NCBI GenBank assembly: GCA_048884965.1 | Contig: JBHLQH010000028.1 | Location: 1 to 46,195, forward strand | From: Candidatus Thorarchaeota archaeon | Lineage (GTDB): Archaea; Asgardarchaeota; Thorarchaeia; Thorarchaeales; Thorarchaeaceae | DNA: 46,195 bases | Reading direction: 5' to 3' | In this document: piece by piece, positions 1 to 46,195 of the stretch | How positions within the stretch are numbered: position 1 is the stretch's first letter | How the letters are laid out: the number at the start of each line of letters is the position of its first letter | Position numbers and translations under genes: made by a program | The notes under the pieces: generated by a model | What the model was told of the DNA's origin: nothing | The model's database searches: none | What the model saw: only the letters and a program-made list of their open reading frames with translations

Positions 1-891
1 GTTGATTTTGATCTTGCCTTTTCATATGAAAGGGTAATGCCTGGCAAGCTTCTCGAATTTATTATCAACATGCCTCGAGTTGTTGGTGGAATTACTCCAG
101 AAAGCACTGAAAGGGCTTTGGAATTATACTCGAAAGTTGTAAAAATGGAGATTTATACTACAGATACTCTAAGTGCAGAACTCTGTAAGACAATTGAGAA
201 TGCTTATCGAGATGTAAATATTGCTTTTTCAAATGAGATGGCACTTGTGTGTGAAAGCCTAGGTGTAAATGTATTTGAATTGATTAAACTCATCAACGCA
301 CGGGAAGATAGAATGATGCATATTCCAGGGGCAGGAGTGGGAGGCCATTGTTTACCGAAAGACCCATGGCTCCTCAGGTATGGATTATATGAATATGGTT
401 CTTGGAAGGTGGAGCCAGAATTCATTGCCTTAGCTAGAAGAATCAATAATCATATGCCTGTTCATATGTCGGATTTGATAGAGAATGCACTCCAGAGCAG
501 AAATGTGGGGATTCAAGATGCGACAGTAACAGTCTTAGGAGCGGCATATCTGGAGGATTCTGATGATACTAGAAATTCTCCAGCAGCAACTCTAATTGGA
601 TCATTGCAGGCCAAGGGAGCGAAGATTGTTCTGCACGATCCATTTGTACGTGATTGGGATCTTGGACCACAGGAGATCGAGAAGGATTTTGATAAAGCTG
701 CTACCAACTCTGACTGTTTAGCCTTGGTGACAAAACACCGGATGTATTATTCTATTGACCTCGATAGAACAAGGAATTTGATGAAAACCCCAGTAATTGT
801 TGATGGCCGAAATGTCTTCGATCGCAAGATTGTTGAGGAAAAGGGTTTCGAATACAGAGCAGTCGGAAAGGCGGGGATAAGAAGAAAGTAA
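1..891 (+). CDS. Nucleotide-sugar 6-dehydrogenase (UDP-glucose/GDP-mannose dehydrogenase family, WecC/WbpA-like), 5'-truncated by window edge
   Basis: Frame is open from base 1 (VDFDLAFSYERVMPGK), matching the interior of the downstream paralog. Contains KTIENAYRDVNIAF, catalytic GVGGHCLPKD and C-terminal VDGRN. Confidence 0.93.
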   Translation, partial: VDFDLAFSYERVMPGKLLEFIINMPRVVGGITPESTERALELYSKVVKMEIYTTDTLSAELCKTIENAYRDVNIAFSNEMALVCESLGVNVFELIKLINAREDRMMHIPGAGVGGHCLPKDPWLLRYGLYEYGSWKVEPEFIALARRINNHMPVHMSDLIENALQSRNVGIQDATVTVLGAAYLEDSDDTRNSPAATLIGSLQAKGAKIVLHDPFVRDWDLGPQEIEKDFDKAATNSDCLALVTKHRMYYSIDLDRTRNLMKTPVIVDGRNVFDRKIVEEKGFEYRAVGKAGIRRK

Positions 892-1013
892 TTTCGTAGT
901 TGATTTCGAGATTGTAGTTTAGATATCATCAAACTAGACACTATAAAAATATCTTTAAAGCCACCATTTGCCTCAAAATTAAACTTAGATAGCAAACTAC
1001 CTGAGGGTGGAAC

Positions 1014-2360
1014 ATGATTACAAAAATAGTAGTAATTGGTATGGGCTACGTAGGAATTCCAGCCGCTGCACTGTTGGCTGATGTGGATGGATTTGATGTG
1101 ACGGGACTGCAGCGACGATCACAACGCTCAGGCTGGAAGATAGATGTTCTCAACAAAGGCGAGTCACCTTTTGAGGGCAACGAACCAGGACTTGATGAGT
1201 TACTTCAAAGAGTTGTTTCAAAAGGAACTTTCAGAGTCACTGATAACACCGAGATTCTCAGTGAAGCTGATGTCATATTGATTGATGTTCAAACACCAAC
1301 GGATCCACAGAATGTTCCACTTTATCTTTCTCTCCGAGAAGTGTGTGCATCTATAGGCAAGAGAATGCGAAAAGGTACCTTGGTAATTGTTGAGTCAACC
1401 GTCGCCCCAGGCACAACTCAAAATGTCGTCCAAAAGATAATTGAGGAAGAGTCAGGTATGGTAGGCGGTACAGACTTTGATTTAGCTTTCTCATATGAAC
1501 GTGTTATGCCTGGAAAACTAATCCATAACATTGTCAACCTTCCTAGAGTGATTGGAGGAATTTCATCAGCTAGTGCGGAGAGAGCAGTCGATCTTTATTC
1601 AAAAATCTGTAAAGCGAACATTCGAGTAACAAATGTCCTTACAGCTGAGGTGTCAAAAACCATTGAAAACGCTTTCCGGGATGTTAACATAGCTTTTGCC
1701 AATGAAATGGCATTAGTTTGTGAAAGCTTGGGAGTAAATATCTACGAAGTCATTGAATTGGTAAATGAATTACCTAGTAGAATGATGCATATTCCAGGTG
1801 CTGGCGTTGGCGGACACTGCTTACCTAAAGACCCATGGTTGCTACGACACGGCCTCTATGAATATGGAAGCTGGAAAGTAGAACCAGAAATCATCTCATT
1901 GTCTAGAAGAATTAATGACTATATGCCCATTCATATGTCGTATTTGATTGAGAATGCATTGAATTTGAAAGGAAGGGCAATTCAATCGTCTATTGTAACC
2001 ATCTTAGGCGCCGCATATCTAGAGGATTCTGATGATACTCGAAATACTCCATCAGCAGCCTTAGTTGGATCTCTCGTAGCGAAGGGAGCACAAGTTAGAA
2101 TCCATGATCCTCATGTGGATCATTGGGAATACGGAGTCAATGGAATAGAGAAAGATCTAATGAAATCTATTGAAGGAACGGATTGCATTGCGCTCGTAAC
2201 CAAACACAAGGAATACTATGGCCTTGATATAGTGAATCTAAAATCAATAATGAGAACTCCTATAGTAGTGGACGGTAGAAATCTTTTCGATGCTGAGAGC
2301 CTAATAAGGAATGGATTTGAGTATCGAGGGATTGGTAAGGTTGGGATTAAGAGAAGATAA
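1014..2360 (+). CDS. Nucleotide-sugar 6-dehydrogenase (WecC/WbpA-like), tandem paralog
   Basis: Rossmann VIGMGYVG, ESTVAPGTT, ENAFRDVNIAFANE, GGHCLPKD; SD-like GAGGGTGG upstream. Confidence 0.95.
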   Translation: MITKIVVIGMGYVGIPAAALLADVDGFDVTGLQRRSQRSGWKIDVLNKGESPFEGNEPGLDELLQRVVSKGTFRVTDNTEILSEADVILIDVQTPTDPQNVPLYLSLREVCASIGKRMRKGTLVIVESTVAPGTTQNVVQKIIEEESGMVGGTDFDLAFSYERVMPGKLIHNIVNLPRVIGGISSASAERAVDLYSKICKANIRVTNVLTAEVSKTIENAFRDVNIAFANEMALVCESLGVNIYEVIELVNELPSRMMHIPGAGVGGHCLPKDPWLLRHGLYEYGSWKVEPEIISLSRRINDYMPIHMSYLIENALNLKGRAIQSSIVTILGAAYLEDSDDTRNTPSAALVGSLVAKGAQVRIHDPHVDHWEYGVNGIEKDLMKSIEGTDCIALVTKHKEYYGLDIVNLKSIMRTPIVVDGRNLFDAESLIRNGFEYRGIGKVGIKRR

Positions 2361-2561
2361 AAAACTAATCTCGTTGAAAACCCAATACACAAATCAAAGG
2401 ACCAATTACGAAAAATCAATATTGCTGTTTGGGGATGTCCTTCACCTCATAGTTATAGAGTCCCTAAATGCGATAAATTTGCACATACTTGAAACTAGAG
2501 AATTGAATTAAAAAACACAATTTTCATTAGGAACTATTGATGCTCGTTTTGAGAGTTAAGA

Positions 2562-4205
2562 ATGATTGAGTCTACAAAATCGCCGATTCAAAGAACCCTA
2601 CTTATAGTTCGTCGGTTATGGTGGGTTATCATACCTTGTGGCATTTTTCTAGTACTCATATCAGCATACCCAAGTGATCTCGCTGAGGATGCATATATCA
2701 TCCTCAGATATGCTCAAAATATCTCGCAAGGGCATGGCTTTGTTTGGAATGCTGGAGAGAATCCTGTTTGGGGATCCACCTCATTATTATGGACACTAAT
2801 CCTTTCGCTTGCTGGGTTTCTTGGCGCAGATCTAGTGGCATCCGCTCAGATTATCAATATTTTTTTGGGGCTTTTGTCAATTACTCTCATTTGCTGGTAC
2901 TCTTCAGTACATCTAAGGAGTTCAGCGTTTAGTGCATGTGTTGCAGCCTGCCTTCTATCATTGAGCACTTTAGTAGGTCATGTAATGATAGGATTTGATG
3001 TTGTTCTCTACTCATTACTCCTATTGATAACATACATCCTTATTCGAAGCATTGTCATAGAGAATGAAGAAGTAACAAAGAAATCAGCTCTAGGTTTACT
3101 CAGTTCTTGTTTCTTACTCTCATTGACAAGACCTGAAGGATTAGTTATTGGGGGCCTATCGATTGCTATTGTTGTACTATTGGGACCAAGGGATAGGATT
3201 GTATCTCGTTTTAGGATATTCTTGGTACCATTTGCTTTGCTGCTGATGCTTTTCTTTGTTAGTACATTCCTGTACTTTGGTACAATTGTTCCGAATCCAT
3301 TTGTTATCAAAAGTTCAGGATTCTCAATCAATCAATTATCGATGACAAGAATGCTGTCATATATCTCGACAAGCACGTCAATATTCGGAGTTTTATGCTT
3401 CACAGTTTGGCTTCTGAATCTGGAAGAAAGGATTGCATTCAAACATCTCATAATTCTTGTACCAATCATTGGAGGTTTCATTTCTGATCTATTTATCACC
3501 CAAACTCAAAATATCATTCTAAGATTTCAATTTCCAATAACCCCACTACTGCTTCTGCTGATACCACCAGGTTTGGATGTCATGACTTCAAAAATCGAAA
3601 TGGGTTATTCTTTCATTAGGAAAATTAAATTGAGGCAGTTCCATGACCTCTTGAAGCCATTGATGTTGACTTTCTTTGTAATCATTCTATTTTACTCTCA
3701 ATTTGGCATTACTAGAGCATATATTCCATATAGTGAAGGGACCGATAAGATTTCTACTGGGAGGTTTCTGAGAAACTATAGAGAATTCAATTATACAATT
3801 GTCGTAACCGAAGCAGGGATGATACCATATTACTCTGAATGGAGAGTGATTGATGCATGGGGATTGAATGATCCCATCATAGCACTATCAGGAATCAATG
3901 AAGAATTCCTAGAAGGTGAACATCCAGAGGTTGTACAGTTTCATGAATATTATTCGAACTACACTGAAGATTGGGAAAATAGTACTAGTCCTTGGAATAT
4001 AATGACATGGACTCTCAAAGAATATTGCACCAAAAGCAACTACACTCTTGCTGCTATCATGGAATATAGAACAATAATTGGAGGGAATCCGAGTATTGTT
4101 AGCTACCAGTGGTATTTTGTTTCACCATATTTCTTACATTCACTTGAAATCATAGAAGGTCTCTCCAGCCTTTCAAGTGTGGAATACTTCTATCGAGTAT
4201 TCTAA
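2562..4205 (+). CDS. Polytopic GT-C-fold glycosyltransferase, AftB/GT89-like
   Basis: First-loop motif EDAYIILRYAQNISQGHGFVWNAGENPVWGSTSLLW, LTRPEG, many TM segments, and a soluble C-terminal part with AGMIPYY..IDAWGLND. Confidence 0.7.
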   Translation: MIESTKSPIQRTLLIVRRLWWVIIPCGIFLVLISAYPSDLAEDAYIILRYAQNISQGHGFVWNAGENPVWGSTSLLWTLILSLAGFLGADLVASAQIINIFLGLLSITLICWYSSVHLRSSAFSACVAACLLSLSTLVGHVMIGFDVVLYSLLLLITYILIRSIVIENEEVTKKSALGLLSSCFLLSLTRPEGLVIGGLSIAIVVLLGPRDRIVSRFRIFLVPFALLLMLFFVSTFLYFGTIVPNPFVIKSSGFSINQLSMTRMLSYISTSTSIFGVLCFTVWLLNLEERIAFKHLIILVPIIGGFISDLFITQTQNIILRFQFPITPLLLLLIPPGLDVMTSKIEMGYSFIRKIKLRQFHDLLKPLMLTFFVIILFYSQFGITRAYIPYSEGTDKISTGRFLRNYREFNYTIVVTEAGMIPYYSEWRVIDAWGLNDPIIALSGINEEFLEGEHPEVVQFHEYYSNYTEDWENSTSPWNIMTWTLKEYCTKSNYTLAAIMEYRTIIGGNPSIVSYQWYFVSPYFLHSLEIIEGLSSLSSVEYFYRVF

Positions 4206-4278
4206 TAGGAATATGAATCTGTAATTCTCACTCAAAGAGTATCGAATGAGATTTATTGTTAAGAATTATTGACTCAGT

Positions 4279-6015
4279 ATGCAAAATAATCGAAAGCAGC
4301 TAGTTTTGATGATTTGCTCAATTATCATTGTCGTATATATTGTATGGAGAACATTAAGTATTACAGCACCGTCAGAAGATTTCTTATACATAATCTCGAG
4401 AATCAAATTCGAGTCACTTGCGACTAGCTTCTATAACATAATTATGGGTTTGCTTTCGTTCATATTTTTCCTTGTCGTTCCAGGCCTTCCCTTTTTCATG
4501 AAGTGCATTGATGGGAATATCAAGAACTTGGAGATTAGCTTGATTTTCTGCATCGTCTATGCATCGGTTGGTATGTATTTTTGGATTCTATTTTTGATGA
4601 TTATCAATGCGAGTGTGTTGACCCCGTTTGGACCATTCCTTCTTCTATCACTTGCACTCCATTTGCCGTCTATTGGAACGAAACCAAAAAAGAGATCTGA
4701 AAATGATGAGGTACAGACTCAGGGAATCTTTGGAGTCAAGATTAAGCCACAAATAGGTGCTTTCTTGTTTGTATTCCTTCTTATTGTGTTGTTTCGTGTA
4801 CTTTTGTATTCGATCTATGTAGTGGAATTCAGCGATGGACTAATTTACGATTTTCATATCAATGCAATCGCAAATAATAGTTATTTGAGGGATCCAGAAT
4901 TTGCACGTAGAGCACCATTATATTCTATTATCGCGTATCAGTTTTCTTGGTTTCTCCCAACAGCTATAGATGCTTTGAAGTGTGTTTCCTTTGTATTCTC
5001 GTTAGCCATCATATTTCCCGCTATTTCAATTATGAAAACACTTTCTGGAAAAGAAAAAATTGATACTGGTACCTATATTCTGCTAGTACTGATTCTTTTT
5101 ACTTATAGTTGGATTAACCTGCTATCAGTGGTGAATCTTCAAGATGTACTGCTATCATTTTACACTATTTCATTCATAGCCATAATGCTCACAAAAGAAG
5201 CATTTTCAGAGATTCTTGGTGGAGCTTGTGGTGCACTTGCATTTCTATCAAGATATTCACTAGGTGTGCTTGCACCAATTGGATTTCTTTTCATACTCGT
5301 TCATAAGGAGAATCACAGAATCAGGATTGGATTGAGATTCATAATCACTTGGAGCTTAATCGCTATCTCATGGATACTTAGAAATTTGCTTGTCGCAGGA
5401 GTGCTTCTCTCGATAACAGATGAAGCACGATTGAGCCTCAATCATCTATATAATGGCCTAACAAATTCAATTGCTCATCTTCTAATGAATGATATATATG
5501 GTGTCAATATGCTCATTGTATGGATTCCAGCAGCCATAATGCTTGTTTTGTCTTTCTTTCGTAGACAAGGAAGAAAGCATCTTGCGCCTTTTTATTCAAG
5601 GGAGTATGCGTTCATATTCTTAGTCATGGTATCGCAAATTTTTGTTATTTCACTATTTGAGTCCTATCAATCAAGATTCCTCCTCTCAGTGATCTGGATT
5701 ATTCCCATTTTTTGGATTCATCTGAATACAAAATTGAATGTTCAAGGGATAGGAATACTGGCACTTGGATGGATTGTATTCAACATGCTCCATTGTATCA
5801 ATATCTTTAGAGTGTACTGGCTTTTCACTGAAGGAGTGTTACCACCTGGAGATTGGACATGGGATTACCAAATATCTGAAGCGATGATGCCTACAGAATT
5901 GAATGTAGTAATGGGATTGATATCTCTTATTTCACTACTAGTCGTTTCAACGCTATTGAGTAAAATCGGAAAAGAAGTAGGAGTAAACCCATATTCTGAT
6001 GATTGTGTAAAATAG
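4279..6015 (+). CDS. Polytopic membrane protein, probable GT-C (PMT/ArnT-like) glycosyltransferase
   Basis: More than 10 hydrophobic segments; acidic loop FSDGLIYD followed by RAPLYS; LAFLSRY; QSRFLL; glycosylation-cluster context. Confidence 0.55.
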   Translation: MQNNRKQLVLMICSIIIVVYIVWRTLSITAPSEDFLYIISRIKFESLATSFYNIIMGLLSFIFFLVVPGLPFFMKCIDGNIKNLEISLIFCIVYASVGMYFWILFLMIINASVLTPFGPFLLLSLALHLPSIGTKPKKRSENDEVQTQGIFGVKIKPQIGAFLFVFLLIVLFRVLLYSIYVVEFSDGLIYDFHINAIANNSYLRDPEFARRAPLYSIIAYQFSWFLPTAIDALKCVSFVFSLAIIFPAISIMKTLSGKEKIDTGTYILLVLILFTYSWINLLSVVNLQDVLLSFYTISFIAIMLTKEAFSEILGGACGALAFLSRYSLGVLAPIGFLFILVHKENHRIRIGLRFIITWSLIAISWILRNLLVAGVLLSITDEARLSLNHLYNGLTNSIAHLLMNDIYGVNMLIVWIPAAIMLVLSFFRRQGRKHLAPFYSREYAFIFLVMVSQIFVISLFESYQSRFLLSVIWIIPIFWIHLNTKLNVQGIGILALGWIVFNMLHCINIFRVYWLFTEGVLPPGDWTWDYQISEAMMPTELNVVMGLISLISLLVVSTLLSKIGKEVGVNPYSDDCVK

Positions 6016-6111
6016 AGTACCTCGTTTTAGAGATATTTCTTCGCTGATAGTACACGATTGTGTATCTAACAGAAGCTCGGATGATATGCACAATTCCGAA
6101 TTCATTGATAC

Positions 6112-7629
6112 CTAGATATTAGAATCTCTACGGCCAAATAGCATGTTTAGAATGAGGCGAATTTCACTAACTCGAACAACTCGCATTCCAAAGACAATGA
6201 GTAAGAATGCACAAAGACAAGCGATTCCTGGCAGTGGATATAGGAAACCTTGAATTGTAAGAAGGTAGTAAACCACAGAACAGCCTATGAATGAGATCAT
6301 AAGATTAGCAGCTATTCGTTTAGGAACAAAAATGGGATAGAATTTGTTTCCTGCTATTGCAGTTAAAATCAAAATGGAAAATGCGTTCAAAAGAAGCGCT
6401 AGTGCTGCTCCAACCAAACCAATTAATGAAACTAATAATGGACAAAGAGCAAAGAATATTCCTAGAGCTACAATATGGATTGCTCCAGTGTATTCAGTTC
6501 TCTCAGCTAGATCTATTCGTAATTTCCAGAAATACGAGAGATAGATTACAGCTACTGAAGTGACTGTTAACGGAACAAGAGCAATGGCATCTAGATATGC
6601 AGTTGATGATAGAATTTCGATTATTAGGGAAGCAAATACCGACATGCCAATTACAAAGAAACCAGATAGAACTACAAAAAGAATAATCAACTTCTCTGTA
6701 AGCACACGAGCCTCATCAAAGCAATTATTCTCAAATGTGTTAATGATATACGCTTGGTATGCTGTAAAGGGCGGACCGATAGCTAAAGACAAAATGCTTG
6801 AGATTGTTAGTGCGATGGCTAGTGTTGAAATTTGATCAAAGCCTAATAGAAGCATAACAAAGTAATTCGCTAGGACAGGGATTACAGTTGAAGAAGAAGT
6901 GACAAAAAGATTTGGACTTCCAAAACGGAGCGATATTTTCAAGTTAGTAGTCTGAGGTCGCTCAACGCCATACCTCCGAAGTTGAATACCTAACGCAACC
7001 ATAGCTGGGATTGAAAAACCGATTCCAAGACCTAATAGTGAGCTAAGAGACGTATTGAAGAATATAACAAAGAGTGTGCTAGAAATAGTTGATAAAATGC
7101 TGAAGAAAAGGTTGTATGAAACAATCTCTCTTGCATTTTGTTCAGTGCCAGATACAACTAAAATGAACTCCTTCAAAACTAGCGCGGAAGCAAGGAAAGT
7201 TGAGAAGGCAAGAGAGATTTCGTAATAGGGCTCTATTGATATTTGGAATCCAAATAAGAAGAAAGAGAAATAGAGAATAAGCACACAAATTGACAGCGTT
7301 AGAAAGCCTCCAAAATAGGAGGTGGATAAGAGGCTCGCTGCTTCCTTTTTTGATTTCAATCGTCGTGTTTCCATGAACCTCCAGAGAGAAGCACTATAGG
7401 GACTAGTAGAAGTGACAGCGAGAAAAGTGACAAGTGCGAACCAAAGGGAATAAGATGAGAATTCTGCTTTTGGGAGAATATTTGTTAGTATTTTTGTAAG
7501 CACCAATGATAGAGCTCGGGCAATAATTGCGGCGATGAATGCTGAACTGAGATGAGATCCGAATTTTCTAAGATTTGTGCGTTCTGAAAGATTGTCTTTG
7601 TTTGAAATATCTGCATTTGAATGATTCAT
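6112..7629 (-). CDS. Oligosaccharide flippase (Wzx/MOP family)
   Basis: 505 aa with ~12-14 TM; N-terminal ILTNILPKAEFSSYSL matches the Wzx pattern; LRFGSPNL in the second half. Confidence 0.8.
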   Translation of the reverse strand: MNHSNADISNKDNLSERTNLRKFGSHLSSAFIAAIIARALSLVLTKILTNILPKAEFSSYSLWFALVTFLAVTSTSPYSASLWRFMETRRLKSKKEAASLLSTSYFGGFLTLSICVLILYFSFFLFGFQISIEPYYEISLAFSTFLASALVLKEFILVVSGTEQNAREIVSYNLFFSILSTISSTLFVIFFNTSLSSLLGLGIGFSIPAMVALGIQLRRYGVERPQTTNLKISLRFGSPNLFVTSSSTVIPVLANYFVMLLLGFDQISTLAIALTISSILSLAIGPPFTAYQAYIINTFENNCFDEARVLTEKLIILFVVLSGFFVIGMSVFASLIIEILSSTAYLDAIALVPLTVTSVAVIYLSYFWKLRIDLAERTEYTGAIHIVALGIFFALCPLLVSLIGLVGAALALLLNAFSILILTAIAGNKFYPIFVPKRIAANLMISFIGCSVVYYLLTIQGFLYPLPGIACLCAFLLIVFGMRVVRVSEIRLILNMLFGRRDSNI

Positions 7630-7730
7630 CTTTTATTCATCTCACAAAGAATGATGCAGTAGCTGATCGTGGAAAACTACAACAAAAGAGCAATCGTTTA
7701 CTATTTAGCACTTTTCCATCAAGAGAACCT

Positions 7731-8858
7731 TTAGTGTCTGGCTCTTGGAAATTTCTTGATTGCTTGGGCAATTAATTGATGTAGGATGCTTTGGAATACG
7801 GATTCTCTTTGTGAGTATAGTAGGCATTTGCAGGTTTCTAATCCGTTCTTTCTAATTTCCATTGAGTAATCTGGATTATCTAGCAGGAGCAACGCATTTT
7901 CAACATATTTCTGAACATTATTGAAAGGTCTGACAAGGAAGCCATTAGAACCGTGTTTGATAAACGATGAAATATCACCAACATCGGAAGAGATGACATT
8001 AACTCCATTACAGACAGCCTCAGCAATAGTTGTTGGGAATCCCTCTGTTGACGATGTCAAGAGAAATATCGATGACGAGTTTAGCAAGTGAATCAGGTTT
8101 TCATCGGGAACCCAACCCAAGAATTCAACTTGGTCAGTTATGTCAAGTTGTTTTGCCATCGCTTTTAGATTTGCCATTTCGGGTCCAATGCCAGCAATAA
8201 CAGCTCTTATCGGCCTACGTTCAGAGATCTCCTTAATGACCTGCAGAAAAACATCAAGATGCTTTTCCCAAGAGAGACGTGTCAGAGTGATGATGTCGAT
8301 AGTTTTCGGTAGATTGAGATATTTATAGCGGGAGGTGCTAATCACCGATGGTGAAGCATATATCCGGTCTGATGGAATGCCAACATTTGCCAGTCGTTTC
8401 TTGCTGGATTCTCCAGTTGTAGTAATGATGTCTGCATGCATGGCAGATCTATACGCGAATGGACGTTCCATCAGATTCGCTTGTTTTGAGGCGTATTTCC
8501 TTAGGAGTAATCCTCCATACGATTCGCTTACTAAATGCAGCACGAGCGGTTTCCTGAATATCTTAGATAGAGCATACCCATAATATCCTTGAGGGGACAT
8601 ATGAACAGAACAAATGATGTCAGGATTATATGATATGCATAGGAAAAATGAGTAGATTAATTGAAGAAGAGACCTTAGCAGTGGGATTTTATCTACAATG
8701 TAGTGAAATGTGACGTAATGCACCTTTGGATGGAAAAGCCCTGTCTTTCCACGGACGACAGTAACTGATGAAACAGACTTCAAATTCCCCCAGACATGAG
8801 AGAAAGAAGCTTCGATATCATTACTCATCCGACATATTATTAGTATTTTCACCTTCAT
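7731..8858 (-). CDS. Glycosyltransferase family 4 (GT-B)
   Basis: RLSWEKH, IAGIGPE, EX7E motif EGFPTTIAE, SDVGDI, NGFLV. Confidence 0.92.
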   Translation of the reverse strand: MKVKILIICRMSNDIEASFSHVWGNLKSVSSVTVVRGKTGLFHPKVHYVTFHYIVDKIPLLRSLLQLIYSFFLCISYNPDIICSVHMSPQGYYGYALSKIFRKPLVLHLVSESYGGLLLRKYASKQANLMERPFAYRSAMHADIITTTGESSKKRLANVGIPSDRIYASPSVISTSRYKYLNLPKTIDIITLTRLSWEKHLDVFLQVIKEISERRPIRAVIAGIGPEMANLKAMAKQLDITDQVEFLGWVPDENLIHLLNSSSIFLLTSSTEGFPTTIAEAVCNGVNVISSDVGDISSFIKHGSNGFLVRPFNNVQKYVENALLLLDNPDYSMEIRKNGLETCKCLLYSQRESVFQSILHQLIAQAIKKFPRARH

Positions 8859-8919
8859 CCTCTAATTCTACCTTGAGTGGATTGAAATATCTATTCTTTT
8901 CTTTCGAAGAGTTGAATAT

Positions 8920-10812
8920 CTAAATTAATTCATAGACCGAGAAATCCCTTGTTTCAAAAACAATAGGCGCATTTAGGGTTTGTAGAAACATCGACTCAAA
9001 AGCTCCTCCAGACTCATAGAAGGCCTCATTGCTACCCTTTATGCCAATAATAAATTTCATATTCAATTTCAAGAGTATAGTTTGAATTTCTGAGTCTGAA
9101 TAATTCCCTTCCATTATTTGAAACCACAGATTGCGAGGACTTAGTGGATATTTGAGCCATATGACATCAAAAGGATTCTCAATAATGCTAAATGTTGAAT
9201 TTTGAAGCACATCATCTTGATTAATATAACCTGAAATAAGAATACCTGTCCCATGTCCATCAGATAAGCAACCTACCTCTGCATATGCAGCGATACGAAC
9301 TTCAAGATAATAGTTTGAAGATATTATCATAGAATAATTCTGATCATTATTATTGTAATCTCGAATGAATTCCGCTATAGCGAGTTCTTGATCGCTAACA
9401 GATAAGGGGATAGAAATACCATTAACATCATTCGTTTGTCGCATATCACTATTCGATAGCGTGACAACTAGAATTATAATTATTACAGTAACTAACTTCA
9501 CGCGGGTTTCTGACGAAGGATTTAGTTGGAATGACTTGAAGTAAGAAGGAGAACTATGCGTGTAGATCCCTATCAAAAGCAGACTCATAAGAATGATTGG
9601 AGTCAATATTCCGTAAAGACCAATCTCACGCCAAAAAACATTGTAGAAACTGAAGAATACAGCAAATGAAGCTGCTTGAAAGAACAAGATAAGTAAGTAG
9701 GATAACCTGCTTTTCATTCTATCGAAACCATACAAAGAGAGACAGACTACAATTGGAGCTAGTATATGTCGTGAGTAAGCAGGAAGAACAAGGAAAAAAG
9801 TGAAAGGAAGGACCATCACGAGAAGGTGGAAATTGTTTGAATTCATGATCGTAGAATCATCGCTTATCCAAATCTCTCGGAGAATGCTAAATATGGAAAA
9901 TACACTCAGAAAAACAGCAGGTCCAAAAAACAGGAAGTAATCTACAAAGAAACCGACAAGACCTCGCAGAAATTCAGAGGAAATATCCGGAAGTACTGAG
10001 GCAGGAAGAGAGTTTTTCGGAGAGAATCCAAATATCGCTATTGAAGAAACAATCAAAATGGTTGCTATTGCCACGAACAAGATTACCGTGAACTTGTTTG
10101 TCCTAAGGAAAGAAAATTTGATAGTCAATTCATATCTATTTGCAAACCACGAAATGAATTTCACCATTAGAACCGCGAAAATGAAAAGTCCGAAAGCAAA
10201 AGCTGCTCGATGGAACAGCATCATCATGAACACCAGTAGCAACGAGTGAAGAAAATACTTGGTAGAATTAGTCCGATACCATTTCAGTAGACAGATAATA
10301 AACAATGGAGCTAATACAAGCATAGGAGCCCGACTTGTAGGGGTGTTGTATGTGAATTGATAGACGATTGGAAGGAACTGATAGACAAGGACACCTAGAA
10401 GCTGAATCCTCTGATCCTCGAAAAGATATCGAAATAGTAAGAAAGAGGTTACTCCTGCCAGAACACAGAAGATAACAACATAAATTGATACTGCAACCTC
10501 TAATGGAAGACCAGTAGCAAGGATTAGAGAGAATAGCAAGATTGACCCTATTGGATACCCTGAAAACGATACCATGCCTAGATATGAGAGGGGATGAACA
10601 AGCCAGAAAGAGGAAAATCCATTCAATAGATCGTTCGATTCTATTATTAGTGTAAATCCATCATAACCTTGGACGCTAGATTGCCTTGGGAGATGAAGTA
10701 TAATGCTAAGTAGAAGTACTAATGCAAAAAGGATGTAAATTTTATTTCTCTGTAGTGTTTCTAAGAATAATCCTTTTAGTTTGGATTTCTCTTGTTTCTT
10801 TGATTCATCCAT
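8920..10812 (-). CDS. Polytopic membrane protein, probable GT-C-fold glycosyltransferase
   Basis: Many TM; first loop QGYDGF...FSGYPIG; LFHR; soluble C-terminal domain starting VSDQELAIAEFI and ending DFSVYE, typical of GT-C extracellular domains. Confidence 0.5.
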   Translation of the reverse strand: MDESKKQEKSKLKGLFLETLQRNKIYILFALVLLLSIILHLPRQSSVQGYDGFTLIIESNDLLNGFSSFWLVHPLSYLGMVSFSGYPIGSILLFSLILATGLPLEVAVSIYVVIFCVLAGVTSFLLFRYLFEDQRIQLLGVLVYQFLPIVYQFTYNTPTSRAPMLVLAPLFIICLLKWYRTNSTKYFLHSLLLVFMMMLFHRAAFAFGLFIFAVLMVKFISWFANRYELTIKFSFLRTNKFTVILFVAIATILIVSSIAIFGFSPKNSLPASVLPDISSEFLRGLVGFFVDYFLFFGPAVFLSVFSIFSILREIWISDDSTIMNSNNFHLLVMVLPFTFFLVLPAYSRHILAPIVVCLSLYGFDRMKSRLSYLLILFFQAASFAVFFSFYNVFWREIGLYGILTPIILMSLLLIGIYTHSSPSYFKSFQLNPSSETRVKLVTVIIIILVVTLSNSDMRQTNDVNGISIPLSVSDQELAIAEFIRDYNNNDQNYSMIISSNYYLEVRIAAYAEVGCLSDGHGTGILISGYINQDDVLQNSTFSIIENPFDVIWLKYPLSPRNLWFQIMEGNYSDSEIQTILLKLNMKFIIGIKGSNEAFYESGGAFESMFLQTLNAPIVFETRDFSVYELI

Positions 10813-10876
10813 ACTATTTTAGCATCTCCCTATCAGTAGCTTCCAAAGGTTAGCGGTTTCGGAAATTGGATTCTAC

Positions 10877-12898
10877 CTAATATAACTTGGGTGCCAAATT
10901 TATACGCGATATTACTTGATTAAATGAATTACCAAGACCAATTGCATCTAGATACCATTTTATTCCTTCATATCGGGGAGTGTTTTCCGACATCGACATC
11001 TCCAACCCTTTCTCACGGGTGAGAATTCCTTCTCGAATTTGATTGCTTCTGAATGTTTCATTCTCCGTAAAACCTGCCATTGAAAGATAGATGTAATTGT
11101 AGAAGGATGCAGTTCCATCTCCTATACGCCACGTAAGAGATGTGTCACTTGCGATCTCCCAATCATATTCATCGATTAGTGTCTTTGTCACTAATTCTTC
11201 ATCCCATTCAATGAAATCGTAGAGCCGAATATAATTGTGGGGGATGCCATAAAACGAGAAGAATCCAAAGAGTGTATCTAATATCGTACTATTCAGATAT
11301 CTTGGATTTCGTATGAAACTTTTCGCGTAATATGATGCGAGCATTACTTTCTTCGAAAACGATGATAGATCCTTTCCGGATTCAGTGCTGGGAGGAATAC
11401 CGCAAAATGCTGTTTTAAAATGAGTGCGTTCGTAAGGATTAGCCGAAAGAAATGCAAGCTTGATACCAGTTTGACCCATGAGCTTATTTGCATAGTAGAA
11501 GTATTGCTTATCTCCAGCCATAAAAAGTGGAATTGTACCCAAATCAGGCTTTGATAGCCAAGCTTCAACATTCTTTCTAATATTATACCGTTTCTTCGGG
11601 ATGTCCGCTGATACAAGGATGTGCTCCAATCCAAGTTTGCCACAGACACGAGCAATGTTTCTTCTTGCTAAATCGGTAACCATACCCCAATCGTATGTAT
11701 AGGTAATTGGATTCATTCCTAAGACTTCAGTAATGTAATGGACGCCGTAGGTGCTATCACGACCCCCACTAAACATAACGATACAATCCTGTTCATCTGA
11801 CTCGGTTCTGAATTTCTTTGTCACTTTGTCTAACATATCATGTCCTTTCAGTTTAATGGGATTGTATGATTTGCAATAATTGCAAACTCCTTCTTCATCA
11901 AATTCTATGAAAGGGAATGTTTCAGGAAGAATACATTTAGTACACCTTTGTAGCAAGTCTAACTTTTCCCGAGGATACAGCAAAAGAGAAGGATTATCTA
12001 TCACTGACTTACAATGTACAATGCCATATTCATACTCAGAACTCACAATTCGTTCATCAGGAATATTATCAATGATCGACCTATTTGCTCTTGCTAGTTC
12101 TATATCAGACGCCAATGGAACGGAGTCATTAATAGCAAAGCCATTTCGAGAAAGATTCTTCAAACTGATAATCTCTCCAGAATAAGGCATAATTCTTCGT
12201 ATTTTGCAGGTTCCGAAAATATCCTTCAACATGCGATTATTTTGGATTTGCTTCAAGATGTACCTTTCAGACGCGTAGATGAAAATCCCAAGGCCCTCTG
12301 TGTCAAATGTATATAATGATCCATTATTTGTGGCAACAGCTATCGAATCCAAATCCTCGAATTGCAGAATTATAGACGCGTTTCCCTTAATTATAGTCAT
12401 TGCCTGTTTCAATGCCCCTTCTAGGGAGTTTGATTGACTGAAATAATATCTAGTTAAATCCAAAAGTATCTCTGTATCAATATCGTATTCTCTTGACAAA
12501 GAGGGATATTTATCCCATAGGGAAGAAGAATTCACTATTATTCCGTTATGAACACCAACAATGCCACTCTTAACAACAGGCTGATTGTTCTCATGCTTAT
12601 TCTGACTTCCATCAGTGACCAACCGAGAATGTCCAATCAAAGAGATAGGAGATGAAATTTGCTTCTTGGAATCGAGATTCGCATCCAGAAGTGTCTTGCA
12701 CGTCTTTGTTTTGAGCATCCTAGTTGCAGGAATCGGAACTTTGTAAACGTGAATAGCGTTATCCTTTAGCAATGAAAATCCAGCCGATTCTTTCCCACGC
12801 GATTCGGACAGCTTGAATAAAGATTCTACAATCTTTCGAAATACAGAATAAGATAGATTTGATTCTTTTCCTGCGATAACGCCAATAATCCCACACAT
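10877..12898 (-). CDS. Fused class II (Ntn) glutamine amidotransferase + N-acetyl-sugar amidotransferase (WbuX/PseA-like PP-loop ATPase)
   Basis: N-terminal MCGIIG, GHSRLVT, HNGIIVN, DTE; then CTKC..CNYC and PP-loop SGGRDS, WRIGDG. Confidence 0.85.
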   Translation of the reverse strand: MCGIIGVIAGKESNLSYSVFRKIVESLFKLSESRGKESAGFSLLKDNAIHVYKVPIPATRMLKTKTCKTLLDANLDSKKQISSPISLIGHSRLVTDGSQNKHENNQPVVKSGIVGVHNGIIVNSSSLWDKYPSLSREYDIDTEILLDLTRYYFSQSNSLEGALKQAMTIIKGNASIILQFEDLDSIAVATNNGSLYTFDTEGLGIFIYASERYILKQIQNNRMLKDIFGTCKIRRIMPYSGEIISLKNLSRNGFAINDSVPLASDIELARANRSIIDNIPDERIVSSEYEYGIVHCKSVIDNPSLLLYPREKLDLLQRCTKCILPETFPFIEFDEEGVCNYCKSYNPIKLKGHDMLDKVTKKFRTESDEQDCIVMFSGGRDSTYGVHYITEVLGMNPITYTYDWGMVTDLARRNIARVCGKLGLEHILVSADIPKKRYNIRKNVEAWLSKPDLGTIPLFMAGDKQYFYYANKLMGQTGIKLAFLSANPYERTHFKTAFCGIPPSTESGKDLSSFSKKVMLASYYAKSFIRNPRYLNSTILDTLFGFFSFYGIPHNYIRLYDFIEWDEELVTKTLIDEYDWEIASDTSLTWRIGDGTASFYNYIYLSMAGFTENETFRSNQIREGILTREKGLEMSMSENTPRYEGIKWYLDAIGLGNSFNQVISRINLAPKLY

Positions 12899-12958
12899 CT
12901 AGTAATCATCTCTTGTTGTTTCATTTCCTTGAATTTATAGCCGGATTTCTACTTATTG

Positions 12959-14137
12959 CTATGAATCCAGTGAGAGCTTTTGATATAGTTCCAAGAGTTT
13001 TATCGACTCATTGTTCCAATTTAATTCTTGTTCAATCATTGTCGGGCCAGCTTCTGAAATTTGCTGCATTCTAATTGGATCTGCAAGTAGGCTCGTAATT
13101 GCATCAGCGACTTCGATTTCATTGAATGGTGTATTAATAATCATGGCATGTGATTGCTTTAGAAAAATCGAAGTCTGGTTTAAATTAGTGAAAATAAATG
13201 GAATGCCAATTGCGAGATATTCGAAGATTTTATTGGATAAGGACGTATGATTATTGCTTAGGCCTTCATATAATCCAATGGCAATATCGCACTCTGAGAG
13301 CATCTCAAGAAGAGTTACGAAAGGAACCGCACCTGTGAATCGGAACAAATGCGTTAGGTTTAGGTCCTCTATTGAATTCCGAAGTTCTGGAAGAATGGGA
13401 CCATCTCCTATAATCCAAAATTCAAAGCTCAAGTTCCTAGAACTGAGTATCTGAGAAACCATCGGAAGCATCTCATATCCGCGATTTGGCAATACTGCGC
13501 CTGCATAGGCTATGCGGAGAGGGGTGTTATTTTGTGCCTTCCATTTGGGTAGATAACCAAGAGCATCAACGATTTGGTCCAAGTCAGGCAAATTTCGAAG
13601 TAGAGTACCAGGTGTTCTTGTTCTTCTTGATAGAATCTTGACTGCTTGAGAACTCACTCCAATCAAGCCATCTATTCTCATACTGGAAAGGAGTTCTAAA
13701 CCCAGAAATATGAGATAATGCAGATATGATAACTTATCCCGTGCAGCTTCAGGGAAGAGTTCATGTGAATCGTATATCAATTTGATTCTTGGATTTAGTA
13801 ATTTAAAAAATCCAGCTGCAGGTAATGAGGTCAAATCATGTGCATGAACCACATCAATCTCACTACGCATCCTCATGAGCTGTCGAAAGCAGGCTATAAT
13901 GAATTTTATAAGAGCCAAGAATGAAGCTCTCTTATCCATACTCACTTTTGCAACGGGAATCTCGATGACTGAGTCCATCTTCTGCTCAATACTCTCACTG
14001 GTGCAGATGTCAATGACCCTAACTGAGTGACCAAAATTCTTCAAAGCTTGTACTTCTCGAATCACTCTAGTATCAGAATGAAGAGTGTTGTAAAGCGTCA
14101 TTACGATGCGTAATTTCAATGGAGTCATTCGTATCAC
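12959..14137 (-). CDS. Glycosyltransferase family 4
   Basis: DTRVIRE, HAHD, IYDSHE, IGDGP, SNKIFEYLAIGIP. Confidence 0.92.
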   Translation of the reverse strand: MIRMTPLKLRIVMTLYNTLHSDTRVIREVQALKNFGHSVRVIDICTSESIEQKMDSVIEIPVAKVSMDKRASFLALIKFIIACFRQLMRMRSEIDVVHAHDLTSLPAAGFFKLLNPRIKLIYDSHELFPEAARDKLSYLHYLIFLGLELLSSMRIDGLIGVSSQAVKILSRRTRTPGTLLRNLPDLDQIVDALGYLPKWKAQNNTPLRIAYAGAVLPNRGYEMLPMVSQILSSRNLSFEFWIIGDGPILPELRNSIEDLNLTHLFRFTGAVPFVTLLEMLSECDIAIGLYEGLSNNHTSLSNKIFEYLAIGIPFIFTNLNQTSIFLKQSHAMIINTPFNEIEVADAITSLLADPIRMQQISEAGPTMIEQELNWNNESIKLLELYQKLSLDS

Positions 14138-14329
14138 ATCTTCATTACAAACAAATATCTACAATCGGATTTCTTGATATGGAGCATTGAATACTGAAAT
14201 TCACCTTGAGGTCTAGTTATATTTGTTAGTATAGAACCTAATCAGGTGCACAACATTTTTGTAGTGACGCGGATAGCAGAGTTTGCTTACAGAAAATGGA
14301 TAGACGAGCAAAAATGAGAGGAGAACTAA

Positions 14330-16972
14330 TTGCATCTTTTGACGAATAGATGTGAAGCTCTTAAGGAATCTTTCAGAAACCATATTCTCCAAAAGTGGGG
14401 TTCGATTGATCCAGTGTTTCAAAGTCTCATTATATACATCGCATCTTTAGGTGGTTTCCTGTTCTTCTCAAATTTGACAGGTATATTTCTTGCTACTATT
14501 CCTAGAATTGCCTTTGGAGCAATTGCAATTCTAATTATCCCAGGGAGTTTACTAGGACAACATATCCTACCTTCTACTTTGCGAAATATTCTCTCATCTT
14601 CAATTTTGGGATTGATACTGGCGATTTTTCAAATACAAGCATTGTTTGTACTGGGTCTTGCGTTAGATATTCATGTCCCATTACTTATATGGATGGTTCT
14701 TACAAATGTGGTTCTGTTTTTGATTCTCCTAAGCAGCCATGTTCTATCCAAACAGAAAAATGAAATCAAGAGTTTCTTCGTTATAGGTTTGAATAAGACA
14801 TTACTAGGAATCATCACTGTTTCATTTTTGATAAGAATTCTCATGGCAGTTTTCAGCATTGGAGCGATCTCTCCTGATGCCTGTGTTTATGCAGATTATG
14901 CGAGATCCATGATTGACGGTGATTTCCTCACCCATGTGCAGTATGACAGTGCGGTCTATGAGTTGTGGAATGGTTTTGAATATGCATTTCATCAAGCTTT
15001 TGTGTATTTATTCGCAGTATCATGGTTACTTGCACCTCCTACAAGCTCTGGACCGATTCTTATTCTGATAATCATTGGAACGTTGCTAGTTTATTCAGTA
15101 TATGAACTCACAAAATCCTTTTTTGGAGAGATACCAGCAACTACTGTAGCGTTTATCATTTCAATTAACCCACTATATGTATTTCACTCAGCAGTGGCCT
15201 ATGGCCCTGAAATCACAAGTTTGCTATTCATCATCTTTGGAATACTACTTCTTAACCATGAAGAGGCAAATGCACCAACACAATTCCTTGCTGGACTGAT
15301 GTTTGGCTTGGTTGATGTCATTTGGTATGCAAATTTCTACATGTTGGTAATCATAATTCCAATCTTCCTTTTAATCACAAGGCGTGAGGAAAAATCAAAT
15401 CTGGTGACTGCTCTACTGGTTTTTCCAACTCTGTTTCTCGCCAGGGCTTTCTTCGATTCAGTATTATTCTTCTATTGCCTGATTGTCAGTGTACTAATTC
15501 TTTTGAGTGTCGTTTCTATCAAATCAGATAAATCAAATATGAAGTATCCTCTTGCAATCTATTGTGGAACGATATTGGTGATAATACTATGGCGAGGGAT
15601 ACTACAGACCATGCTGATTCTCACCGGAAATCCGATTGCAATACTTGTCAATCAAAGTCATTCGGTGCCTTTGATGGTTATCGTGCCGATCATTGAGTTT
15701 CTCACTTCGCCTTTTACACTTATACTCGTATTGCAGTTCATCGGATTTTCGATATTTCATATCACGCCAGCGATCCTCTTGTTCATCTTCAGTGTGATAT
15801 ATTACAGAAAAAGAGATAGAAATCTTGTTGGATTAGTTGTTCTTGGAGTGTTTGGTTTAGCTGGAACCTTCTTCGTATTTGCTTCCCTATCAGCAGCCAA
15901 AACACTGCTTGAATTAATCTATCTCTACTCAGATTCGAGATTCTTTATTTCACCCGTTTTGTTCTTCGTAATTTCTCTTGGATCTTTGTTTCAGTTCATC
16001 CTTAAGGAAGCAAATGAGATTTCATTTCGAAATGTAGTCCGGCATAGGGGGCAGAAGCAGGAAAAACAGATTTCAACAATATTGATCATCATTATGATTG
16101 GATTCGTACCTTGCTTTGCACTTACTCGAACAGGAATCGATCTGGTTCAAATAGAGAAAAGATATGCATGGCAAGGACTTGTTGATGAAATTCGGGGAAT
16201 TGGAACGGCAGATTCTTTTTACTTGGTGGAAAGAGCAGGTGAATTCACTTGGCTAACTAATAGACAAAGTATGCGAATGCGCTTTTCAGAACCCGGAATA
16301 CCATCATATCAAGCTTATAGCCATCTACTGTCCCGAGTAGAGTACTATGATTTGGATTATATAATGCTTGATCTCTACACGATAGCGCGATGGAATACGG
16401 CAATAGATTTACTTCAAAATCCCCTTGAAAAGGGTGACGCGATTCCAGCAGACGTAGACGATCTGACTCAATATATTGAGTCGAATCAAACAAAAACAAT
16501 CACATCCTTTATTCTAAGAGGGCAAACACCACCGAATTCGGAGGGCGATCATGTTCGAATCTATGAGGTAGGACTCGCAAATTATGAGATGACTGAAACT
16601 GTTGAGATTACCAATTCTAGCTGGATTGCGGGAAATGGAGGAAACTTCATTGAGTATGAAGATTACACTCATATTGCAATTGGATACAATCAGAACTATA
16701 CGTTTGTAAGAAGAGCACTAGGTCCTGATCTTAATATGGGATTGAGCCGCGGTTTTCTGGTTTTTGATTTCAAGAATGCGACTGCAACCATTGCACGTAT
16801 AGAAGTATACAATCCAAACAACGAAATAATCCAGTCTGCAATGAGGGTAGAAGATAATCTATACTACTGTATGTTGGGTAATGTAGTTGTTGGAGACATT
16901 ATCATCGTACTAGAAGGTGTCCCAGGAGATTATGCGGATTTTAACTCTGTGTCAGTATGGCAAGGCATCTGA
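14330..16972 (+). CDS. Large GT-C-like polytopic glycosyltransferase with soluble C-terminal domains
   Basis: 880 aa; N-terminal IIPG TM module, loop SPDACVYADYARSMIDG, INPLYVFHS..GPE, DSRFF; ~280 aa soluble tail; TTG start after GAGGAG. Confidence 0.6.
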   Translation: MHLLTNRCEALKESFRNHILQKWGSIDPVFQSLIIYIASLGGFLFFSNLTGIFLATIPRIAFGAIAILIIPGSLLGQHILPSTLRNILSSSILGLILAIFQIQALFVLGLALDIHVPLLIWMVLTNVVLFLILLSSHVLSKQKNEIKSFFVIGLNKTLLGIITVSFLIRILMAVFSIGAISPDACVYADYARSMIDGDFLTHVQYDSAVYELWNGFEYAFHQAFVYLFAVSWLLAPPTSSGPILILIIIGTLLVYSVYELTKSFFGEIPATTVAFIISINPLYVFHSAVAYGPEITSLLFIIFGILLLNHEEANAPTQFLAGLMFGLVDVIWYANFYMLVIIIPIFLLITRREEKSNLVTALLVFPTLFLARAFFDSVLFFYCLIVSVLILLSVVSIKSDKSNMKYPLAIYCGTILVIILWRGILQTMLILTGNPIAILVNQSHSVPLMVIVPIIEFLTSPFTLILVLQFIGFSIFHITPAILLFIFSVIYYRKRDRNLVGLVVLGVFGLAGTFFVFASLSAAKTLLELIYLYSDSRFFISPVLFFVISLGSLFQFILKEANEISFRNVVRHRGQKQEKQISTILIIIMIGFVPCFALTRTGIDLVQIEKRYAWQGLVDEIRGIGTADSFYLVERAGEFTWLTNRQSMRMRFSEPGIPSYQAYSHLLSRVEYYDLDYIMLDLYTIARWNTAIDLLQNPLEKGDAIPADVDDLTQYIESNQTKTITSFILRGQTPPNSEGDHVRIYEVGLANYEMTETVEITNSSWIAGNGGNFIEYEDYTHIAIGYNQNYTFVRRALGPDLNMGLSRGFLVFDFKNATATIARIEVYNPNNEIIQSAMRVEDNLYYCMLGNVVVGDIIIVLEGVPGDYADFNSVSVWQGI

Positions 16973-17007
16973 GCTTGAATCAGATAAGCTGAGCTTTGAC
17001 ACGAAGA

Positions 17008-17997
17008 CTATACAAAACTATCAATTTGGTTTGCTGTAGGAGGTAACTCCTTAAACCATTCAATAGTCCTCTCAATGCCTTCATCAATCCCGATTTTGCT
17101 TTCCCATCCAAGTAACTTTCTTGCTTTTGATGCATCTGCACATAGTCGAAATACTTCACTTTTAGATGGACGCACTTTTGTAGCATTAAATACAATTTTT
17201 GCCGGGGAACCTGTAGCCTTTATTATTTGATTAGCTATCTCTTCAATTGTTATTTCTATTCCAGTTCCAAGATTAATTACTTCCCCAAATACACTCTTTC
17301 CCTTTGTTGCAGCTGCGATCATTCCACTAACTGTATCTCCAACATAGTTGAAATCTCGAGTAGGACGAACATCACCAAGAAATATCACATCGTTGAATAG
17401 AGCTTGAGAGATAATAGTGGGAATTACGGCGCGTACAGATTGTCGAGGGCCATATGTGTTGAAGGGCCTAATGGTTACGACGGGAGAGTCGAAAGAGCGA
17501 AAATAGCTGTATGCAACCATATCAGCGCTAATCTTACTAGCAGAATATGGCGATTGTCCTTTGAGAGGGTGGCTTTCAGAGATAGGTACTGTTTCTGCTG
17601 TGCCATAGACTTCGCTAGTCGAAGTGTGAATTATTGACTCAGTGCCTAATTCCTTTGCGGCTTCCAAGATATTGATGATGAATGAAACATTGTTGTTGAA
17701 ATATTCTCTTGGGTGAACATATGAATAGGGGATCGAAACAAGTGAAGCTAGATGAAAAACACAATCCACGTCTTTCATAGCATGTGTTACAGCTTCAGGA
17801 TTCTGCAAGTCACCATACACTATCTCTAAGTTATCCGGAAATGGTTTGAGATAATCCAAATTCCCGACATTGCCAGATGCGGTGTATCGCACGAAAGCGC
17901 GCACATTTGCATCGGATTGAAGAAGCTTTTCGACAAGATGGCTACCAATGAATCCTCCGGCACCTGTCACTAGTATTGATGAGTTCCTCAAATCCAT
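17008..17997 (-). CDS. NAD-dependent nucleotide-sugar 4,6-dehydratase/epimerase (extended SDR, LegB-like subfamily)
   Basis: TGAGGFIG, HTSTSEVYG, QSPYSASK, RPFNTYGPRQSxRAVIPTII, RPxKSEVxRL. Confidence 0.9.
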   Translation of the reverse strand: MDLRNSSILVTGAGGFIGSHLVEKLLQSDANVRAFVRYTASGNVGNLDYLKPFPDNLEIVYGDLQNPEAVTHAMKDVDCVFHLASLVSIPYSYVHPREYFNNNVSFIINILEAAKELGTESIIHTSTSEVYGTAETVPISESHPLKGQSPYSASKISADMVAYSYFRSFDSPVVTIRPFNTYGPRQSVRAVIPTIISQALFNDVIFLGDVRPTRDFNYVGDTVSGMIAAATKGKSVFGEVINLGTGIEITIEEIANQIIKATGSPAKIVFNATKVRPSKSEVFRLCADASKARKLLGWESKIGIDEGIERTIEWFKELPPTANQIDSFV

Positions 17998-18090
17998 ACT
18001 CGTTCACATCTCATTAAACCAACTCGTTGGTGCATTCTTATAATCCATTCGATATTCAAAGATAAATTCACCCGGTAGGAGTCTCTTTAC

Positions 18091-19431
18091 CTAAGAGTCC
18101 AGACCGATGATAAACCGTCGTTTTCCCCCCTTTGTTAGAGGAATCTCCTCAACTTCCTGTATTTGAAATTCAATATCAGGAAGATTGTATTCAAGTAATT
18201 TGAGTAATTCAGTTCTATCAATCCGAGTGTCTTTTTGATTTACTACCTGTACCAAAACAATTTCTGGACTTATCTGCTTAATTTGAAATTGCTTCACAAA
18301 TGGGAAAACGTAGCGAAAGATATGTCCGAATACTTCGCCGTGGACTGCATATCCAGTTGGAGATTTTATGACATCCATAGTCCGACCCTCAATGGATTGA
18401 ATAGTTGGCAGAGTTCTTCCGCATTCGCAGGTTTCATCAACATCACGAATAATATAATCGCCTACCTCATAACGAATGAATAATGTGGCGAAATTGTGCA
18501 AATCCGTTAGTATTAACCTACCTTCCTCACCAGGACCAACAGGCATACCATTCTCATCCAAGATTTCCCATACCGCAACATGGGGTAAATAATGATAATG
18601 TCCGTGTTCACATTGAAATGCCTGAGCACCGCCGTCTCGTGCTCCATATTGATCATACACAGGTGAATTGAAGGCTTTCTCTATCTTCTCTTTTTGAACC
18701 GGCCAGAGTTTCTCGGATGTCGTAAATATTGCTTCAAAACTTGGAGGAGTAATACCTTCTTTCTCCAAAAACCCAATTACTTCAGTGATACCCGAAGGTA
18801 GACCTCTAAAGAAGCGGGCTTTTGAATGATACATCTCAGAAATCATGTTTCTAATGGATTTTGGATTCATATGGAAAGTGGAGAGGCTTTTATTATCCTG
18901 TAGCCATGATCGCATAAGATTCGTGAATGTTTCCTTTATCGTACTAGGTTTTGGAAATATGGTTTCCCCAGCTACCGTTACGAGTTTATCGCCTGGACAC
19001 CATCCACCCCAAGTAAAGGATTGTAGCAGGACTCCTGAATGAAGTGACCAGTGATTCAACGATGTGCGATATTCTAGAGGTTGCCCGGTGGAGCCACTTG
19101 ATGCACACATATTATAGCGAACTGATCGCCTTGAAAAGAAATCGGCGAGGTGCTGTTTTACATATGCCTTGTCAACTATAGGTATTTTTGATAAGTCTTC
19201 AATTCCACGAATGTCAGAAGGTGTTATCTTATGCTTCTTCATGATTCGTCGATAGAAGGGAGTGAAATCGTAGGCGTACTTCACAATCCTTCGAATGAGC
19301 TGGTCTTGATTGCTCTTCATCATCTGACGCGATAAGCGTTCATGACCGACGCTGCTATAAAAAGAGTCGACTATCGTCGTTCTAAGCAGCTTATCTGCCA
19401 ATATCACTTTGGGGGGAAATCTGTACTTCAT
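18091..19431 (-). CDS. Phenylacetate-CoA-ligase-like (PaaK/CapK family) adenylate-forming enzyme
   Basis: YAYDFTPFYR, SSGSTGQP, TSEKL, DQYGARD, LTDLHNFA..IRYEVGD, IEGR, LTKGGKRR. Confidence 0.88.
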   Translation of the reverse strand: MKYRFPPKVILADKLLRTTIVDSFYSSVGHERLSRQMMKSNQDQLIRRIVKYAYDFTPFYRRIMKKHKITPSDIRGIEDLSKIPIVDKAYVKQHLADFFSRRSVRYNMCASSGSTGQPLEYRTSLNHWSLHSGVLLQSFTWGGWCPGDKLVTVAGETIFPKPSTIKETFTNLMRSWLQDNKSLSTFHMNPKSIRNMISEMYHSKARFFRGLPSGITEVIGFLEKEGITPPSFEAIFTTSEKLWPVQKEKIEKAFNSPVYDQYGARDGGAQAFQCEHGHYHYLPHVAVWEILDENGMPVGPGEEGRLILTDLHNFATLFIRYEVGDYIIRDVDETCECGRTLPTIQSIEGRTMDVIKSPTGYAVHGEVFGHIFRYVFPFVKQFQIKQISPEIVLVQVVNQKDTRIDRTELLKLLEYNLPDIEFQIQEVEEIPLTKGGKRRFIIGLDS

Positions 19432-19497
19432 TGCTGCAAATCATGCTCGTTGGAGGCACTTATTATAGTTATGCAAGATAATCGAAATATTGAACAG

Positions 19498-20745
19498 TTA
19501 GCGGTTGATAATAGAAGGTATATCATCGAAGCAGAAACTTAGTTCTTTATGTTCATCAGAGAGATCGTGCACATAACGTCTAATTACTTCTGGCTCTCTG
19601 TCTCCCGATATAGCAAAATTGATAATCTCGGCAATTTCCTTCATTTCCGATTCTTTATATCCTCTACGCGTGATTTCAGAGGTTCCAATTCTTACAAATG
19701 AGTCGACGAAAATATCACAAATTTCCAGACTACGCTTGAAGGCAAGTCCTTCTTGTTTTTTCATTGGAAGTAAAATCTGATGCGATTTGCTAATTCCATG
19801 TTGACTATTCACTATAACAGAGTATCCAAGGTTCAGTAGTTCTTGGCCAAGTGCAATCGAATTTCGTACTACCTGTTCTGCATATTCTTTACCAAATTCA
19901 AGCATTTCAAGAATGGCAAATCCCAAAGAAGCAATTCTATGTGAATGAACATTATCAACTAAGACGGTTCCTTGATGTTCTCCAAAGGGATGTTGAGAGG
20001 TTTGAATTGAGAATTGTGATACAACAGACTCGAAAATCGATTTGTCATTTCCAACAACCAAGCCTCCTTGAGGACCTGGAAAGGATTTATGTGTACTTCC
20101 AAAAAGAACAGGAATTCCTTCCTTTAGTGGGTTTTGAAATTGGGAACCTGCTATCAATCCTAAAACATGAGAACCATCAAACACCGTGAATTGCGTATCT
20201 GAAAGATGATCTTGAACTTCTGTAATAGAAATAGGATATGCTATGGCACTTGCTCCAAGTATAGTCAGTTTTGGTTTCTTGCTCTGAAAGAACTCCTCTA
20301 ATTTTGCATAGTCTAGAGACCACTCACTCCGGTCAAATGGTAGATATGCAGCCTTACGTCCAAAGTACTCAATCTGAAACGGATAACCTCCATCATCGCT
20401 CGATATGAGCGCAATTGTATCATCAATAGTTGTTAGTGAGTTGAGAGCTGCCAAATCACACAGATGACCACTGAGAGGGGCAACACATGCAAAATCGCAA
20501 TCGAATAATTCCTTGACAAGGGTTTCAACGAATGCAATTATTTTTCGATTTACTGAACTTCCACCATAAAATTCTGATGAATATCTACCGACAAGGTCAG
20601 AAGATAAAGCGGCAAGGGCATGTGTTGATAGGACATTTTCTGAAGCGACTAGATTAAGGCAGTTCTGCCGCATCTGATTATGTCTTGTAAGATATGAAGA
20701 AAGCTGTTTCATTCCTTCAAACGGAGTTCTTTCGCGATTATTCAA
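19498..20745 (-). CDS. SHMT-fold PLP-dependent enzyme (divergent; probably folate-independent)
   Basis: LNLVASEN, FDGSHVLGLIAG, PLP lysine in GSTHKSFPGPQGG, VRIGTSEITRRG. The canonical YAEG, GGHxSH and folate-loop motifs are missing. Confidence 0.85.
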   Translation of the reverse strand: MNNRERTPFEGMKQLSSYLTRHNQMRQNCLNLVASENVLSTHALAALSSDLVGRYSSEFYGGSSVNRKIIAFVETLVKELFDCDFACVAPLSGHLCDLAALNSLTTIDDTIALISSDDGGYPFQIEYFGRKAAYLPFDRSEWSLDYAKLEEFFQSKKPKLTILGASAIAYPISITEVQDHLSDTQFTVFDGSHVLGLIAGSQFQNPLKEGIPVLFGSTHKSFPGPQGGLVVGNDKSIFESVVSQFSIQTSQHPFGEHQGTVLVDNVHSHRIASLGFAILEMLEFGKEYAEQVVRNSIALGQELLNLGYSVIVNSQHGISKSHQILLPMKKQEGLAFKRSLEICDIFVDSFVRIGTSEITRRGYKESEMKEIAEIINFAISGDREPEVIRRYVHDLSDEHKELSFCFDDIPSIINR

Positions 20746-20826
20746 AGTAGAGTCGCCTATTTTGATGATAATGGAATACCCTTTAACTATTCTGACTCGT
20801 ATCGCCTTAGGAGTATTGAAGAGATA

Positions 20827-21546
20827 TTAGAAGAGGTCTTTCAACCAGGATGGACCATCATTATCATTGTCGCCTTTCGCGATTTGGAGATAATCGTTCA
20901 TACGACCAATATCCTTCCAAGGATCTTCAAATTTATATCCCATTACATGTTTCCCACTCTTTTTAGCATCAACAATGAATTGAGTCATTTGATATAAACC
21001 ATTATCAGGGATTAGACTGAGGACTTCTGGAGATACAGCATATATACCTGAATTGATCAGAAAATTAAATTGTGGCTTTTCCTTGATTTCATTTATTCCG
21101 CTTTCTTCATCGGTCGTTATGATACCATAAGGAATGGATATTTGAAAATGCTTGAGTGCAACTGTGAGCTCCGCATTCTTAGACTTGTGAAAATTTAGTA
21201 GGTCAACTAAACTCAATTTGGTTAGAATATCTGCATTCATCACAAGAAATGGATCATCAATTACCTCTTTTAATGGTAGAAGTGGGCCAGCGGTTCCGCG
21301 TTTCTCATTTTCAAAGACATACTGAATATCCACATCCATTGTAGATCCATCACCGAAATAGCTTTGAAGGATCTCAGCTTTGTAATTCACAAGCAGGAAA
21401 ACTCTCTTGAACCCTTGCTCCTTCGCGCGCGTAATATTGATTTCCAAGATGGGCTTTGAGCCTATTGGTAGCATGGGCTTTGGTACTGCATAAGTGAAGG
21501 GCCGTAGTCTTGAACCTTCACCCCCGCATAGAAATGCTATATTCAT
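20827..21546 (-). CDS. Sugar-phosphate nucleotidyltransferase
   Basis: GGEGSRLRPFT..PKPMLPIG..PILE, GTAG, MNADIL, EKP, WKDIGR. ATG 21546 preferred over the TTG at 21573. Confidence 0.92.
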   Translation of the reverse strand: MNIAFLCGGEGSRLRPFTYAVPKPMLPIGSKPILEINITRAKEQGFKRVFLLVNYKAEILQSYFGDGSTMDVDIQYVFENEKRGTAGPLLPLKEVIDDPFLVMNADILTKLSLVDLLNFHKSKNAELTVALKHFQISIPYGIITTDEESGINEIKEKPQFNFLINSGIYAVSPEVLSLIPDNGLYQMTQFIVDAKKSGKHVMGYKFEDPWKDIGRMNDYLQIAKGDNDNDGPSWLKDLF

Positions 21547-21699
21547 TAGTTGTTCCTGCAGATAGTTATACAATTACTGGATATGGTTAGGTGAGATGGT
21601 TACTGTAATATCAGTAATCTAGTACCATAGCCCGAACTCGAGAGATATTAAAATCTATGTGTATTTCATGAATTTGATAGCTCTGATTCATCTCATGAT

Positions 21700-22698
21700 T
21701 TATCCATTTTCGGTATGGTGATATTTTGTAATATATTCTGTGACCACTTGATTTATCCCATCACTCAACGAATGCTTAGGCCAAAATCCCAAAACTGCCT
21801 TGGCGCGCTCACCTAGACATCTAACGTTTTCTACCAAGGATATCGTCGGTTCTTCGTGTATGATTCTCAATGAAGGAGTCTGAAAAGCACTCAGGACCAT
21901 CCGTGCTATTTCTAAAATGGTATACGACCTATCACCACAGATATTGAGAGTAGCTCCTGCTGCCTGTTTGGTTTCGAGAGCCAAAGTAATTGCTTCTGTT
22001 ACATCCTGAATGTGGACATACGATCTGGTGCGATTACCATCTCCAAATACTATGAAGTTCTCATTTCTTAATGCAGAAGAGATGAACACCTGGAGAGGAC
22101 CTATTTCGTTAAGTTCTTGATGGGGACCATAAACATTGGTCAATCTTAATATCACGTATTCAAAATTATAGTGATTGGAGAGAGCTTGGATGTACTTCTC
22201 AGCCGCAAGCTTAGAAATACTATAGGGATTCAAGGGATTAGTTGGATGCCTTTGCTCATCGAAATCATCAAGAAAATTGCCATAAACCGCGATTGATGAA
22301 ATAAAAATAAGCCGTCGAATTCTACGTTTCTTCAATGCCGTCAGAAGACGAATTGTACCTAAAACATTCACATTTTCATAGATTAGTGGGTTCTCAAAGG
22401 ATTCTTTAATTGAGGTTATTCCAGCAGCATGAATAACCAATTCCACATCAGATGGAATGATTTTCTCAAGATCATCATCAATAAGATTACAATGTATCAG
22501 ATTAAACGAATCTGGACCAAGATGGATATGGGAAGGCAAGCTTTGTCCAGGCAAATCAAGACCATACACTTTGTAACCAGATTCTACTAGCCTCGCAGCC
22601 GTTGAAGAACCTATGAATCCACAGACGCCTGTGACAAGGACCGAGCTTTTAGAAGACATGACCGCCATCACCAAATTGGCAGATTCGTTCTGATTCAT
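21700..22698 (-). CDS. NAD-dependent epimerase/dehydratase (GalE-like SDR)
   Basis: TGVCGFIG, SSIAVYG, YSISK, NVYGP, GDG..TRSYVHI. True start may be ATG 22659 (GGTGA upstream). Confidence 0.9.
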   Translation of the reverse strand: MNQNESANLVMAVMSSKSSVLVTGVCGFIGSSTAARLVESGYKVYGLDLPGQSLPSHIHLGPDSFNLIHCNLIDDDLEKIIPSDVELVIHAAGITSIKESFENPLIYENVNVLGTIRLLTALKKRRIRRLIFISSIAVYGNFLDDFDEQRHPTNPLNPYSISKLAAEKYIQALSNHYNFEYVILRLTNVYGPHQELNEIGPLQVFISSALRNENFIVFGDGNRTRSYVHIQDVTEAITLALETKQAAGATLNICGDRSYTILEIARMVLSAFQTPSLRIIHEEPTISLVENVRCLGERAKAVLGFWPKHSLSDGINQVVTEYITKYHHTENG

Positions 22699-22852
22699 GT
22701 TTCATAAAAAGTATTGTACTAATTTATGGGAAGACACGATACTTCAAAGGGAGGCAAACTGGTTATTTATTCCAAAAGCAATCCAATATTTTGCTCGCAT
22801 AATCCTTAAGTTGGGATTGTTTTGAAGGAGGAACTAACTGGAGGAGTAGCAT

Positions 22853-24157
22853 TTGACCAGATTCGCAGAGATCAATGACAGGATTGATAGAAAAATAGCG
22901 AGGGTATGTGTTTTAGGTTTGGGATATATTGGACTACCAACTGCCCTCTTCTATGCGGAGAAAGGGTTACAGGTTATCGGTCTTGATACAAATGATGAAC
23001 TTGTCGACAATCTACGAAAAGGCCGCATTTACATGGAAGAAGATGGATTGGAAGAACTGGCCAACCGTAATCTTCCGAAAATAGAGCTCTTTACATCCTA
23101 TGAGGATATTACTGATATTGATGTATATGTTGCATGTTTACCAAGTCCTGTCACTCGTGAAAAGACAGTGGTATTGCGATATATCGAAGACTCGATATCT
23201 CAAATTGGGAAACGTGCTGATAAGGGAGGGCTCATCCTAATTGAGAGTACAGTACCGATTGGCACTACTGAAAGGCTGGGAAAGCTCTTCACAGAAGAGA
23301 GTGGGTTTGAAATTGACAAAGACTTCTGGATAGCTCACTGTCCAGAAAGAGTTCTACCAAGTAAAGTTGTAGAAGAAATGAGGAAAAACCCTCGATTGGT
23401 TGGAGGAGCCACAAATCAGTCCACTGAGCTTGCGGCTATTTTCTTGTCATCTGTCTATAGTGAAGGACTGATTCATAAGACTTCTTCAAAGGTGTCAGAA
23501 GCTGCGAAATTAGCTGAGAATTCTTTCAGAGATGTGAACGTAGCATTTGCTAATGAATTGGCATGTATTTGTGCCGAACTCCAAATTGATGTGACAGAGG
23601 TAATTAAGCTCGCCAACCTTCATCCGCGAGTGAATATTCTCAATCCAGGAATAGGTGTTGGAGGTTATTGTCTACCAAAAGATGGTTGGCTATTGGTGCA
23701 ATCTATAAGAGAAGGCTCATTCATACCGGTTCTTATTCCAGCAGCCAGAGATATCAATGATAGTATGCCAAACTATGTTTTCAAGCAAATACAAAGGATA
23801 AGCAACGATACATTTTCCCTGAAACCTGCAGTAGGTCTCTTGGGACTCAGTTTCAAAGCAAATGTATCAGATACAAGAAATAGTCCATCAATTGAACTTG
23901 TACATCTACTTCTTGATGCAGGAATAGATGTCATTGTTTTCGATCCATATGTAGATAGAGACTTTGGTGGGAAAAGAGCTTCTTCTTTGGATGAAGTACT
24001 AAATCAATGCAATATTATCATTCTGGGAGTGGCGCACGATATTTTACTTAAGGACCTAAAAGAACGTGATTTGAGTTCGAAAACCATCTTCGACCCAAAT
24101 GGTTCACTTCATGATTTCAAAGCAAAAATCGGAACGTATCATGGGACCTCGGTTTGA
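22853..24157 (+). CDS. Nucleotide-sugar 6-dehydrogenase (UDP-N-acetyl-D-mannosamine dehydrogenase-like)
   Basis: GLGYIGLP, ESTVPIGTT, AHCPERVLP, HPRVNILNPG.GVGGYCLPKD, GLSFKANVSDTRNSP; TTG start with GGAGG. Confidence 0.92.
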   Translation: MTRFAEINDRIDRKIARVCVLGLGYIGLPTALFYAEKGLQVIGLDTNDELVDNLRKGRIYMEEDGLEELANRNLPKIELFTSYEDITDIDVYVACLPSPVTREKTVVLRYIEDSISQIGKRADKGGLILIESTVPIGTTERLGKLFTEESGFEIDKDFWIAHCPERVLPSKVVEEMRKNPRLVGGATNQSTELAAIFLSSVYSEGLIHKTSSKVSEAAKLAENSFRDVNVAFANELACICAELQIDVTEVIKLANLHPRVNILNPGIGVGGYCLPKDGWLLVQSIREGSFIPVLIPAARDINDSMPNYVFKQIQRISNDTFSLKPAVGLLGLSFKANVSDTRNSPSIELVHLLLDAGIDVIVFDPYVDRDFGGKRASSLDEVLNQCNIIILGVAHDILLKDLKERDLSSKTIFDPNGSLHDFKAKIGTYHGTSV

Positions 24158-24381
24158 GTGCTAGCAATCTCTGAATAGAAAGAGTGGAGATATGCTGATT
24201 AACTAGTTTGACTTCAACACTATTACTTCAGTCAAACAGAGATATCTGGCATAATAACCCTTTTAACTCGATGGTTTAAAAAGCTGAATGTTAAAGAGAT
24301 GTTATGGATGGGCGGTGAAAGAACTACACTAGCCTTTCTAGAAGGAAATCAGACTGACAAAATCGAGGGTGTATCCGTATA

Positions 24382-25230
24382 TTGTATCGATCAATGAGAG
24401 TGGCGGCAGTTATTCCAGCACTAAATGAAGAAAGACTAATAGAGAGAACAATTAGCAAAGTTCCAAAGATTGTTGATGCAATATATGTAGTGGATGATGG
24501 AAGTACCGATACCACAGCACAGAAAGTAACTGGCATGTCCAAATCGGATCCCAGAATATATCTGATACAACATGAAGAGAATAAAGGAGTAGGAGCGGCA
24601 ATTATTTCAGGATATGCAAGATCATTTGAGGAAGGAAATGATGTTGCCGTTGTTGTTGGCGGAGATGCCCAGATGGATTGGAATGATTTAGAAAATCTTC
24701 TCATGCCCATAGAAATGGATTCCGCAGATTATACAAAAGGTAACAGATTCATTTATGGATCATCCTCTGATACACCAGGAAATGCCTGGAAAGAAATGCC
24801 AACCAAAAGAATCCTCGGAAATGTAACTCTCTCCATCCTGACTAAGTTTGCATCGGGCTATTATCATATCTATGATTCTCAGATGGGATATACTGCAATG
24901 CATAGGAGGGTATTCTCACAAATAGATTGGAAAAAAACCCGCCAAGGATATGGATACCCTGCTGAGTGGTTAATGCATTTTCATTCGAAATGCATTAGAG
25001 TACGCGATGTTCCAGTACGGGCAATTTATCTGAAGAATGAAAGGCAGACCAAAATTAGAGTAAGGAAATTTATCTTCTACATGCTTGCAATCATAGTTAA
25101 AGGGGGATTGAAAAGGATATATCGGGAGTACCTCCATCCCAGCAATGGACATTCATACAGAAAGCTACTGATGCGGAAAAGACTCCAAGAAAAACAGAAG
25201 AGGATGATACACTTTTCTCTTAGTCAATGA
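24382..25230 (+). CDS. Glycosyltransferase family 2 (DPM-synthase-like)
   Basis: VIPALNEE, VDDGSTD, NKGVG, GDAQMD, DYTKGNRF, DSQMGY. Confidence 0.9.
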   Translation: MYRSMRVAAVIPALNEERLIERTISKVPKIVDAIYVVDDGSTDTTAQKVTGMSKSDPRIYLIQHEENKGVGAAIISGYARSFEEGNDVAVVVGGDAQMDWNDLENLLMPIEMDSADYTKGNRFIYGSSSDTPGNAWKEMPTKRILGNVTLSILTKFASGYYHIYDSQMGYTAMHRRVFSQIDWKKTRQGYGYPAEWLMHFHSKCIRVRDVPVRAIYLKNERQTKIRVRKFIFYMLAIIVKGGLKRIYREYLHPSNGHSYRKLLMRKRLQEKQKRMIHFSLSQ

Positions 25231-25405
25231 ATTGAGTGATTCATCTTTTTGCGGAATTGCCTATTTCATTATACTCTATCCCATTAAGTACTCGATATTC
25301 TGTATCTAATTGTTTATGTATTGTAGACATCACTTGATACTGGGTTGATTTGAGAAACTCCTTCAAAACTACCATCAGTGACTCAAAGTGCGGTGTTACT
25401 ATTAT

Positions 25406-26458
25406 ATGGCAGAAAATAGGCAAATTCTAATGATTTGTGAAAGATACAGGCCAGCAAAAGGTGGTGTTGAAAAGCACGTTGAGAAATTAGTCAATGAGCT
25501 TGTTCAGGAAGGATTCAAAATTGATGTTCTGACTTCTCGCCACACACATGATCTTAGATCTGTTGAGAGAATGGACAAACACCTTATTTTCAGATTCCCT
25601 TGGCGCTGGGATAAGAATCCATTTCTATCCTCACTATGGGTCATTAAAAATCGTCATCGATTCAGAAAATATAATATAATTCATGTTCATGACACAATTC
25701 CATTACTGTTCTGGTCACTTCCTTTTTTTGTCCTTAAGCAAAGAAAGCAAATTTTCGCAACGTTCCATGGATTTGAAAGAGATCCAATTCCCCCAATATT
25801 TAAAATTCTTAGAAAGATTGCGCGTTTGATAGTATATAGAGTGCTTTGTATTGGTAAGTTCATAGAGAGGGACTATAATGTGGCATGTGATTCTTGCAGC
25901 ATAGGAGCTGTTGATATTGTGCCCTCCTCAATTCAGACACGAAGCGGATTTGTATTCATTGGAAGGTTGGAGCAGGATACAGGAATTCTTCATTCTATGG
26001 AAGTGCTTCAAGAACTTGAAGAGAATTATGGAATTAGAAGTCATATGACAATCTGCGGATCAGGAAGTCAAGAAAGACTTCTCAGAGAGATTTCAGTACG
26101 CAAAGGGATTGATGTTCAATTCAGGGGATGGGTTGAGAATGTACATCAGTATCTAGAACAGGGTTTTGTATGCCTTGCTGGGGGACTCCTTTCTATTTTG
26201 GAATCCCTCGCAGAAGGAGTTCCAGTCATTGCTTATGCCAACACCAAACTAAAGCGAAGCTATTATCAATCCGTAATTGATGCGGGAGGAAATATTTCAA
26301 TCCAGAGCGATATAAAAGGAATAGCAAAGGAGTTCGCTAGATTGAGTCATGACCCTGACCTTTACAAAAGGATATCCATGGAAGGCATTAAATTCGCATC
26401 AACAATGACTTGGTCAGGACTAGCGAGCAAATATCGTTCATTATGGAGAGTTCATTGA
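25406..26458 (+). CDS. Glycosyltransferase family 4
   Basis: RYRPAKGGVEKHV, IHVHD, TFHG, FIGRLEQDTG, GWV, LESLAEGVP. ATG 25406 preferred over GTG 25388. Confidence 0.85.
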   Translation: MAENRQILMICERYRPAKGGVEKHVEKLVNELVQEGFKIDVLTSRHTHDLRSVERMDKHLIFRFPWRWDKNPFLSSLWVIKNRHRFRKYNIIHVHDTIPLLFWSLPFFVLKQRKQIFATFHGFERDPIPPIFKILRKIARLIVYRVLCIGKFIERDYNVACDSCSIGAVDIVPSSIQTRSGFVFIGRLEQDTGILHSMEVLQELEENYGIRSHMTICGSGSQERLLREISVRKGIDVQFRGWVENVHQYLEQGFVCLAGGLLSILESLAEGVPVIAYANTKLKRSYYQSVIDAGGNISIQSDIKGIAKEFARLSHDPDLYKRISMEGIKFASTMTWSGLASKYRSLWRVH

Positions 26459-28033
26459 ATCTGGTTTTTGCCAGCCCCTACCTTTTCGATATACTTCAAA
26501 GATGAAGTCTATTGCTGGTTGCAAAAAGGATGGAAAAACTTTCTTTGTAATAATATAATCCAGCTCATTAATTTCTCCTACTAGAAATAAAATGAAGATG
26601 TAAACAAGGATTGAAATTAGAAAGAACAATGCTAGTGATATCAAATCATAGGGATTCATGTAGTAAAGTAATAACCCTGCGACAAGTGCAGAAAAAAGAA
26701 CTTTCACTATTGATAATGAAATTCGATTTTTCCATCTAATGCCCAACTGTCTTAGTTTGATCCAGGTCAGAGAGTAAAGCGTGAGAATATAGAACACGCG
26801 AATTAGGACTGAGCCGAGTAAACCAAATAGCTGTGTAAGATACCAAGAACCTGCGATTTCAAAGAGGATGACGAACAAACCTGAATAGATGAAGAATTTG
26901 GATTCTGAAAGAGCACGCATAACGCTGAAAAGAGAATATGTCAGACCCCAGAGGGAATAGGCAACTGCCAGAATGGCAAAGGAAAAGGATGCGTTGGGAT
27001 AGGATGCATATGAAAGGCCAAAAATGATTTCTATAGTGCGATATGAATTAAGAGCTAATGTAATCGATATTGGCATCAGTACGATAATCACGTATCTAGC
27101 TAGAGTAGATACGCCATAGCTAAATGAATTATCTCTATCTTCCGCACTCTCAATAGATAGTCGATATTTTGTTAGATACGGAAAGAGCGACGATGAGATC
27201 GCGATGGAAGTAAAACTCATCAGGAAAAGAACACCGAGAAGTACATCATAGACTCCTAATGCCTCCAAGCCTTGCATCAGTAGCAGTATAATCCTATCAA
27301 TATTCTGAATTGAAACGTCAATGAATTGAAACATAAGACTGGGAAGAGCAAATGCTAAGATAGGTTTCATTTCAATCCTTGATGCAGAGGACGGCAGTTT
27401 ATTTAGAACAACTGCTGCAAAACAGACAACTGCGATGAATTCACCCACAAACCATCCAATAGCTACACCGAGAACTCCGAAGCTTAGCATGACTAACACG
27501 ATTGTTGATATAATTCTGGACCCATCAAAAAGAAGGCGGCCGATTGCAAGCTTTCCGGTTTTTGTTTGGGCAAGCAAAACGGAGTCCAAGAATACCTCCA
27601 TTGCAGAAAAGGGGATAATAATTATCATCGCGTTAAGTGTATTAATAGAGAGTAGTCCAAGATCAGATATTGATGAAGAGATTAGCAGAAGAAATAACAT
27701 CAGTATTGTAGAACTTGCGATAATAACAATGGTAGAACGTTTGACGAAGCTTGCAAGTCTATTAGATTCCTGCCTTTCCTCGTGCGGGATAACCAAGGGT
27801 GATGCGTAATTAAGGCCAGCTGCACCTAGGAATTGTGTAAATCCATAGATAACCCCTATGAGAGCAACTTGTCCCATTTCAGATTGAAGTAATAATCGTG
27901 CTAATATCATTGTATTAATGATTCGTAGTGCTCCAGAAATGACGGACTGAGTTAGAAGTGTAGATGTTCCCTTGGCAGCTTCTATAGCATTCTCAGTCAA
28001 GTAACCACTTCCACCATGTAGGTCAGGTATCAT
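26441..28033 (-). CDS. Oligosaccharide flippase (Wzx/MOP family)
   Basis: ~13-14 TM; ILARLL..EMG, FALP, IDRIIL....EALGVY, LFPYL, QLFGLLGS. The 3' end overlaps the convergent GT4 by 18 bp. Confidence 0.88.
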   Translation of the reverse strand: MIPDLHGGSGYLTENAIEAAKGTSTLLTQSVISGALRIINTMILARLLLQSEMGQVALIGVIYGFTQFLGAAGLNYASPLVIPHEERQESNRLASFVKRSTIVIIASSTILMLFLLLISSSISDLGLLSINTLNAMIIIIPFSAMEVFLDSVLLAQTKTGKLAIGRLLFDGSRIISTIVLVMLSFGVLGVAIGWFVGEFIAVVCFAAVVLNKLPSSASRIEMKPILAFALPSLMFQFIDVSIQNIDRIILLLMQGLEALGVYDVLLGVLFLMSFTSIAISSSLFPYLTKYRLSIESAEDRDNSFSYGVSTLARYVIIVLMPISITLALNSYRTIEIIFGLSYASYPNASFSFAILAVAYSLWGLTYSLFSVMRALSESKFFIYSGLFVILFEIAGSWYLTQLFGLLGSVLIRVFYILTLYSLTWIKLRQLGIRWKNRISLSIVKVLFSALVAGLLLYYMNPYDLISLALFFLISILVYIFILFLVGEINELDYIITKKVFPSFLQPAIDFIFEVYRKGRGWQKPDSMNSP

Positions 28034-28101
28034 TTATGAAATATCTCTGTCCGCATCGCTGGTGTAAATCAATGTACCGGATTGAATAATGCCGAAGAAG
28101 A

Positions 28102-28116
28102 GGAAAACCTTTTGAA
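28102..28116 (+). promoter_or_regulatory. Putative BRE/TATA-like promoter element
   Basis: GGAAAACCTTTTGAA ends 27 nt before ATG 28144. Confidence 0.45.
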
Positions 28117-28143
28117 GATAGTGAGATGGTATGACCGAGATTT

Positions 28144-29361
28144 ATGCTAAGAGTTGCTATGATTTCCACGCTACCCCCAGAAAAAACAGGAGAATCGATA
28201 TACACTGCCAATCTAATCGATGCACTTCTTCGAAATCAAGAGATGGAAATAATTGCGATTGCTGGACCCGATGCTGATGTTCTATCTTCAAAGGGGGGAC
28301 GAGTTGAAACAAAGAGGATATGGAACGGACAAGATAGACTTTATCCATTGAAACTCTTTAGAGCAATCACGAAGATGAAACCACACATCGTTCATGTGCA
28401 ATTTGGGCCACATGGTCAGGTGTATGGAGGCCTTTTTGGTGAACCCATGCTTATTTTACTGATTTTGCTCAAATTGGCAGGAATTAGGACGACCATAACA
28501 TCACACAGTACATGGATGCCTTCGCAAGTGCAGGAGCGTGTACAAACGTATTCTATGCTAAGGCACATTTCATTTCTGGCGAAATCTTTCTTTATGCTTT
28601 ACATGAAGTTATTAGATTGGGGAACTTCAACGATTCAACTAAGTACTGTTACCCTCAACTCACAGCTTCAAAAAGAATTCCTCAAAGAGTACGACATCAG
28701 ACCATCAAAGGTCTATGAAATACCTCATCCATGCAAGTATGTGACAGATAAGATGCCAAAGGAGCAAGCACTCTTCACATTGAAGTTAGATGGCAAGAAG
28801 GTCATTCTTCTGTTTGGATTCATAAGAAGAGGAAAAGGCTTTGAGGTTGCGATCAAATCGATGAAGGAGGTTATCAATGAGATTCCTGAAGCGATTCTTG
28901 TGATCGCAGGATCTCCAATAGATCATGATGGTATGATGTACTTGGACGAACTCGTCAAACTCAAGAAGTCCTTGACATTAGATGCTTCTGTCTTATTTCA
29001 TTCTCGTTTTATTTCAGAAAGTGAGATTTCAGTATACTTCTCAGCAGCCTCAATCATTCTGTTTCCATATGACGATTCAGTTGGTGCAAGTGGACCAGCA
29101 CACAATCAGGCAGGATATGGCATTCCAATAATAGCCTCTGACGTGGGATTTCATATGAGAGAGATGCTTGGAGGAAATGTTGCACTATTTGAGAAGGGAA
29201 ATCCGATGGCACTCTCTCAAGCAATAGTAAAAGTATTATCAAATCCAGAATTTGCCCAACATGTGGGCAACTCAATCCAAAGATATTCTGAAATTGAAGA
29301 CATAGAATTATTGGCTAAGCGCACTCTATTGTACTATAGGAATACTCTTGAAAGGGTGTAG
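28144..29361 (+). CDS. Glycosyltransferase family 4 (mannosyltransferase-like subgroup)
   Basis: STLPPEKTGESIYT, FGFIRRGKG, FPY....ASG, PIIASDVG. Confidence 0.88.
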   Translation: MLRVAMISTLPPEKTGESIYTANLIDALLRNQEMEIIAIAGPDADVLSSKGGRVETKRIWNGQDRLYPLKLFRAITKMKPHIVHVQFGPHGQVYGGLFGEPMLILLILLKLAGIRTTITSHSTWMPSQVQERVQTYSMLRHISFLAKSFFMLYMKLLDWGTSTIQLSTVTLNSQLQKEFLKEYDIRPSKVYEIPHPCKYVTDKMPKEQALFTLKLDGKKVILLFGFIRRGKGFEVAIKSMKEVINEIPEAILVIAGSPIDHDGMMYLDELVKLKKSLTLDASVLFHSRFISESEISVYFSAASIILFPYDDSVGASGPAHNQAGYGIPIIASDVGFHMREMLGGNVALFEKGNPMALSQAIVKVLSNPEFAQHVGNSIQRYSEIEDIELLAKRTLLYYRNTLERV

Positions 29362-29367
29362 TTTTAT

Positions 29368-30627
29368 CTAAAGAGCTGTTCTGCATACATCAATGAATCT
29401 CTCAGAGAGGCGATTCCATGAGTATTTCATAACTACATCAGCTCTAGCAGAGGCTCCAATTTTCTTCCGTTTTGGCTCGTCATTACATAAAGTCAATACG
29501 GCATTACATATCGCTTCAATATCATCAGGTGGAACCAACACACCAAGTTCTTCTTTCATGACTTCAATTGTGCCGGCAACTTTGGTAGCGACTATGGCAT
29601 TTCCTGAAGCCATATATTCGAACAGCTTCAATGGTGAGGCAGCATGTGAAACGGGCGTGTTTGGGAAGATGCACAATGCAATGTCTGCGGCAGCTGTGAA
29701 GGCAGGCATTTCTTTAAAGGGATGCAAACCTGCATGCACAACAATGTAGCCAAGATTGCTGGCAATAAGCTTCTTGAAGAGATCCCCTGATGGTTCTCCA
29801 GCTCCAACGAGAAGGATAACGGAATTATTGTGTGCCTTATCCAATTTCTCAGCAAGATTGTAAATGATTGAAACGCCAGCCCAATCCTCAAGATGACCTG
29901 TGAACAGAATCACAATACGATTTGCTAACCGGTACTTGTCAACAATAGAAGACGTGTCAACATCAGGTCTGAAAAAGTCTGGATCAACTCCATTCGGAAT
30001 CACATCTATCTTGTGGGGGTTAATCCCATATCCCACTAGTAGATTCTTCAGAAACCATGTAGCAGTAAAAATTCTCTTGGACAGACGATAAAGTAGAATT
30101 TCCACTAGCTGTAGAAGCGCAGGACCCCAACTACCTACTTTTTTGTCGATGAGACCTGCCGCATATGCTGACATCCAATCAGGACAGCTCATCACTAGAG
30201 GACAGAATGTGAATTTTGATGACAATAGCGCTACGCCTCCAACAATTGGAGAAGCATGGGCTGATACAACTACATCAGGTCTGAAATTCAGCATCGCGCG
30301 AATGCCATAGAATGTAAAGAGAAGGATAGTCAACATCAGCGCAATAGGTGGTAATCTTCTCCACATTGCCAAGAGATATCGGTTCAGCAGAAGGTACTCA
30401 AAGGTAACATTTGGTTCCTTAATATCAGGAGGTGTTACCCAATTCTTTACATATGGCCAGTCTGAAGGTCTTTCGCCAAGAAGATAGCGTAATGGCTGTG
30501 TAGCTATGAAATGAATGTCTATACCTCTCCTAGCGGCACGTATAGCTAACTCATAGACGGATCTATCAGATCCTAAATATGGAGGAAAATGCTCTACAAA
30601 AACTGCAATTCGATTTACCCGGGACAA
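29368..30627 (-). CDS. Glycosyltransferase family 4
   Basis: HFPP, VIPNGVD, SPLKLFEYMASG, LVPPDD, YSW. Confidence 0.92.
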   Translation of the reverse strand: MSRVNRIAVFVEHFPPYLGSDRSVYELAIRAARRGIDIHFIATQPLRYLLGERPSDWPYVKNWVTPPDIKEPNVTFEYLLLNRYLLAMWRRLPPIALMLTILLFTFYGIRAMLNFRPDVVVSAHASPIVGGVALLSSKFTFCPLVMSCPDWMSAYAAGLIDKKVGSWGPALLQLVEILLYRLSKRIFTATWFLKNLLVGYGINPHKIDVIPNGVDPDFFRPDVDTSSIVDKYRLANRIVILFTGHLEDWAGVSIIYNLAEKLDKAHNNSVILLVGAGEPSGDLFKKLIASNLGYIVVHAGLHPFKEMPAFTAAADIALCIFPNTPVSHAASPLKLFEYMASGNAIVATKVAGTIEVMKEELGVLVPPDDIEAICNAVLTLCNDEPKRKKIGASARADVVMKYSWNRLSERFIDVCRTAL

Positions 30628-30698
30628 TTCTTAGGCCCTCCATATAGGACTAGATAGTGCTTATTCTTGTTTCAAGATATATATTATGCCCTCTGAAG

Positions 30699-32804
30699 TT
30701 ATGTACTAGACTCTTCCGATTGAATTTCAGCAACCTCTTCAGATTCTATTCGTTTTAGCTCTGTTTGCAGTATCACAAACGATCCCAGAGAGATTGCAAG
30801 TAGGGTTGGGATCATTACATAATAGATGGGATTGTGTAAAACAGATTCAGTAGTATAGAAGTAATCAATGAAGAAGCAGGCATTCGCGACTCTCATTGGA
30901 TATATATTAAGGGTGAGATTTCTTACTTCTGCGAAATCTAAGACTGGATTCTCAACCAAGAAGGAGTATCTCCAGAGAATGTAGGTCAAGTTTGTGAATA
31001 AACTAGAACGAGGAATGATGCTCCCGTTGATCGGTTGACTTTCTTGAGTAACTCCTGCATAAATCAGTGATAAATGAGCGAGAGCACCAAAAGTAGGGTC
31101 CCAATCCGCTCGGATTCGAGCGATAAACTCAGTGTTGGGAGTAATTGGAAAGGAGAGATGTTTTGTGTATTGTATTGATACGTTTTCCAAGTCGCTAGAT
31201 GTATTTACCTGAGATGTGTCCCATCTAATGACACCCTTGGAATTATTCGAGTATTCATTCCATTGAACTAGTGAAGCATTCAGAAATTCATTGTCGTTAT
31301 TCAGTTTTGAATTCCAAGAGATCATGGAATCGAATTCATCACTCCATGTTCTTTCTTCATCTATGCCCAAGCCCGTGAAGTTGTCATGTGTGTAACTCGG
31401 ATAGAGAAGTAGTAGACAAAGAAGGACGGTCATACCCATCTTTCTATCTCGGATTAGCAACAAGACTGGGATTGCCCAAAGAAGGTACCATCCATAAAAC
31501 ACAGGCCTAGTGATAGTTGAAATCAACAACACTGTAAAACTTATCATTAGGAGAACTGATTCAGTGGAGGGAGTATAGGTTCTTTTCTTCAGTATTCCTC
31601 GAAATGAGTAGAACAGGATTAGAAGTCCAGTACTTACGGTCGCAATGCCGCGTACAATTCCTACATCTACCGGATACCTCCAATATACCGCCTTGGCAAA
31701 AGGAAGTAAGGGGTACAGTCCAGCACTAACACCCATCACAAGAAGAACCGAACCTAATACTAGAGAGCCCCAATGATAGGAACTGGAATTTGATTTGTCA
31801 TCATTTTGATATGTTAGCCGAATCATAATAATTATGCCTAGAAAAATGCCAGTCACAGCAAATGCGGTTACGAGGATTCGGTCCTGAGATAATCCAAATA
31901 ATGAATTTAATAATGTGAAAAAGAATCCTTGAGTTGATGATGTGGTACTATCAGGAGTTTGTGTATTCGAACCAAGGGAGAGAAGTAGGAATGGTAGAAA
32001 TGTTATTACAGCTGAAAGAATTGTTGCGAGTGTGAATTGAAAACGCTCTTTCCATTTTGGCACATAGAATAATCCAACAGGAAACAAAAGAATAGGATAG
32101 AACTTAGTTGCTGCGGCTAATCCAAGAAAAACACCTGATAGACGATATCTCGACCCGAGTATCATGTACAGACTAAGAAGAAGTAGCAGACTAACCAAAG
32201 GTTCAAAGTGTCCATTCCAACCCGATTCAATGACCGAGATTGGCAAAAGTGCATACGCAAAAGATCCCAATGTTGCATATCTCTTATCCGTGCGATGTGC
32301 GGCGATTTTCCAAATCATCAATACAATACCGATATCCAGAATACTAGCTAGAATCCTGAATGAATCAACGGTGGGTGCGAGCACGCCAACTGCATATATG
32401 AAATAGGCAAACAAAGGTGGGTAAGGAAAGTAGAATTCGAAATACGGAAGATTTCCAGATAGCATATATTTACCGAAATCAAGGTACCAAAGGGAATCCA
32501 AGGAGATATAGGTATCCAGATTGAGAAAAACAAATCGGATTCCTATTGTCAGTAGGATAAGTGCTGCTAATCCAAGGGGATGACGAATCAATGGTTCACC
32601 TGATTCACGTTGCATCTTCAACACAACGGTCAGACTAAAGATATAGATTGCAATCCAAACATATACTACAATGAAAAAAGGATACATCTGACTCCCGACA
32701 GAACGCAGAATAAAAGCCATAATGAAATTCAAGAAAAGCGAAAGAATAAGGATGACATGGAGGAAACTTGGCATTCCTTCAACACCCAATCTTTTGAGTC
32801 TCAA
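30699..32804 (-). CDS. GT87/PIG-M-like GT-C glycosyltransferase with extracellular beta-rich domain and C-terminal TM
   Basis: PYFEFYFPYPPLF, NGHFEPL, GLAAATKFYPILL, TFLPF, WYLLWAIP, then ~180 aa soluble domain and one TM helix. Confidence 0.72.
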   Translation of the reverse strand: MRLKRLGVEGMPSFLHVILILSLFLNFIMAFILRSVGSQMYPFFIVVYVWIAIYIFSLTVVLKMQRESGEPLIRHPLGLAALILLTIGIRFVFLNLDTYISLDSLWYLDFGKYMLSGNLPYFEFYFPYPPLFAYFIYAVGVLAPTVDSFRILASILDIGIVLMIWKIAAHRTDKRYATLGSFAYALLPISVIESGWNGHFEPLVSLLLLLSLYMILGSRYRLSGVFLGLAAATKFYPILLFPVGLFYVPKWKERFQFTLATILSAVITFLPFLLLSLGSNTQTPDSTTSSTQGFFFTLLNSLFGLSQDRILVTAFAVTGIFLGIIIMIRLTYQNDDKSNSSSYHWGSLVLGSVLLVMGVSAGLYPLLPFAKAVYWRYPVDVGIVRGIATVSTGLLILFYSFRGILKKRTYTPSTESVLLMISFTVLLISTITRPVFYGWYLLWAIPVLLLIRDRKMGMTVLLCLLLLYPSYTHDNFTGLGIDEERTWSDEFDSMISWNSKLNNDNEFLNASLVQWNEYSNNSKGVIRWDTSQVNTSSDLENVSIQYTKHLSFPITPNTEFIARIRADWDPTFGALAHLSLIYAGVTQESQPINGSIIPRSSLFTNLTYILWRYSFLVENPVLDFAEVRNLTLNIYPMRVANACFFIDYFYTTESVLHNPIYYVMIPTLLAISLGSFVILQTELKRIESEEVAEIQSEESST

Positions 32805-32816
32805 GATATCTCCCTC

Positions 32817-33497
32817 TCATTTTCTTCGTAGGAACAACCTGAGGACAAGTTCCAAGAACAAGAATATTGTTCCACCAGCAAGTTTACTCTTTCCTTTTGT
32901 ACGATCCCTGAAGATGATGGGGACTTCTGCAACACGGAGATAACGATTCTTCACAATCATTTCAAGAAGGAACTTATAGTCAGCATGTTCTATTCCTTTT
33001 GAGAGAAGTGCAGAGCTCCTGCATGCAACAAATCCAGTCATAGGATCTTTCACTTTTACAGAGAGCAAGATCCTAGCTAATAGCGTCGCCACTTTACTAA
33101 CTAGAACGCGTTTCACGGGCCAGCCTTTGGTTGCTCCTCCTGGTACATATCTGGAGCCAATTGCCAAGTCATACCCTGCATCCAGCTTCTCAAACAGCAA
33201 AGGCAAGTATCTCGGATCGTGAGATAGATCTGCATCCATGACTGCAACATATCCATCCTTCACATCAGCTGCACCCCTCCTAACTGCACTACTCAAACCT
33301 CTCTCCTTTGTACGAACGATGAGTTTTACACCAGGATGTTTTGCTCCAAGATTCGTCACAACTTTCTGTGTGCCATCGGTGCTAGCATCATCGACAACTA
33401 TCACATGTGTTCCTTCGTCTAAAGAAGAATATATACCTGATATCAATCTGCCAATGTTTTGCTCCTCGTTAAGGGTAGGAATAATGACTGTTTGCAA
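32817..33497 (-). CDS. Polyprenol/dolichol-phosphate hexose (mannose) synthase, DPM1-like GT2
   Basis: IPTLNEE, VDDASTDGT, RGLSSA, MDADLSHDP, GSRYVPGG, DPMTGF, EVPIIFRDR..GKSKL. Confidence 0.93.
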   Translation of the reverse strand: MQTVIIPTLNEEQNIGRLISGIYSSLDEGTHVIVVDDASTDGTQKVVTNLGAKHPGVKLIVRTKERGLSSAVRRGAADVKDGYVAVMDADLSHDPRYLPLLFEKLDAGYDLAIGSRYVPGGATKGWPVKRVLVSKVATLLARILLSVKVKDPMTGFVACRSSALLSKGIEHADYKFLLEMIVKNRYLRVAEVPIIFRDRTKGKSKLAGGTIFLFLELVLRLFLRRK

Positions 33498-33586
33498 AGT
33501 GGATTCCTCATATGATAGTTACATTGTGGATGCATTATTCATTATGAATTTACTGGCAATTTAATCGAGGATGGTACTCCTATGTT

Positions 33587-34435
33587 CTATGTCATTGCCT
33601 TCCTAGCTTGCTCGATACCCTTGAGGTCATTGACAGGAATCCATGTATTGGAAGGTATGTTAATCGCAAACAATCGCCCTTCTTTTGCAAGGATTGGACA
33701 AATGACATTCTCAAATGATGATTCGACCTCCAAAGAAACATATCTCTTGAAATAATCAAACACTTCAGGCGCAAAAATAGTGATTCCAGTATGAGCGGGG
33801 ATTGCGATCAAAGGATATTTTGTCACATCAAGAACTTTCCCCTTTCTGATAATCATTCCTGAATATTGAAAGGGAGTTTCTGGTACAACAACGAAAGTAC
33901 CTATGCAACCATTCTTCTGAGCCCTTAGATAGCCTTCAACAAAAATCTCGCCATAGGGTCTACTGGTGCCAATAATCATGTCATCAGGATTATGAATGAT
34001 ACTAGCCTTGTTTTCGTCAATGGTACCATTATTCAAGGCGTGTAAAATTGCACCTGCATTTCCGACCTTTCGACCATCAGGATCCATCGAGTATTTTACC
34101 TCAACCCCCCATCGAGATCCATCTCCTAGATGTTTCTCTACCTTCTCAGCTAGGAATCCCGTAAGCACGGCGAATTTCTTGATACCAATCTCTGCATAGT
34201 TACGAACAGTCCTCTCAATCATACTTTCCTTCCCATCGACCGAGATCATCACCTTGTTTATGCCCTCGCTCTGAGTTTCAGCCCTAATTCGTGTCCCTTT
34301 TCCTCCTGCGGGTATCACAACCTGCATCCGAGGTGTCATCTGTTTGATGTCGTCAGTCGTGACAACAGTTGTAGTATCCTCAGTATTCACGCGTGATTTG
34401 AATTCAGCCATGATTGAGTCAAGAGTGTCTGTCAT
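33587..34435 (-). CDS. Sugar-phosphate nucleotidyltransferase (Man-1-P guanylyltransferase-like)
   Basis: IPAGGKGTR, HLGDGSRWG, GNAGA, NPDD, SFE, WIPVN. ATG 34435 preferred (GAGGA and a TATA-like box upstream). Confidence 0.82.
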   Translation of the reverse strand: MTDTLDSIMAEFKSRVNTEDTTTVVTTDDIKQMTPRMQVVIPAGGKGTRIRAETQSEGINKVMISVDGKESMIERTVRNYAEIGIKKFAVLTGFLAEKVEKHLGDGSRWGVEVKYSMDPDGRKVGNAGAILHALNNGTIDENKASIIHNPDDMIIGTSRPYGEIFVEGYLRAQKNGCIGTFVVVPETPFQYSGMIIRKGKVLDVTKYPLIAIPAHTGITIFAPEVFDYFKRYVSLEVESSFENVICPILAKEGRLFAINIPSNTWIPVNDLKGIEQARKAMT

Positions 34436-34466
34436 AAAATCCTCGCACCGTCCTCTGTCCTTGTCG

Positions 34467-34481
34467 TTCAAAAGAGTTTCC
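34467..34481 (-). promoter_or_regulatory. Putative BRE/TATA-like promoter element
   Basis: GGAAACTCTTTTGAA ends 31 nt before ATG 34435; 13/15 identical to the 28102 element. Confidence 0.45.
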
Positions 34482-34494
34482 ATACCATTAGTGT

Positions 34495-34986
34495 CTATTC
34501 AGAGATAGAAGCCCTGTAGTAGTTCCTGATGAATAAATAACATAGTGCTATCGAGAGAAGAGCTAGACCAAGAAGAGGATATATCGGGTAGTCAGGCCAT
34601 AGTAGGTGAAATGAAAATGGGATTCTCAAGGGAAATAATAGGTATAGACCAAGCTCTTCCCAAGGATACATTATCATATCAAGAAGAAGGTGTGCCTGCG
34701 TTCCAACAAGGAGGTACATGAAACGATACTTTCGAGTGAGAAACGCCTCATCAAACAAGCTAGCTGCTGCATACGAGAGCAAGATAGCTCCTAGAACCGA
34801 GTGGAATGCCATAGTCAAACCTATGTTTCCATATCCAACAAAATCGAGTAGCCAAGTAAGTGGACGTTCAATATCAATCAATATTGAGCCCAGAATAATC
34901 ATAATGGATGACTCATCCTTAATTGAACCTCTCACAAAAAGGGCTAGGGCTGCACCTATGAAGATATGAGTCAGAATATCAGGCAT
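34495..34986 (-). CDS. Membrane-bound metal-dependent hydrolase (YdjM/DUF457-like)
   Basis: MPDILTH, GSILIDI, FHS, HLLLD, LLFP: the His/Asp pattern of this family, set in TM helices. Confidence 0.75.
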   Translation of the reverse strand: MPDILTHIFIGAALALFVRGSIKDESSIMIILGSILIDIERPLTWLLDFVGYGNIGLTMAFHSVLGAILLSYAAASLFDEAFLTRKYRFMYLLVGTQAHLLLDMIMYPWEELGLYLLFPLRIPFSFHLLWPDYPIYPLLGLALLSIALCYLFIRNYYRASISE

Positions 34987-35464
34987 TGGAGTTATCCCTC
35001 CTCAGAAAGCACATTCCTGATCTGCTAAAACGATACATTCGGAAAAAGAGCACTATGAAAAGAAGAACTCCAGGAATCGACCATCTCAAGGAAACCAATG
35101 AGTCATTCACTTTGAGTTCTGTGACAAGAATATATCCTTTGGTGACTATCCAAGAAACGCCTCTAACAACGACTGAATCGCCCTGATGAAGTTGTTGTAT
35201 CTCAAATGAGCATACCAGATGAGTGCCTTCATTCGAGATGTAGTAGAGGTGTGATTCATTCTCTTGAATGAGTGAGGCTATTTTCATGCGAATCGTAACA
35301 CGGGCCCCTTCAAACATATCAGGATGGCCAGCAAGATAGCACTCATCAATCTCTTGAAAGCTTGTAATGCCTGGAGTGAGTATAGGCATGTTATAGAATA
35401 GTATTCCAGCACATATCAGCAGCAATACAGGAAGAGAAGCCTCAACTATATGCCTATGATTCAA
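34979..35464 (-). CDS. Hypothetical membrane protein (two TM flanking a small beta-rich, possibly OB-fold domain)
   Basis: N- and C-terminal hydrophobic helices; HPDMFEGARVTI and GDSVVVRG; overlaps the next gene by 8 bp. Confidence 0.55.
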   Translation of the reverse strand: MNHRHIVEASLPVLLLICAGILFYNMPILTPGITSFQEIDECYLAGHPDMFEGARVTIRMKIASLIQENESHLYYISNEGTHLVCSFEIQQLHQGDSVVVRGVSWIVTKGYILVTELKVNDSLVSLRWSIPGVLLFIVLFFRMYRFSRSGMCFLRRDNSNA

Positions 35465-35498
35465 TTGAACTCACCGTGACTCCTGTGAGAACATGTGC

Positions 35499-35735
35499 TT
35501 ATTGCTTTTCCATCTGATCAGCCATGGATGCCATCTCTTCAAAGAGTGCAAGGGTCTTCTTGGCTTCCTCGGGATTCAGTTTTTCTATAGCATAGCCAGT
35601 ATGGACGATAACATATTCGTCAACAACCAGGTCAGGTAATAGTGAAACACACACTCTTCGCTTAACGCCACCAAAATCGACTTCTGCGAATTCACCATCA
35701 ATTGAAAGCACTAGACCAGGCACCGCTAGACACAT
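35499..35735 (-). CDS. hypC: [NiFe]-hydrogenase maturation chaperone HypC
   Basis: MCLAVPG, AEVDFGGV, YVIVHTGYAI, EEAKKTL. Confidence 0.96.
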   Translation of the reverse strand: MCLAVPGLVLSIDGEFAEVDFGGVKRRVCVSLLPDLVVDEYVIVHTGYAIEKLNPEEAKKTLALFEEMASMADQMEKQ

Positions 35736-35802
35736 GAGTGTTCACATGATTTCTCGTTCCTAATACTCTTTTAATCTTGTGACATGTTCATACGAGTAGA
35801 TA

Positions 35803-36903
35803 CTAACTAACAGTCCGCCAATAGATGCCCAATTCATCAGCCCTCTCGAAGGCTAAGCGCATTTCCTCATTACTTACCCGTCTGGATATGTCTCTATAAT
35901 CATCGGGATTTCGTCTGACTCTATGCTCAGGTCGATACTGAGCCATGATGTTGACCATGCAATTCGGTAGGTTCTCCGACACCCATTCAAGAATCGGAAA
36001 GGTGCAGCAAACCGTATGGTTAGGAAGTACGAGATGACGGATGATCACTTCACCATTCTGATATGCGATCAAGTGGTTCCTTGACACGATATCGAAGTAC
36101 CTCTCGACTCCCGACAATCGCTTGGCGCACTCGTTGTTGCCATACTTGAAGTCTGGGAGCCATACATCCATTAGGTCAGCGATAAGAGCCATTGCCTCGG
36201 AAGAACCATACATACTCGAGTTCCATAGCTGGGTGATATTCGAGGTCTGGTATGTGAGGGAGCCAATGATGTTGTGAGTGTTTGGTACCGGATCCCCGCC
36301 CACGTAGTTGATGTTCAAAGCTCCATCCTGGCTAAGTCGTTCAGCGAGCAGGGCAAGTTCCTGTTCACTTATCACTCGTCCAGAGTTCGGGTTCGTAGAG
36401 ATATCCTCATTCTGACAGAAGGCACAGGCTAAGCAGCAGGAGGAGAAGAAGATGGTCCCACTGGGAACGAGAGGCGGCTCCTCACCTGTGTGAAGAAAAG
36501 CTGATGACACGCGGGACTCTTCACCAAGCTTGCACCATCCCCTTTGTCCAGCAGTCCTATCAGAGCCGCATCGTCTCTCACATAGATGACAGTCCTTGAT
36601 GATGCGTCGAGCAAGCTCCACCTTCAGATCCAAGAAGCTCCTCTGAAGCTCATCAGGCTCTTGACGCTGCGCACCAGAGTCGATGTGCTTGACATATGCA
36701 ATGAACTTGTGGTGCAACTCAGAATGTGCGGCCCACAGGAACTGGTCGGATTCATCTAATCGCGTGTCACACGGAAGGTCTTTAGCTAGGAGATACTTTG
36801 CCCATCGTTTTCCATCGATGACATCACGGTATCTTGAGAGGCGCCTGACGGTCTCAGGGTCTTTCCAAGCCTTGATGGCATCAGGTCGTAGCATCTTCCA
36901 CAT
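35803..36903 (-). CDS. PflX-like radical SAM protein
   Basis: CHLCERRC..R..GWC, HTGEEPPLVPSGTIFF, CxxxCxxC (CCLACAFC)QN, WNS, DFKYGN, RHLVLP, QYRP. Confidence 0.9.
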   Translation of the reverse strand: MWKMLRPDAIKAWKDPETVRRLSRYRDVIDGKRWAKYLLAKDLPCDTRLDESDQFLWAAHSELHHKFIAYVKHIDSGAQRQEPDELQRSFLDLKVELARRIIKDCHLCERRCGSDRTAGQRGWCKLGEESRVSSAFLHTGEEPPLVPSGTIFFSSCCLACAFCQNEDISTNPNSGRVISEQELALLAERLSQDGALNINYVGGDPVPNTHNIIGSLTYQTSNITQLWNSSMYGSSEAMALIADLMDVWLPDFKYGNNECAKRLSGVERYFDIVSRNHLIAYQNGEVIIRHLVLPNHTVCCTFPILEWVSENLPNCMVNIMAQYRPEHRVRRNPDDYRDISRRVSNEEMRLAFERADELGIYWRTVS

Positions 36904-36947
36904 GACAACGGAATCTAGTCCTCAAGATGTTAAAAGCTCTATGAAGC

Positions 36948-37922
36948 TCAAAGGAGGTAGTAGGTGTTCGCATTCTTGATGAGGTAGTGTATCGTAGCCA
37001 TAAGAACCGCGACTCTCCTAGAGAGCCATCTATGATAGTAACGAAGGTTTGATGTGATGATGGAATCGTCCAGTGAAAGACCTTCTTGCGTGGAAGGAGC
37101 GAAGAAGATTGGTACCCCCTTTTGGACAAGATCCTTCGTCAAGAACCACTCTCGATACTCTGCAGCAGTCTCTGTATTCCGGTCGGGTCGCTGAAAGTTG
37201 TCAAGCGATCCCCAGTTAAGGGCCAGTACGCCATCAATGTCATCGAATGCATTTGCAAACTCGGTCGTATGCTCTATGATCGTCCCCTTCTCCGTCGCCA
37301 GAGCATCCGCTTCACGGCGGACTCGGTTCAGGAGGGAGAAGCTCGAAGGTGAAACGACATTAATGTTCGCCCCAAGCAATGGGAGCATCATGAGAAGGGA
37401 GTGAGGGATGTTGGGGGAGGTAAAACGGGTCCCAAAGACCCAAGAGATGGCTATCCTCTTTCCCCTCAGAGAGGGCATGGCACGCTGTAGACCGAGTATC
37501 TCTCCGAGAGCACCTTGTGATGAGTATACATCATCCGAATAATTGAGAAACGACCTTGCTGGGTCATTAGCGTGATCCTCAACCAGTCGTCTACCATTCC
37601 CGAAACTCTCAATGTCATGGAATGAAGTGAGGACCATATCCACAGTATCCTCAGCGATGAGAATCTGATGGTCTAACTCCGTCCTACTATATACGCCGTC
37701 CAAGAATGATGATAGATCGATTCGCGGAATTCCCATTCGGGCAAGAGCCGCTTTGATTGTTAGAATATCATCATGGATTGCATTCCTAAAGAGAGTTCCA
37801 ATGACTCTTGGCATCTCAAGGTTCTTTGTGTCAAGTTGCCAAGTATCAACTACAGAGCTTGCAGTCCGGAGTATGGAATTGACTACTTCGAATGTATAGT
37901 GATTCATTTCAGTGGAACTCAT
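36948..37922 (-). CDS. Degenerate ornithine/YgeW-type carbamoyltransferase homolog
   Basis: LRGKRIAISW...PHSLL, GANINVVSP..F, AFDDIDGV..NWG and EW follow the transcarbamylase layout, but STRT, HPxQ and HCLP are absent. Confidence 0.65.
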   Translation of the reverse strand: MSSTEMNHYTFEVVNSILRTASSVVDTWQLDTKNLEMPRVIGTLFRNAIHDDILTIKAALARMGIPRIDLSSFLDGVYSRTELDHQILIAEDTVDMVLTSFHDIESFGNGRRLVEDHANDPARSFLNYSDDVYSSQGALGEILGLQRAMPSLRGKRIAISWVFGTRFTSPNIPHSLLMMLPLLGANINVVSPSSFSLLNRVRREADALATEKGTIIEHTTEFANAFDDIDGVLALNWGSLDNFQRPDRNTETAAEYREWFLTKDLVQKGVPIFFAPSTQEGLSLDDSIITSNLRYYHRWLSRRVAVLMATIHYLIKNANTYYLL

Positions 37923-38042
37923 CGGTCGTCATTCTTACGATACAGTGCTCGCTCATTAGCCTTCTGGGAGTTCCAGATTATTAGAAATGTAGCAAACCAT
38001 ATCAAGGCATTGTCTTGATTTGGATACAGGAGTTGCGCCAAT

Positions 38043-39407
38043 ATGCCAGTAAACCCGATCGATTATGGTAGATACGGACATCTTGAGATGGTCACACTCT
38101 TTGAAGAAGAGTTCCGGCATAGCCTCTGGCTGCGTGTAGAGAGCACAGTCGCCAAGGTTCAAGCAGACCTAGAGATGATACCAAAAGAAGCGGCTCAGGA
38201 TATTCAGGATACCGCCACTCCTTCAAAGGTCACCTTGGCAAGAACAATGGAAATCGAGAACCGCACACGACACGATGTCGCAGCCCTGTTCGAAGCTATC
38301 GCAGAGAAGTGCGAGGGTGTAGGGTCTCGATGGGTCCACTTCGGACTTACAAGCAATGATGTAAAGGATACAGCTTTGGGTATGCAGTTGAAAGCCGCGT
38401 ATGACGTGCTGATACCCCAAGTGGATCTATTATGCAAAGCGCTAGCTGCTAGGGCACAAGAAACGAAGGACTTACTTGCGATAGGAAGGTCCCACGGGCA
38501 GCATGCGGTGCCCATAACCTATGGCCTTCGGTTCAGCGTGTGGCTTGATGAGATACTGAGACATCGAGCCCGATTGATAACTGCTAGGCAGAACGTATCA
38601 ATTGGCAAGATCGCGGGAGCGACGGGTAGCCATGCTGCTCTTGGTCCTATTGGACTTAAACTCCAGCAGCAGGTAATGGAACACCTGGGACTTGATACGC
38701 CGATTGCCACAACACAGATCATTCAGAGGGACAGGCATGCTGAAGCGATTCTGGGATTAGCGAACCTAGTGGCTTCCCTTGATAAATTCGCCACAGACCT
38801 ACGAGCTTTACAGAGGACTGAGATTGGAGAAACTTTCGAGCCCTTTGCACGCGGAAAGCAGGTTGGCTCCTCCGCGATGCCACACAAGAGGAATCCTGTG
38901 ACATGTGAGAAGATCTCAGGGCTGGCACGATTCGTTCGAAGCCTTGCAGCACCAGCTCTTGAGAATGTGATTAGCTGGGAAGAACGAGACATATCTCACT
39001 CGTCTACGGAACGATTCATCCTGCCACAGGCGTTCATACTATCAGACTACCTGATTCGTGAGATGACAAGAGTGATCGAGGGGCTTGAGATCGATAGAGA
39101 GGCTGTGAACAGGAACCTCGAAGGATCGAACGAATCTACCCTGAGTGAGTACATTCTCACGCAGCTCACGAAAGCAGGGATGGAGCGTCCGAAGGCTCAT
39201 GAGATCCTTCGTAATCTGAACATTCGCGCCCGGGACCAAAACGTAACCCTGTTTAGTATCATTCAGACAGATGAGGAAACCGCAAAGGTTTTCGCGAAGG
39301 CTGAAGTGGATGTAGAGAAATACTACGAGTCCATCAGGGAAACATCTCGAAGCATTGTCGAAGCGGCAGTGCGAAAGTACAATGAAGCAGTCGACACGAC
39401 AGAGTAA
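38043..39407 (+). CDS. purB: Adenylosuccinate lyase
   Basis: TRHDV, HFGLTSND, GRSHGQHA, GATG, GSSAMPHKRNP, ERDISHS. Confidence 0.96.
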   Translation: MPVNPIDYGRYGHLEMVTLFEEEFRHSLWLRVESTVAKVQADLEMIPKEAAQDIQDTATPSKVTLARTMEIENRTRHDVAALFEAIAEKCEGVGSRWVHFGLTSNDVKDTALGMQLKAAYDVLIPQVDLLCKALAARAQETKDLLAIGRSHGQHAVPITYGLRFSVWLDEILRHRARLITARQNVSIGKIAGATGSHAALGPIGLKLQQQVMEHLGLDTPIATTQIIQRDRHAEAILGLANLVASLDKFATDLRALQRTEIGETFEPFARGKQVGSSAMPHKRNPVTCEKISGLARFVRSLAAPALENVISWEERDISHSSTERFILPQAFILSDYLIREMTRVIEGLEIDREAVNRNLEGSNESTLSEYILTQLTKAGMERPKAHEILRNLNIRARDQNVTLFSIIQTDEETAKVFAKAEVDVEKYYESIRETSRSIVEAAVRKYNEAVDTTE

Positions 39408-39430
39408 AATGCACATAGACATCCGGAGAA

Positions 39431-40219
39431 GTGACAGAAATGAAGAAACTACTTGTGACCCTCACCGTGGCTGAAAGCAAGCGTTTGATTGCGAAAGGTC
39501 TGCTTGCTCTTGATGAAGTCCAGACTGCCCTTGATGAGGGCTATCTCTGTATAACCCTAGGAACTACATCATCCTATCTGGTTGAAGAGATTCTGGGCGA
39601 GTATGACAAGACCAAACATGTCGCGGGTCTAACCGTGAAGGAAGGTATGTCGGTTCTCGCTAAGGATAAGCGTGCGTTCGATGCCATCTTCTACAAAGGT
39701 CAGTATCTGGAAGGCAAGAAGGTCATAGATGTCATTGAGGAACTCGGCCCGAACGATGTTATCATAAAGAGTGCCAATGCCCTAGATTCTGGAATGGTAC
39801 CACTGGTGATGCTCGCCAGTGAAACTGGAGGGACTGTAGGCTCCTTCTTGGGAGCTGCTGCATCGAAGAACATCACGGTCATCATGCCAGCCGGTCTTGA
39901 GAAGTGCATCCCCGCGAGCTATGAGGATATCGCAGGAAGATTTGGAAAGGATGACTGGGACTATAGCATTGGCATACCCGTGGGCATCATTGCAGTGCCT
40001 GAAGGAATTCCTTTCACAGAGATAGAGGCACTTGAGATCCTATTCGGTGTCGAAGTCATCCCATTTGGAGCAGGCGGAGTCAATGGAGCTGAAGGTGCCG
40101 TCACGCTCTTCATTGAAGGAGATGATGAAGATATAGAAATTGTGTACGATTTTCTCAAGGACATCAAGGGCGAACCTCCGTTCCCCGAAATCAAGGACAT
40201 CGTGAAGGACTTTTGGTAG
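39431..40219 (+). CDS. Conserved hypothetical protein
   Basis: LTVAESKRLIAKG, GTT, IKSANALD, GGT, PAGLEK, GGVNGAEG look like conserved motifs; tightly spaced in the purB operon. Confidence 0.7.
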   Translation: MTEMKKLLVTLTVAESKRLIAKGLLALDEVQTALDEGYLCITLGTTSSYLVEEILGEYDKTKHVAGLTVKEGMSVLAKDKRAFDAIFYKGQYLEGKKVIDVIEELGPNDVIIKSANALDSGMVPLVMLASETGGTVGSFLGAAASKNITVIMPAGLEKCIPASYEDIAGRFGKDDWDYSIGIPVGIIAVPEGIPFTEIEALEILFGVEVIPFGAGGVNGAEGAVTLFIEGDDEDIEIVYDFLKDIKGEPPFPEIKDIVKDFW

Positions 40220-40232
40220 GAAGTGAAGAGCT

Positions 40233-41000
40233 ATGATTGATGGCCCAGTGATACAGACAAAGGGATTGACCAAGATATTCGAGAAGGGCAAGAAGCGAGA
40301 GGTCATCGCACTGGACTCGGTTGACTTGGAGATAGAACGAGGAGAGGTCTTTGGATTGCTCGGACCGAATGGTGCTGGCAAGACTACCCTCATCCGATTG
40401 CTCGTCGGATTGCTTACTCCAACAAAAGGTACTGCGATGGTACTCGGAAAGGACGTCACCAAGGATACGAACTATATCCGCGAGCGGGTAGCGCTGCTCC
40501 CGCAAGAAGCGGGTATCTATGAGAGACTAACTGCACGTGAGAACCTCATCTACTATGGAGGATTCTATGGCATTCCAAAGGAGGACCTAAACGAACGAGC
40601 TGATAGGTTACTCGACTTGGTTGGATTGCGGGAGAAGGAGGACTTCCAAGTTAAGGGATTCAGCGGGGGGATGAAACGGAAAGTCCTGGTTGCTCGTGCT
40701 CTGATCATAGAGCCTGAGATAGTGTTCTTGGACGAGCCCACTACAGGGATTGATACTCTGGGGGCACGAATCGTACGGAACATGTTGAAGAAGCTGAGCG
40801 CTGAAGAGAAGCGAACTATTATTCTAACTACTCATGACCTCAATGAAGTCTCTGAACTTTGTGATAGAGTAGGCATACTCAACAACGGGAAGCTTGCTGC
40901 CATTGGAAAACCTCAACACCTAGAGGAGAAGTTCAAGGCTGCAAACTTAGAAGATGTGTTCACTGGATTAGTGACTGGTGAAGGAGTCTACGGAGAGTGA
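40233..41000 (+). CDS. ABC transporter ATP-binding protein (ABC-2 exporter type)
   Basis: Walker A GPNGAGKTT, FSGGM, Walker B LDEPT, TTH. Confidence 0.96.
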   Translation: MIDGPVIQTKGLTKIFEKGKKREVIALDSVDLEIERGEVFGLLGPNGAGKTTLIRLLVGLLTPTKGTAMVLGKDVTKDTNYIRERVALLPQEAGIYERLTARENLIYYGGFYGIPKEDLNERADRLLDLVGLREKEDFQVKGFSGGMKRKVLVARALIIEPEIVFLDEPTTGIDTLGARIVRNMLKKLSAEEKRTIILTTHDLNEVSELCDRVGILNNGKLAAIGKPQHLEEKFKAANLEDVFTGLVTGEGVYGE

Positions 41001-41004
41001 TTTG

Positions 41005-42207
41005 ATGCAACGACTAAAACTAAGCAATAAGACCTATTGGATGCTCAAGAAAGAAATCAAAGAAGTATTGCGATCCCGATGGCTCCTCGTAGGATTCATC
41101 ATAAGTCCTCTCTTTGCATGGGTCTTTGAAGGCTTTTTCCTATCCTTCATTGTGACACAGTCAGTCGAAGAACCAGAGTTGGTCTATTTCACTAATGATG
41201 ACACTGGAGTCTGGGGGAAGAACCTCATGCGCAATATCACTGGAGTGCAAGAGGACCTGATGATCAGCGATTTGATCAATGTGACCAAACAAGAAGGAGA
41301 AGAATTGGTCGCCAACAAAACACTAACCGTATGGCTGTATATACCTGCAAACTTTACTCGGGAACTACAAGATACCACTCAATCAACATTAGTGATATGG
41401 TATAATTCCGCCAATATACGAGCATCATCAGCGTATGCGCGACTCAATGCCTATGCCAACATGATCGTTGACGAGGAGGTCGTGATTAGAGATCTCACAG
41501 TGATCCCTCAAACCATAGCGCCAGAGGCGAACTTTGGGCATCAGCTTGCGATCTTCTTGGTTATGATTACATCCGTCCTCGCACCTTCTCCCTATGTAAG
41601 TAAGTCGTTCGCAGGAGAACGAGAGCGGAATACCCTTGAGGCGCTTCTGGTAGTGCCGATGAGCAGAATCAAGATACTAGGGGCAAAAGTGTTCGCGGGA
41701 ATCCTGCTTACCATGATATACTCCGTATTCACCGTTGTGGGAATCCTCTTCTATAACTGGTGGATTATCTTCAGAGCTGCACCGCTACCACCAGGATTCG
41801 CAGAATACTACGTCAGTCTGTATATAGTGAATACTGAAACAATTCCTCTGATATTCTTCTGCCAATTCCTAGTCCTACTCTGTGCAATTGGCATTGGAAT
41901 CACTATATCGACCTTGACAAAGGATCAAGCGAGCTCAGAGTCAGTGAATAATCTCGTACTGCTCGTGCCCACCTTTGTTGTGGGGATACTTGGATTCACA
42001 GGAAGTATTCTTCAATACGGGGGATTGTTTGGGATTTTCGTATTGGCAATTCCCTTTAGTCATGCGATAATCATCCTAACAGGCGTGCTCTCTGGAGTGG
42101 CATCGCCACTCAGCATCTTAGGGAATGTGCTCTATTTGGTATCGTTCACCATCATCTTCTTGGTCATCGGTGCCAAGCTCTTCGAACGTGAGGCAATTAT
42201 ATCCTGA
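41005..42207 (+). CDS. ABC-2 type permease (NatB-like)
   Basis: TM, extracellular loop, then ~5 TM; AGERERNTLEALLVVPMSR..ILGAK. Start moved downstream of the ATPase stop. Confidence 0.9.
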   Translation: MQRLKLSNKTYWMLKKEIKEVLRSRWLLVGFIISPLFAWVFEGFFLSFIVTQSVEEPELVYFTNDDTGVWGKNLMRNITGVQEDLMISDLINVTKQEGEELVANKTLTVWLYIPANFTRELQDTTQSTLVIWYNSANIRASSAYARLNAYANMIVDEEVVIRDLTVIPQTIAPEANFGHQLAIFLVMITSVLAPSPYVSKSFAGERERNTLEALLVVPMSRIKILGAKVFAGILLTMIYSVFTVVGILFYNWWIIFRAAPLPPGFAEYYVSLYIVNTETIPLIFFCQFLVLLCAIGIGITISTLTKDQASSESVNNLVLLVPTFVVGILGFTGSILQYGGLFGIFVLAIPFSHAIIILTGVLSGVASPLSILGNVLYLVSFTIIFLVIGAKLFEREAIIS

Positions 42208-42218
42208 AACCGAATGGC

Positions 42219-43616
42219 TCAGTAAATGGGCCATTTTGGTTCTATTTTTACTCCGGATCGCTCAAGTAGTTTCTCACTATGCGCGAGAGCCTTTGTGCGA
42301 ACCTTCTCCTCATCAAGGGTTAGGAGATTCTTCCCGCGCATCAGAATCCTACCATTCACAATAGTGGTATCGACATAGTATCCACTTCCTGCATAGACGA
42401 TATTCGATACAGGATTCGAATTGGGAGTAAGACCGATTGATGACACATCGATGATGATCACATCAGCTTTCTTGCCTACCTCAAGGGACCCAATGTGCTC
42501 CTTCAGACCTATCGCACTAGCGCCGCCCAATGTTGCCATCTCGATTACTTGCTCTGCGCTTGCAGCAAGCGGATCATTCACTACGGACTTGTGAACCAAC
42601 GCAGCCTGCCGCATCTCTCTAATCATGTCGTATGTGTTGTTGCTCGGGCCTCCATCACAGCCCAGTGACACGGACACGCTTCTCTTCAGCATCTGGGGAA
42701 TCTTGGCGAAGCCAGAGGCTAGCTTGGCGTTGCTGGATGGACAGTGAGAGATGTTACTCCCTGATTCAGCGAGCACTTCCAGTTCGGCATCCTCGAAGTG
42801 GATACCATGAGCAAAGACCATGTCAGATCCTAAAAGGTCCATATCCTTTGCGAAGCTTGTGAGGTTAGGATAGCCATGATCCTTAACATAACGGACATCG
42901 TCAACAACTTCACCAAGATGCATGGTCATACCTGTCTGCTTCTCCCGAGTTAGCCTAGCAACGTCTTTGAATAGGTCATGACTGACACCACCAAGGGATC
43001 TCAATCCATACCAGACTTGCAGTCTTCCCTCTGCACCACCGTGCCACTTCCGATACATCTCATCGGTCTCTCGAAGGCATTCATCTGCATTTTCCACCAT
43101 CCCAGGGTACATGATATCAGGATTGTCTGCATAGCCAGTCGAATCCATCACTATCTTTGATAGAGCTGCACGCAGACCCACTTCTTTGACGCTCTCTGCG
43201 ATTTGATCAAAGCCATAGCGACTGTGGATCATGCACTCAATGAAGGATGTCGTACCAGTACGGATCATCTCAGCCATACAGAGCTCGGCAGATACTCTGC
43301 CATCCATTCCTTGGAAATTGCCTTGCAGGACCCATACATAGTCCTTCAACCAATTAACAAGAGACACATCATCGGCACATCCTCTAATTAGGGCTTGAGC
43401 AAGATGAACATGAGTATCAATGAGTCCAGGCATCACAATGCCCTTCTTTGCATCAATGGTTTCATCTGCCTTGTAGGTAGATAGCTTCTCCGTCTTTCCT
43501 ATCGCAGTGATTTGGTCCCCTTCAATGAAGATGGCACCATCTCTAATTATCTCTCTTCTTGGATTCAGTGTCAAAACATACCCGTTCGTGATAAGGATGC
43601 TATCTGTCGATGTCAA
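42219..43616 (-). CDS. Amidohydrolase (MtaD/AtzA/SsnA-like deaminase family)
   Basis: PGLIDTHVH, GTT, HLGE, AHGIH, HCPSSNAKLASG, LGCDG, GSLEVGKKAD. Confidence 0.92.
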   Translation of the reverse strand: MTSTDSILITNGYVLTLNPRREIIRDGAIFIEGDQITAIGKTEKLSTYKADETIDAKKGIVMPGLIDTHVHLAQALIRGCADDVSLVNWLKDYVWVLQGNFQGMDGRVSAELCMAEMIRTGTTSFIECMIHSRYGFDQIAESVKEVGLRAALSKIVMDSTGYADNPDIMYPGMVENADECLRETDEMYRKWHGGAEGRLQVWYGLRSLGGVSHDLFKDVARLTREKQTGMTMHLGEVVDDVRYVKDHGYPNLTSFAKDMDLLGSDMVFAHGIHFEDAELEVLAESGSNISHCPSSNAKLASGFAKIPQMLKRSVSVSLGCDGGPSNNTYDMIREMRQAALVHKSVVNDPLAASAEQVIEMATLGGASAIGLKEHIGSLEVGKKADVIIIDVSSIGLTPNSNPVSNIVYAGSGYYVDTTIVNGRILMRGKNLLTLDEEKVRTKALAHSEKLLERSGVKIEPKWPIY

Positions 43617-43676
43617 GGTATAACCTCCGATGACGGAAATCCCAAGGGTACCTCTTTCATCATAACGGTTTTGGTC

Positions 43677-45473
43677 TTATTCCATGAGGTCGAAAGTGAT
43701 AGTGACCTCAAGCCCCTTCTCAGGTTCGCCATGCACACGATCGCCGACCGCTAGATGAGCCTCATACTTCGTCGCTAATCGACGGACGAGATGAATTCCA
43801 ACACCACTCGACCTACGGGTGGGGTCGAACAATCGAGATTTCTGCTTGTGGTCGAGACCAGGACCATTATCTGCGAACTTGAGGGTGAAATAGTTCGGTC
43901 CCTTACGCCCTGCAATCCAGAGTCGCTTATCCTTGCTTGGATTGTGCTTCACCGAGTTCTCCATGAGATTCCAGAAGAGGTGACCAAGAGCTGCATTCGC
44001 GCGAACGATGACCTCATCCGGGATACCCTCGACCTCAGGTGTGATGCCATACTGACCTGAGAATAATCGTATCTGAGTCCTCAGGACGTAGGCTAGGTCG
44101 GTCTGCAGAAGAGGTTCGTTCTTGGATTCCTCAGCGCGACGAATATTGCCTATGAGCTCTATGCACCGACTCGCTCCGTCGAGGACATACCTCCGAGCGT
44201 TCTCAATCTCTGAAGGAGTGGATTCCTTATCAAGGAGGTCTGCTCCAGCCAGTATCAATTGGAGCTGATTACCTATGTCATGGAGAAGTAGATCAAGTAG
44301 GAATCGTGCTTCAGCCTCTGCACGTTTCAGGTCAGATACGTCCGTAAAGACAGCAAAGCTACCTTGATAGTTCTCAGCAGCGTTCAACCAAGGTGCGGCA
44401 TGCACAATTGTCGGCACCAATTCGCCAGATTTGTGTAGGAGATTGACCTCGTAATGCTCATGTCGGCCTTCTCTTCGTTCCCTAACTTTCTCCTCGATAT
44501 CCTTGTGAGTCCAACCATGTACCCAGAGTGTTATTGGTTGCCCAATAAGGTCACTGGGAGAATCATATCCTAGCATATCGCAGAGTGCTTGATTTGCGAG
44601 TCTGCAGATTCCTTTCTCATCGTCAACACAAAGTCCAGAGTCCATTGTTTCGATGAGTGTTCTGTGTTTGTGCTCTGACTCCACCAAGGCGCTCTTCTGT
44701 TCGAGGTCCTCAGTGATATCTAGGACTTGAGCGACTGATTTGATGGCACCATCATCGCTTTTCATCGTGCTTACACTAATCATAAGGTCAATGACTGAAC
44801 CATCTTTGTGAATTCCTTGGCAATTATAGACAGAAGGCACTTCCTCTCCGCGTTGGCGTTTCATATAGTTGCTAGTGACTAGGTCAATGGAGTCTGGATG
44901 AAGCAATTCTCGAAAGTCTTTTCCCAGTACCTCTCCTCGAGTTCTGCCAACTATCTCACAGAGCATATCATTCGTATATTCAATAGTGAATTTGGTATCA
45001 ACAATAATAATACCAAGGAACTTCGAATGGTCAAGGATAATCTGAAAGAGACCATCCTGCTGCCGTAGCTTTTCTTCGACTGCGTTTCTGCGCGTCATGT
45101 CAGTGGAGAACACAACAAAGCCCACTGGCTGTCGATTGTGCGTGATAAGATGCGCGGATGTTTCCGTAGAAACCTCGGCGCCATCCTTCCGTTTGACGCG
45201 TAGACCCATTGGGCTTGGTTTTACTCCTTCAGCTAGTCTCTTTAGTCCCTCTGCCACGGTCCGTACCTGAGGTGTGGAAACAAGATCTTTGACAGAGAGG
45301 TCCTCAGTGATGTCCGCTTGTGTCATTCCAAGGGTATCTAACGCTTGTTGGTTCATGTATAGTATTCTAAGATTGAGATCGACTTCAGTGATTGCGATGG
45401 GAATGTTGTCAGCTATCGCTCTGAAGTGCTCTCGGTCAAGCTCATCTAATGAGGGTGCGTGTTTGTCTTTCAT
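43677..45473 (-). CDS. Cytoplasmic sensor histidine kinase with three PAS/PAC domains
   Basis: Three PAS repeats ending in DMT, DIT and DVS; H-box LLHDIGNQL; N-box NLMENSVKH; DNGPG; GVG. No TM segments. Confidence 0.92.
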   Translation of the reverse strand: MKDKHAPSLDELDREHFRAIADNIPIAITEVDLNLRILYMNQQALDTLGMTQADITEDLSVKDLVSTPQVRTVAEGLKRLAEGVKPSPMGLRVKRKDGAEVSTETSAHLITHNRQPVGFVVFSTDMTRRNAVEEKLRQQDGLFQIILDHSKFLGIIIVDTKFTIEYTNDMLCEIVGRTRGEVLGKDFRELLHPDSIDLVTSNYMKRQRGEEVPSVYNCQGIHKDGSVIDLMISVSTMKSDDGAIKSVAQVLDITEDLEQKSALVESEHKHRTLIETMDSGLCVDDEKGICRLANQALCDMLGYDSPSDLIGQPITLWVHGWTHKDIEEKVRERREGRHEHYEVNLLHKSGELVPTIVHAAPWLNAAENYQGSFAVFTDVSDLKRAEAEARFLLDLLLHDIGNQLQLILAGADLLDKESTPSEIENARRYVLDGASRCIELIGNIRRAEESKNEPLLQTDLAYVLRTQIRLFSGQYGITPEVEGIPDEVIVRANAALGHLFWNLMENSVKHNPSKDKRLWIAGRKGPNYFTLKFADNGPGLDHKQKSRLFDPTRRSSGVGIHLVRRLATKYEAHLAVGDRVHGEPEKGLEVTITFDLME

Positions 45474-45643
45474 GGGGATGCCAACAGCAAGTTTCTTCCT
45501 AAATTCGTAAAGCCCTATTTCCTCTTGAATCGGACATATTCAACCTATAATACTTTGGTGTTGTAAATCCATTGGGACAACATCTTAAAGTGGGATTAGT
45601 ACTCGTACTTTCGAACGGATGAATATCTGGAAGGTGCTATACT

Positions 45644-46126
45644 TTGGGACATATCCTCTCCATCGACCATGAGAAATGTACTGGATGTAGAAATTGTGAG
45701 CTTGCTTGTTCAGTTGCACACTACAAGGAGTTCAACCCAGCGCGATCCCGAATTCAGGTGATTAAGCAGGAGCATGCCAATCTTATCTCCCCAATGGTAT
45801 GTCTACAGTGTGAGCTACCTCTTTGCAGAGATGCATGTCCAACTGGGGCAGTGACAGAGAATGAGCACGGGGTCCTTTATGTGGATTCTGAGGTGTGTAT
45901 CGGATGCATGAGTTGCGTGACTGCATGTATCTACGGAGGGATTACTATAGATCCCAACACCAAGAAAGCAATCAAGTGCGACCTATGTTGGGGAAAACCG
46001 GCATGTGTCAATGCATGCGAGTATGAAGCGATAATCTACATGCCGCGAGAGGAAGGGTTGAGTACGAGGTTTGTAGGGTCCAAGCTCAGTCGAGTTGCGG
46101 CAGGTATAGCAAGGGAGGGTGAATGA
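45644..46126 (+). CDS. 4Fe-4S dicluster electron-transfer protein (AOR-associated)
   Basis: CTGCRNCELAC, CLQC..PLC..ACP, CIGCMSCVTAC, KCDLC..PACVNAC. Confidence 0.93.
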   Translation: MGHILSIDHEKCTGCRNCELACSVAHYKEFNPARSRIQVIKQEHANLISPMVCLQCELPLCRDACPTGAVTENEHGVLYVDSEVCIGCMSCVTACIYGGITIDPNTKKAIKCDLCWGKPACVNACEYEAIIYMPREEGLSTRFVGSKLSRVAAGIAREGE

Positions 46127-46127
46127 A

Positions 46128-46195
46128 ATGACATTTCCATACAAGGGATATGCTGGATATTATCTTGATATTGATTTGACAAAAGGGAAGATTCA
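46128..46195 (+). CDS. Aldehyde:ferredoxin oxidoreductase family protein, N-terminal fragment (runs off window)
   Basis: ATG 46128 gives MTFPYKGYAGYYLDIDLTKGKI, matching the GYxG..LxIDL N-terminal signature of AOR; lies just after the ferredoxin gene. Not in the ORF track. Confidence 0.75.
   Translation, partial: MTFPYKGYAGYYLDIDLTKGKI

What the first reader, a model, noticed from the sequence alone, without database searches (positions are those of the whole stretch)
17008..22698. Candidate undescribed glycan-tailoring module: SDR, nucleotidyltransferase, folate-less SHMT-fold enzyme, adenylating ligase, LegB-like dehydratase
Seen: five co-oriented genes, with a PLP enzyme and a PaaK/CapK-type ligase placed between a nucleotidyltransferase and a dehydratase. 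No DegT/LegC aminotransferase or acetyltransferase is in the window. Known: CapK-like ligases recur in polysaccharide loci; uronic acids in archaeal N-glycans can be amidated with amino acids (Thr in Methanococcus maripaludis); SHMT-fold transaldolases such as LipK extend sugar aldehydes. Inference, option 1: the PLP enzyme makes an unusual hydroxy-amino acid or amine that the ligase attaches to a sugar, e.g. a uronate from the three 6-dehydrogenases. Option 2: it condenses an amino-acid unit onto an NDP-keto-sugar, giving a branched or higher-carbon amino sugar.
Basis: partly seen in the sequence, partly recalled or inferred. Interest (0 to 1): 0.8.

Follow-up and report, generated by a model that had tools for sequence, protein, structure and literature searches.

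The report
Folate-less SHMT-fold enzyme in Asgard sugar operon
An Asgard archaeon's surface-sugar gene cluster holds a rare, remodelled relative of serine hydroxymethyltransferase that always sits beside a sugar 4,6-dehydratase, where related clusters carry an ordinary aminotransferase, so it probably performs an undescribed sugar-tailoring step whose chemistry is not yet known.

Summary
Five co-oriented minus-strand genes at 17008-22698 encode an SDR, a sugar-1-P nucleotidyltransferase, a divergent SHMT-fold PLP enzyme, a PaaK-like adenylating ligase and a LegB-like dehydratase. They lie in a large Asgard (Thorarchaeia-like) glycan locus with no DegT aminotransferase or PglD-like acetyltransferase.

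The PLP enzyme keeps its PLP and amino-acid-carboxylate residues but lacks SHMT's catalytic Glu57 loop and Asn347 folate loop. It belongs to a small clade marked by an active-site insert: 4 of 400 Asgard genomes, and 2-3 clusters among 1.84 billion representatives. Related genomes also carry a canonical SHMT.

Clade members share a contig with a LegB-like dehydratase in 5 of 5 contigs. Sister LegB-NTase cassettes in related genomes carry DegT instead, and the LegB tree splits along that line. An adenylate-forming enzyme recurs: a PaaK-like ligase here and in sister clade B, or a Cys-less AsnB-like enzyme elsewhere.

Best reading: a new folate-independent PLP step on the NDP-4-keto-6-deoxy sugar, with the carboxylate or amine then processed by the ligase. 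C-C glycyl addition, transamination and free amino-acid supply cannot be told apart computationally. No paper found describes such a module.

The parts
21700..22698 (-). Extended SDR (332 aa), GalE/RmlB-like, first gene of the run. It may be an epimerase or a 4-ketoreductase.
   Evidence: PF01370 183 bits. Best PDB hits are UDP-glucose 4-epimerases 7ys8 and 4zrm. A 34%-identical SDR lies in L002 and a 25%-identical one in L171.
20827..21573 (-). Sugar-1-phosphate nucleotidyltransferase (248 aa), probably guanylyl- or uridylyl-transferase.
   Evidence: PF00483 140 bits. Best NCBIfam hits are mannose-1-P guanylyltransferase and archaeal GlmU N-domain, none above cut-off. PDB hits are 8x7s and 7x8j. 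Orthologs at 52-62% identity sit next to LegB-like genes in relatives.
19498..20745 (-). Divergent SHMT-fold PLP enzyme (415 aa), clade A of the short-loop SHMT-like superfamily.
   Evidence: PF00464 110.6 bits. Best PDB hit is M. jannaschii SHMT at 188 bits. AF2 model pLDDT 86; Foldseek TM 0.87 to 4uqv and 0.85 to ObiH 7k34. Clade support is 100 in the tree.
20560..20586 (-). Shortened loop 'RYSSEFYGG', where SHMT has YAEGYPGKRYYGG. The catalytic Glu57 is missing.
   Evidence: The relatives' canonical SHMT keeps 'RYAEGWPGERVYAG'.
20083..20097 (-). S-T-H-K-S motif with the PLP lysine, Lys220.
   Evidence: Asp190, His193, His219 and Arg352 (E. coli D200, H203, H228, R363) are also invariant.
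19951..20016 (-). Clade-specific insert 'QFSIQTSQHPFGEHQGTVLVDN' at the active-site entrance, aligned to the E. coli 255-264 region.
   Evidence: The P253/F254 columns are present in 14-15 of 15 clade-A sequences; F254 is in all 5 clade-B sequences. These columns are gaps in 92 of 92 other short-loop proteins. pLDDT is low here.
18091..19431 (-). PaaK-like (COG1541/CapK-type) adenylate-forming ligase (446 aa).
   Evidence: NCBIfam FlxY, DVU1553 and PaaK at about 95-109 bits, all below cut-off. PDB 4r1l and 9s3l. An SSGSTG motif is visible in the alignment. Only one homolog exceeds 50% identity.
17008..17997 (-). LegB-like NDP-hexose 4,6-dehydratase (329 aa).
   Evidence: TIGR04180 400.1 bits (cut-off 475), next model 175. 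Orthologs at 61-67% identity form LegB-NTase-DegT cassettes in relatives.
10877..12898 (-). Context gene: AsnB-type glutamine amidotransferase (673 aa) with the N-terminal Cys ('MCGIIG'). It is probably a uronate amidase-forming enzyme. It is not homologous to the AsnB-like gene next to the SHMT-like gene in L002.
22853..24157 (+). Context gene: UDP-glucose/GDP-mannose 6-dehydrogenase, divergent from the five-gene run. Two more lie at 37-891 and 1014-2360.

Best explanation
The five genes form a nucleotide-sugar tailoring module of an Asgard surface-glycan locus. Shown: gene identities, family features and the co-occurrence patterns. Inferred pathway: the NTase makes an NDP-hexose (probably GDP- or UDP-HexNAc). 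The LegB-like SDR oxidises and dehydrates it to an NDP-4-keto-6-deoxy sugar. The SHMT-fold PLP enzyme, which has lost the folate machinery but kept the glycine/PLP machinery, then acts on that keto sugar, in the pathway slot that a DegT aminotransferase fills in sister cassettes. The chemistry I think most likely is folate-independent aldol-type addition of a PLP-stabilised glycyl carbanion (from Gly, Ser or Thr) to the C4 carbonyl. This would give a C-4-branched glycyl (beta-hydroxy-alpha-amino acid) sugar. The adjacent adenylate-forming ligase would then convert the new carboxylate to an amide; in other loci a Cys-less AsnB-like enzyme would do this. The extra SDR epimerises or reduces another position or another sugar. 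I put coupling of the PLP enzyme to the dehydratase pathway at about 0.65. I put the specific C-C chemistry at about 0.3-0.35.
For: 1. Active site. The PLP Lys220, Asp190, His193, His219, the carboxylate-binding Arg352, Ser35, Tyr55 and Tyr60 are invariant. Glu57 with its loop and the Asn347 folate loop are deleted, and His126 is replaced by Tyr. All characterised SHMT-family enzymes do C-alpha/C-beta aldol chemistry, including sugar-aldehyde extension by LipK (PMC5490192).
2. Paralog status. Related genomes carry a canonical SHMT as well. True orthologs occur in only 4 of 400 Asgard genomes.
3. Dehydratase linkage. A LegB-like gene shares the contig in 5 of 5 clade-A contigs: within 0-1 genes in the window, L002 and L171, and three NCBI accessions away on the P0006 contig. 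This holds despite different gene orders and in two archaeal classes.
4. Swap with DegT. Orthologous LegB-NTase cassettes (61-67% identity) in five same-family genomes carry DegT, whereas SHMT-bearing loci have none. In the LegB tree, the 4 SHMT-linked proteins fall in one clade (support 94) and the 5 DegT-linked proteins fall in its sister (support 99).
5. Independent lineage. G071's LegB-like protein groups with its own class-mate G081, not with the Thor proteins, yet it has the SHMT-like gene adjacent.
6. Adenylating partner. A carboxylate-adenylating enzyme recurs: the ligase in the window; the ligase adjacent in clade B; and a Cys-less AsnB-like enzyme adjacent in L002 and 4 genes away in L171.
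7. Clade-specific insert at the active-site mouth.
Against: No biochemical data exist. Only three loci could be read in full; two more rest on contig-length and accession fingerprints. The Thor/Sif cases may trace to a single ancestral event. Aldol addition to a ketone is unusual for this family, which uses aldehydes. A second SDR in every locus is unexplained if C4 is consumed. The PglD-like acetyltransferase in L171 fits a 4-amino sugar at least as well. The ligase is absent from two of three readable clade-A loci. The LegB-like protein is below the TIGR04180 cut-off, and its PDB neighbours include 4-epimerases and 5,6-dehydratases, so the 4-keto-6-deoxy product is inferred from the DegT-linked orthologs. 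Whether clade B has a dehydratase nearby is unknown.
Confidence: 0.35

Rival explanations
1. Free amino-acid supply. The SHMT-fold enzyme works as a folate-independent aldolase or transaldolase that makes or interconverts a free beta-hydroxy-alpha-amino acid. The adenylating enzyme (PaaK-like ligase, or Cys-less AsnB-like) amide-links that amino acid to a uronic acid made by the locus's 6-dehydrogenases. LegB-like, NTase and SDR would be an independent 6-deoxyhexose branch.
For: An adenylate-forming enzyme is adjacent or near in every readable locus and in clade B. The AsnB-like partners lack the glutaminase Cys, so they must use another amine. Three UGDH genes are in the window. Uronic acids amidated with threonine are known in Methanococcus N-glycans (PMC11407970). 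LegB-NTase-SDR cassettes without any PLP enzyme exist in other Asgard genomes, and each SHMT locus also has an SDR.
Against: It does not explain why the gene always sits by a LegB-like dehydratase, in two separate LegB lineages, nor why it alternates with DegT in sister cassettes. Common amino acids need no dedicated enzyme, and no aldehyde-supplying gene is evident. L002 and L171 show no UGDH within the contigs read.
Confidence: 0.25
2. Aminotransferase surrogate. The SHMT-fold enzyme has become a C4 aminotransferase that replaces DegT/LegC and gives an NDP-4-amino-4,6-dideoxy sugar. The amine is then N-acylated by the ligase (window), by the AsnB-like enzyme (L002), or by the PglD-like acetyltransferase (L171).
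For: It occupies exactly the slot of DegT in orthologous cassettes. L171 has a PglD-like N-acetyltransferase (PglD_N plus hexapeptide) three genes away, with no DegT on the 25.7 kb contig. The PLP-stacking His is replaced by Tyr. SHMTs are known to do slow half-transamination (my own background knowledge).
Against: No physiological aminotransferase is known in the SHMT family. Direct N-acylation of an amino sugar by PaaK-like or AsnB-like enzymes has no precedent that I know of. It gives no reason to replace a working DegT. G000 has one DegT elsewhere, on C11.
Confidence: 0.2
3. Ordinary or housekeeping SHMT or threonine aldolase that merely lies in the glycan island, possibly the genome's only SHMT.
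For: It is the only PF00464 match in G000, which is 95.7% complete. The wider short-loop superfamily sits in non-glycan contexts.
Against: Glu57 and the folate loop are missing. Every relative, including G071 and G347 which carry an ortholog, also has a canonical SHMT, so its absence in G000 is most simply an assembly gap. Orthologs are present in only 4 of 400 genomes and are always in glycan loci.
Confidence: 0.05
4. Hydroxymethyl transfer to the sugar. Serine is cleaved and the C1 unit is captured by the C3 or C5 enolate of the 4-keto sugar, which would bind where folate binds in SHMT. This gives a C-hydroxymethyl-branched sugar, whose 4-keto group the extra SDR then reduces.
For: It explains the loss of the folate site, the new insert there, the link to the dehydratase, and the SDR found in each locus.
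Against: There is no precedent. It leaves the recurrent adenylating enzyme without a role.
Confidence: 0.05

Closest known systems
Archaeal serine hydroxymethyltransferase (M. jannaschii SHMT, PDB 4bhd/4uqv)
   Same: It is the best sequence match (188 bits) and the best structural match (TM 0.83-0.87). Both share the fold-type I PLP fold, the T-H-K lysine, the PLP-binding Asp and His, and the carboxylate-binding Arg.
   Different: The window's enzyme lacks the catalytic Glu and its loop, and the Asn347 folate/pterin loop. It has Tyr instead of the stacking His, and a roughly 10-residue clade-specific insert at the active-site mouth. It scores below the NCBIfam SHMT cut-off. It is a rare accessory paralog in glycan loci.
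L-threonine transaldolases (LipK, ObiH/ObaG, fluorothreonine transaldolase)
   Same: These are SHMT-fold, folate-independent enzymes that join a glycyl unit to a carbonyl. LipK does so on a sugar-derived (nucleoside 5') aldehyde (PMC5490192). The fold TM is 0.85 to ObiH 7k34.
   Different: Sequence similarity is only 80 bits to 7k34, and 167 bits against a cut-off of 650 for TIGR04506. The window's enzyme derives from the archaeal SHMT branch, not from the bacterial TTA clade. TTA genes sit in antibiotic clusters, not in NDP-sugar/glycan loci. The presumed acceptor here would be a ketone on an NDP-sugar.
LegB-PtmE-LegC (or PglF-PglE-PglD) route to 4-amino-4,6-dideoxy-HexNAc
   Same: An NTase and a LegB-like dehydratase are present. 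Orthologous cassettes in relatives have the expected DegT aminotransferase. L171 also has a PglD-like acetyltransferase.
   Different: There is no DegT here; an SHMT-fold enzyme plus an adenylating ligase sit in its place. The LegB-like protein is below the TIGR04180 cut-off. No NeuB, LegG or LegF genes are in the window. The genome's NeuB/CMP-transferase pair lies on another contig with its own PseB-like dehydratase.
CapK/PaaK-like ligases of polysaccharide loci, and AsnB-like amidotransferases (WbpS-type)
   Same: These are ATP-dependent carboxylate-adenylating enzymes that recur in glycan clusters. The ANL core motif is present.
   Different: The ligase scores far below the PaaK cut-off (67.8, cut-off 646). 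Its substrate is unknown. Its pairing with an SHMT-fold enzyme was not found described in the literature searched.

Membership tests
Serine hydroxymethyltransferase (EC 2.1.2.1; PF00464 / NF000586) | SHMT fold and Pfam domain above the gathering score | tested here: met
   PF00464 110.6 bits against 27. Foldseek TM 0.83-0.87 to SHMT structures.
Serine hydroxymethyltransferase (EC 2.1.2.1; PF00464 / NF000586) | Score above the NCBIfam SHMT cut-off | tested here: not met
   NF000586 209.8 bits against a cut-off of 335.
Serine hydroxymethyltransferase (EC 2.1.2.1; PF00464 / NF000586) | PLP lysine (T-H-K) and PLP/carboxylate ligands (E. coli D200, H203, H228, K229, R363, S35, Y55, Y65) | tested here: met
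   All are conserved as D190, H193, H219, K220, R352, S35, Y55 and Y60.
Serine hydroxymethyltransferase (EC 2.1.2.1; PF00464 / NF000586) | Catalytic Glu57 and folate-binding elements (Tyr64 loop, Asn347 loop) and stacking His126 | tested here: not met
   Glu57 and the 5-residue loop are deleted. Residues 346-357 are deleted. His126 is replaced by Tyr121. The relatives' canonical SHMT keeps these features.
L-threonine transaldolase (TIGR04506; LipK/ObiH type) | Score above the family cut-off, or closest similarity to characterised TTAs | tested here: not met
   TIGR04506 167.4 bits against 650. ObiH 7k34 scores 80 bits against 188 bits for archaeal SHMT. No tree including TTA sequences was built.
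L-threonine transaldolase (TIGR04506; LipK/ObiH type) | Folate-independent glycyl transfer to a carbonyl acceptor | not testable with these tools
   This needs an enzyme assay. Only the loss of folate determinants is shown.
LegB NAD-dependent 4,6-dehydratase (TIGR04180) | Score above the curated cut-off | tested here: not met
   400.1 bits against 475. It is still by far the best model; the next scores 175.
LegB NAD-dependent 4,6-dehydratase (TIGR04180) | Pathway context: a partner NTase and a DegT (LegC) aminotransferase | tested here: inconclusive
   An NTase is present in the run. DegT is absent from the window but present next to orthologs at 61-67% identity in five relatives.
Phenylacetate-CoA ligase PaaK (TIGR02155) | Score above the cut-off | tested here: not met
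   67.8 bits against 646.3. The haloarchaeal PaaK model gives 94 against 700.
ANL/PaaK-like adenylate-forming superfamily | Homology to solved PaaK-like ligases and the SSGSTG phosphate-binding motif | tested here: met
   PDB 4r1l (75.7 bits) and 9s3l (65 bits), with the motif visible in the alignment. Precomputed PF27533 on all homologs.
DegT/DnrJ/EryC1 sugar aminotransferase (PF01041) | Pfam domain match in the PLP enzyme or anywhere in the window | tested here: not met
   The 415 aa protein has no PF01041 hit. tblastn with the genome's own DegT finds nothing in the window.
Sugar-1-phosphate nucleotidyltransferase (PF00483) | Pfam domain above the gathering score | tested here: met
   140.2 bits against 21.2. 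The nucleotide and sugar specificity is not resolved, because no equivalog cut-off is reached.

The most novel reading that the evidence does not exclude
An SHMT-fold PLP enzyme that has traded its folate site for an NDP-sugar site forms a C-C bond between a glycine-derived carbanion and C4 of an NDP-4-keto-6-deoxyhexose. The result would be a branched-chain amino-acid sugar that an adenylating ligase then amidates. This would be a new route to branched or higher-carbon sugars in Asgard archaeal surface glycans, and the first SHMT-family enzyme acting on a nucleotide sugar.
Probability: 0.3. Interest if true: 0.85.

Novelty: new variant of a known kind. Interest (0 to 1): 0.62.

Why it matters
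Asgard archaea are the closest known relatives of eukaryotes, and the chemistry of their surface and N-linked glycans is almost unknown. If the SHMT-fold enzyme works on a nucleotide sugar, by either C-C bond formation or amination, it adds a new reaction type to NDP-sugar tailoring. It would also extend the catalytic range of a textbook enzyme family. It gives a concrete five-protein system that can be reconstituted in vitro, and it predicts an unusual sugar mass to look for in Asgard glycoproteomics. Separately, it points to a large folate-site-less SHMT paralog family across archaea whose function is open.

Tried and rejected
The contigs of P0002, P0010, P0015 and of clade B could therefore not be read. 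I used contig-length and NCBI-accession fingerprints instead.
2. The genome contigs and metagenome-contig scans with family alignments returned almost only the 35-44% identical short-loop paralogs. Just two true orthologs were found (L002, L003).
3. tblastn of all window proteins against about 160 such loci found only a Bathyarchaeia-specific synteny with UGDH and NTase 6-9 kb away. I discounted this as lineage-specific gene order, because the adjacent genes are tRNA-wyosine, translin and similar.
4. Neighbour clustering of the superfamily gave no cross-lineage partner, so the parent family's function stays unknown.
5. A second Asgard class search re-sampled the same genomes.
6. Literature searches for SHMT with 4-keto sugars or O-antigen clusters, and for CapK/PaaK in polysaccharides, found nothing relevant.
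7. The search of earlier findings returned only a note on this same stretch.
8. The idea that LegB-like feeds a legionaminic-acid pathway using the lone DegT on C11 was set aside. That DegT sits among unrelated genes, and the genome's NeuB/CMP-transferase pair has its own PseB-like dehydratase on C71.
9. The window's AsnB-like gene (10877-12898) is not the counterpart of the AsnB-like gene next to the SHMT-like gene in L002.
10. No complex prediction was run, because no binding claim is made.

Full report
**What is there**

The window is contig C28 of a 4.09 Mb assembly, 95.7% complete. Its closest protein relatives come from Thorarchaeota, Sifarchaeia and other Asgard MAGs.

Positions 1 to about 35,000 form one large glycan locus:
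- three UDP-glucose/GDP-mannose 6-dehydrogenases;
- about nine glycosyltransferases, including a GT87;
- two Wzx-type flippases;
- a glutamine-dependent AsnB-type amidotransferase;
- a second NTase.

Four Pfam-less proteins have 10-20 hydrophobic segments each. GC content rises from about 0.38-0.41 to 0.47-0.50 beyond about 36 kb.

Inside this locus, five minus-strand ORFs are separated by 66-126 bp. In transcription order they are:
- SDR (21700-22698);
- sugar-1-P nucleotidyltransferase (20827-21573);
- SHMT-fold PLP enzyme (19498-20745);
- PaaK-like adenylating ligase (18091-19431);
- LegB-like dehydratase (17008-17997).

These identifications rest. The window holds no DegT aminotransferase and no PglD-type acetyltransferase.

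**The PLP enzyme**

It scores only 110.6 bits on Pfam SHMT and 209.8 bits on NCBIfam SHMT, below the cut-off of 335. Its nearest solved relative is the M. jannaschii SHMT (188 bits; Foldseek TM 0.83-0.87). The threonine transaldolase ObiH scores 80 bits with TM 0.85. The AlphaFold model is confident, with pLDDT 86.

I aligned it to E. coli GlyA, to a relative's canonical SHMT, and to 116 homologs. The residues that hold PLP and the amino-acid carboxylate are all kept: Ser35, Tyr55, Tyr60 (=Y65), Asp190 (=D200), His193 (=H203), His219-Lys220 (=H228-K229) and Arg352 (=R363).

Three SHMT features are lost. The Glu57-bearing loop is deleted ('RYSSEFYGG', against 'RYAEGWPGERVYAG' in the relative's SHMT). 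The Asn347 folate loop (346-357) is deleted. The stacking His126 is replaced by Tyr. 'Folate-less' is therefore a fair description.

These losses are shared by a large 'short-loop' SHMT-like superfamily in Heimdall-type Asgard archaea, Bathyarchaeia, Thermoplasmata and others. That superfamily lies in non-glycan neighbourhoods. It co-exists with a canonical SHMT in the same genomes.

The window's protein belongs to a well-supported subclade A (15 sequences, support 100). Its neighbours are a small clade B and a Kariarchaeaceae group. Clades A and B alone carry an insert at the active-site mouth, 'QFSIQTSxHPFGxHxGT(I/V)LVDN'. The insert columns are gaps in 92 of 92 other members.

The clade is rare. 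True orthologs occur in 4 of 400 Asgard genomes. Only about 2-3 representatives appear among 1.84 billion 50%-identity clusters before scores fall to the general superfamily.

**Neighbourhoods**

Three clade-A loci could be read.
- Window: SDR, NTase, SHMT-like, ligase, LegB-like.
- L002 (same genus): SDR, then a flippase, then SHMT-like, AsnB-like, LegB-like (69% identity) and NTase (62%).
- L171 (a Heimdall-class genome, G071): AsnB-like, an unknown gene, a GT, LegB-like (52%), SHMT-like (51%), SDR, an unknown gene, and a PglD-like acetyltransferase.

Two more cases rest on fingerprints. SHMT-like P0006 (MFW9964000) and LegB-like P0245 (MFW9964003) share an 18,360 bp Sifarchaeia contig. P0008 and P0250 share a 19,482 bp Thorarchaeota contig. 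So a LegB-like dehydratase accompanies the enzyme in 5 of 5 contigs.

None of the three readable loci has a DegT.

I then asked what sits beside LegB-like orthologs where the SHMT-like gene is absent; 24 of 400 Asgard genomes have such an ortholog. In five same-family genomes, the orthologous cassette is LegB, NTase, DegT (61-67% identity). In more distant genomes it is LegB, NTase, SDR.

In a tree of LegB-like proteins, the four Thor/Sif SHMT-linked proteins fall in one clade (support 94). The five DegT-linked proteins fall in its sister (support 99). G071's LegB-like protein groups with its own class-mate G081, whose cassette lacks the SHMT-like gene. The pairing therefore arose or persisted in at least two LegB lineages. 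These genomes are related, so the counts are not independent events. Still, the pattern is what functional coupling predicts.

**The adenylating partner**

The PaaK-like ligase has only one homolog above 50% identity, and it is absent from L002 and L171.

In clade B, however, the SHMT-like protein P0021 (MBA7472574) is followed directly by a PaaK-like ligase, P0167 (MBA7472575). P0018 and P0150 share an 11,289 bp contig, and their cluster members share a 4,297 bp contig.

In L002 the adjacent gene is an AsnB-like protein; L171 has one four genes away. The two are distant homologs of each other (22% identity, E 5e-35). Both lack the N-terminal glutaminase cysteine, so they cannot draw ammonia from glutamine in the usual way. 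The window's own AsnB-type gene has 'MCGIIG' and is unrelated to them.

The recurring unit is therefore a clade-A/B SHMT-fold enzyme, a carboxylate-adenylating enzyme, and a LegB-like dehydratase, usually with an NTase and a second SDR.

**Mechanism**

Shown: the fold, the retained glycine/PLP machinery, the lost folate machinery, the clade-specific insert, and the gene associations.

Inferred: the LegB-like enzyme makes an NDP-4-keto-6-deoxy sugar, because its orthologs are wired to DegT aminotransferases. The SHMT-fold enzyme uses that intermediate.

Every characterised member of the SHMT family performs C-alpha/C-beta aldol chemistry through a glycyl quinonoid, and LipK does this on a sugar-derived aldehyde (PMC5490192). 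I therefore favour addition of a glycyl unit to the C4 carbonyl, followed by adenylation and amidation of the new carboxylate. I put this at about 0.3-0.35.

The rivals are these:
- Transamination, i.e. a DegT surrogate. The PglD-like acetyltransferase in L171 fits this best. About 0.2.
This fits the ligase but not the dehydratase link. About 0.25.
- Hydroxymethyl transfer to a sugar enolate. About 0.05.
- An ordinary housekeeping role. About 0.05, despite G000 lacking a canonical SHMT hit, which I read as an assembly gap.

Sequence analysis cannot separate the first three.

**Comparison with known systems, and novelty**

By the membership tests above, the enzyme is neither an SHMT proper nor a member of the bacterial threonine-transaldolase clade. 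The locus resembles the LegB-PtmE-LegC route but lacks LegC. Searches of the paper library found no description of an SHMT-family enzyme in an NDP-sugar pathway.

I class this as a new variant of a known kind: a neofunctionalised SHMT-fold enzyme in a glycan-tailoring module. The evidence that the module is real is good. The evidence for its chemistry is only circumstantial. Interest 0.62.

**Limits**

Two linkages rest on contig-length and accession fingerprints. All trees were made with FastTree. No experiment is available.

Noticed in passing
whole genome G000 (window = C28): The window's divergent gene is the only PF00464 match in this 95.7%-complete assembly. In contrast, 29 of the 31 genomes searched (G000 included) have a PF00464 match, and nearly all relatives have a canonical SHMT at about 225-290 bits. 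This is probably an assembly gap, but it is worth checking.
   Followed up: partly
loci L004-L161, e.g. L022:9989-11179 and L173:9939-11156: A large archaeal 'short-loop' SHMT-like superfamily (Heimdall-type Asgard, Bathyarchaeia, Thermoplasmata, Nitrososphaeria and some bacteria) lacks Glu57 and the Asn347 folate loop and has Tyr for His126. It co-exists with a canonical SHMT and sits in non-glycan contexts. Its function is unknown, and neighbour clustering found only lineage-specific synteny.
   Followed up: partly
window 10877-12898 (-); L002:10858-12696; L171:12075-13889: The window's AsnB-type gene has the glutaminase Cys ('MCGIIG') and probably amidates a uronate. The AsnB-like genes beside the SHMT-like gene in L002 and L171 lack that Cys and are unrelated to the window's gene. 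This suggests ligases that use an amine other than glutamine-derived ammonia.
   Followed up: partly
window 2562-4205, 4279-6015, 8920-10812, 14330-16972: Four large ORFs (547-880 aa) have no Pfam hit and 10-20 hydrophobic segments each. They are probably polymerase, ligase or GT-C type membrane proteins of the glycan pathway.
   Followed up: no
window about 36000: GC content steps from about 0.38-0.41 across the glycan locus to 0.47-0.50 in the flanking housekeeping genes (adenylosuccinate-lyase-like, ABC-2 transporter, amidohydrolase). The glycan locus looks like a low-GC variable island.
   Followed up: no
G000 contig C71 (L230:3-2662): A PseB/PglF-type dehydratase (cut by the contig end), a CMP-sugar cytidylyltransferase and a NeuB-type synthase lie together. 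The genome therefore likely also makes a nonulosonic acid, independently of the window's LegB-like gene. The genome's single DegT is on C11, among unrelated genes.
   Followed up: partly
L171:415-2088 and L175:814-2007 (G071 contig C219): DDE transposase genes flank the G071 glycan segment that carries the LegB-like/SHMT-like pair. A 568 aa AMP-binding enzyme lies just beyond one of them. This is consistent with mobility of the segment.
   Followed up: no
L016, L021-L023, L026, L033, L094 and others: In Bathyarchaeia, the short-loop SHMT-like gene keeps a fixed distance (6-9 kb) from a UGDH-like and an NTase gene. The genes directly adjacent to it are tRNA-wyosine and translin genes, so I read this as conserved gene order rather than a functional link.
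   Followed up: partly

Follow-up and report, generated by a model that had tools for sequence, protein, structure and literature searches.

The window analysed here is a stretch of 46,195 nucleotides from a Candidatus Thorarchaeota archaeon (contig JBHLQH010000028.1), and the gene under study lies in a glycan island with the following genes:

17008..17997, minus strand: LegB-like NAD-dependent nucleotide-sugar 4,6-dehydratase (TIGR04180, 400 bits, cut-off 475; PF16363, 242 bits)
18091..19431, minus strand: CapK/PaaK/F390-synthetase-like adenylate-forming ligase of 446 aa, 66 bp downstream of the P0001 gene on the same strand
19498..20745, minus strand: P0001, a remodelled SHMT-fold PLP enzyme of 415 aa
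20827..21573, minus strand: sugar-1-phosphate nucleotidylyltransferase (PF00483, 140 bits; NCBIfam family matches)
21700..22698, minus strand: a second SDR, GalE/dTDP-glucose-dehydratase-like epimerase or reductase (PF01370, 183 bits; NCBIfam matches)
22853..24157, plus strand: UDP-ManNAc/UDP-sugar 6-dehydrogenase-like protein (TIGR03026, 368 bits, over the cut-off; NF040825, 323 bits)

The second SDR gene is the first gene of the minus-strand run, in which the nucleotidyltransferase, the PLP enzyme, the ligase and the LegB-like dehydratase then stand in that order. The 6-dehydrogenase gene is divergent from this operon, and its product is a possible source of uronic acid. The NCBIfam matches of the ligase (PaaK, DVU_1553-family AMP ligase and F390 synthetase) are all under the cut-off, and it shares 30% identity (E 4e-59) with the protein encoded immediately downstream of the SHMT-like gene at locus L020, for which a match to PF27533 (CapK_C) is precomputed. 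The G+C content of the island is 38.8%, against 44.1% for the genome, and the island is variable. The genomic setting of P0001 is that of glycan tailoring and not of C1 metabolism.

The open reading frame of P0001 begins with TTG, has an in-frame ATG 11 codons further on and is free of stops. The protein matches the SHMT family model Pfam PF00464 at 110.6 bits (cut-off 27), although its score with the NCBIfam SHMT model NF000586, 209.8 bits, is under the cut-off of 335; PF01041 (DegT/DnrJ/EryC1) is absent from its Pfam matches. By sequence, the top PDB match is the SHMT of M. jannaschii (188 bits, approximately 30% identity). When the AF2 model (pLDDT 88.4) was compared using Foldseek, the top matches were again SHMTs, with TM of 0.84-0.87 to 4bhd/4uqv, and the threonine transaldolase ObiH (7k34) was found at rank 13 with TMq of 0.84, in agreement with the SHMT-like fold assigned by the first-pass annotation of this DNA.

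The same annotation had described a remodelled active site with a deleted folate-binding loop, and the motifs it quoted are all found in P0001: ASEN (residues 34-37), DxSH (as DGSH, residues 190-193) and those among the following features, all on the minus strand:

20560..20586, minus strand: RYSSEFYGG (residues 54-62), the shortened Y55-E57-Y65 loop, with a 6-residue deletion in the alignment
20455..20472, minus strand: SGHLCD (residues 92-97), replacing the SGxxAN phosphate-loop motif
20377..20391, minus strand: GGYPF (residues 119-123), with Tyr121 in place of the PLP-stacking His126 and the next loop deleted
20086..20097, minus strand: STHK (residues 217-220), with the PLP-binding Lys220, equivalent to E. 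coli K229 by alignment
19966..20016, minus strand: subclade-specific 13-residue insertion QFSIQTS.HPFG.H.GT (residues 244-260), where confidence of the model is low
19681..19713, minus strand: IFVDSFVRIGT (residues 345-355), with the Asn347 pterin-binding loop deleted and Arg352 (R363) retained

These assignments come from a MAFFT alignment of P0001, E. coli GlyA (L013) and the canonical SHMT encoded in genomes of the same genus, and E. coli numbering is used hereafter. In this alignment S35, Y55, Y65, D200, H203, H228, K229 and R363 are retained, and binding of PLP and of the α-amino-acid carboxylate is accordingly predicted to persist. The YAEG..RYY loop has lost 6 residues, His126 is changed to Tyr with loss of the HLTH (archaeal HISH...) loop that follows, and 14-21 residues are missing from the Asn347 loop, so that all three pterin-contacting segments (the Glu57, His126-Leu127 and Asn347 loops) are deleted or replaced. 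The annotation's remodelled site is therefore borne out by three deletions and the His126 substitution, and the deletions suggest that P0001 is independent of folate or pterin. Glu57 matters for the retro-aldol chemistry of SHMT; MAFFT sets Glu58 of the query under it, at a position that is variable across the clade described below (E, D, P, K, R or A). The 13-residue insert, which the annotation does not mention, comes after K220; in the alignment it stands just ahead of the FPG residues of E. coli GlyA, which we take to belong to the folate cleft.

To place these changes we used a sample of 245 homologues, of which 157 form a remodelled clade and 88 lie outside it. The clade is separate from the ordinary SHMTs of archaea and bacteria (FastTree 0.909, IQ-TREE SH-aLRT 94), the phylogeny with GlyA that had been suggested thus setting P0001 apart, and within it P0001 belongs to a subclade of 22 sequences (FastTree 0.937, SH-aLRT 90). 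Position 126 is Tyr or Phe in 155 of the 157 members, as compared with His in 76 of the 88 outside sequences. The median length of the segment between positions 55 and 70 is 11 in the clade and 17 outside, and that between positions 340 and 363 is 10 and 21.5, respectively. K229 and R363 are each present in 157/157 members, and the PLP lysine, Asp200, Ser35, His203, Arg363 and Tyr65 are all invariant or nearly so. Judged from these alignments, the active-site changes are more than chance drift, because nearly every member (155/157) has Tyr or Phe at 126 and short loops occur in all. The Cys of SGHLCD is invariant in the P0001 subclade (22/22), and the 13-residue insert is present in 22/22 subclade members and in 0/135 of the other clade members. 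The score below the NF000586 cut-off, the separate clade and the glycan context together agree with the annotation's view of a distinct subfamily that would no longer use the folate pocket. Of the activities it had listed, namely aldolase, transaldolase, decarboxylase and transaminase, decarboxylase seems the least probable because the carboxylate-anchoring Arg363 is invariant; the others stand.

Members of the clade occur in Asgard archaea, Bathyarchaeia, Thermoplasmata, Nitrososphaerales and a few bacteria, including some rhizobia. The query is matched by thousands of metagenomic proteins, and the 245-sequence sample suggests that many of them belong to the remodelled clade. A metagenome scan for further subclade-A loci gave, among the matches listed, almost exclusively clade-B proteins (36-44% identity) and no new glycan-type loci. 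In the literature searched we found no description of the remodelled clade, no characterised member and no SHMT-like gene described within a glycan cluster; the glycine route of GapMind 2026 (GlyXL/GlyXS) is unrelated to the clade. Several sequences were considered and set aside. P0135, a candidate Rosetta-stone fusion, consists of a remodelled domain and a 215-aa N-terminal extension without Pfam match; the fusion candidates P0179, P0205 and P0236 bear the His and fall outside the clade; and fragments in genomes G001 and G006 are only approximately 30% identical to the query and were not counted as the remodelled form.

A Pfam scan of the source assembly gave P0001 as the sole full-length SHMT homologue. 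However, tblastn with same-genus GlyA located the 3' end of a canonical glyA, 24 codons long, at the edge of another contig (C90:3-74), with 83-92% identity to same-genus GlyA and with syntenic DNA downstream. The separate canonical glyA for which the first-pass annotation had proposed to look is thus represented by its C-terminus and synteny, and the idea that P0001 is the only glyA of the genome was rejected. Canonical glyA is near-universal in related genomes, where the copies score 230-566 bits with PF00464 as against 106 bits for P0001, and the remodelled form is patchy within the genus. Among five other genomes with the remodelled form, a canonical copy was clear in four; in the fifth (Baldrarchaeota) the second SHMT homologue is low-scoring and split by a stop. 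P0001 is not the housekeeping glyA of its genome, and its clade is a large set of paralogues coexisting with canonical GlyA. It is hence very improbable that P0001 is a divergent ordinary SHMT that binds the pterin differently and serves housekeeping Ser/Gly interconversion: it is the only full-length homologue in the assembly and its PLP- and amino-acid-binding residues are all intact, but this reading is opposed by the glyA tail and synteny on C90, the deletion of three pterin-contacting segments, the patchy distribution among close relatives, none of which is without canonical glyA, and the location in a variable, lower-G+C glycan island.

The neighbourhoods of the subclade were compared at 10 loci, 9 of which have an adenylating ligase no more than 6 kb from the SHMT-like gene; in 7 of these 9 the two genes are directly adjacent. 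In seven loci the ligase is an AsnB-like PP-loop ligase without the glutaminase Cys2 (adjacent in 5), in two it is a CapK/PaaK-like ligase directly downstream, and the remaining locus is at a contig edge. Two proteins of the window, of 630 and 673 aa, were considered as orthologues of the AsnB-like partner and rejected as not orthologous. A same-genus genome (G002) has a module whose SHMT-like, LegB-like and nucleotidyltransferase proteins are 57%, 69% and 62% identical to those of the window, and there the CapK-like gene gives way to an AsnB-like one. One ligase has been exchanged here for a non-homologous one, and such an exchange inside one genus argues against a co-evolved complex of enzyme and ligase. 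The 4,6-dehydratase, second SDR and nucleotidyltransferase are kept in at least 5 of the 10 loci; a uronic-acid dehydrogenase is found in only 2, and a 2-epimerase in 2 others. At locus L018 the SHMT-like/AsnB-like pair is without a dehydratase, and a short-chain dehydrogenase stands ahead of the pair.

Other branches of the clade have an ATP-grasp enzyme, or a ThiF-type E1 accompanied by a MoaD-like GG protein, as the neighbour; enzymes of both kinds likewise activate carboxylates. In Thermoplasmata the SHMT-like gene is co-oriented with a ThiF/MoeB-like E1 gene that overlaps it or is adjacent (-16 to +23 bp), together with an 81-aa MoaD/SAMP-like protein that ends in GG. A conserved upstream neighbour there (cluster 2) was rejected as an enzyme, being a surface protein with signal peptide and TM segment. 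Heimdall loci have a Cys/Met-metabolism PLP enzyme in the vicinity. No ligase neighbour was found in Bathyarchaeia, the largest branch of the clade, and the Bathyarchaeia, rhizobial and Cloacimonadota-labelled neighbourhoods consist of mixed housekeeping genes with no evident pathway.

P0001 was compared with two characterised groups of the fold. With M. jannaschii GlyA (4BHD/4UQV) it shares fold-type I, the STHK lysine, Asp-x-x-His, the archaeal GPQGG and the carboxylate-binding Arg. It differs in being without the pterin pocket, that is, the YAEG..RYY loop core, the His126 loop and the Asn347 loop, and in having the stacking Tyr, the 13-residue insert, second-copy status and a glycan-cluster location. 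The threonine transaldolases (LTTAs: ObiH, LipK and fluorothreonine transaldolase) combine the SHMT fold and PLP with folate-free chemistry, a vacated site that takes a carbonyl acceptor, and a role in specialised biosynthesis. The loss of the folate pocket in P0001 is compatible with LTTA-type chemistry, in which the glycyl group of Thr is passed on to an aldehyde. However, the scores of P0001 (TIGR04506, 167 bits, cut-off 650; ObiH, 80 bits, versus MjSHMT, 188 bits) indicate no specific kinship with LTTAs, which usually keep the PLP-stacking His, and its folate site would therefore have been lost independently. Unlike those of LTTAs, the partner genes of P0001 encode an amide ligase and nucleotide-sugar enzymes.

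For the ligase, the closest functional comparison is VpsH of V. cholerae, a PaaK/CapK-like protein required for addition of glycine to GulNAcA of VPS (PMC13463779). The likeness of the 18091-19431 gene to it is at the family level only, and consists of the broad PaaK/CapK family, a Wzx-type glycan cluster and a UDP-ManNAc-dehydrogenase-like gene; unlike the window, the vps cluster is without an SHMT-like gene, and VPS carries ordinary glycine. As to the product, an N-glycan of Prometheoarchaeum contains a sugar of 304.127 Da, the mass of which fits HexNAc plus Thr, and Methanococcus glycans carry threonine on ManNAcA (PMC11284389). Archaeal N-glycans, including one of an Asgard archaeon (Prometheoarchaeum syntrophicum MK-D1), thus carry amino acids as the product proposed below would, a likeness that implies no gene link.

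On this basis we tentatively favour, at a little less than an even chance, a reading in which P0001 is a folate-independent PLP enzyme that makes or supplies an amino-acid decoration, and the ligase joins this decoration to a sugar. The P0001 gene would be co-transcribed with that of the ATP-dependent carboxylate-adenylating ligase in the surface-glycan island. The three deletions would have removed the elements that hold THF or methanopterin, and the enzyme would therefore transfer no one-carbon unit to a pterin. Instead, P0001 would form the aldimine of glycine or a β-hydroxy-amino acid and then a quinonoid, the vacated folate cleft would accept a carbonyl partner, and a small α-amino acid would be made or reshaped by folate-independent aldol or transaldol chemistry. 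The ligase would then link this amino acid through an amide bond to a sugar carboxylate, for example of a HexNAc-uronic acid supplied by the adjacent dehydrogenase, and the end product would be an amino-acid-decorated glycan. A point against this reading is that a dedicated enzyme to supply Gly, Ser or Thr is of no obvious need to a cell, so that the amino acid would have to be a non-standard one. Which reaction takes place, which amino acid is involved and in what order the steps run are all inferred in this proposal, the candidate reactions being aldolase/transaldolase, sugar C-C coupling, transamination and β-replacement. The variable Glu57 position across the clade, the uronic-acid dehydrogenase present in 2 of the 10 loci and the Bathyarchaeia branch without ligase neighbour count against it, and a sugar as the carbonyl substrate fits at least equally well with the dehydratase, SDR and nucleotidyltransferase found in at least half of the loci.

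That last possibility corresponds to a coupling of the LipK kind, in which a PLP-glycine carbanion would attack a sugar aldehyde or an NDP-4-keto-6-deoxy-HexNAc supplied by the adjacent nucleotidyltransferase and LegB-like dehydratase. This would give a sugar amino acid with a glycyl branch or an extended chain, and the ligase would amidate its new carboxylate. The SHMT-fold transaldolases LipK and ObiH add glycine to carbonyls in the former folate site, and this precedent, with ObiH among the structural matches of P0001, speaks for the coupling. The five operon genes would then form a single linear pathway, the recurrence of dehydratase, SDR and nucleotidyltransferase extends to the same-genus module, and the 13-residue insert near the presumed folate cleft could bind a larger second substrate. 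Nevertheless we regard the coupling as doubtful, if possible: we know of no glycan with a glycyl-branched sugar as precedent, glycan clusters of any kind commonly contain SDRs and nucleotidyltransferases, whose association with the gene may be incidental, the L018 pair is without dehydratase, and P0001 is no nearer to LTTAs than to SHMT.

Somewhat less probable, and in our view unlikely, is a keto-sugar aminotransferase replacing the DegT/LegC type. Here the dehydratase product would be converted to an NDP-4-amino-4,6-dideoxy sugar with the donor amino acid held by Arg363, and the ligase would N-acylate the new amine with an ATP-activated acid. The gene order mirrors the logic of PtmE-LegB-LegC-LegH; as in the LegB-LegC-LegH and WbpB-WbpE-WbpD pathways, a nucleotidyltransferase, a LegB-like dehydratase and a PLP enzyme are followed by an acylating step. 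Unlike in the LegC/WbpE pathways, the PLP enzyme of the window is of the SHMT fold and not DegT, and the acylation would depend on an ATP-dependent ligase and not on an acyl-CoA transferase. No DegT-family gene was found in the subclade loci or in the 46-kb window, which favours this reading, as do the short-chain dehydrogenase preceding the pair in L018 and the Tyr that replaces His at the PLP-stacking position, an aromatic residue stacking on PLP being typical of aminotransferases. However, a scan of the genome with PF01041 gave one strong match (404.6 bits), a normal DegT gene on contig C11, and five weak ones (23-41 bits). Transamination by SHMT scaffolds is only a slow, inactivating side reaction, the second SDR could reduce the 4-keto sugar so that no aminotransferase is required, and the same active-site changes in clade members outside glycan clusters argue that the chemistry is not sugar-specific.

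The loss of Glu57 and His126, which is expected to weaken retro-aldol chemistry, would also suit β-elimination or β-replacement, in which formation of an aminoacrylate, with serine or one of its esters as substrate, would replace Cα/Cβ cleavage. The nucleophile would be a protein thiocarboxylate in Thermoplasmata, where the layout of E1 and Ubl resembles the CysO-MoeZ-CysM and HcyS-MetY systems, and a sugar- or ligase-bound group in the window; the Cys/Met-metabolism PLP enzyme near the Heimdall loci points in the same direction. We consider this improbable, as we know of no SHMT-fold enzyme with such a reaction, the E1 and Ubl genes could be plain housekeeping neighbours, and the island of the window is without sulfur-related genes.

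Beyond the favoured reading of an amino-acid-supplying enzyme, a bolder conjecture, which we put forward as rather doubtful, is that P0001 would take a nucleotide- or lipid-linked sugar itself as substrate, as the first protein of the SHMT fold to do so. In the space of the excised folate pocket, the 4-keto sugar produced by the neighbouring enzymes would receive either glycine, through a C-C bond, or an amino group. An ATP-dependent ligase of an interchangeable type would then finish a new kind of sugar with an amino-acid branch in the surface glycans of Asgard archaea. Clade-wide, this would be a PLP module working with carboxylate-activating enzymes of four folds.

Few PLP enzymes have been studied as thoroughly as SHMT, and threonine transaldolases, valued biocatalysts for β-hydroxy amino acids, are to our knowledge its few known folate-independent offshoots. 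The remodelled clade would be a much larger folate-independent offshoot that lost the site independently of them. Its proteins are labelled in databases as 'glycine hydroxymethyltransferase' or 'hypothetical', and these labels probably inflate the C1 metabolism inferred for archaeal MAGs. The pairing of the subclade with swappable amide ligases in glycan islands offers a concrete two-enzyme module, which may explain the amino-acid-decorated sugars of the almost unexplored Asgard surface glycans and, if the sugar itself is the substrate, would represent a new glycan-tailoring reaction.

The SHMT-like protein P0001 (415 aa; window 19498-20745, minus strand, with a TTG start and an in-frame ATG 11 codons in) scored 110.6 bits against the Pfam SHMT model and 209.8 bits against the NCBI SHMT model, below the cut-off of 335. 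Its best solved relative was the M. jannaschii SHMT (188 bits, approximately 30% identity), and lower scores were obtained for E. coli GlyA (105 bits) and for ObiH, a threonine transaldolase (80 bits). An AlphaFold model, for which 19 subclade sequences served as input, was confident (pLDDT 88.4, pTM 0.89) except at residues 243-267; its top structural matches were SHMTs (TM 0.84-0.87), and ObiH ranked 13th.

The protein was aligned with E. coli GlyA (NC_000913), whose numbering is used here, and with canonical SHMTs from same-genus genomes. The loop of Y55, E57 and Y65 was six residues shorter (RYSSE------FYGG), GGH(L/I)(T/S)H was replaced by GGYP with the ensuing loop absent, SGxxAN read SGHLCD, and the Asn347 loop ahead of R(I/V)GT was shortened by 14-21 residues. 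Ser35, Tyr55, Tyr65, Asp200, His203, His228, Lys229 and Arg363, which hold PLP and the substrate carboxylate, were retained; Glu58 of the query aligns at the Glu57 position, where the residue varies among relatives. All the motifs quoted in the first-pass annotation (including ASEN, STHK, RYSSEFYGG, GGYPF, SGHLCD and IFVDSFVRIGT) were found in the protein and, because they are seen in the alignment together with the loop losses and the retained residues, the remodelled active site and lost folate-binding loop described there are confirmed. By this alignment, the protein is able to bind PLP and the carboxylate of an alpha-amino acid, and has no pterin pocket.

A word-indexed search with this query returned 5332 proteins at E <= 1e-10, and exhaustive searching of representatives at 50% identity yielded 1973 matches. 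Among 245 sampled sequences of 360-470 aa, canonical controls included, Tyr/Phe126 combined with a short 340-363 loop marked 157, which form one clade with two exceptions inside (FastTree support 0.909; SH-aLRT 94 by IQ-TREE with LG+C20 on a 59-row subset). The separation in both trees bears out the distinct subfamily proposed at first pass. K229, D200 and R363 were each conserved in 157/157 members, and Y65 and Y55, as well as Tyr/Phe126, in 155/157. The window's protein belongs to a subclade of 22 (supports 0.937 and 90 by FastTree and IQ-TREE) with a 13-residue insertion after the PLP lysine as its hallmark. By record titles, the clade occurs in Thor-, Sif-, Hod-, Heimdall-, Hel-, Hermod- and Baldrarchaeota, in Bathyarchaeia, Thermoplasmata and Nitrososphaerales, and in a few bacteria, among them the cultured Agrobacterium vitis and Rhizobium paknamense. 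Contigs with Zixibacteria, Methylomirabilota and Acidoferrum labels (L015/L016 with P0055, L084, L097) bear archaeal ribosomal proteins, eRF1, family-B polymerase and Tyw1, and are probably archaeal contigs mis-binned into bacterial MAGs. The representative search also returned P0236 (1067 aa), in which a His-bearing SHMT-like domain is joined to a B12-binding radical SAM domain; this SHMT-fold type differs from the clade and is likewise uncharacterised.

A check for a separate canonical glyA, as the first-pass annotation had proposed, found one full SHMT homologue in the genome assembly (4.09 Mb, 99 contigs, 95.7% complete), the SHMT-like gene itself. At the edge of a contig outside the window (C90:3-74) are the final 24 codons of a canonical SHMT (KKDYQKVHYAFDTETEAYAHLRFK*); their product is 83-92% identical to same-genus canonical SHMTs by tblastn, and synteny with the glyA loci of five relatives extends over the next 400 bases. 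Because of this match and synteny, we conclude from the sequence that a canonical glyA exists in this genome and is interrupted by an assembly gap, which rules out the SHMT-like gene as its only glyA. A canonical copy (230-566 bits) is present in nearly all of 200 phylum genomes, among which the remodelled, low-scoring form has a patchy distribution; within the window's genus this form occurs only here and in G002. Both forms are present in two Bathyarchaeia, a Heimdallarchaeon and A. vitis, and the low-scoring second copy of a Baldrarchaeon is split by a stop. The SHMT-like gene is a paralogue with a role of its own, not the housekeeping GlyA.

The gene takes third place in a closely packed run of minus-strand genes that are 66-126 bp apart; the other members are:
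21700-22698, minus strand, SDR epimerase/reductase (first)
20827-21573, minus strand, sugar-1-phosphate nucleotidylyltransferase (second)
18091-19431, minus strand, 446-aa CapK/PaaK-like ligase (fourth)
17008-17997, minus strand, LegB-like 4,6-dehydratase (fifth)

The 446-aa protein had no Pfam match above threshold; its NCBIfam matches were to PaaK, F390-synthetase and DVU_1553 adenylate-forming ligases. A UDP-ManNAc-dehydrogenase-like gene is divergent from the run, and the glycan island, approximately 40 kb of the window (41.3% G+C; genome, 44.1%), also encodes transferases of families GT4, GT2 and GT87, two more UDP-sugar dehydrogenases, a WbuX-like amidotransferase and two proteins resembling flippases. 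In this organism, the SHMT-like gene is part of a five-gene glycan-tailoring module. The WbuX-like domain (TIGR03573, 112 bits) is in a 673-aa fusion with an N-terminal class-II glutamine amidotransferase (10877-12898, minus strand), which suggests that the island also directs the synthesis of acetamidino sugars. Within it, four large ORFs (2562-4205, 4279-6015, 8920-10812 and 14330-16972; 547-880 aa) had no Pfam match and probably encode membrane or polymerase-type proteins. Flanking the island, 35803-39407 holds a radical SAM gene, a fragment-level match to an OTCase-like carbamoyltransferase and an adenylosuccinate-lyase-like gene.

When the neighbouring genes of ten subclade loci were clustered, an asparagine-synthase-like PP-loop enzyme with an SGG(L/M)DS motif was found in 7, adjoining the SHMT-like gene in 5 of these. 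These AsnB-like enzymes are without an N-terminal Cys and therefore have no glutaminase. In two loci, the window and L020, a CapK/PaaK-like ligase lies directly downstream of the SHMT-like gene (30% identity between the ligases, E 4e-59); the remaining locus abuts the edge of its contig. The G002 module matches that of the window (57% identity for the SHMT-like, 69% for the LegB-like and 62% for the nucleotidyltransferase proteins), with an AsnB-like gene in the position held here by the CapK-like gene. This ligase swap, in which two non-homologous adenylating enzymes take the same place within one genus, is the strongest evidence that PLP enzyme and ATP-dependent amide ligase are a functional pair. 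In glycan clusters, the SHMT-like gene is thus coupled genetically to a ligase that adenylates carboxylates. At least 5 of the 10 loci also contain two SDR genes, whether or not the nucleotidyltransferase is present. In the locus of the closest homologue (L010:10241-11889), the SHMT-like gene is followed after 2-3 kb by genes for a glycine-cleavage H-protein and a class I/II aminotransferase; this may reflect a tie to glycine metabolism or chance.

Outside this subclade, the remodelled SHMT gene of four Thermoplasmata loci (L150:6385-8520, L028:8007-10105, L043:6485-8649, L055:6222-8357) follows a gene for a signal-peptide/TM surface protein and is itself followed on the same strand, with overlap or a spacing of <=23 bp, by a ThiF/MoeB-like E1 and then an 81-86-aa MoaD/SAMP-like ORF with a GG end; this set may form an amino-acid pathway of protein-thiocarboxylate or Ubl-linked type. 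In Heimdallarchaeota, a Cys/Met-metabolism PLP enzyme and an ATP-grasp enzyme are encoded close to the clade gene. An ATP-dependent carboxylate activator, of four unrelated kinds, was beside the clade gene in 13/52 lineages defined at 65% identity, an association that is suggestive, not universal. In Bathyarchaeia (L066:9193-10209, L063:4072-5112 and approximately 20 more loci), a Tyw1-like wyosine radical SAM gene directly follows the clade gene, and the surroundings also contain Trm5/Tyw2, endonuclease V and translin genes, possibly by mere lineage synteny.

In V. cholerae, VpsH, a protein related to phenylacetate-CoA ligase and CapK, is required for glycine addition to GulNAcA of the lipid-linked VPS disaccharide (PMC13463779). 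One sugar in the N-glycans of P. syntrophicum, an Asgard archaeon, has a mass of 304.127 Da, consistent with HexNAc plus threonine; this resembles the threonine on ManNAcA in Methanococcus (PMC11284389). We tentatively favour a folate-independent aldol or transaldol PLP enzyme working with a ligase that amidates a sugar carboxylate. The enzyme would form a glycine or beta-hydroxy-amino-acid aldimine and run aldol or transaldol chemistry with a carbonyl partner in the former folate position, and the ligase would join the amino-acid product to the sugar carboxylate by an amide bond. LipK-like C-C coupling, with a sugar carbonyl from the neighbouring dehydratase as acceptor, is conceivable but doubtful. 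DegT-type aminotransferases were absent from the ten subclade loci, and the genome's one strong DegT-family match is on a contig other than the window's; a keto-sugar aminotransferase in place of DegT, followed by ATP-dependent N-acylation, is nevertheless unlikely. A beta-replacement enzyme, hinted at by the E1/Ubl operons, is improbable, and an ordinary SHMT highly so. From the first-pass list of activities, aldolase or transaldolase is thus preferred and transaminase kept as a rival; decarboxylase seems unlikely because Arg363 is invariant. The folate-independent SHMT-fold subfamily proposed there is supported overall, folate independence being the part we infer.

The literature searched yielded no paper on the clade, and none on a glycan cluster with an SHMT-like gene. 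This gene stands for an uncharacterised branch of the SHMT fold that became folate-less independently. In rhizobia, the clade gene is followed by one for a 644-682-aa GMC-oxidoreductase-like protein (L039:8001-11556 of A. vitis NCPPB 3554; L078 of Rhizobium paknamense); the clade member of these two cultured strains shares 39% identity with the query and coexists with a canonical glyA, and the strains would be tractable for genetics on the clade.
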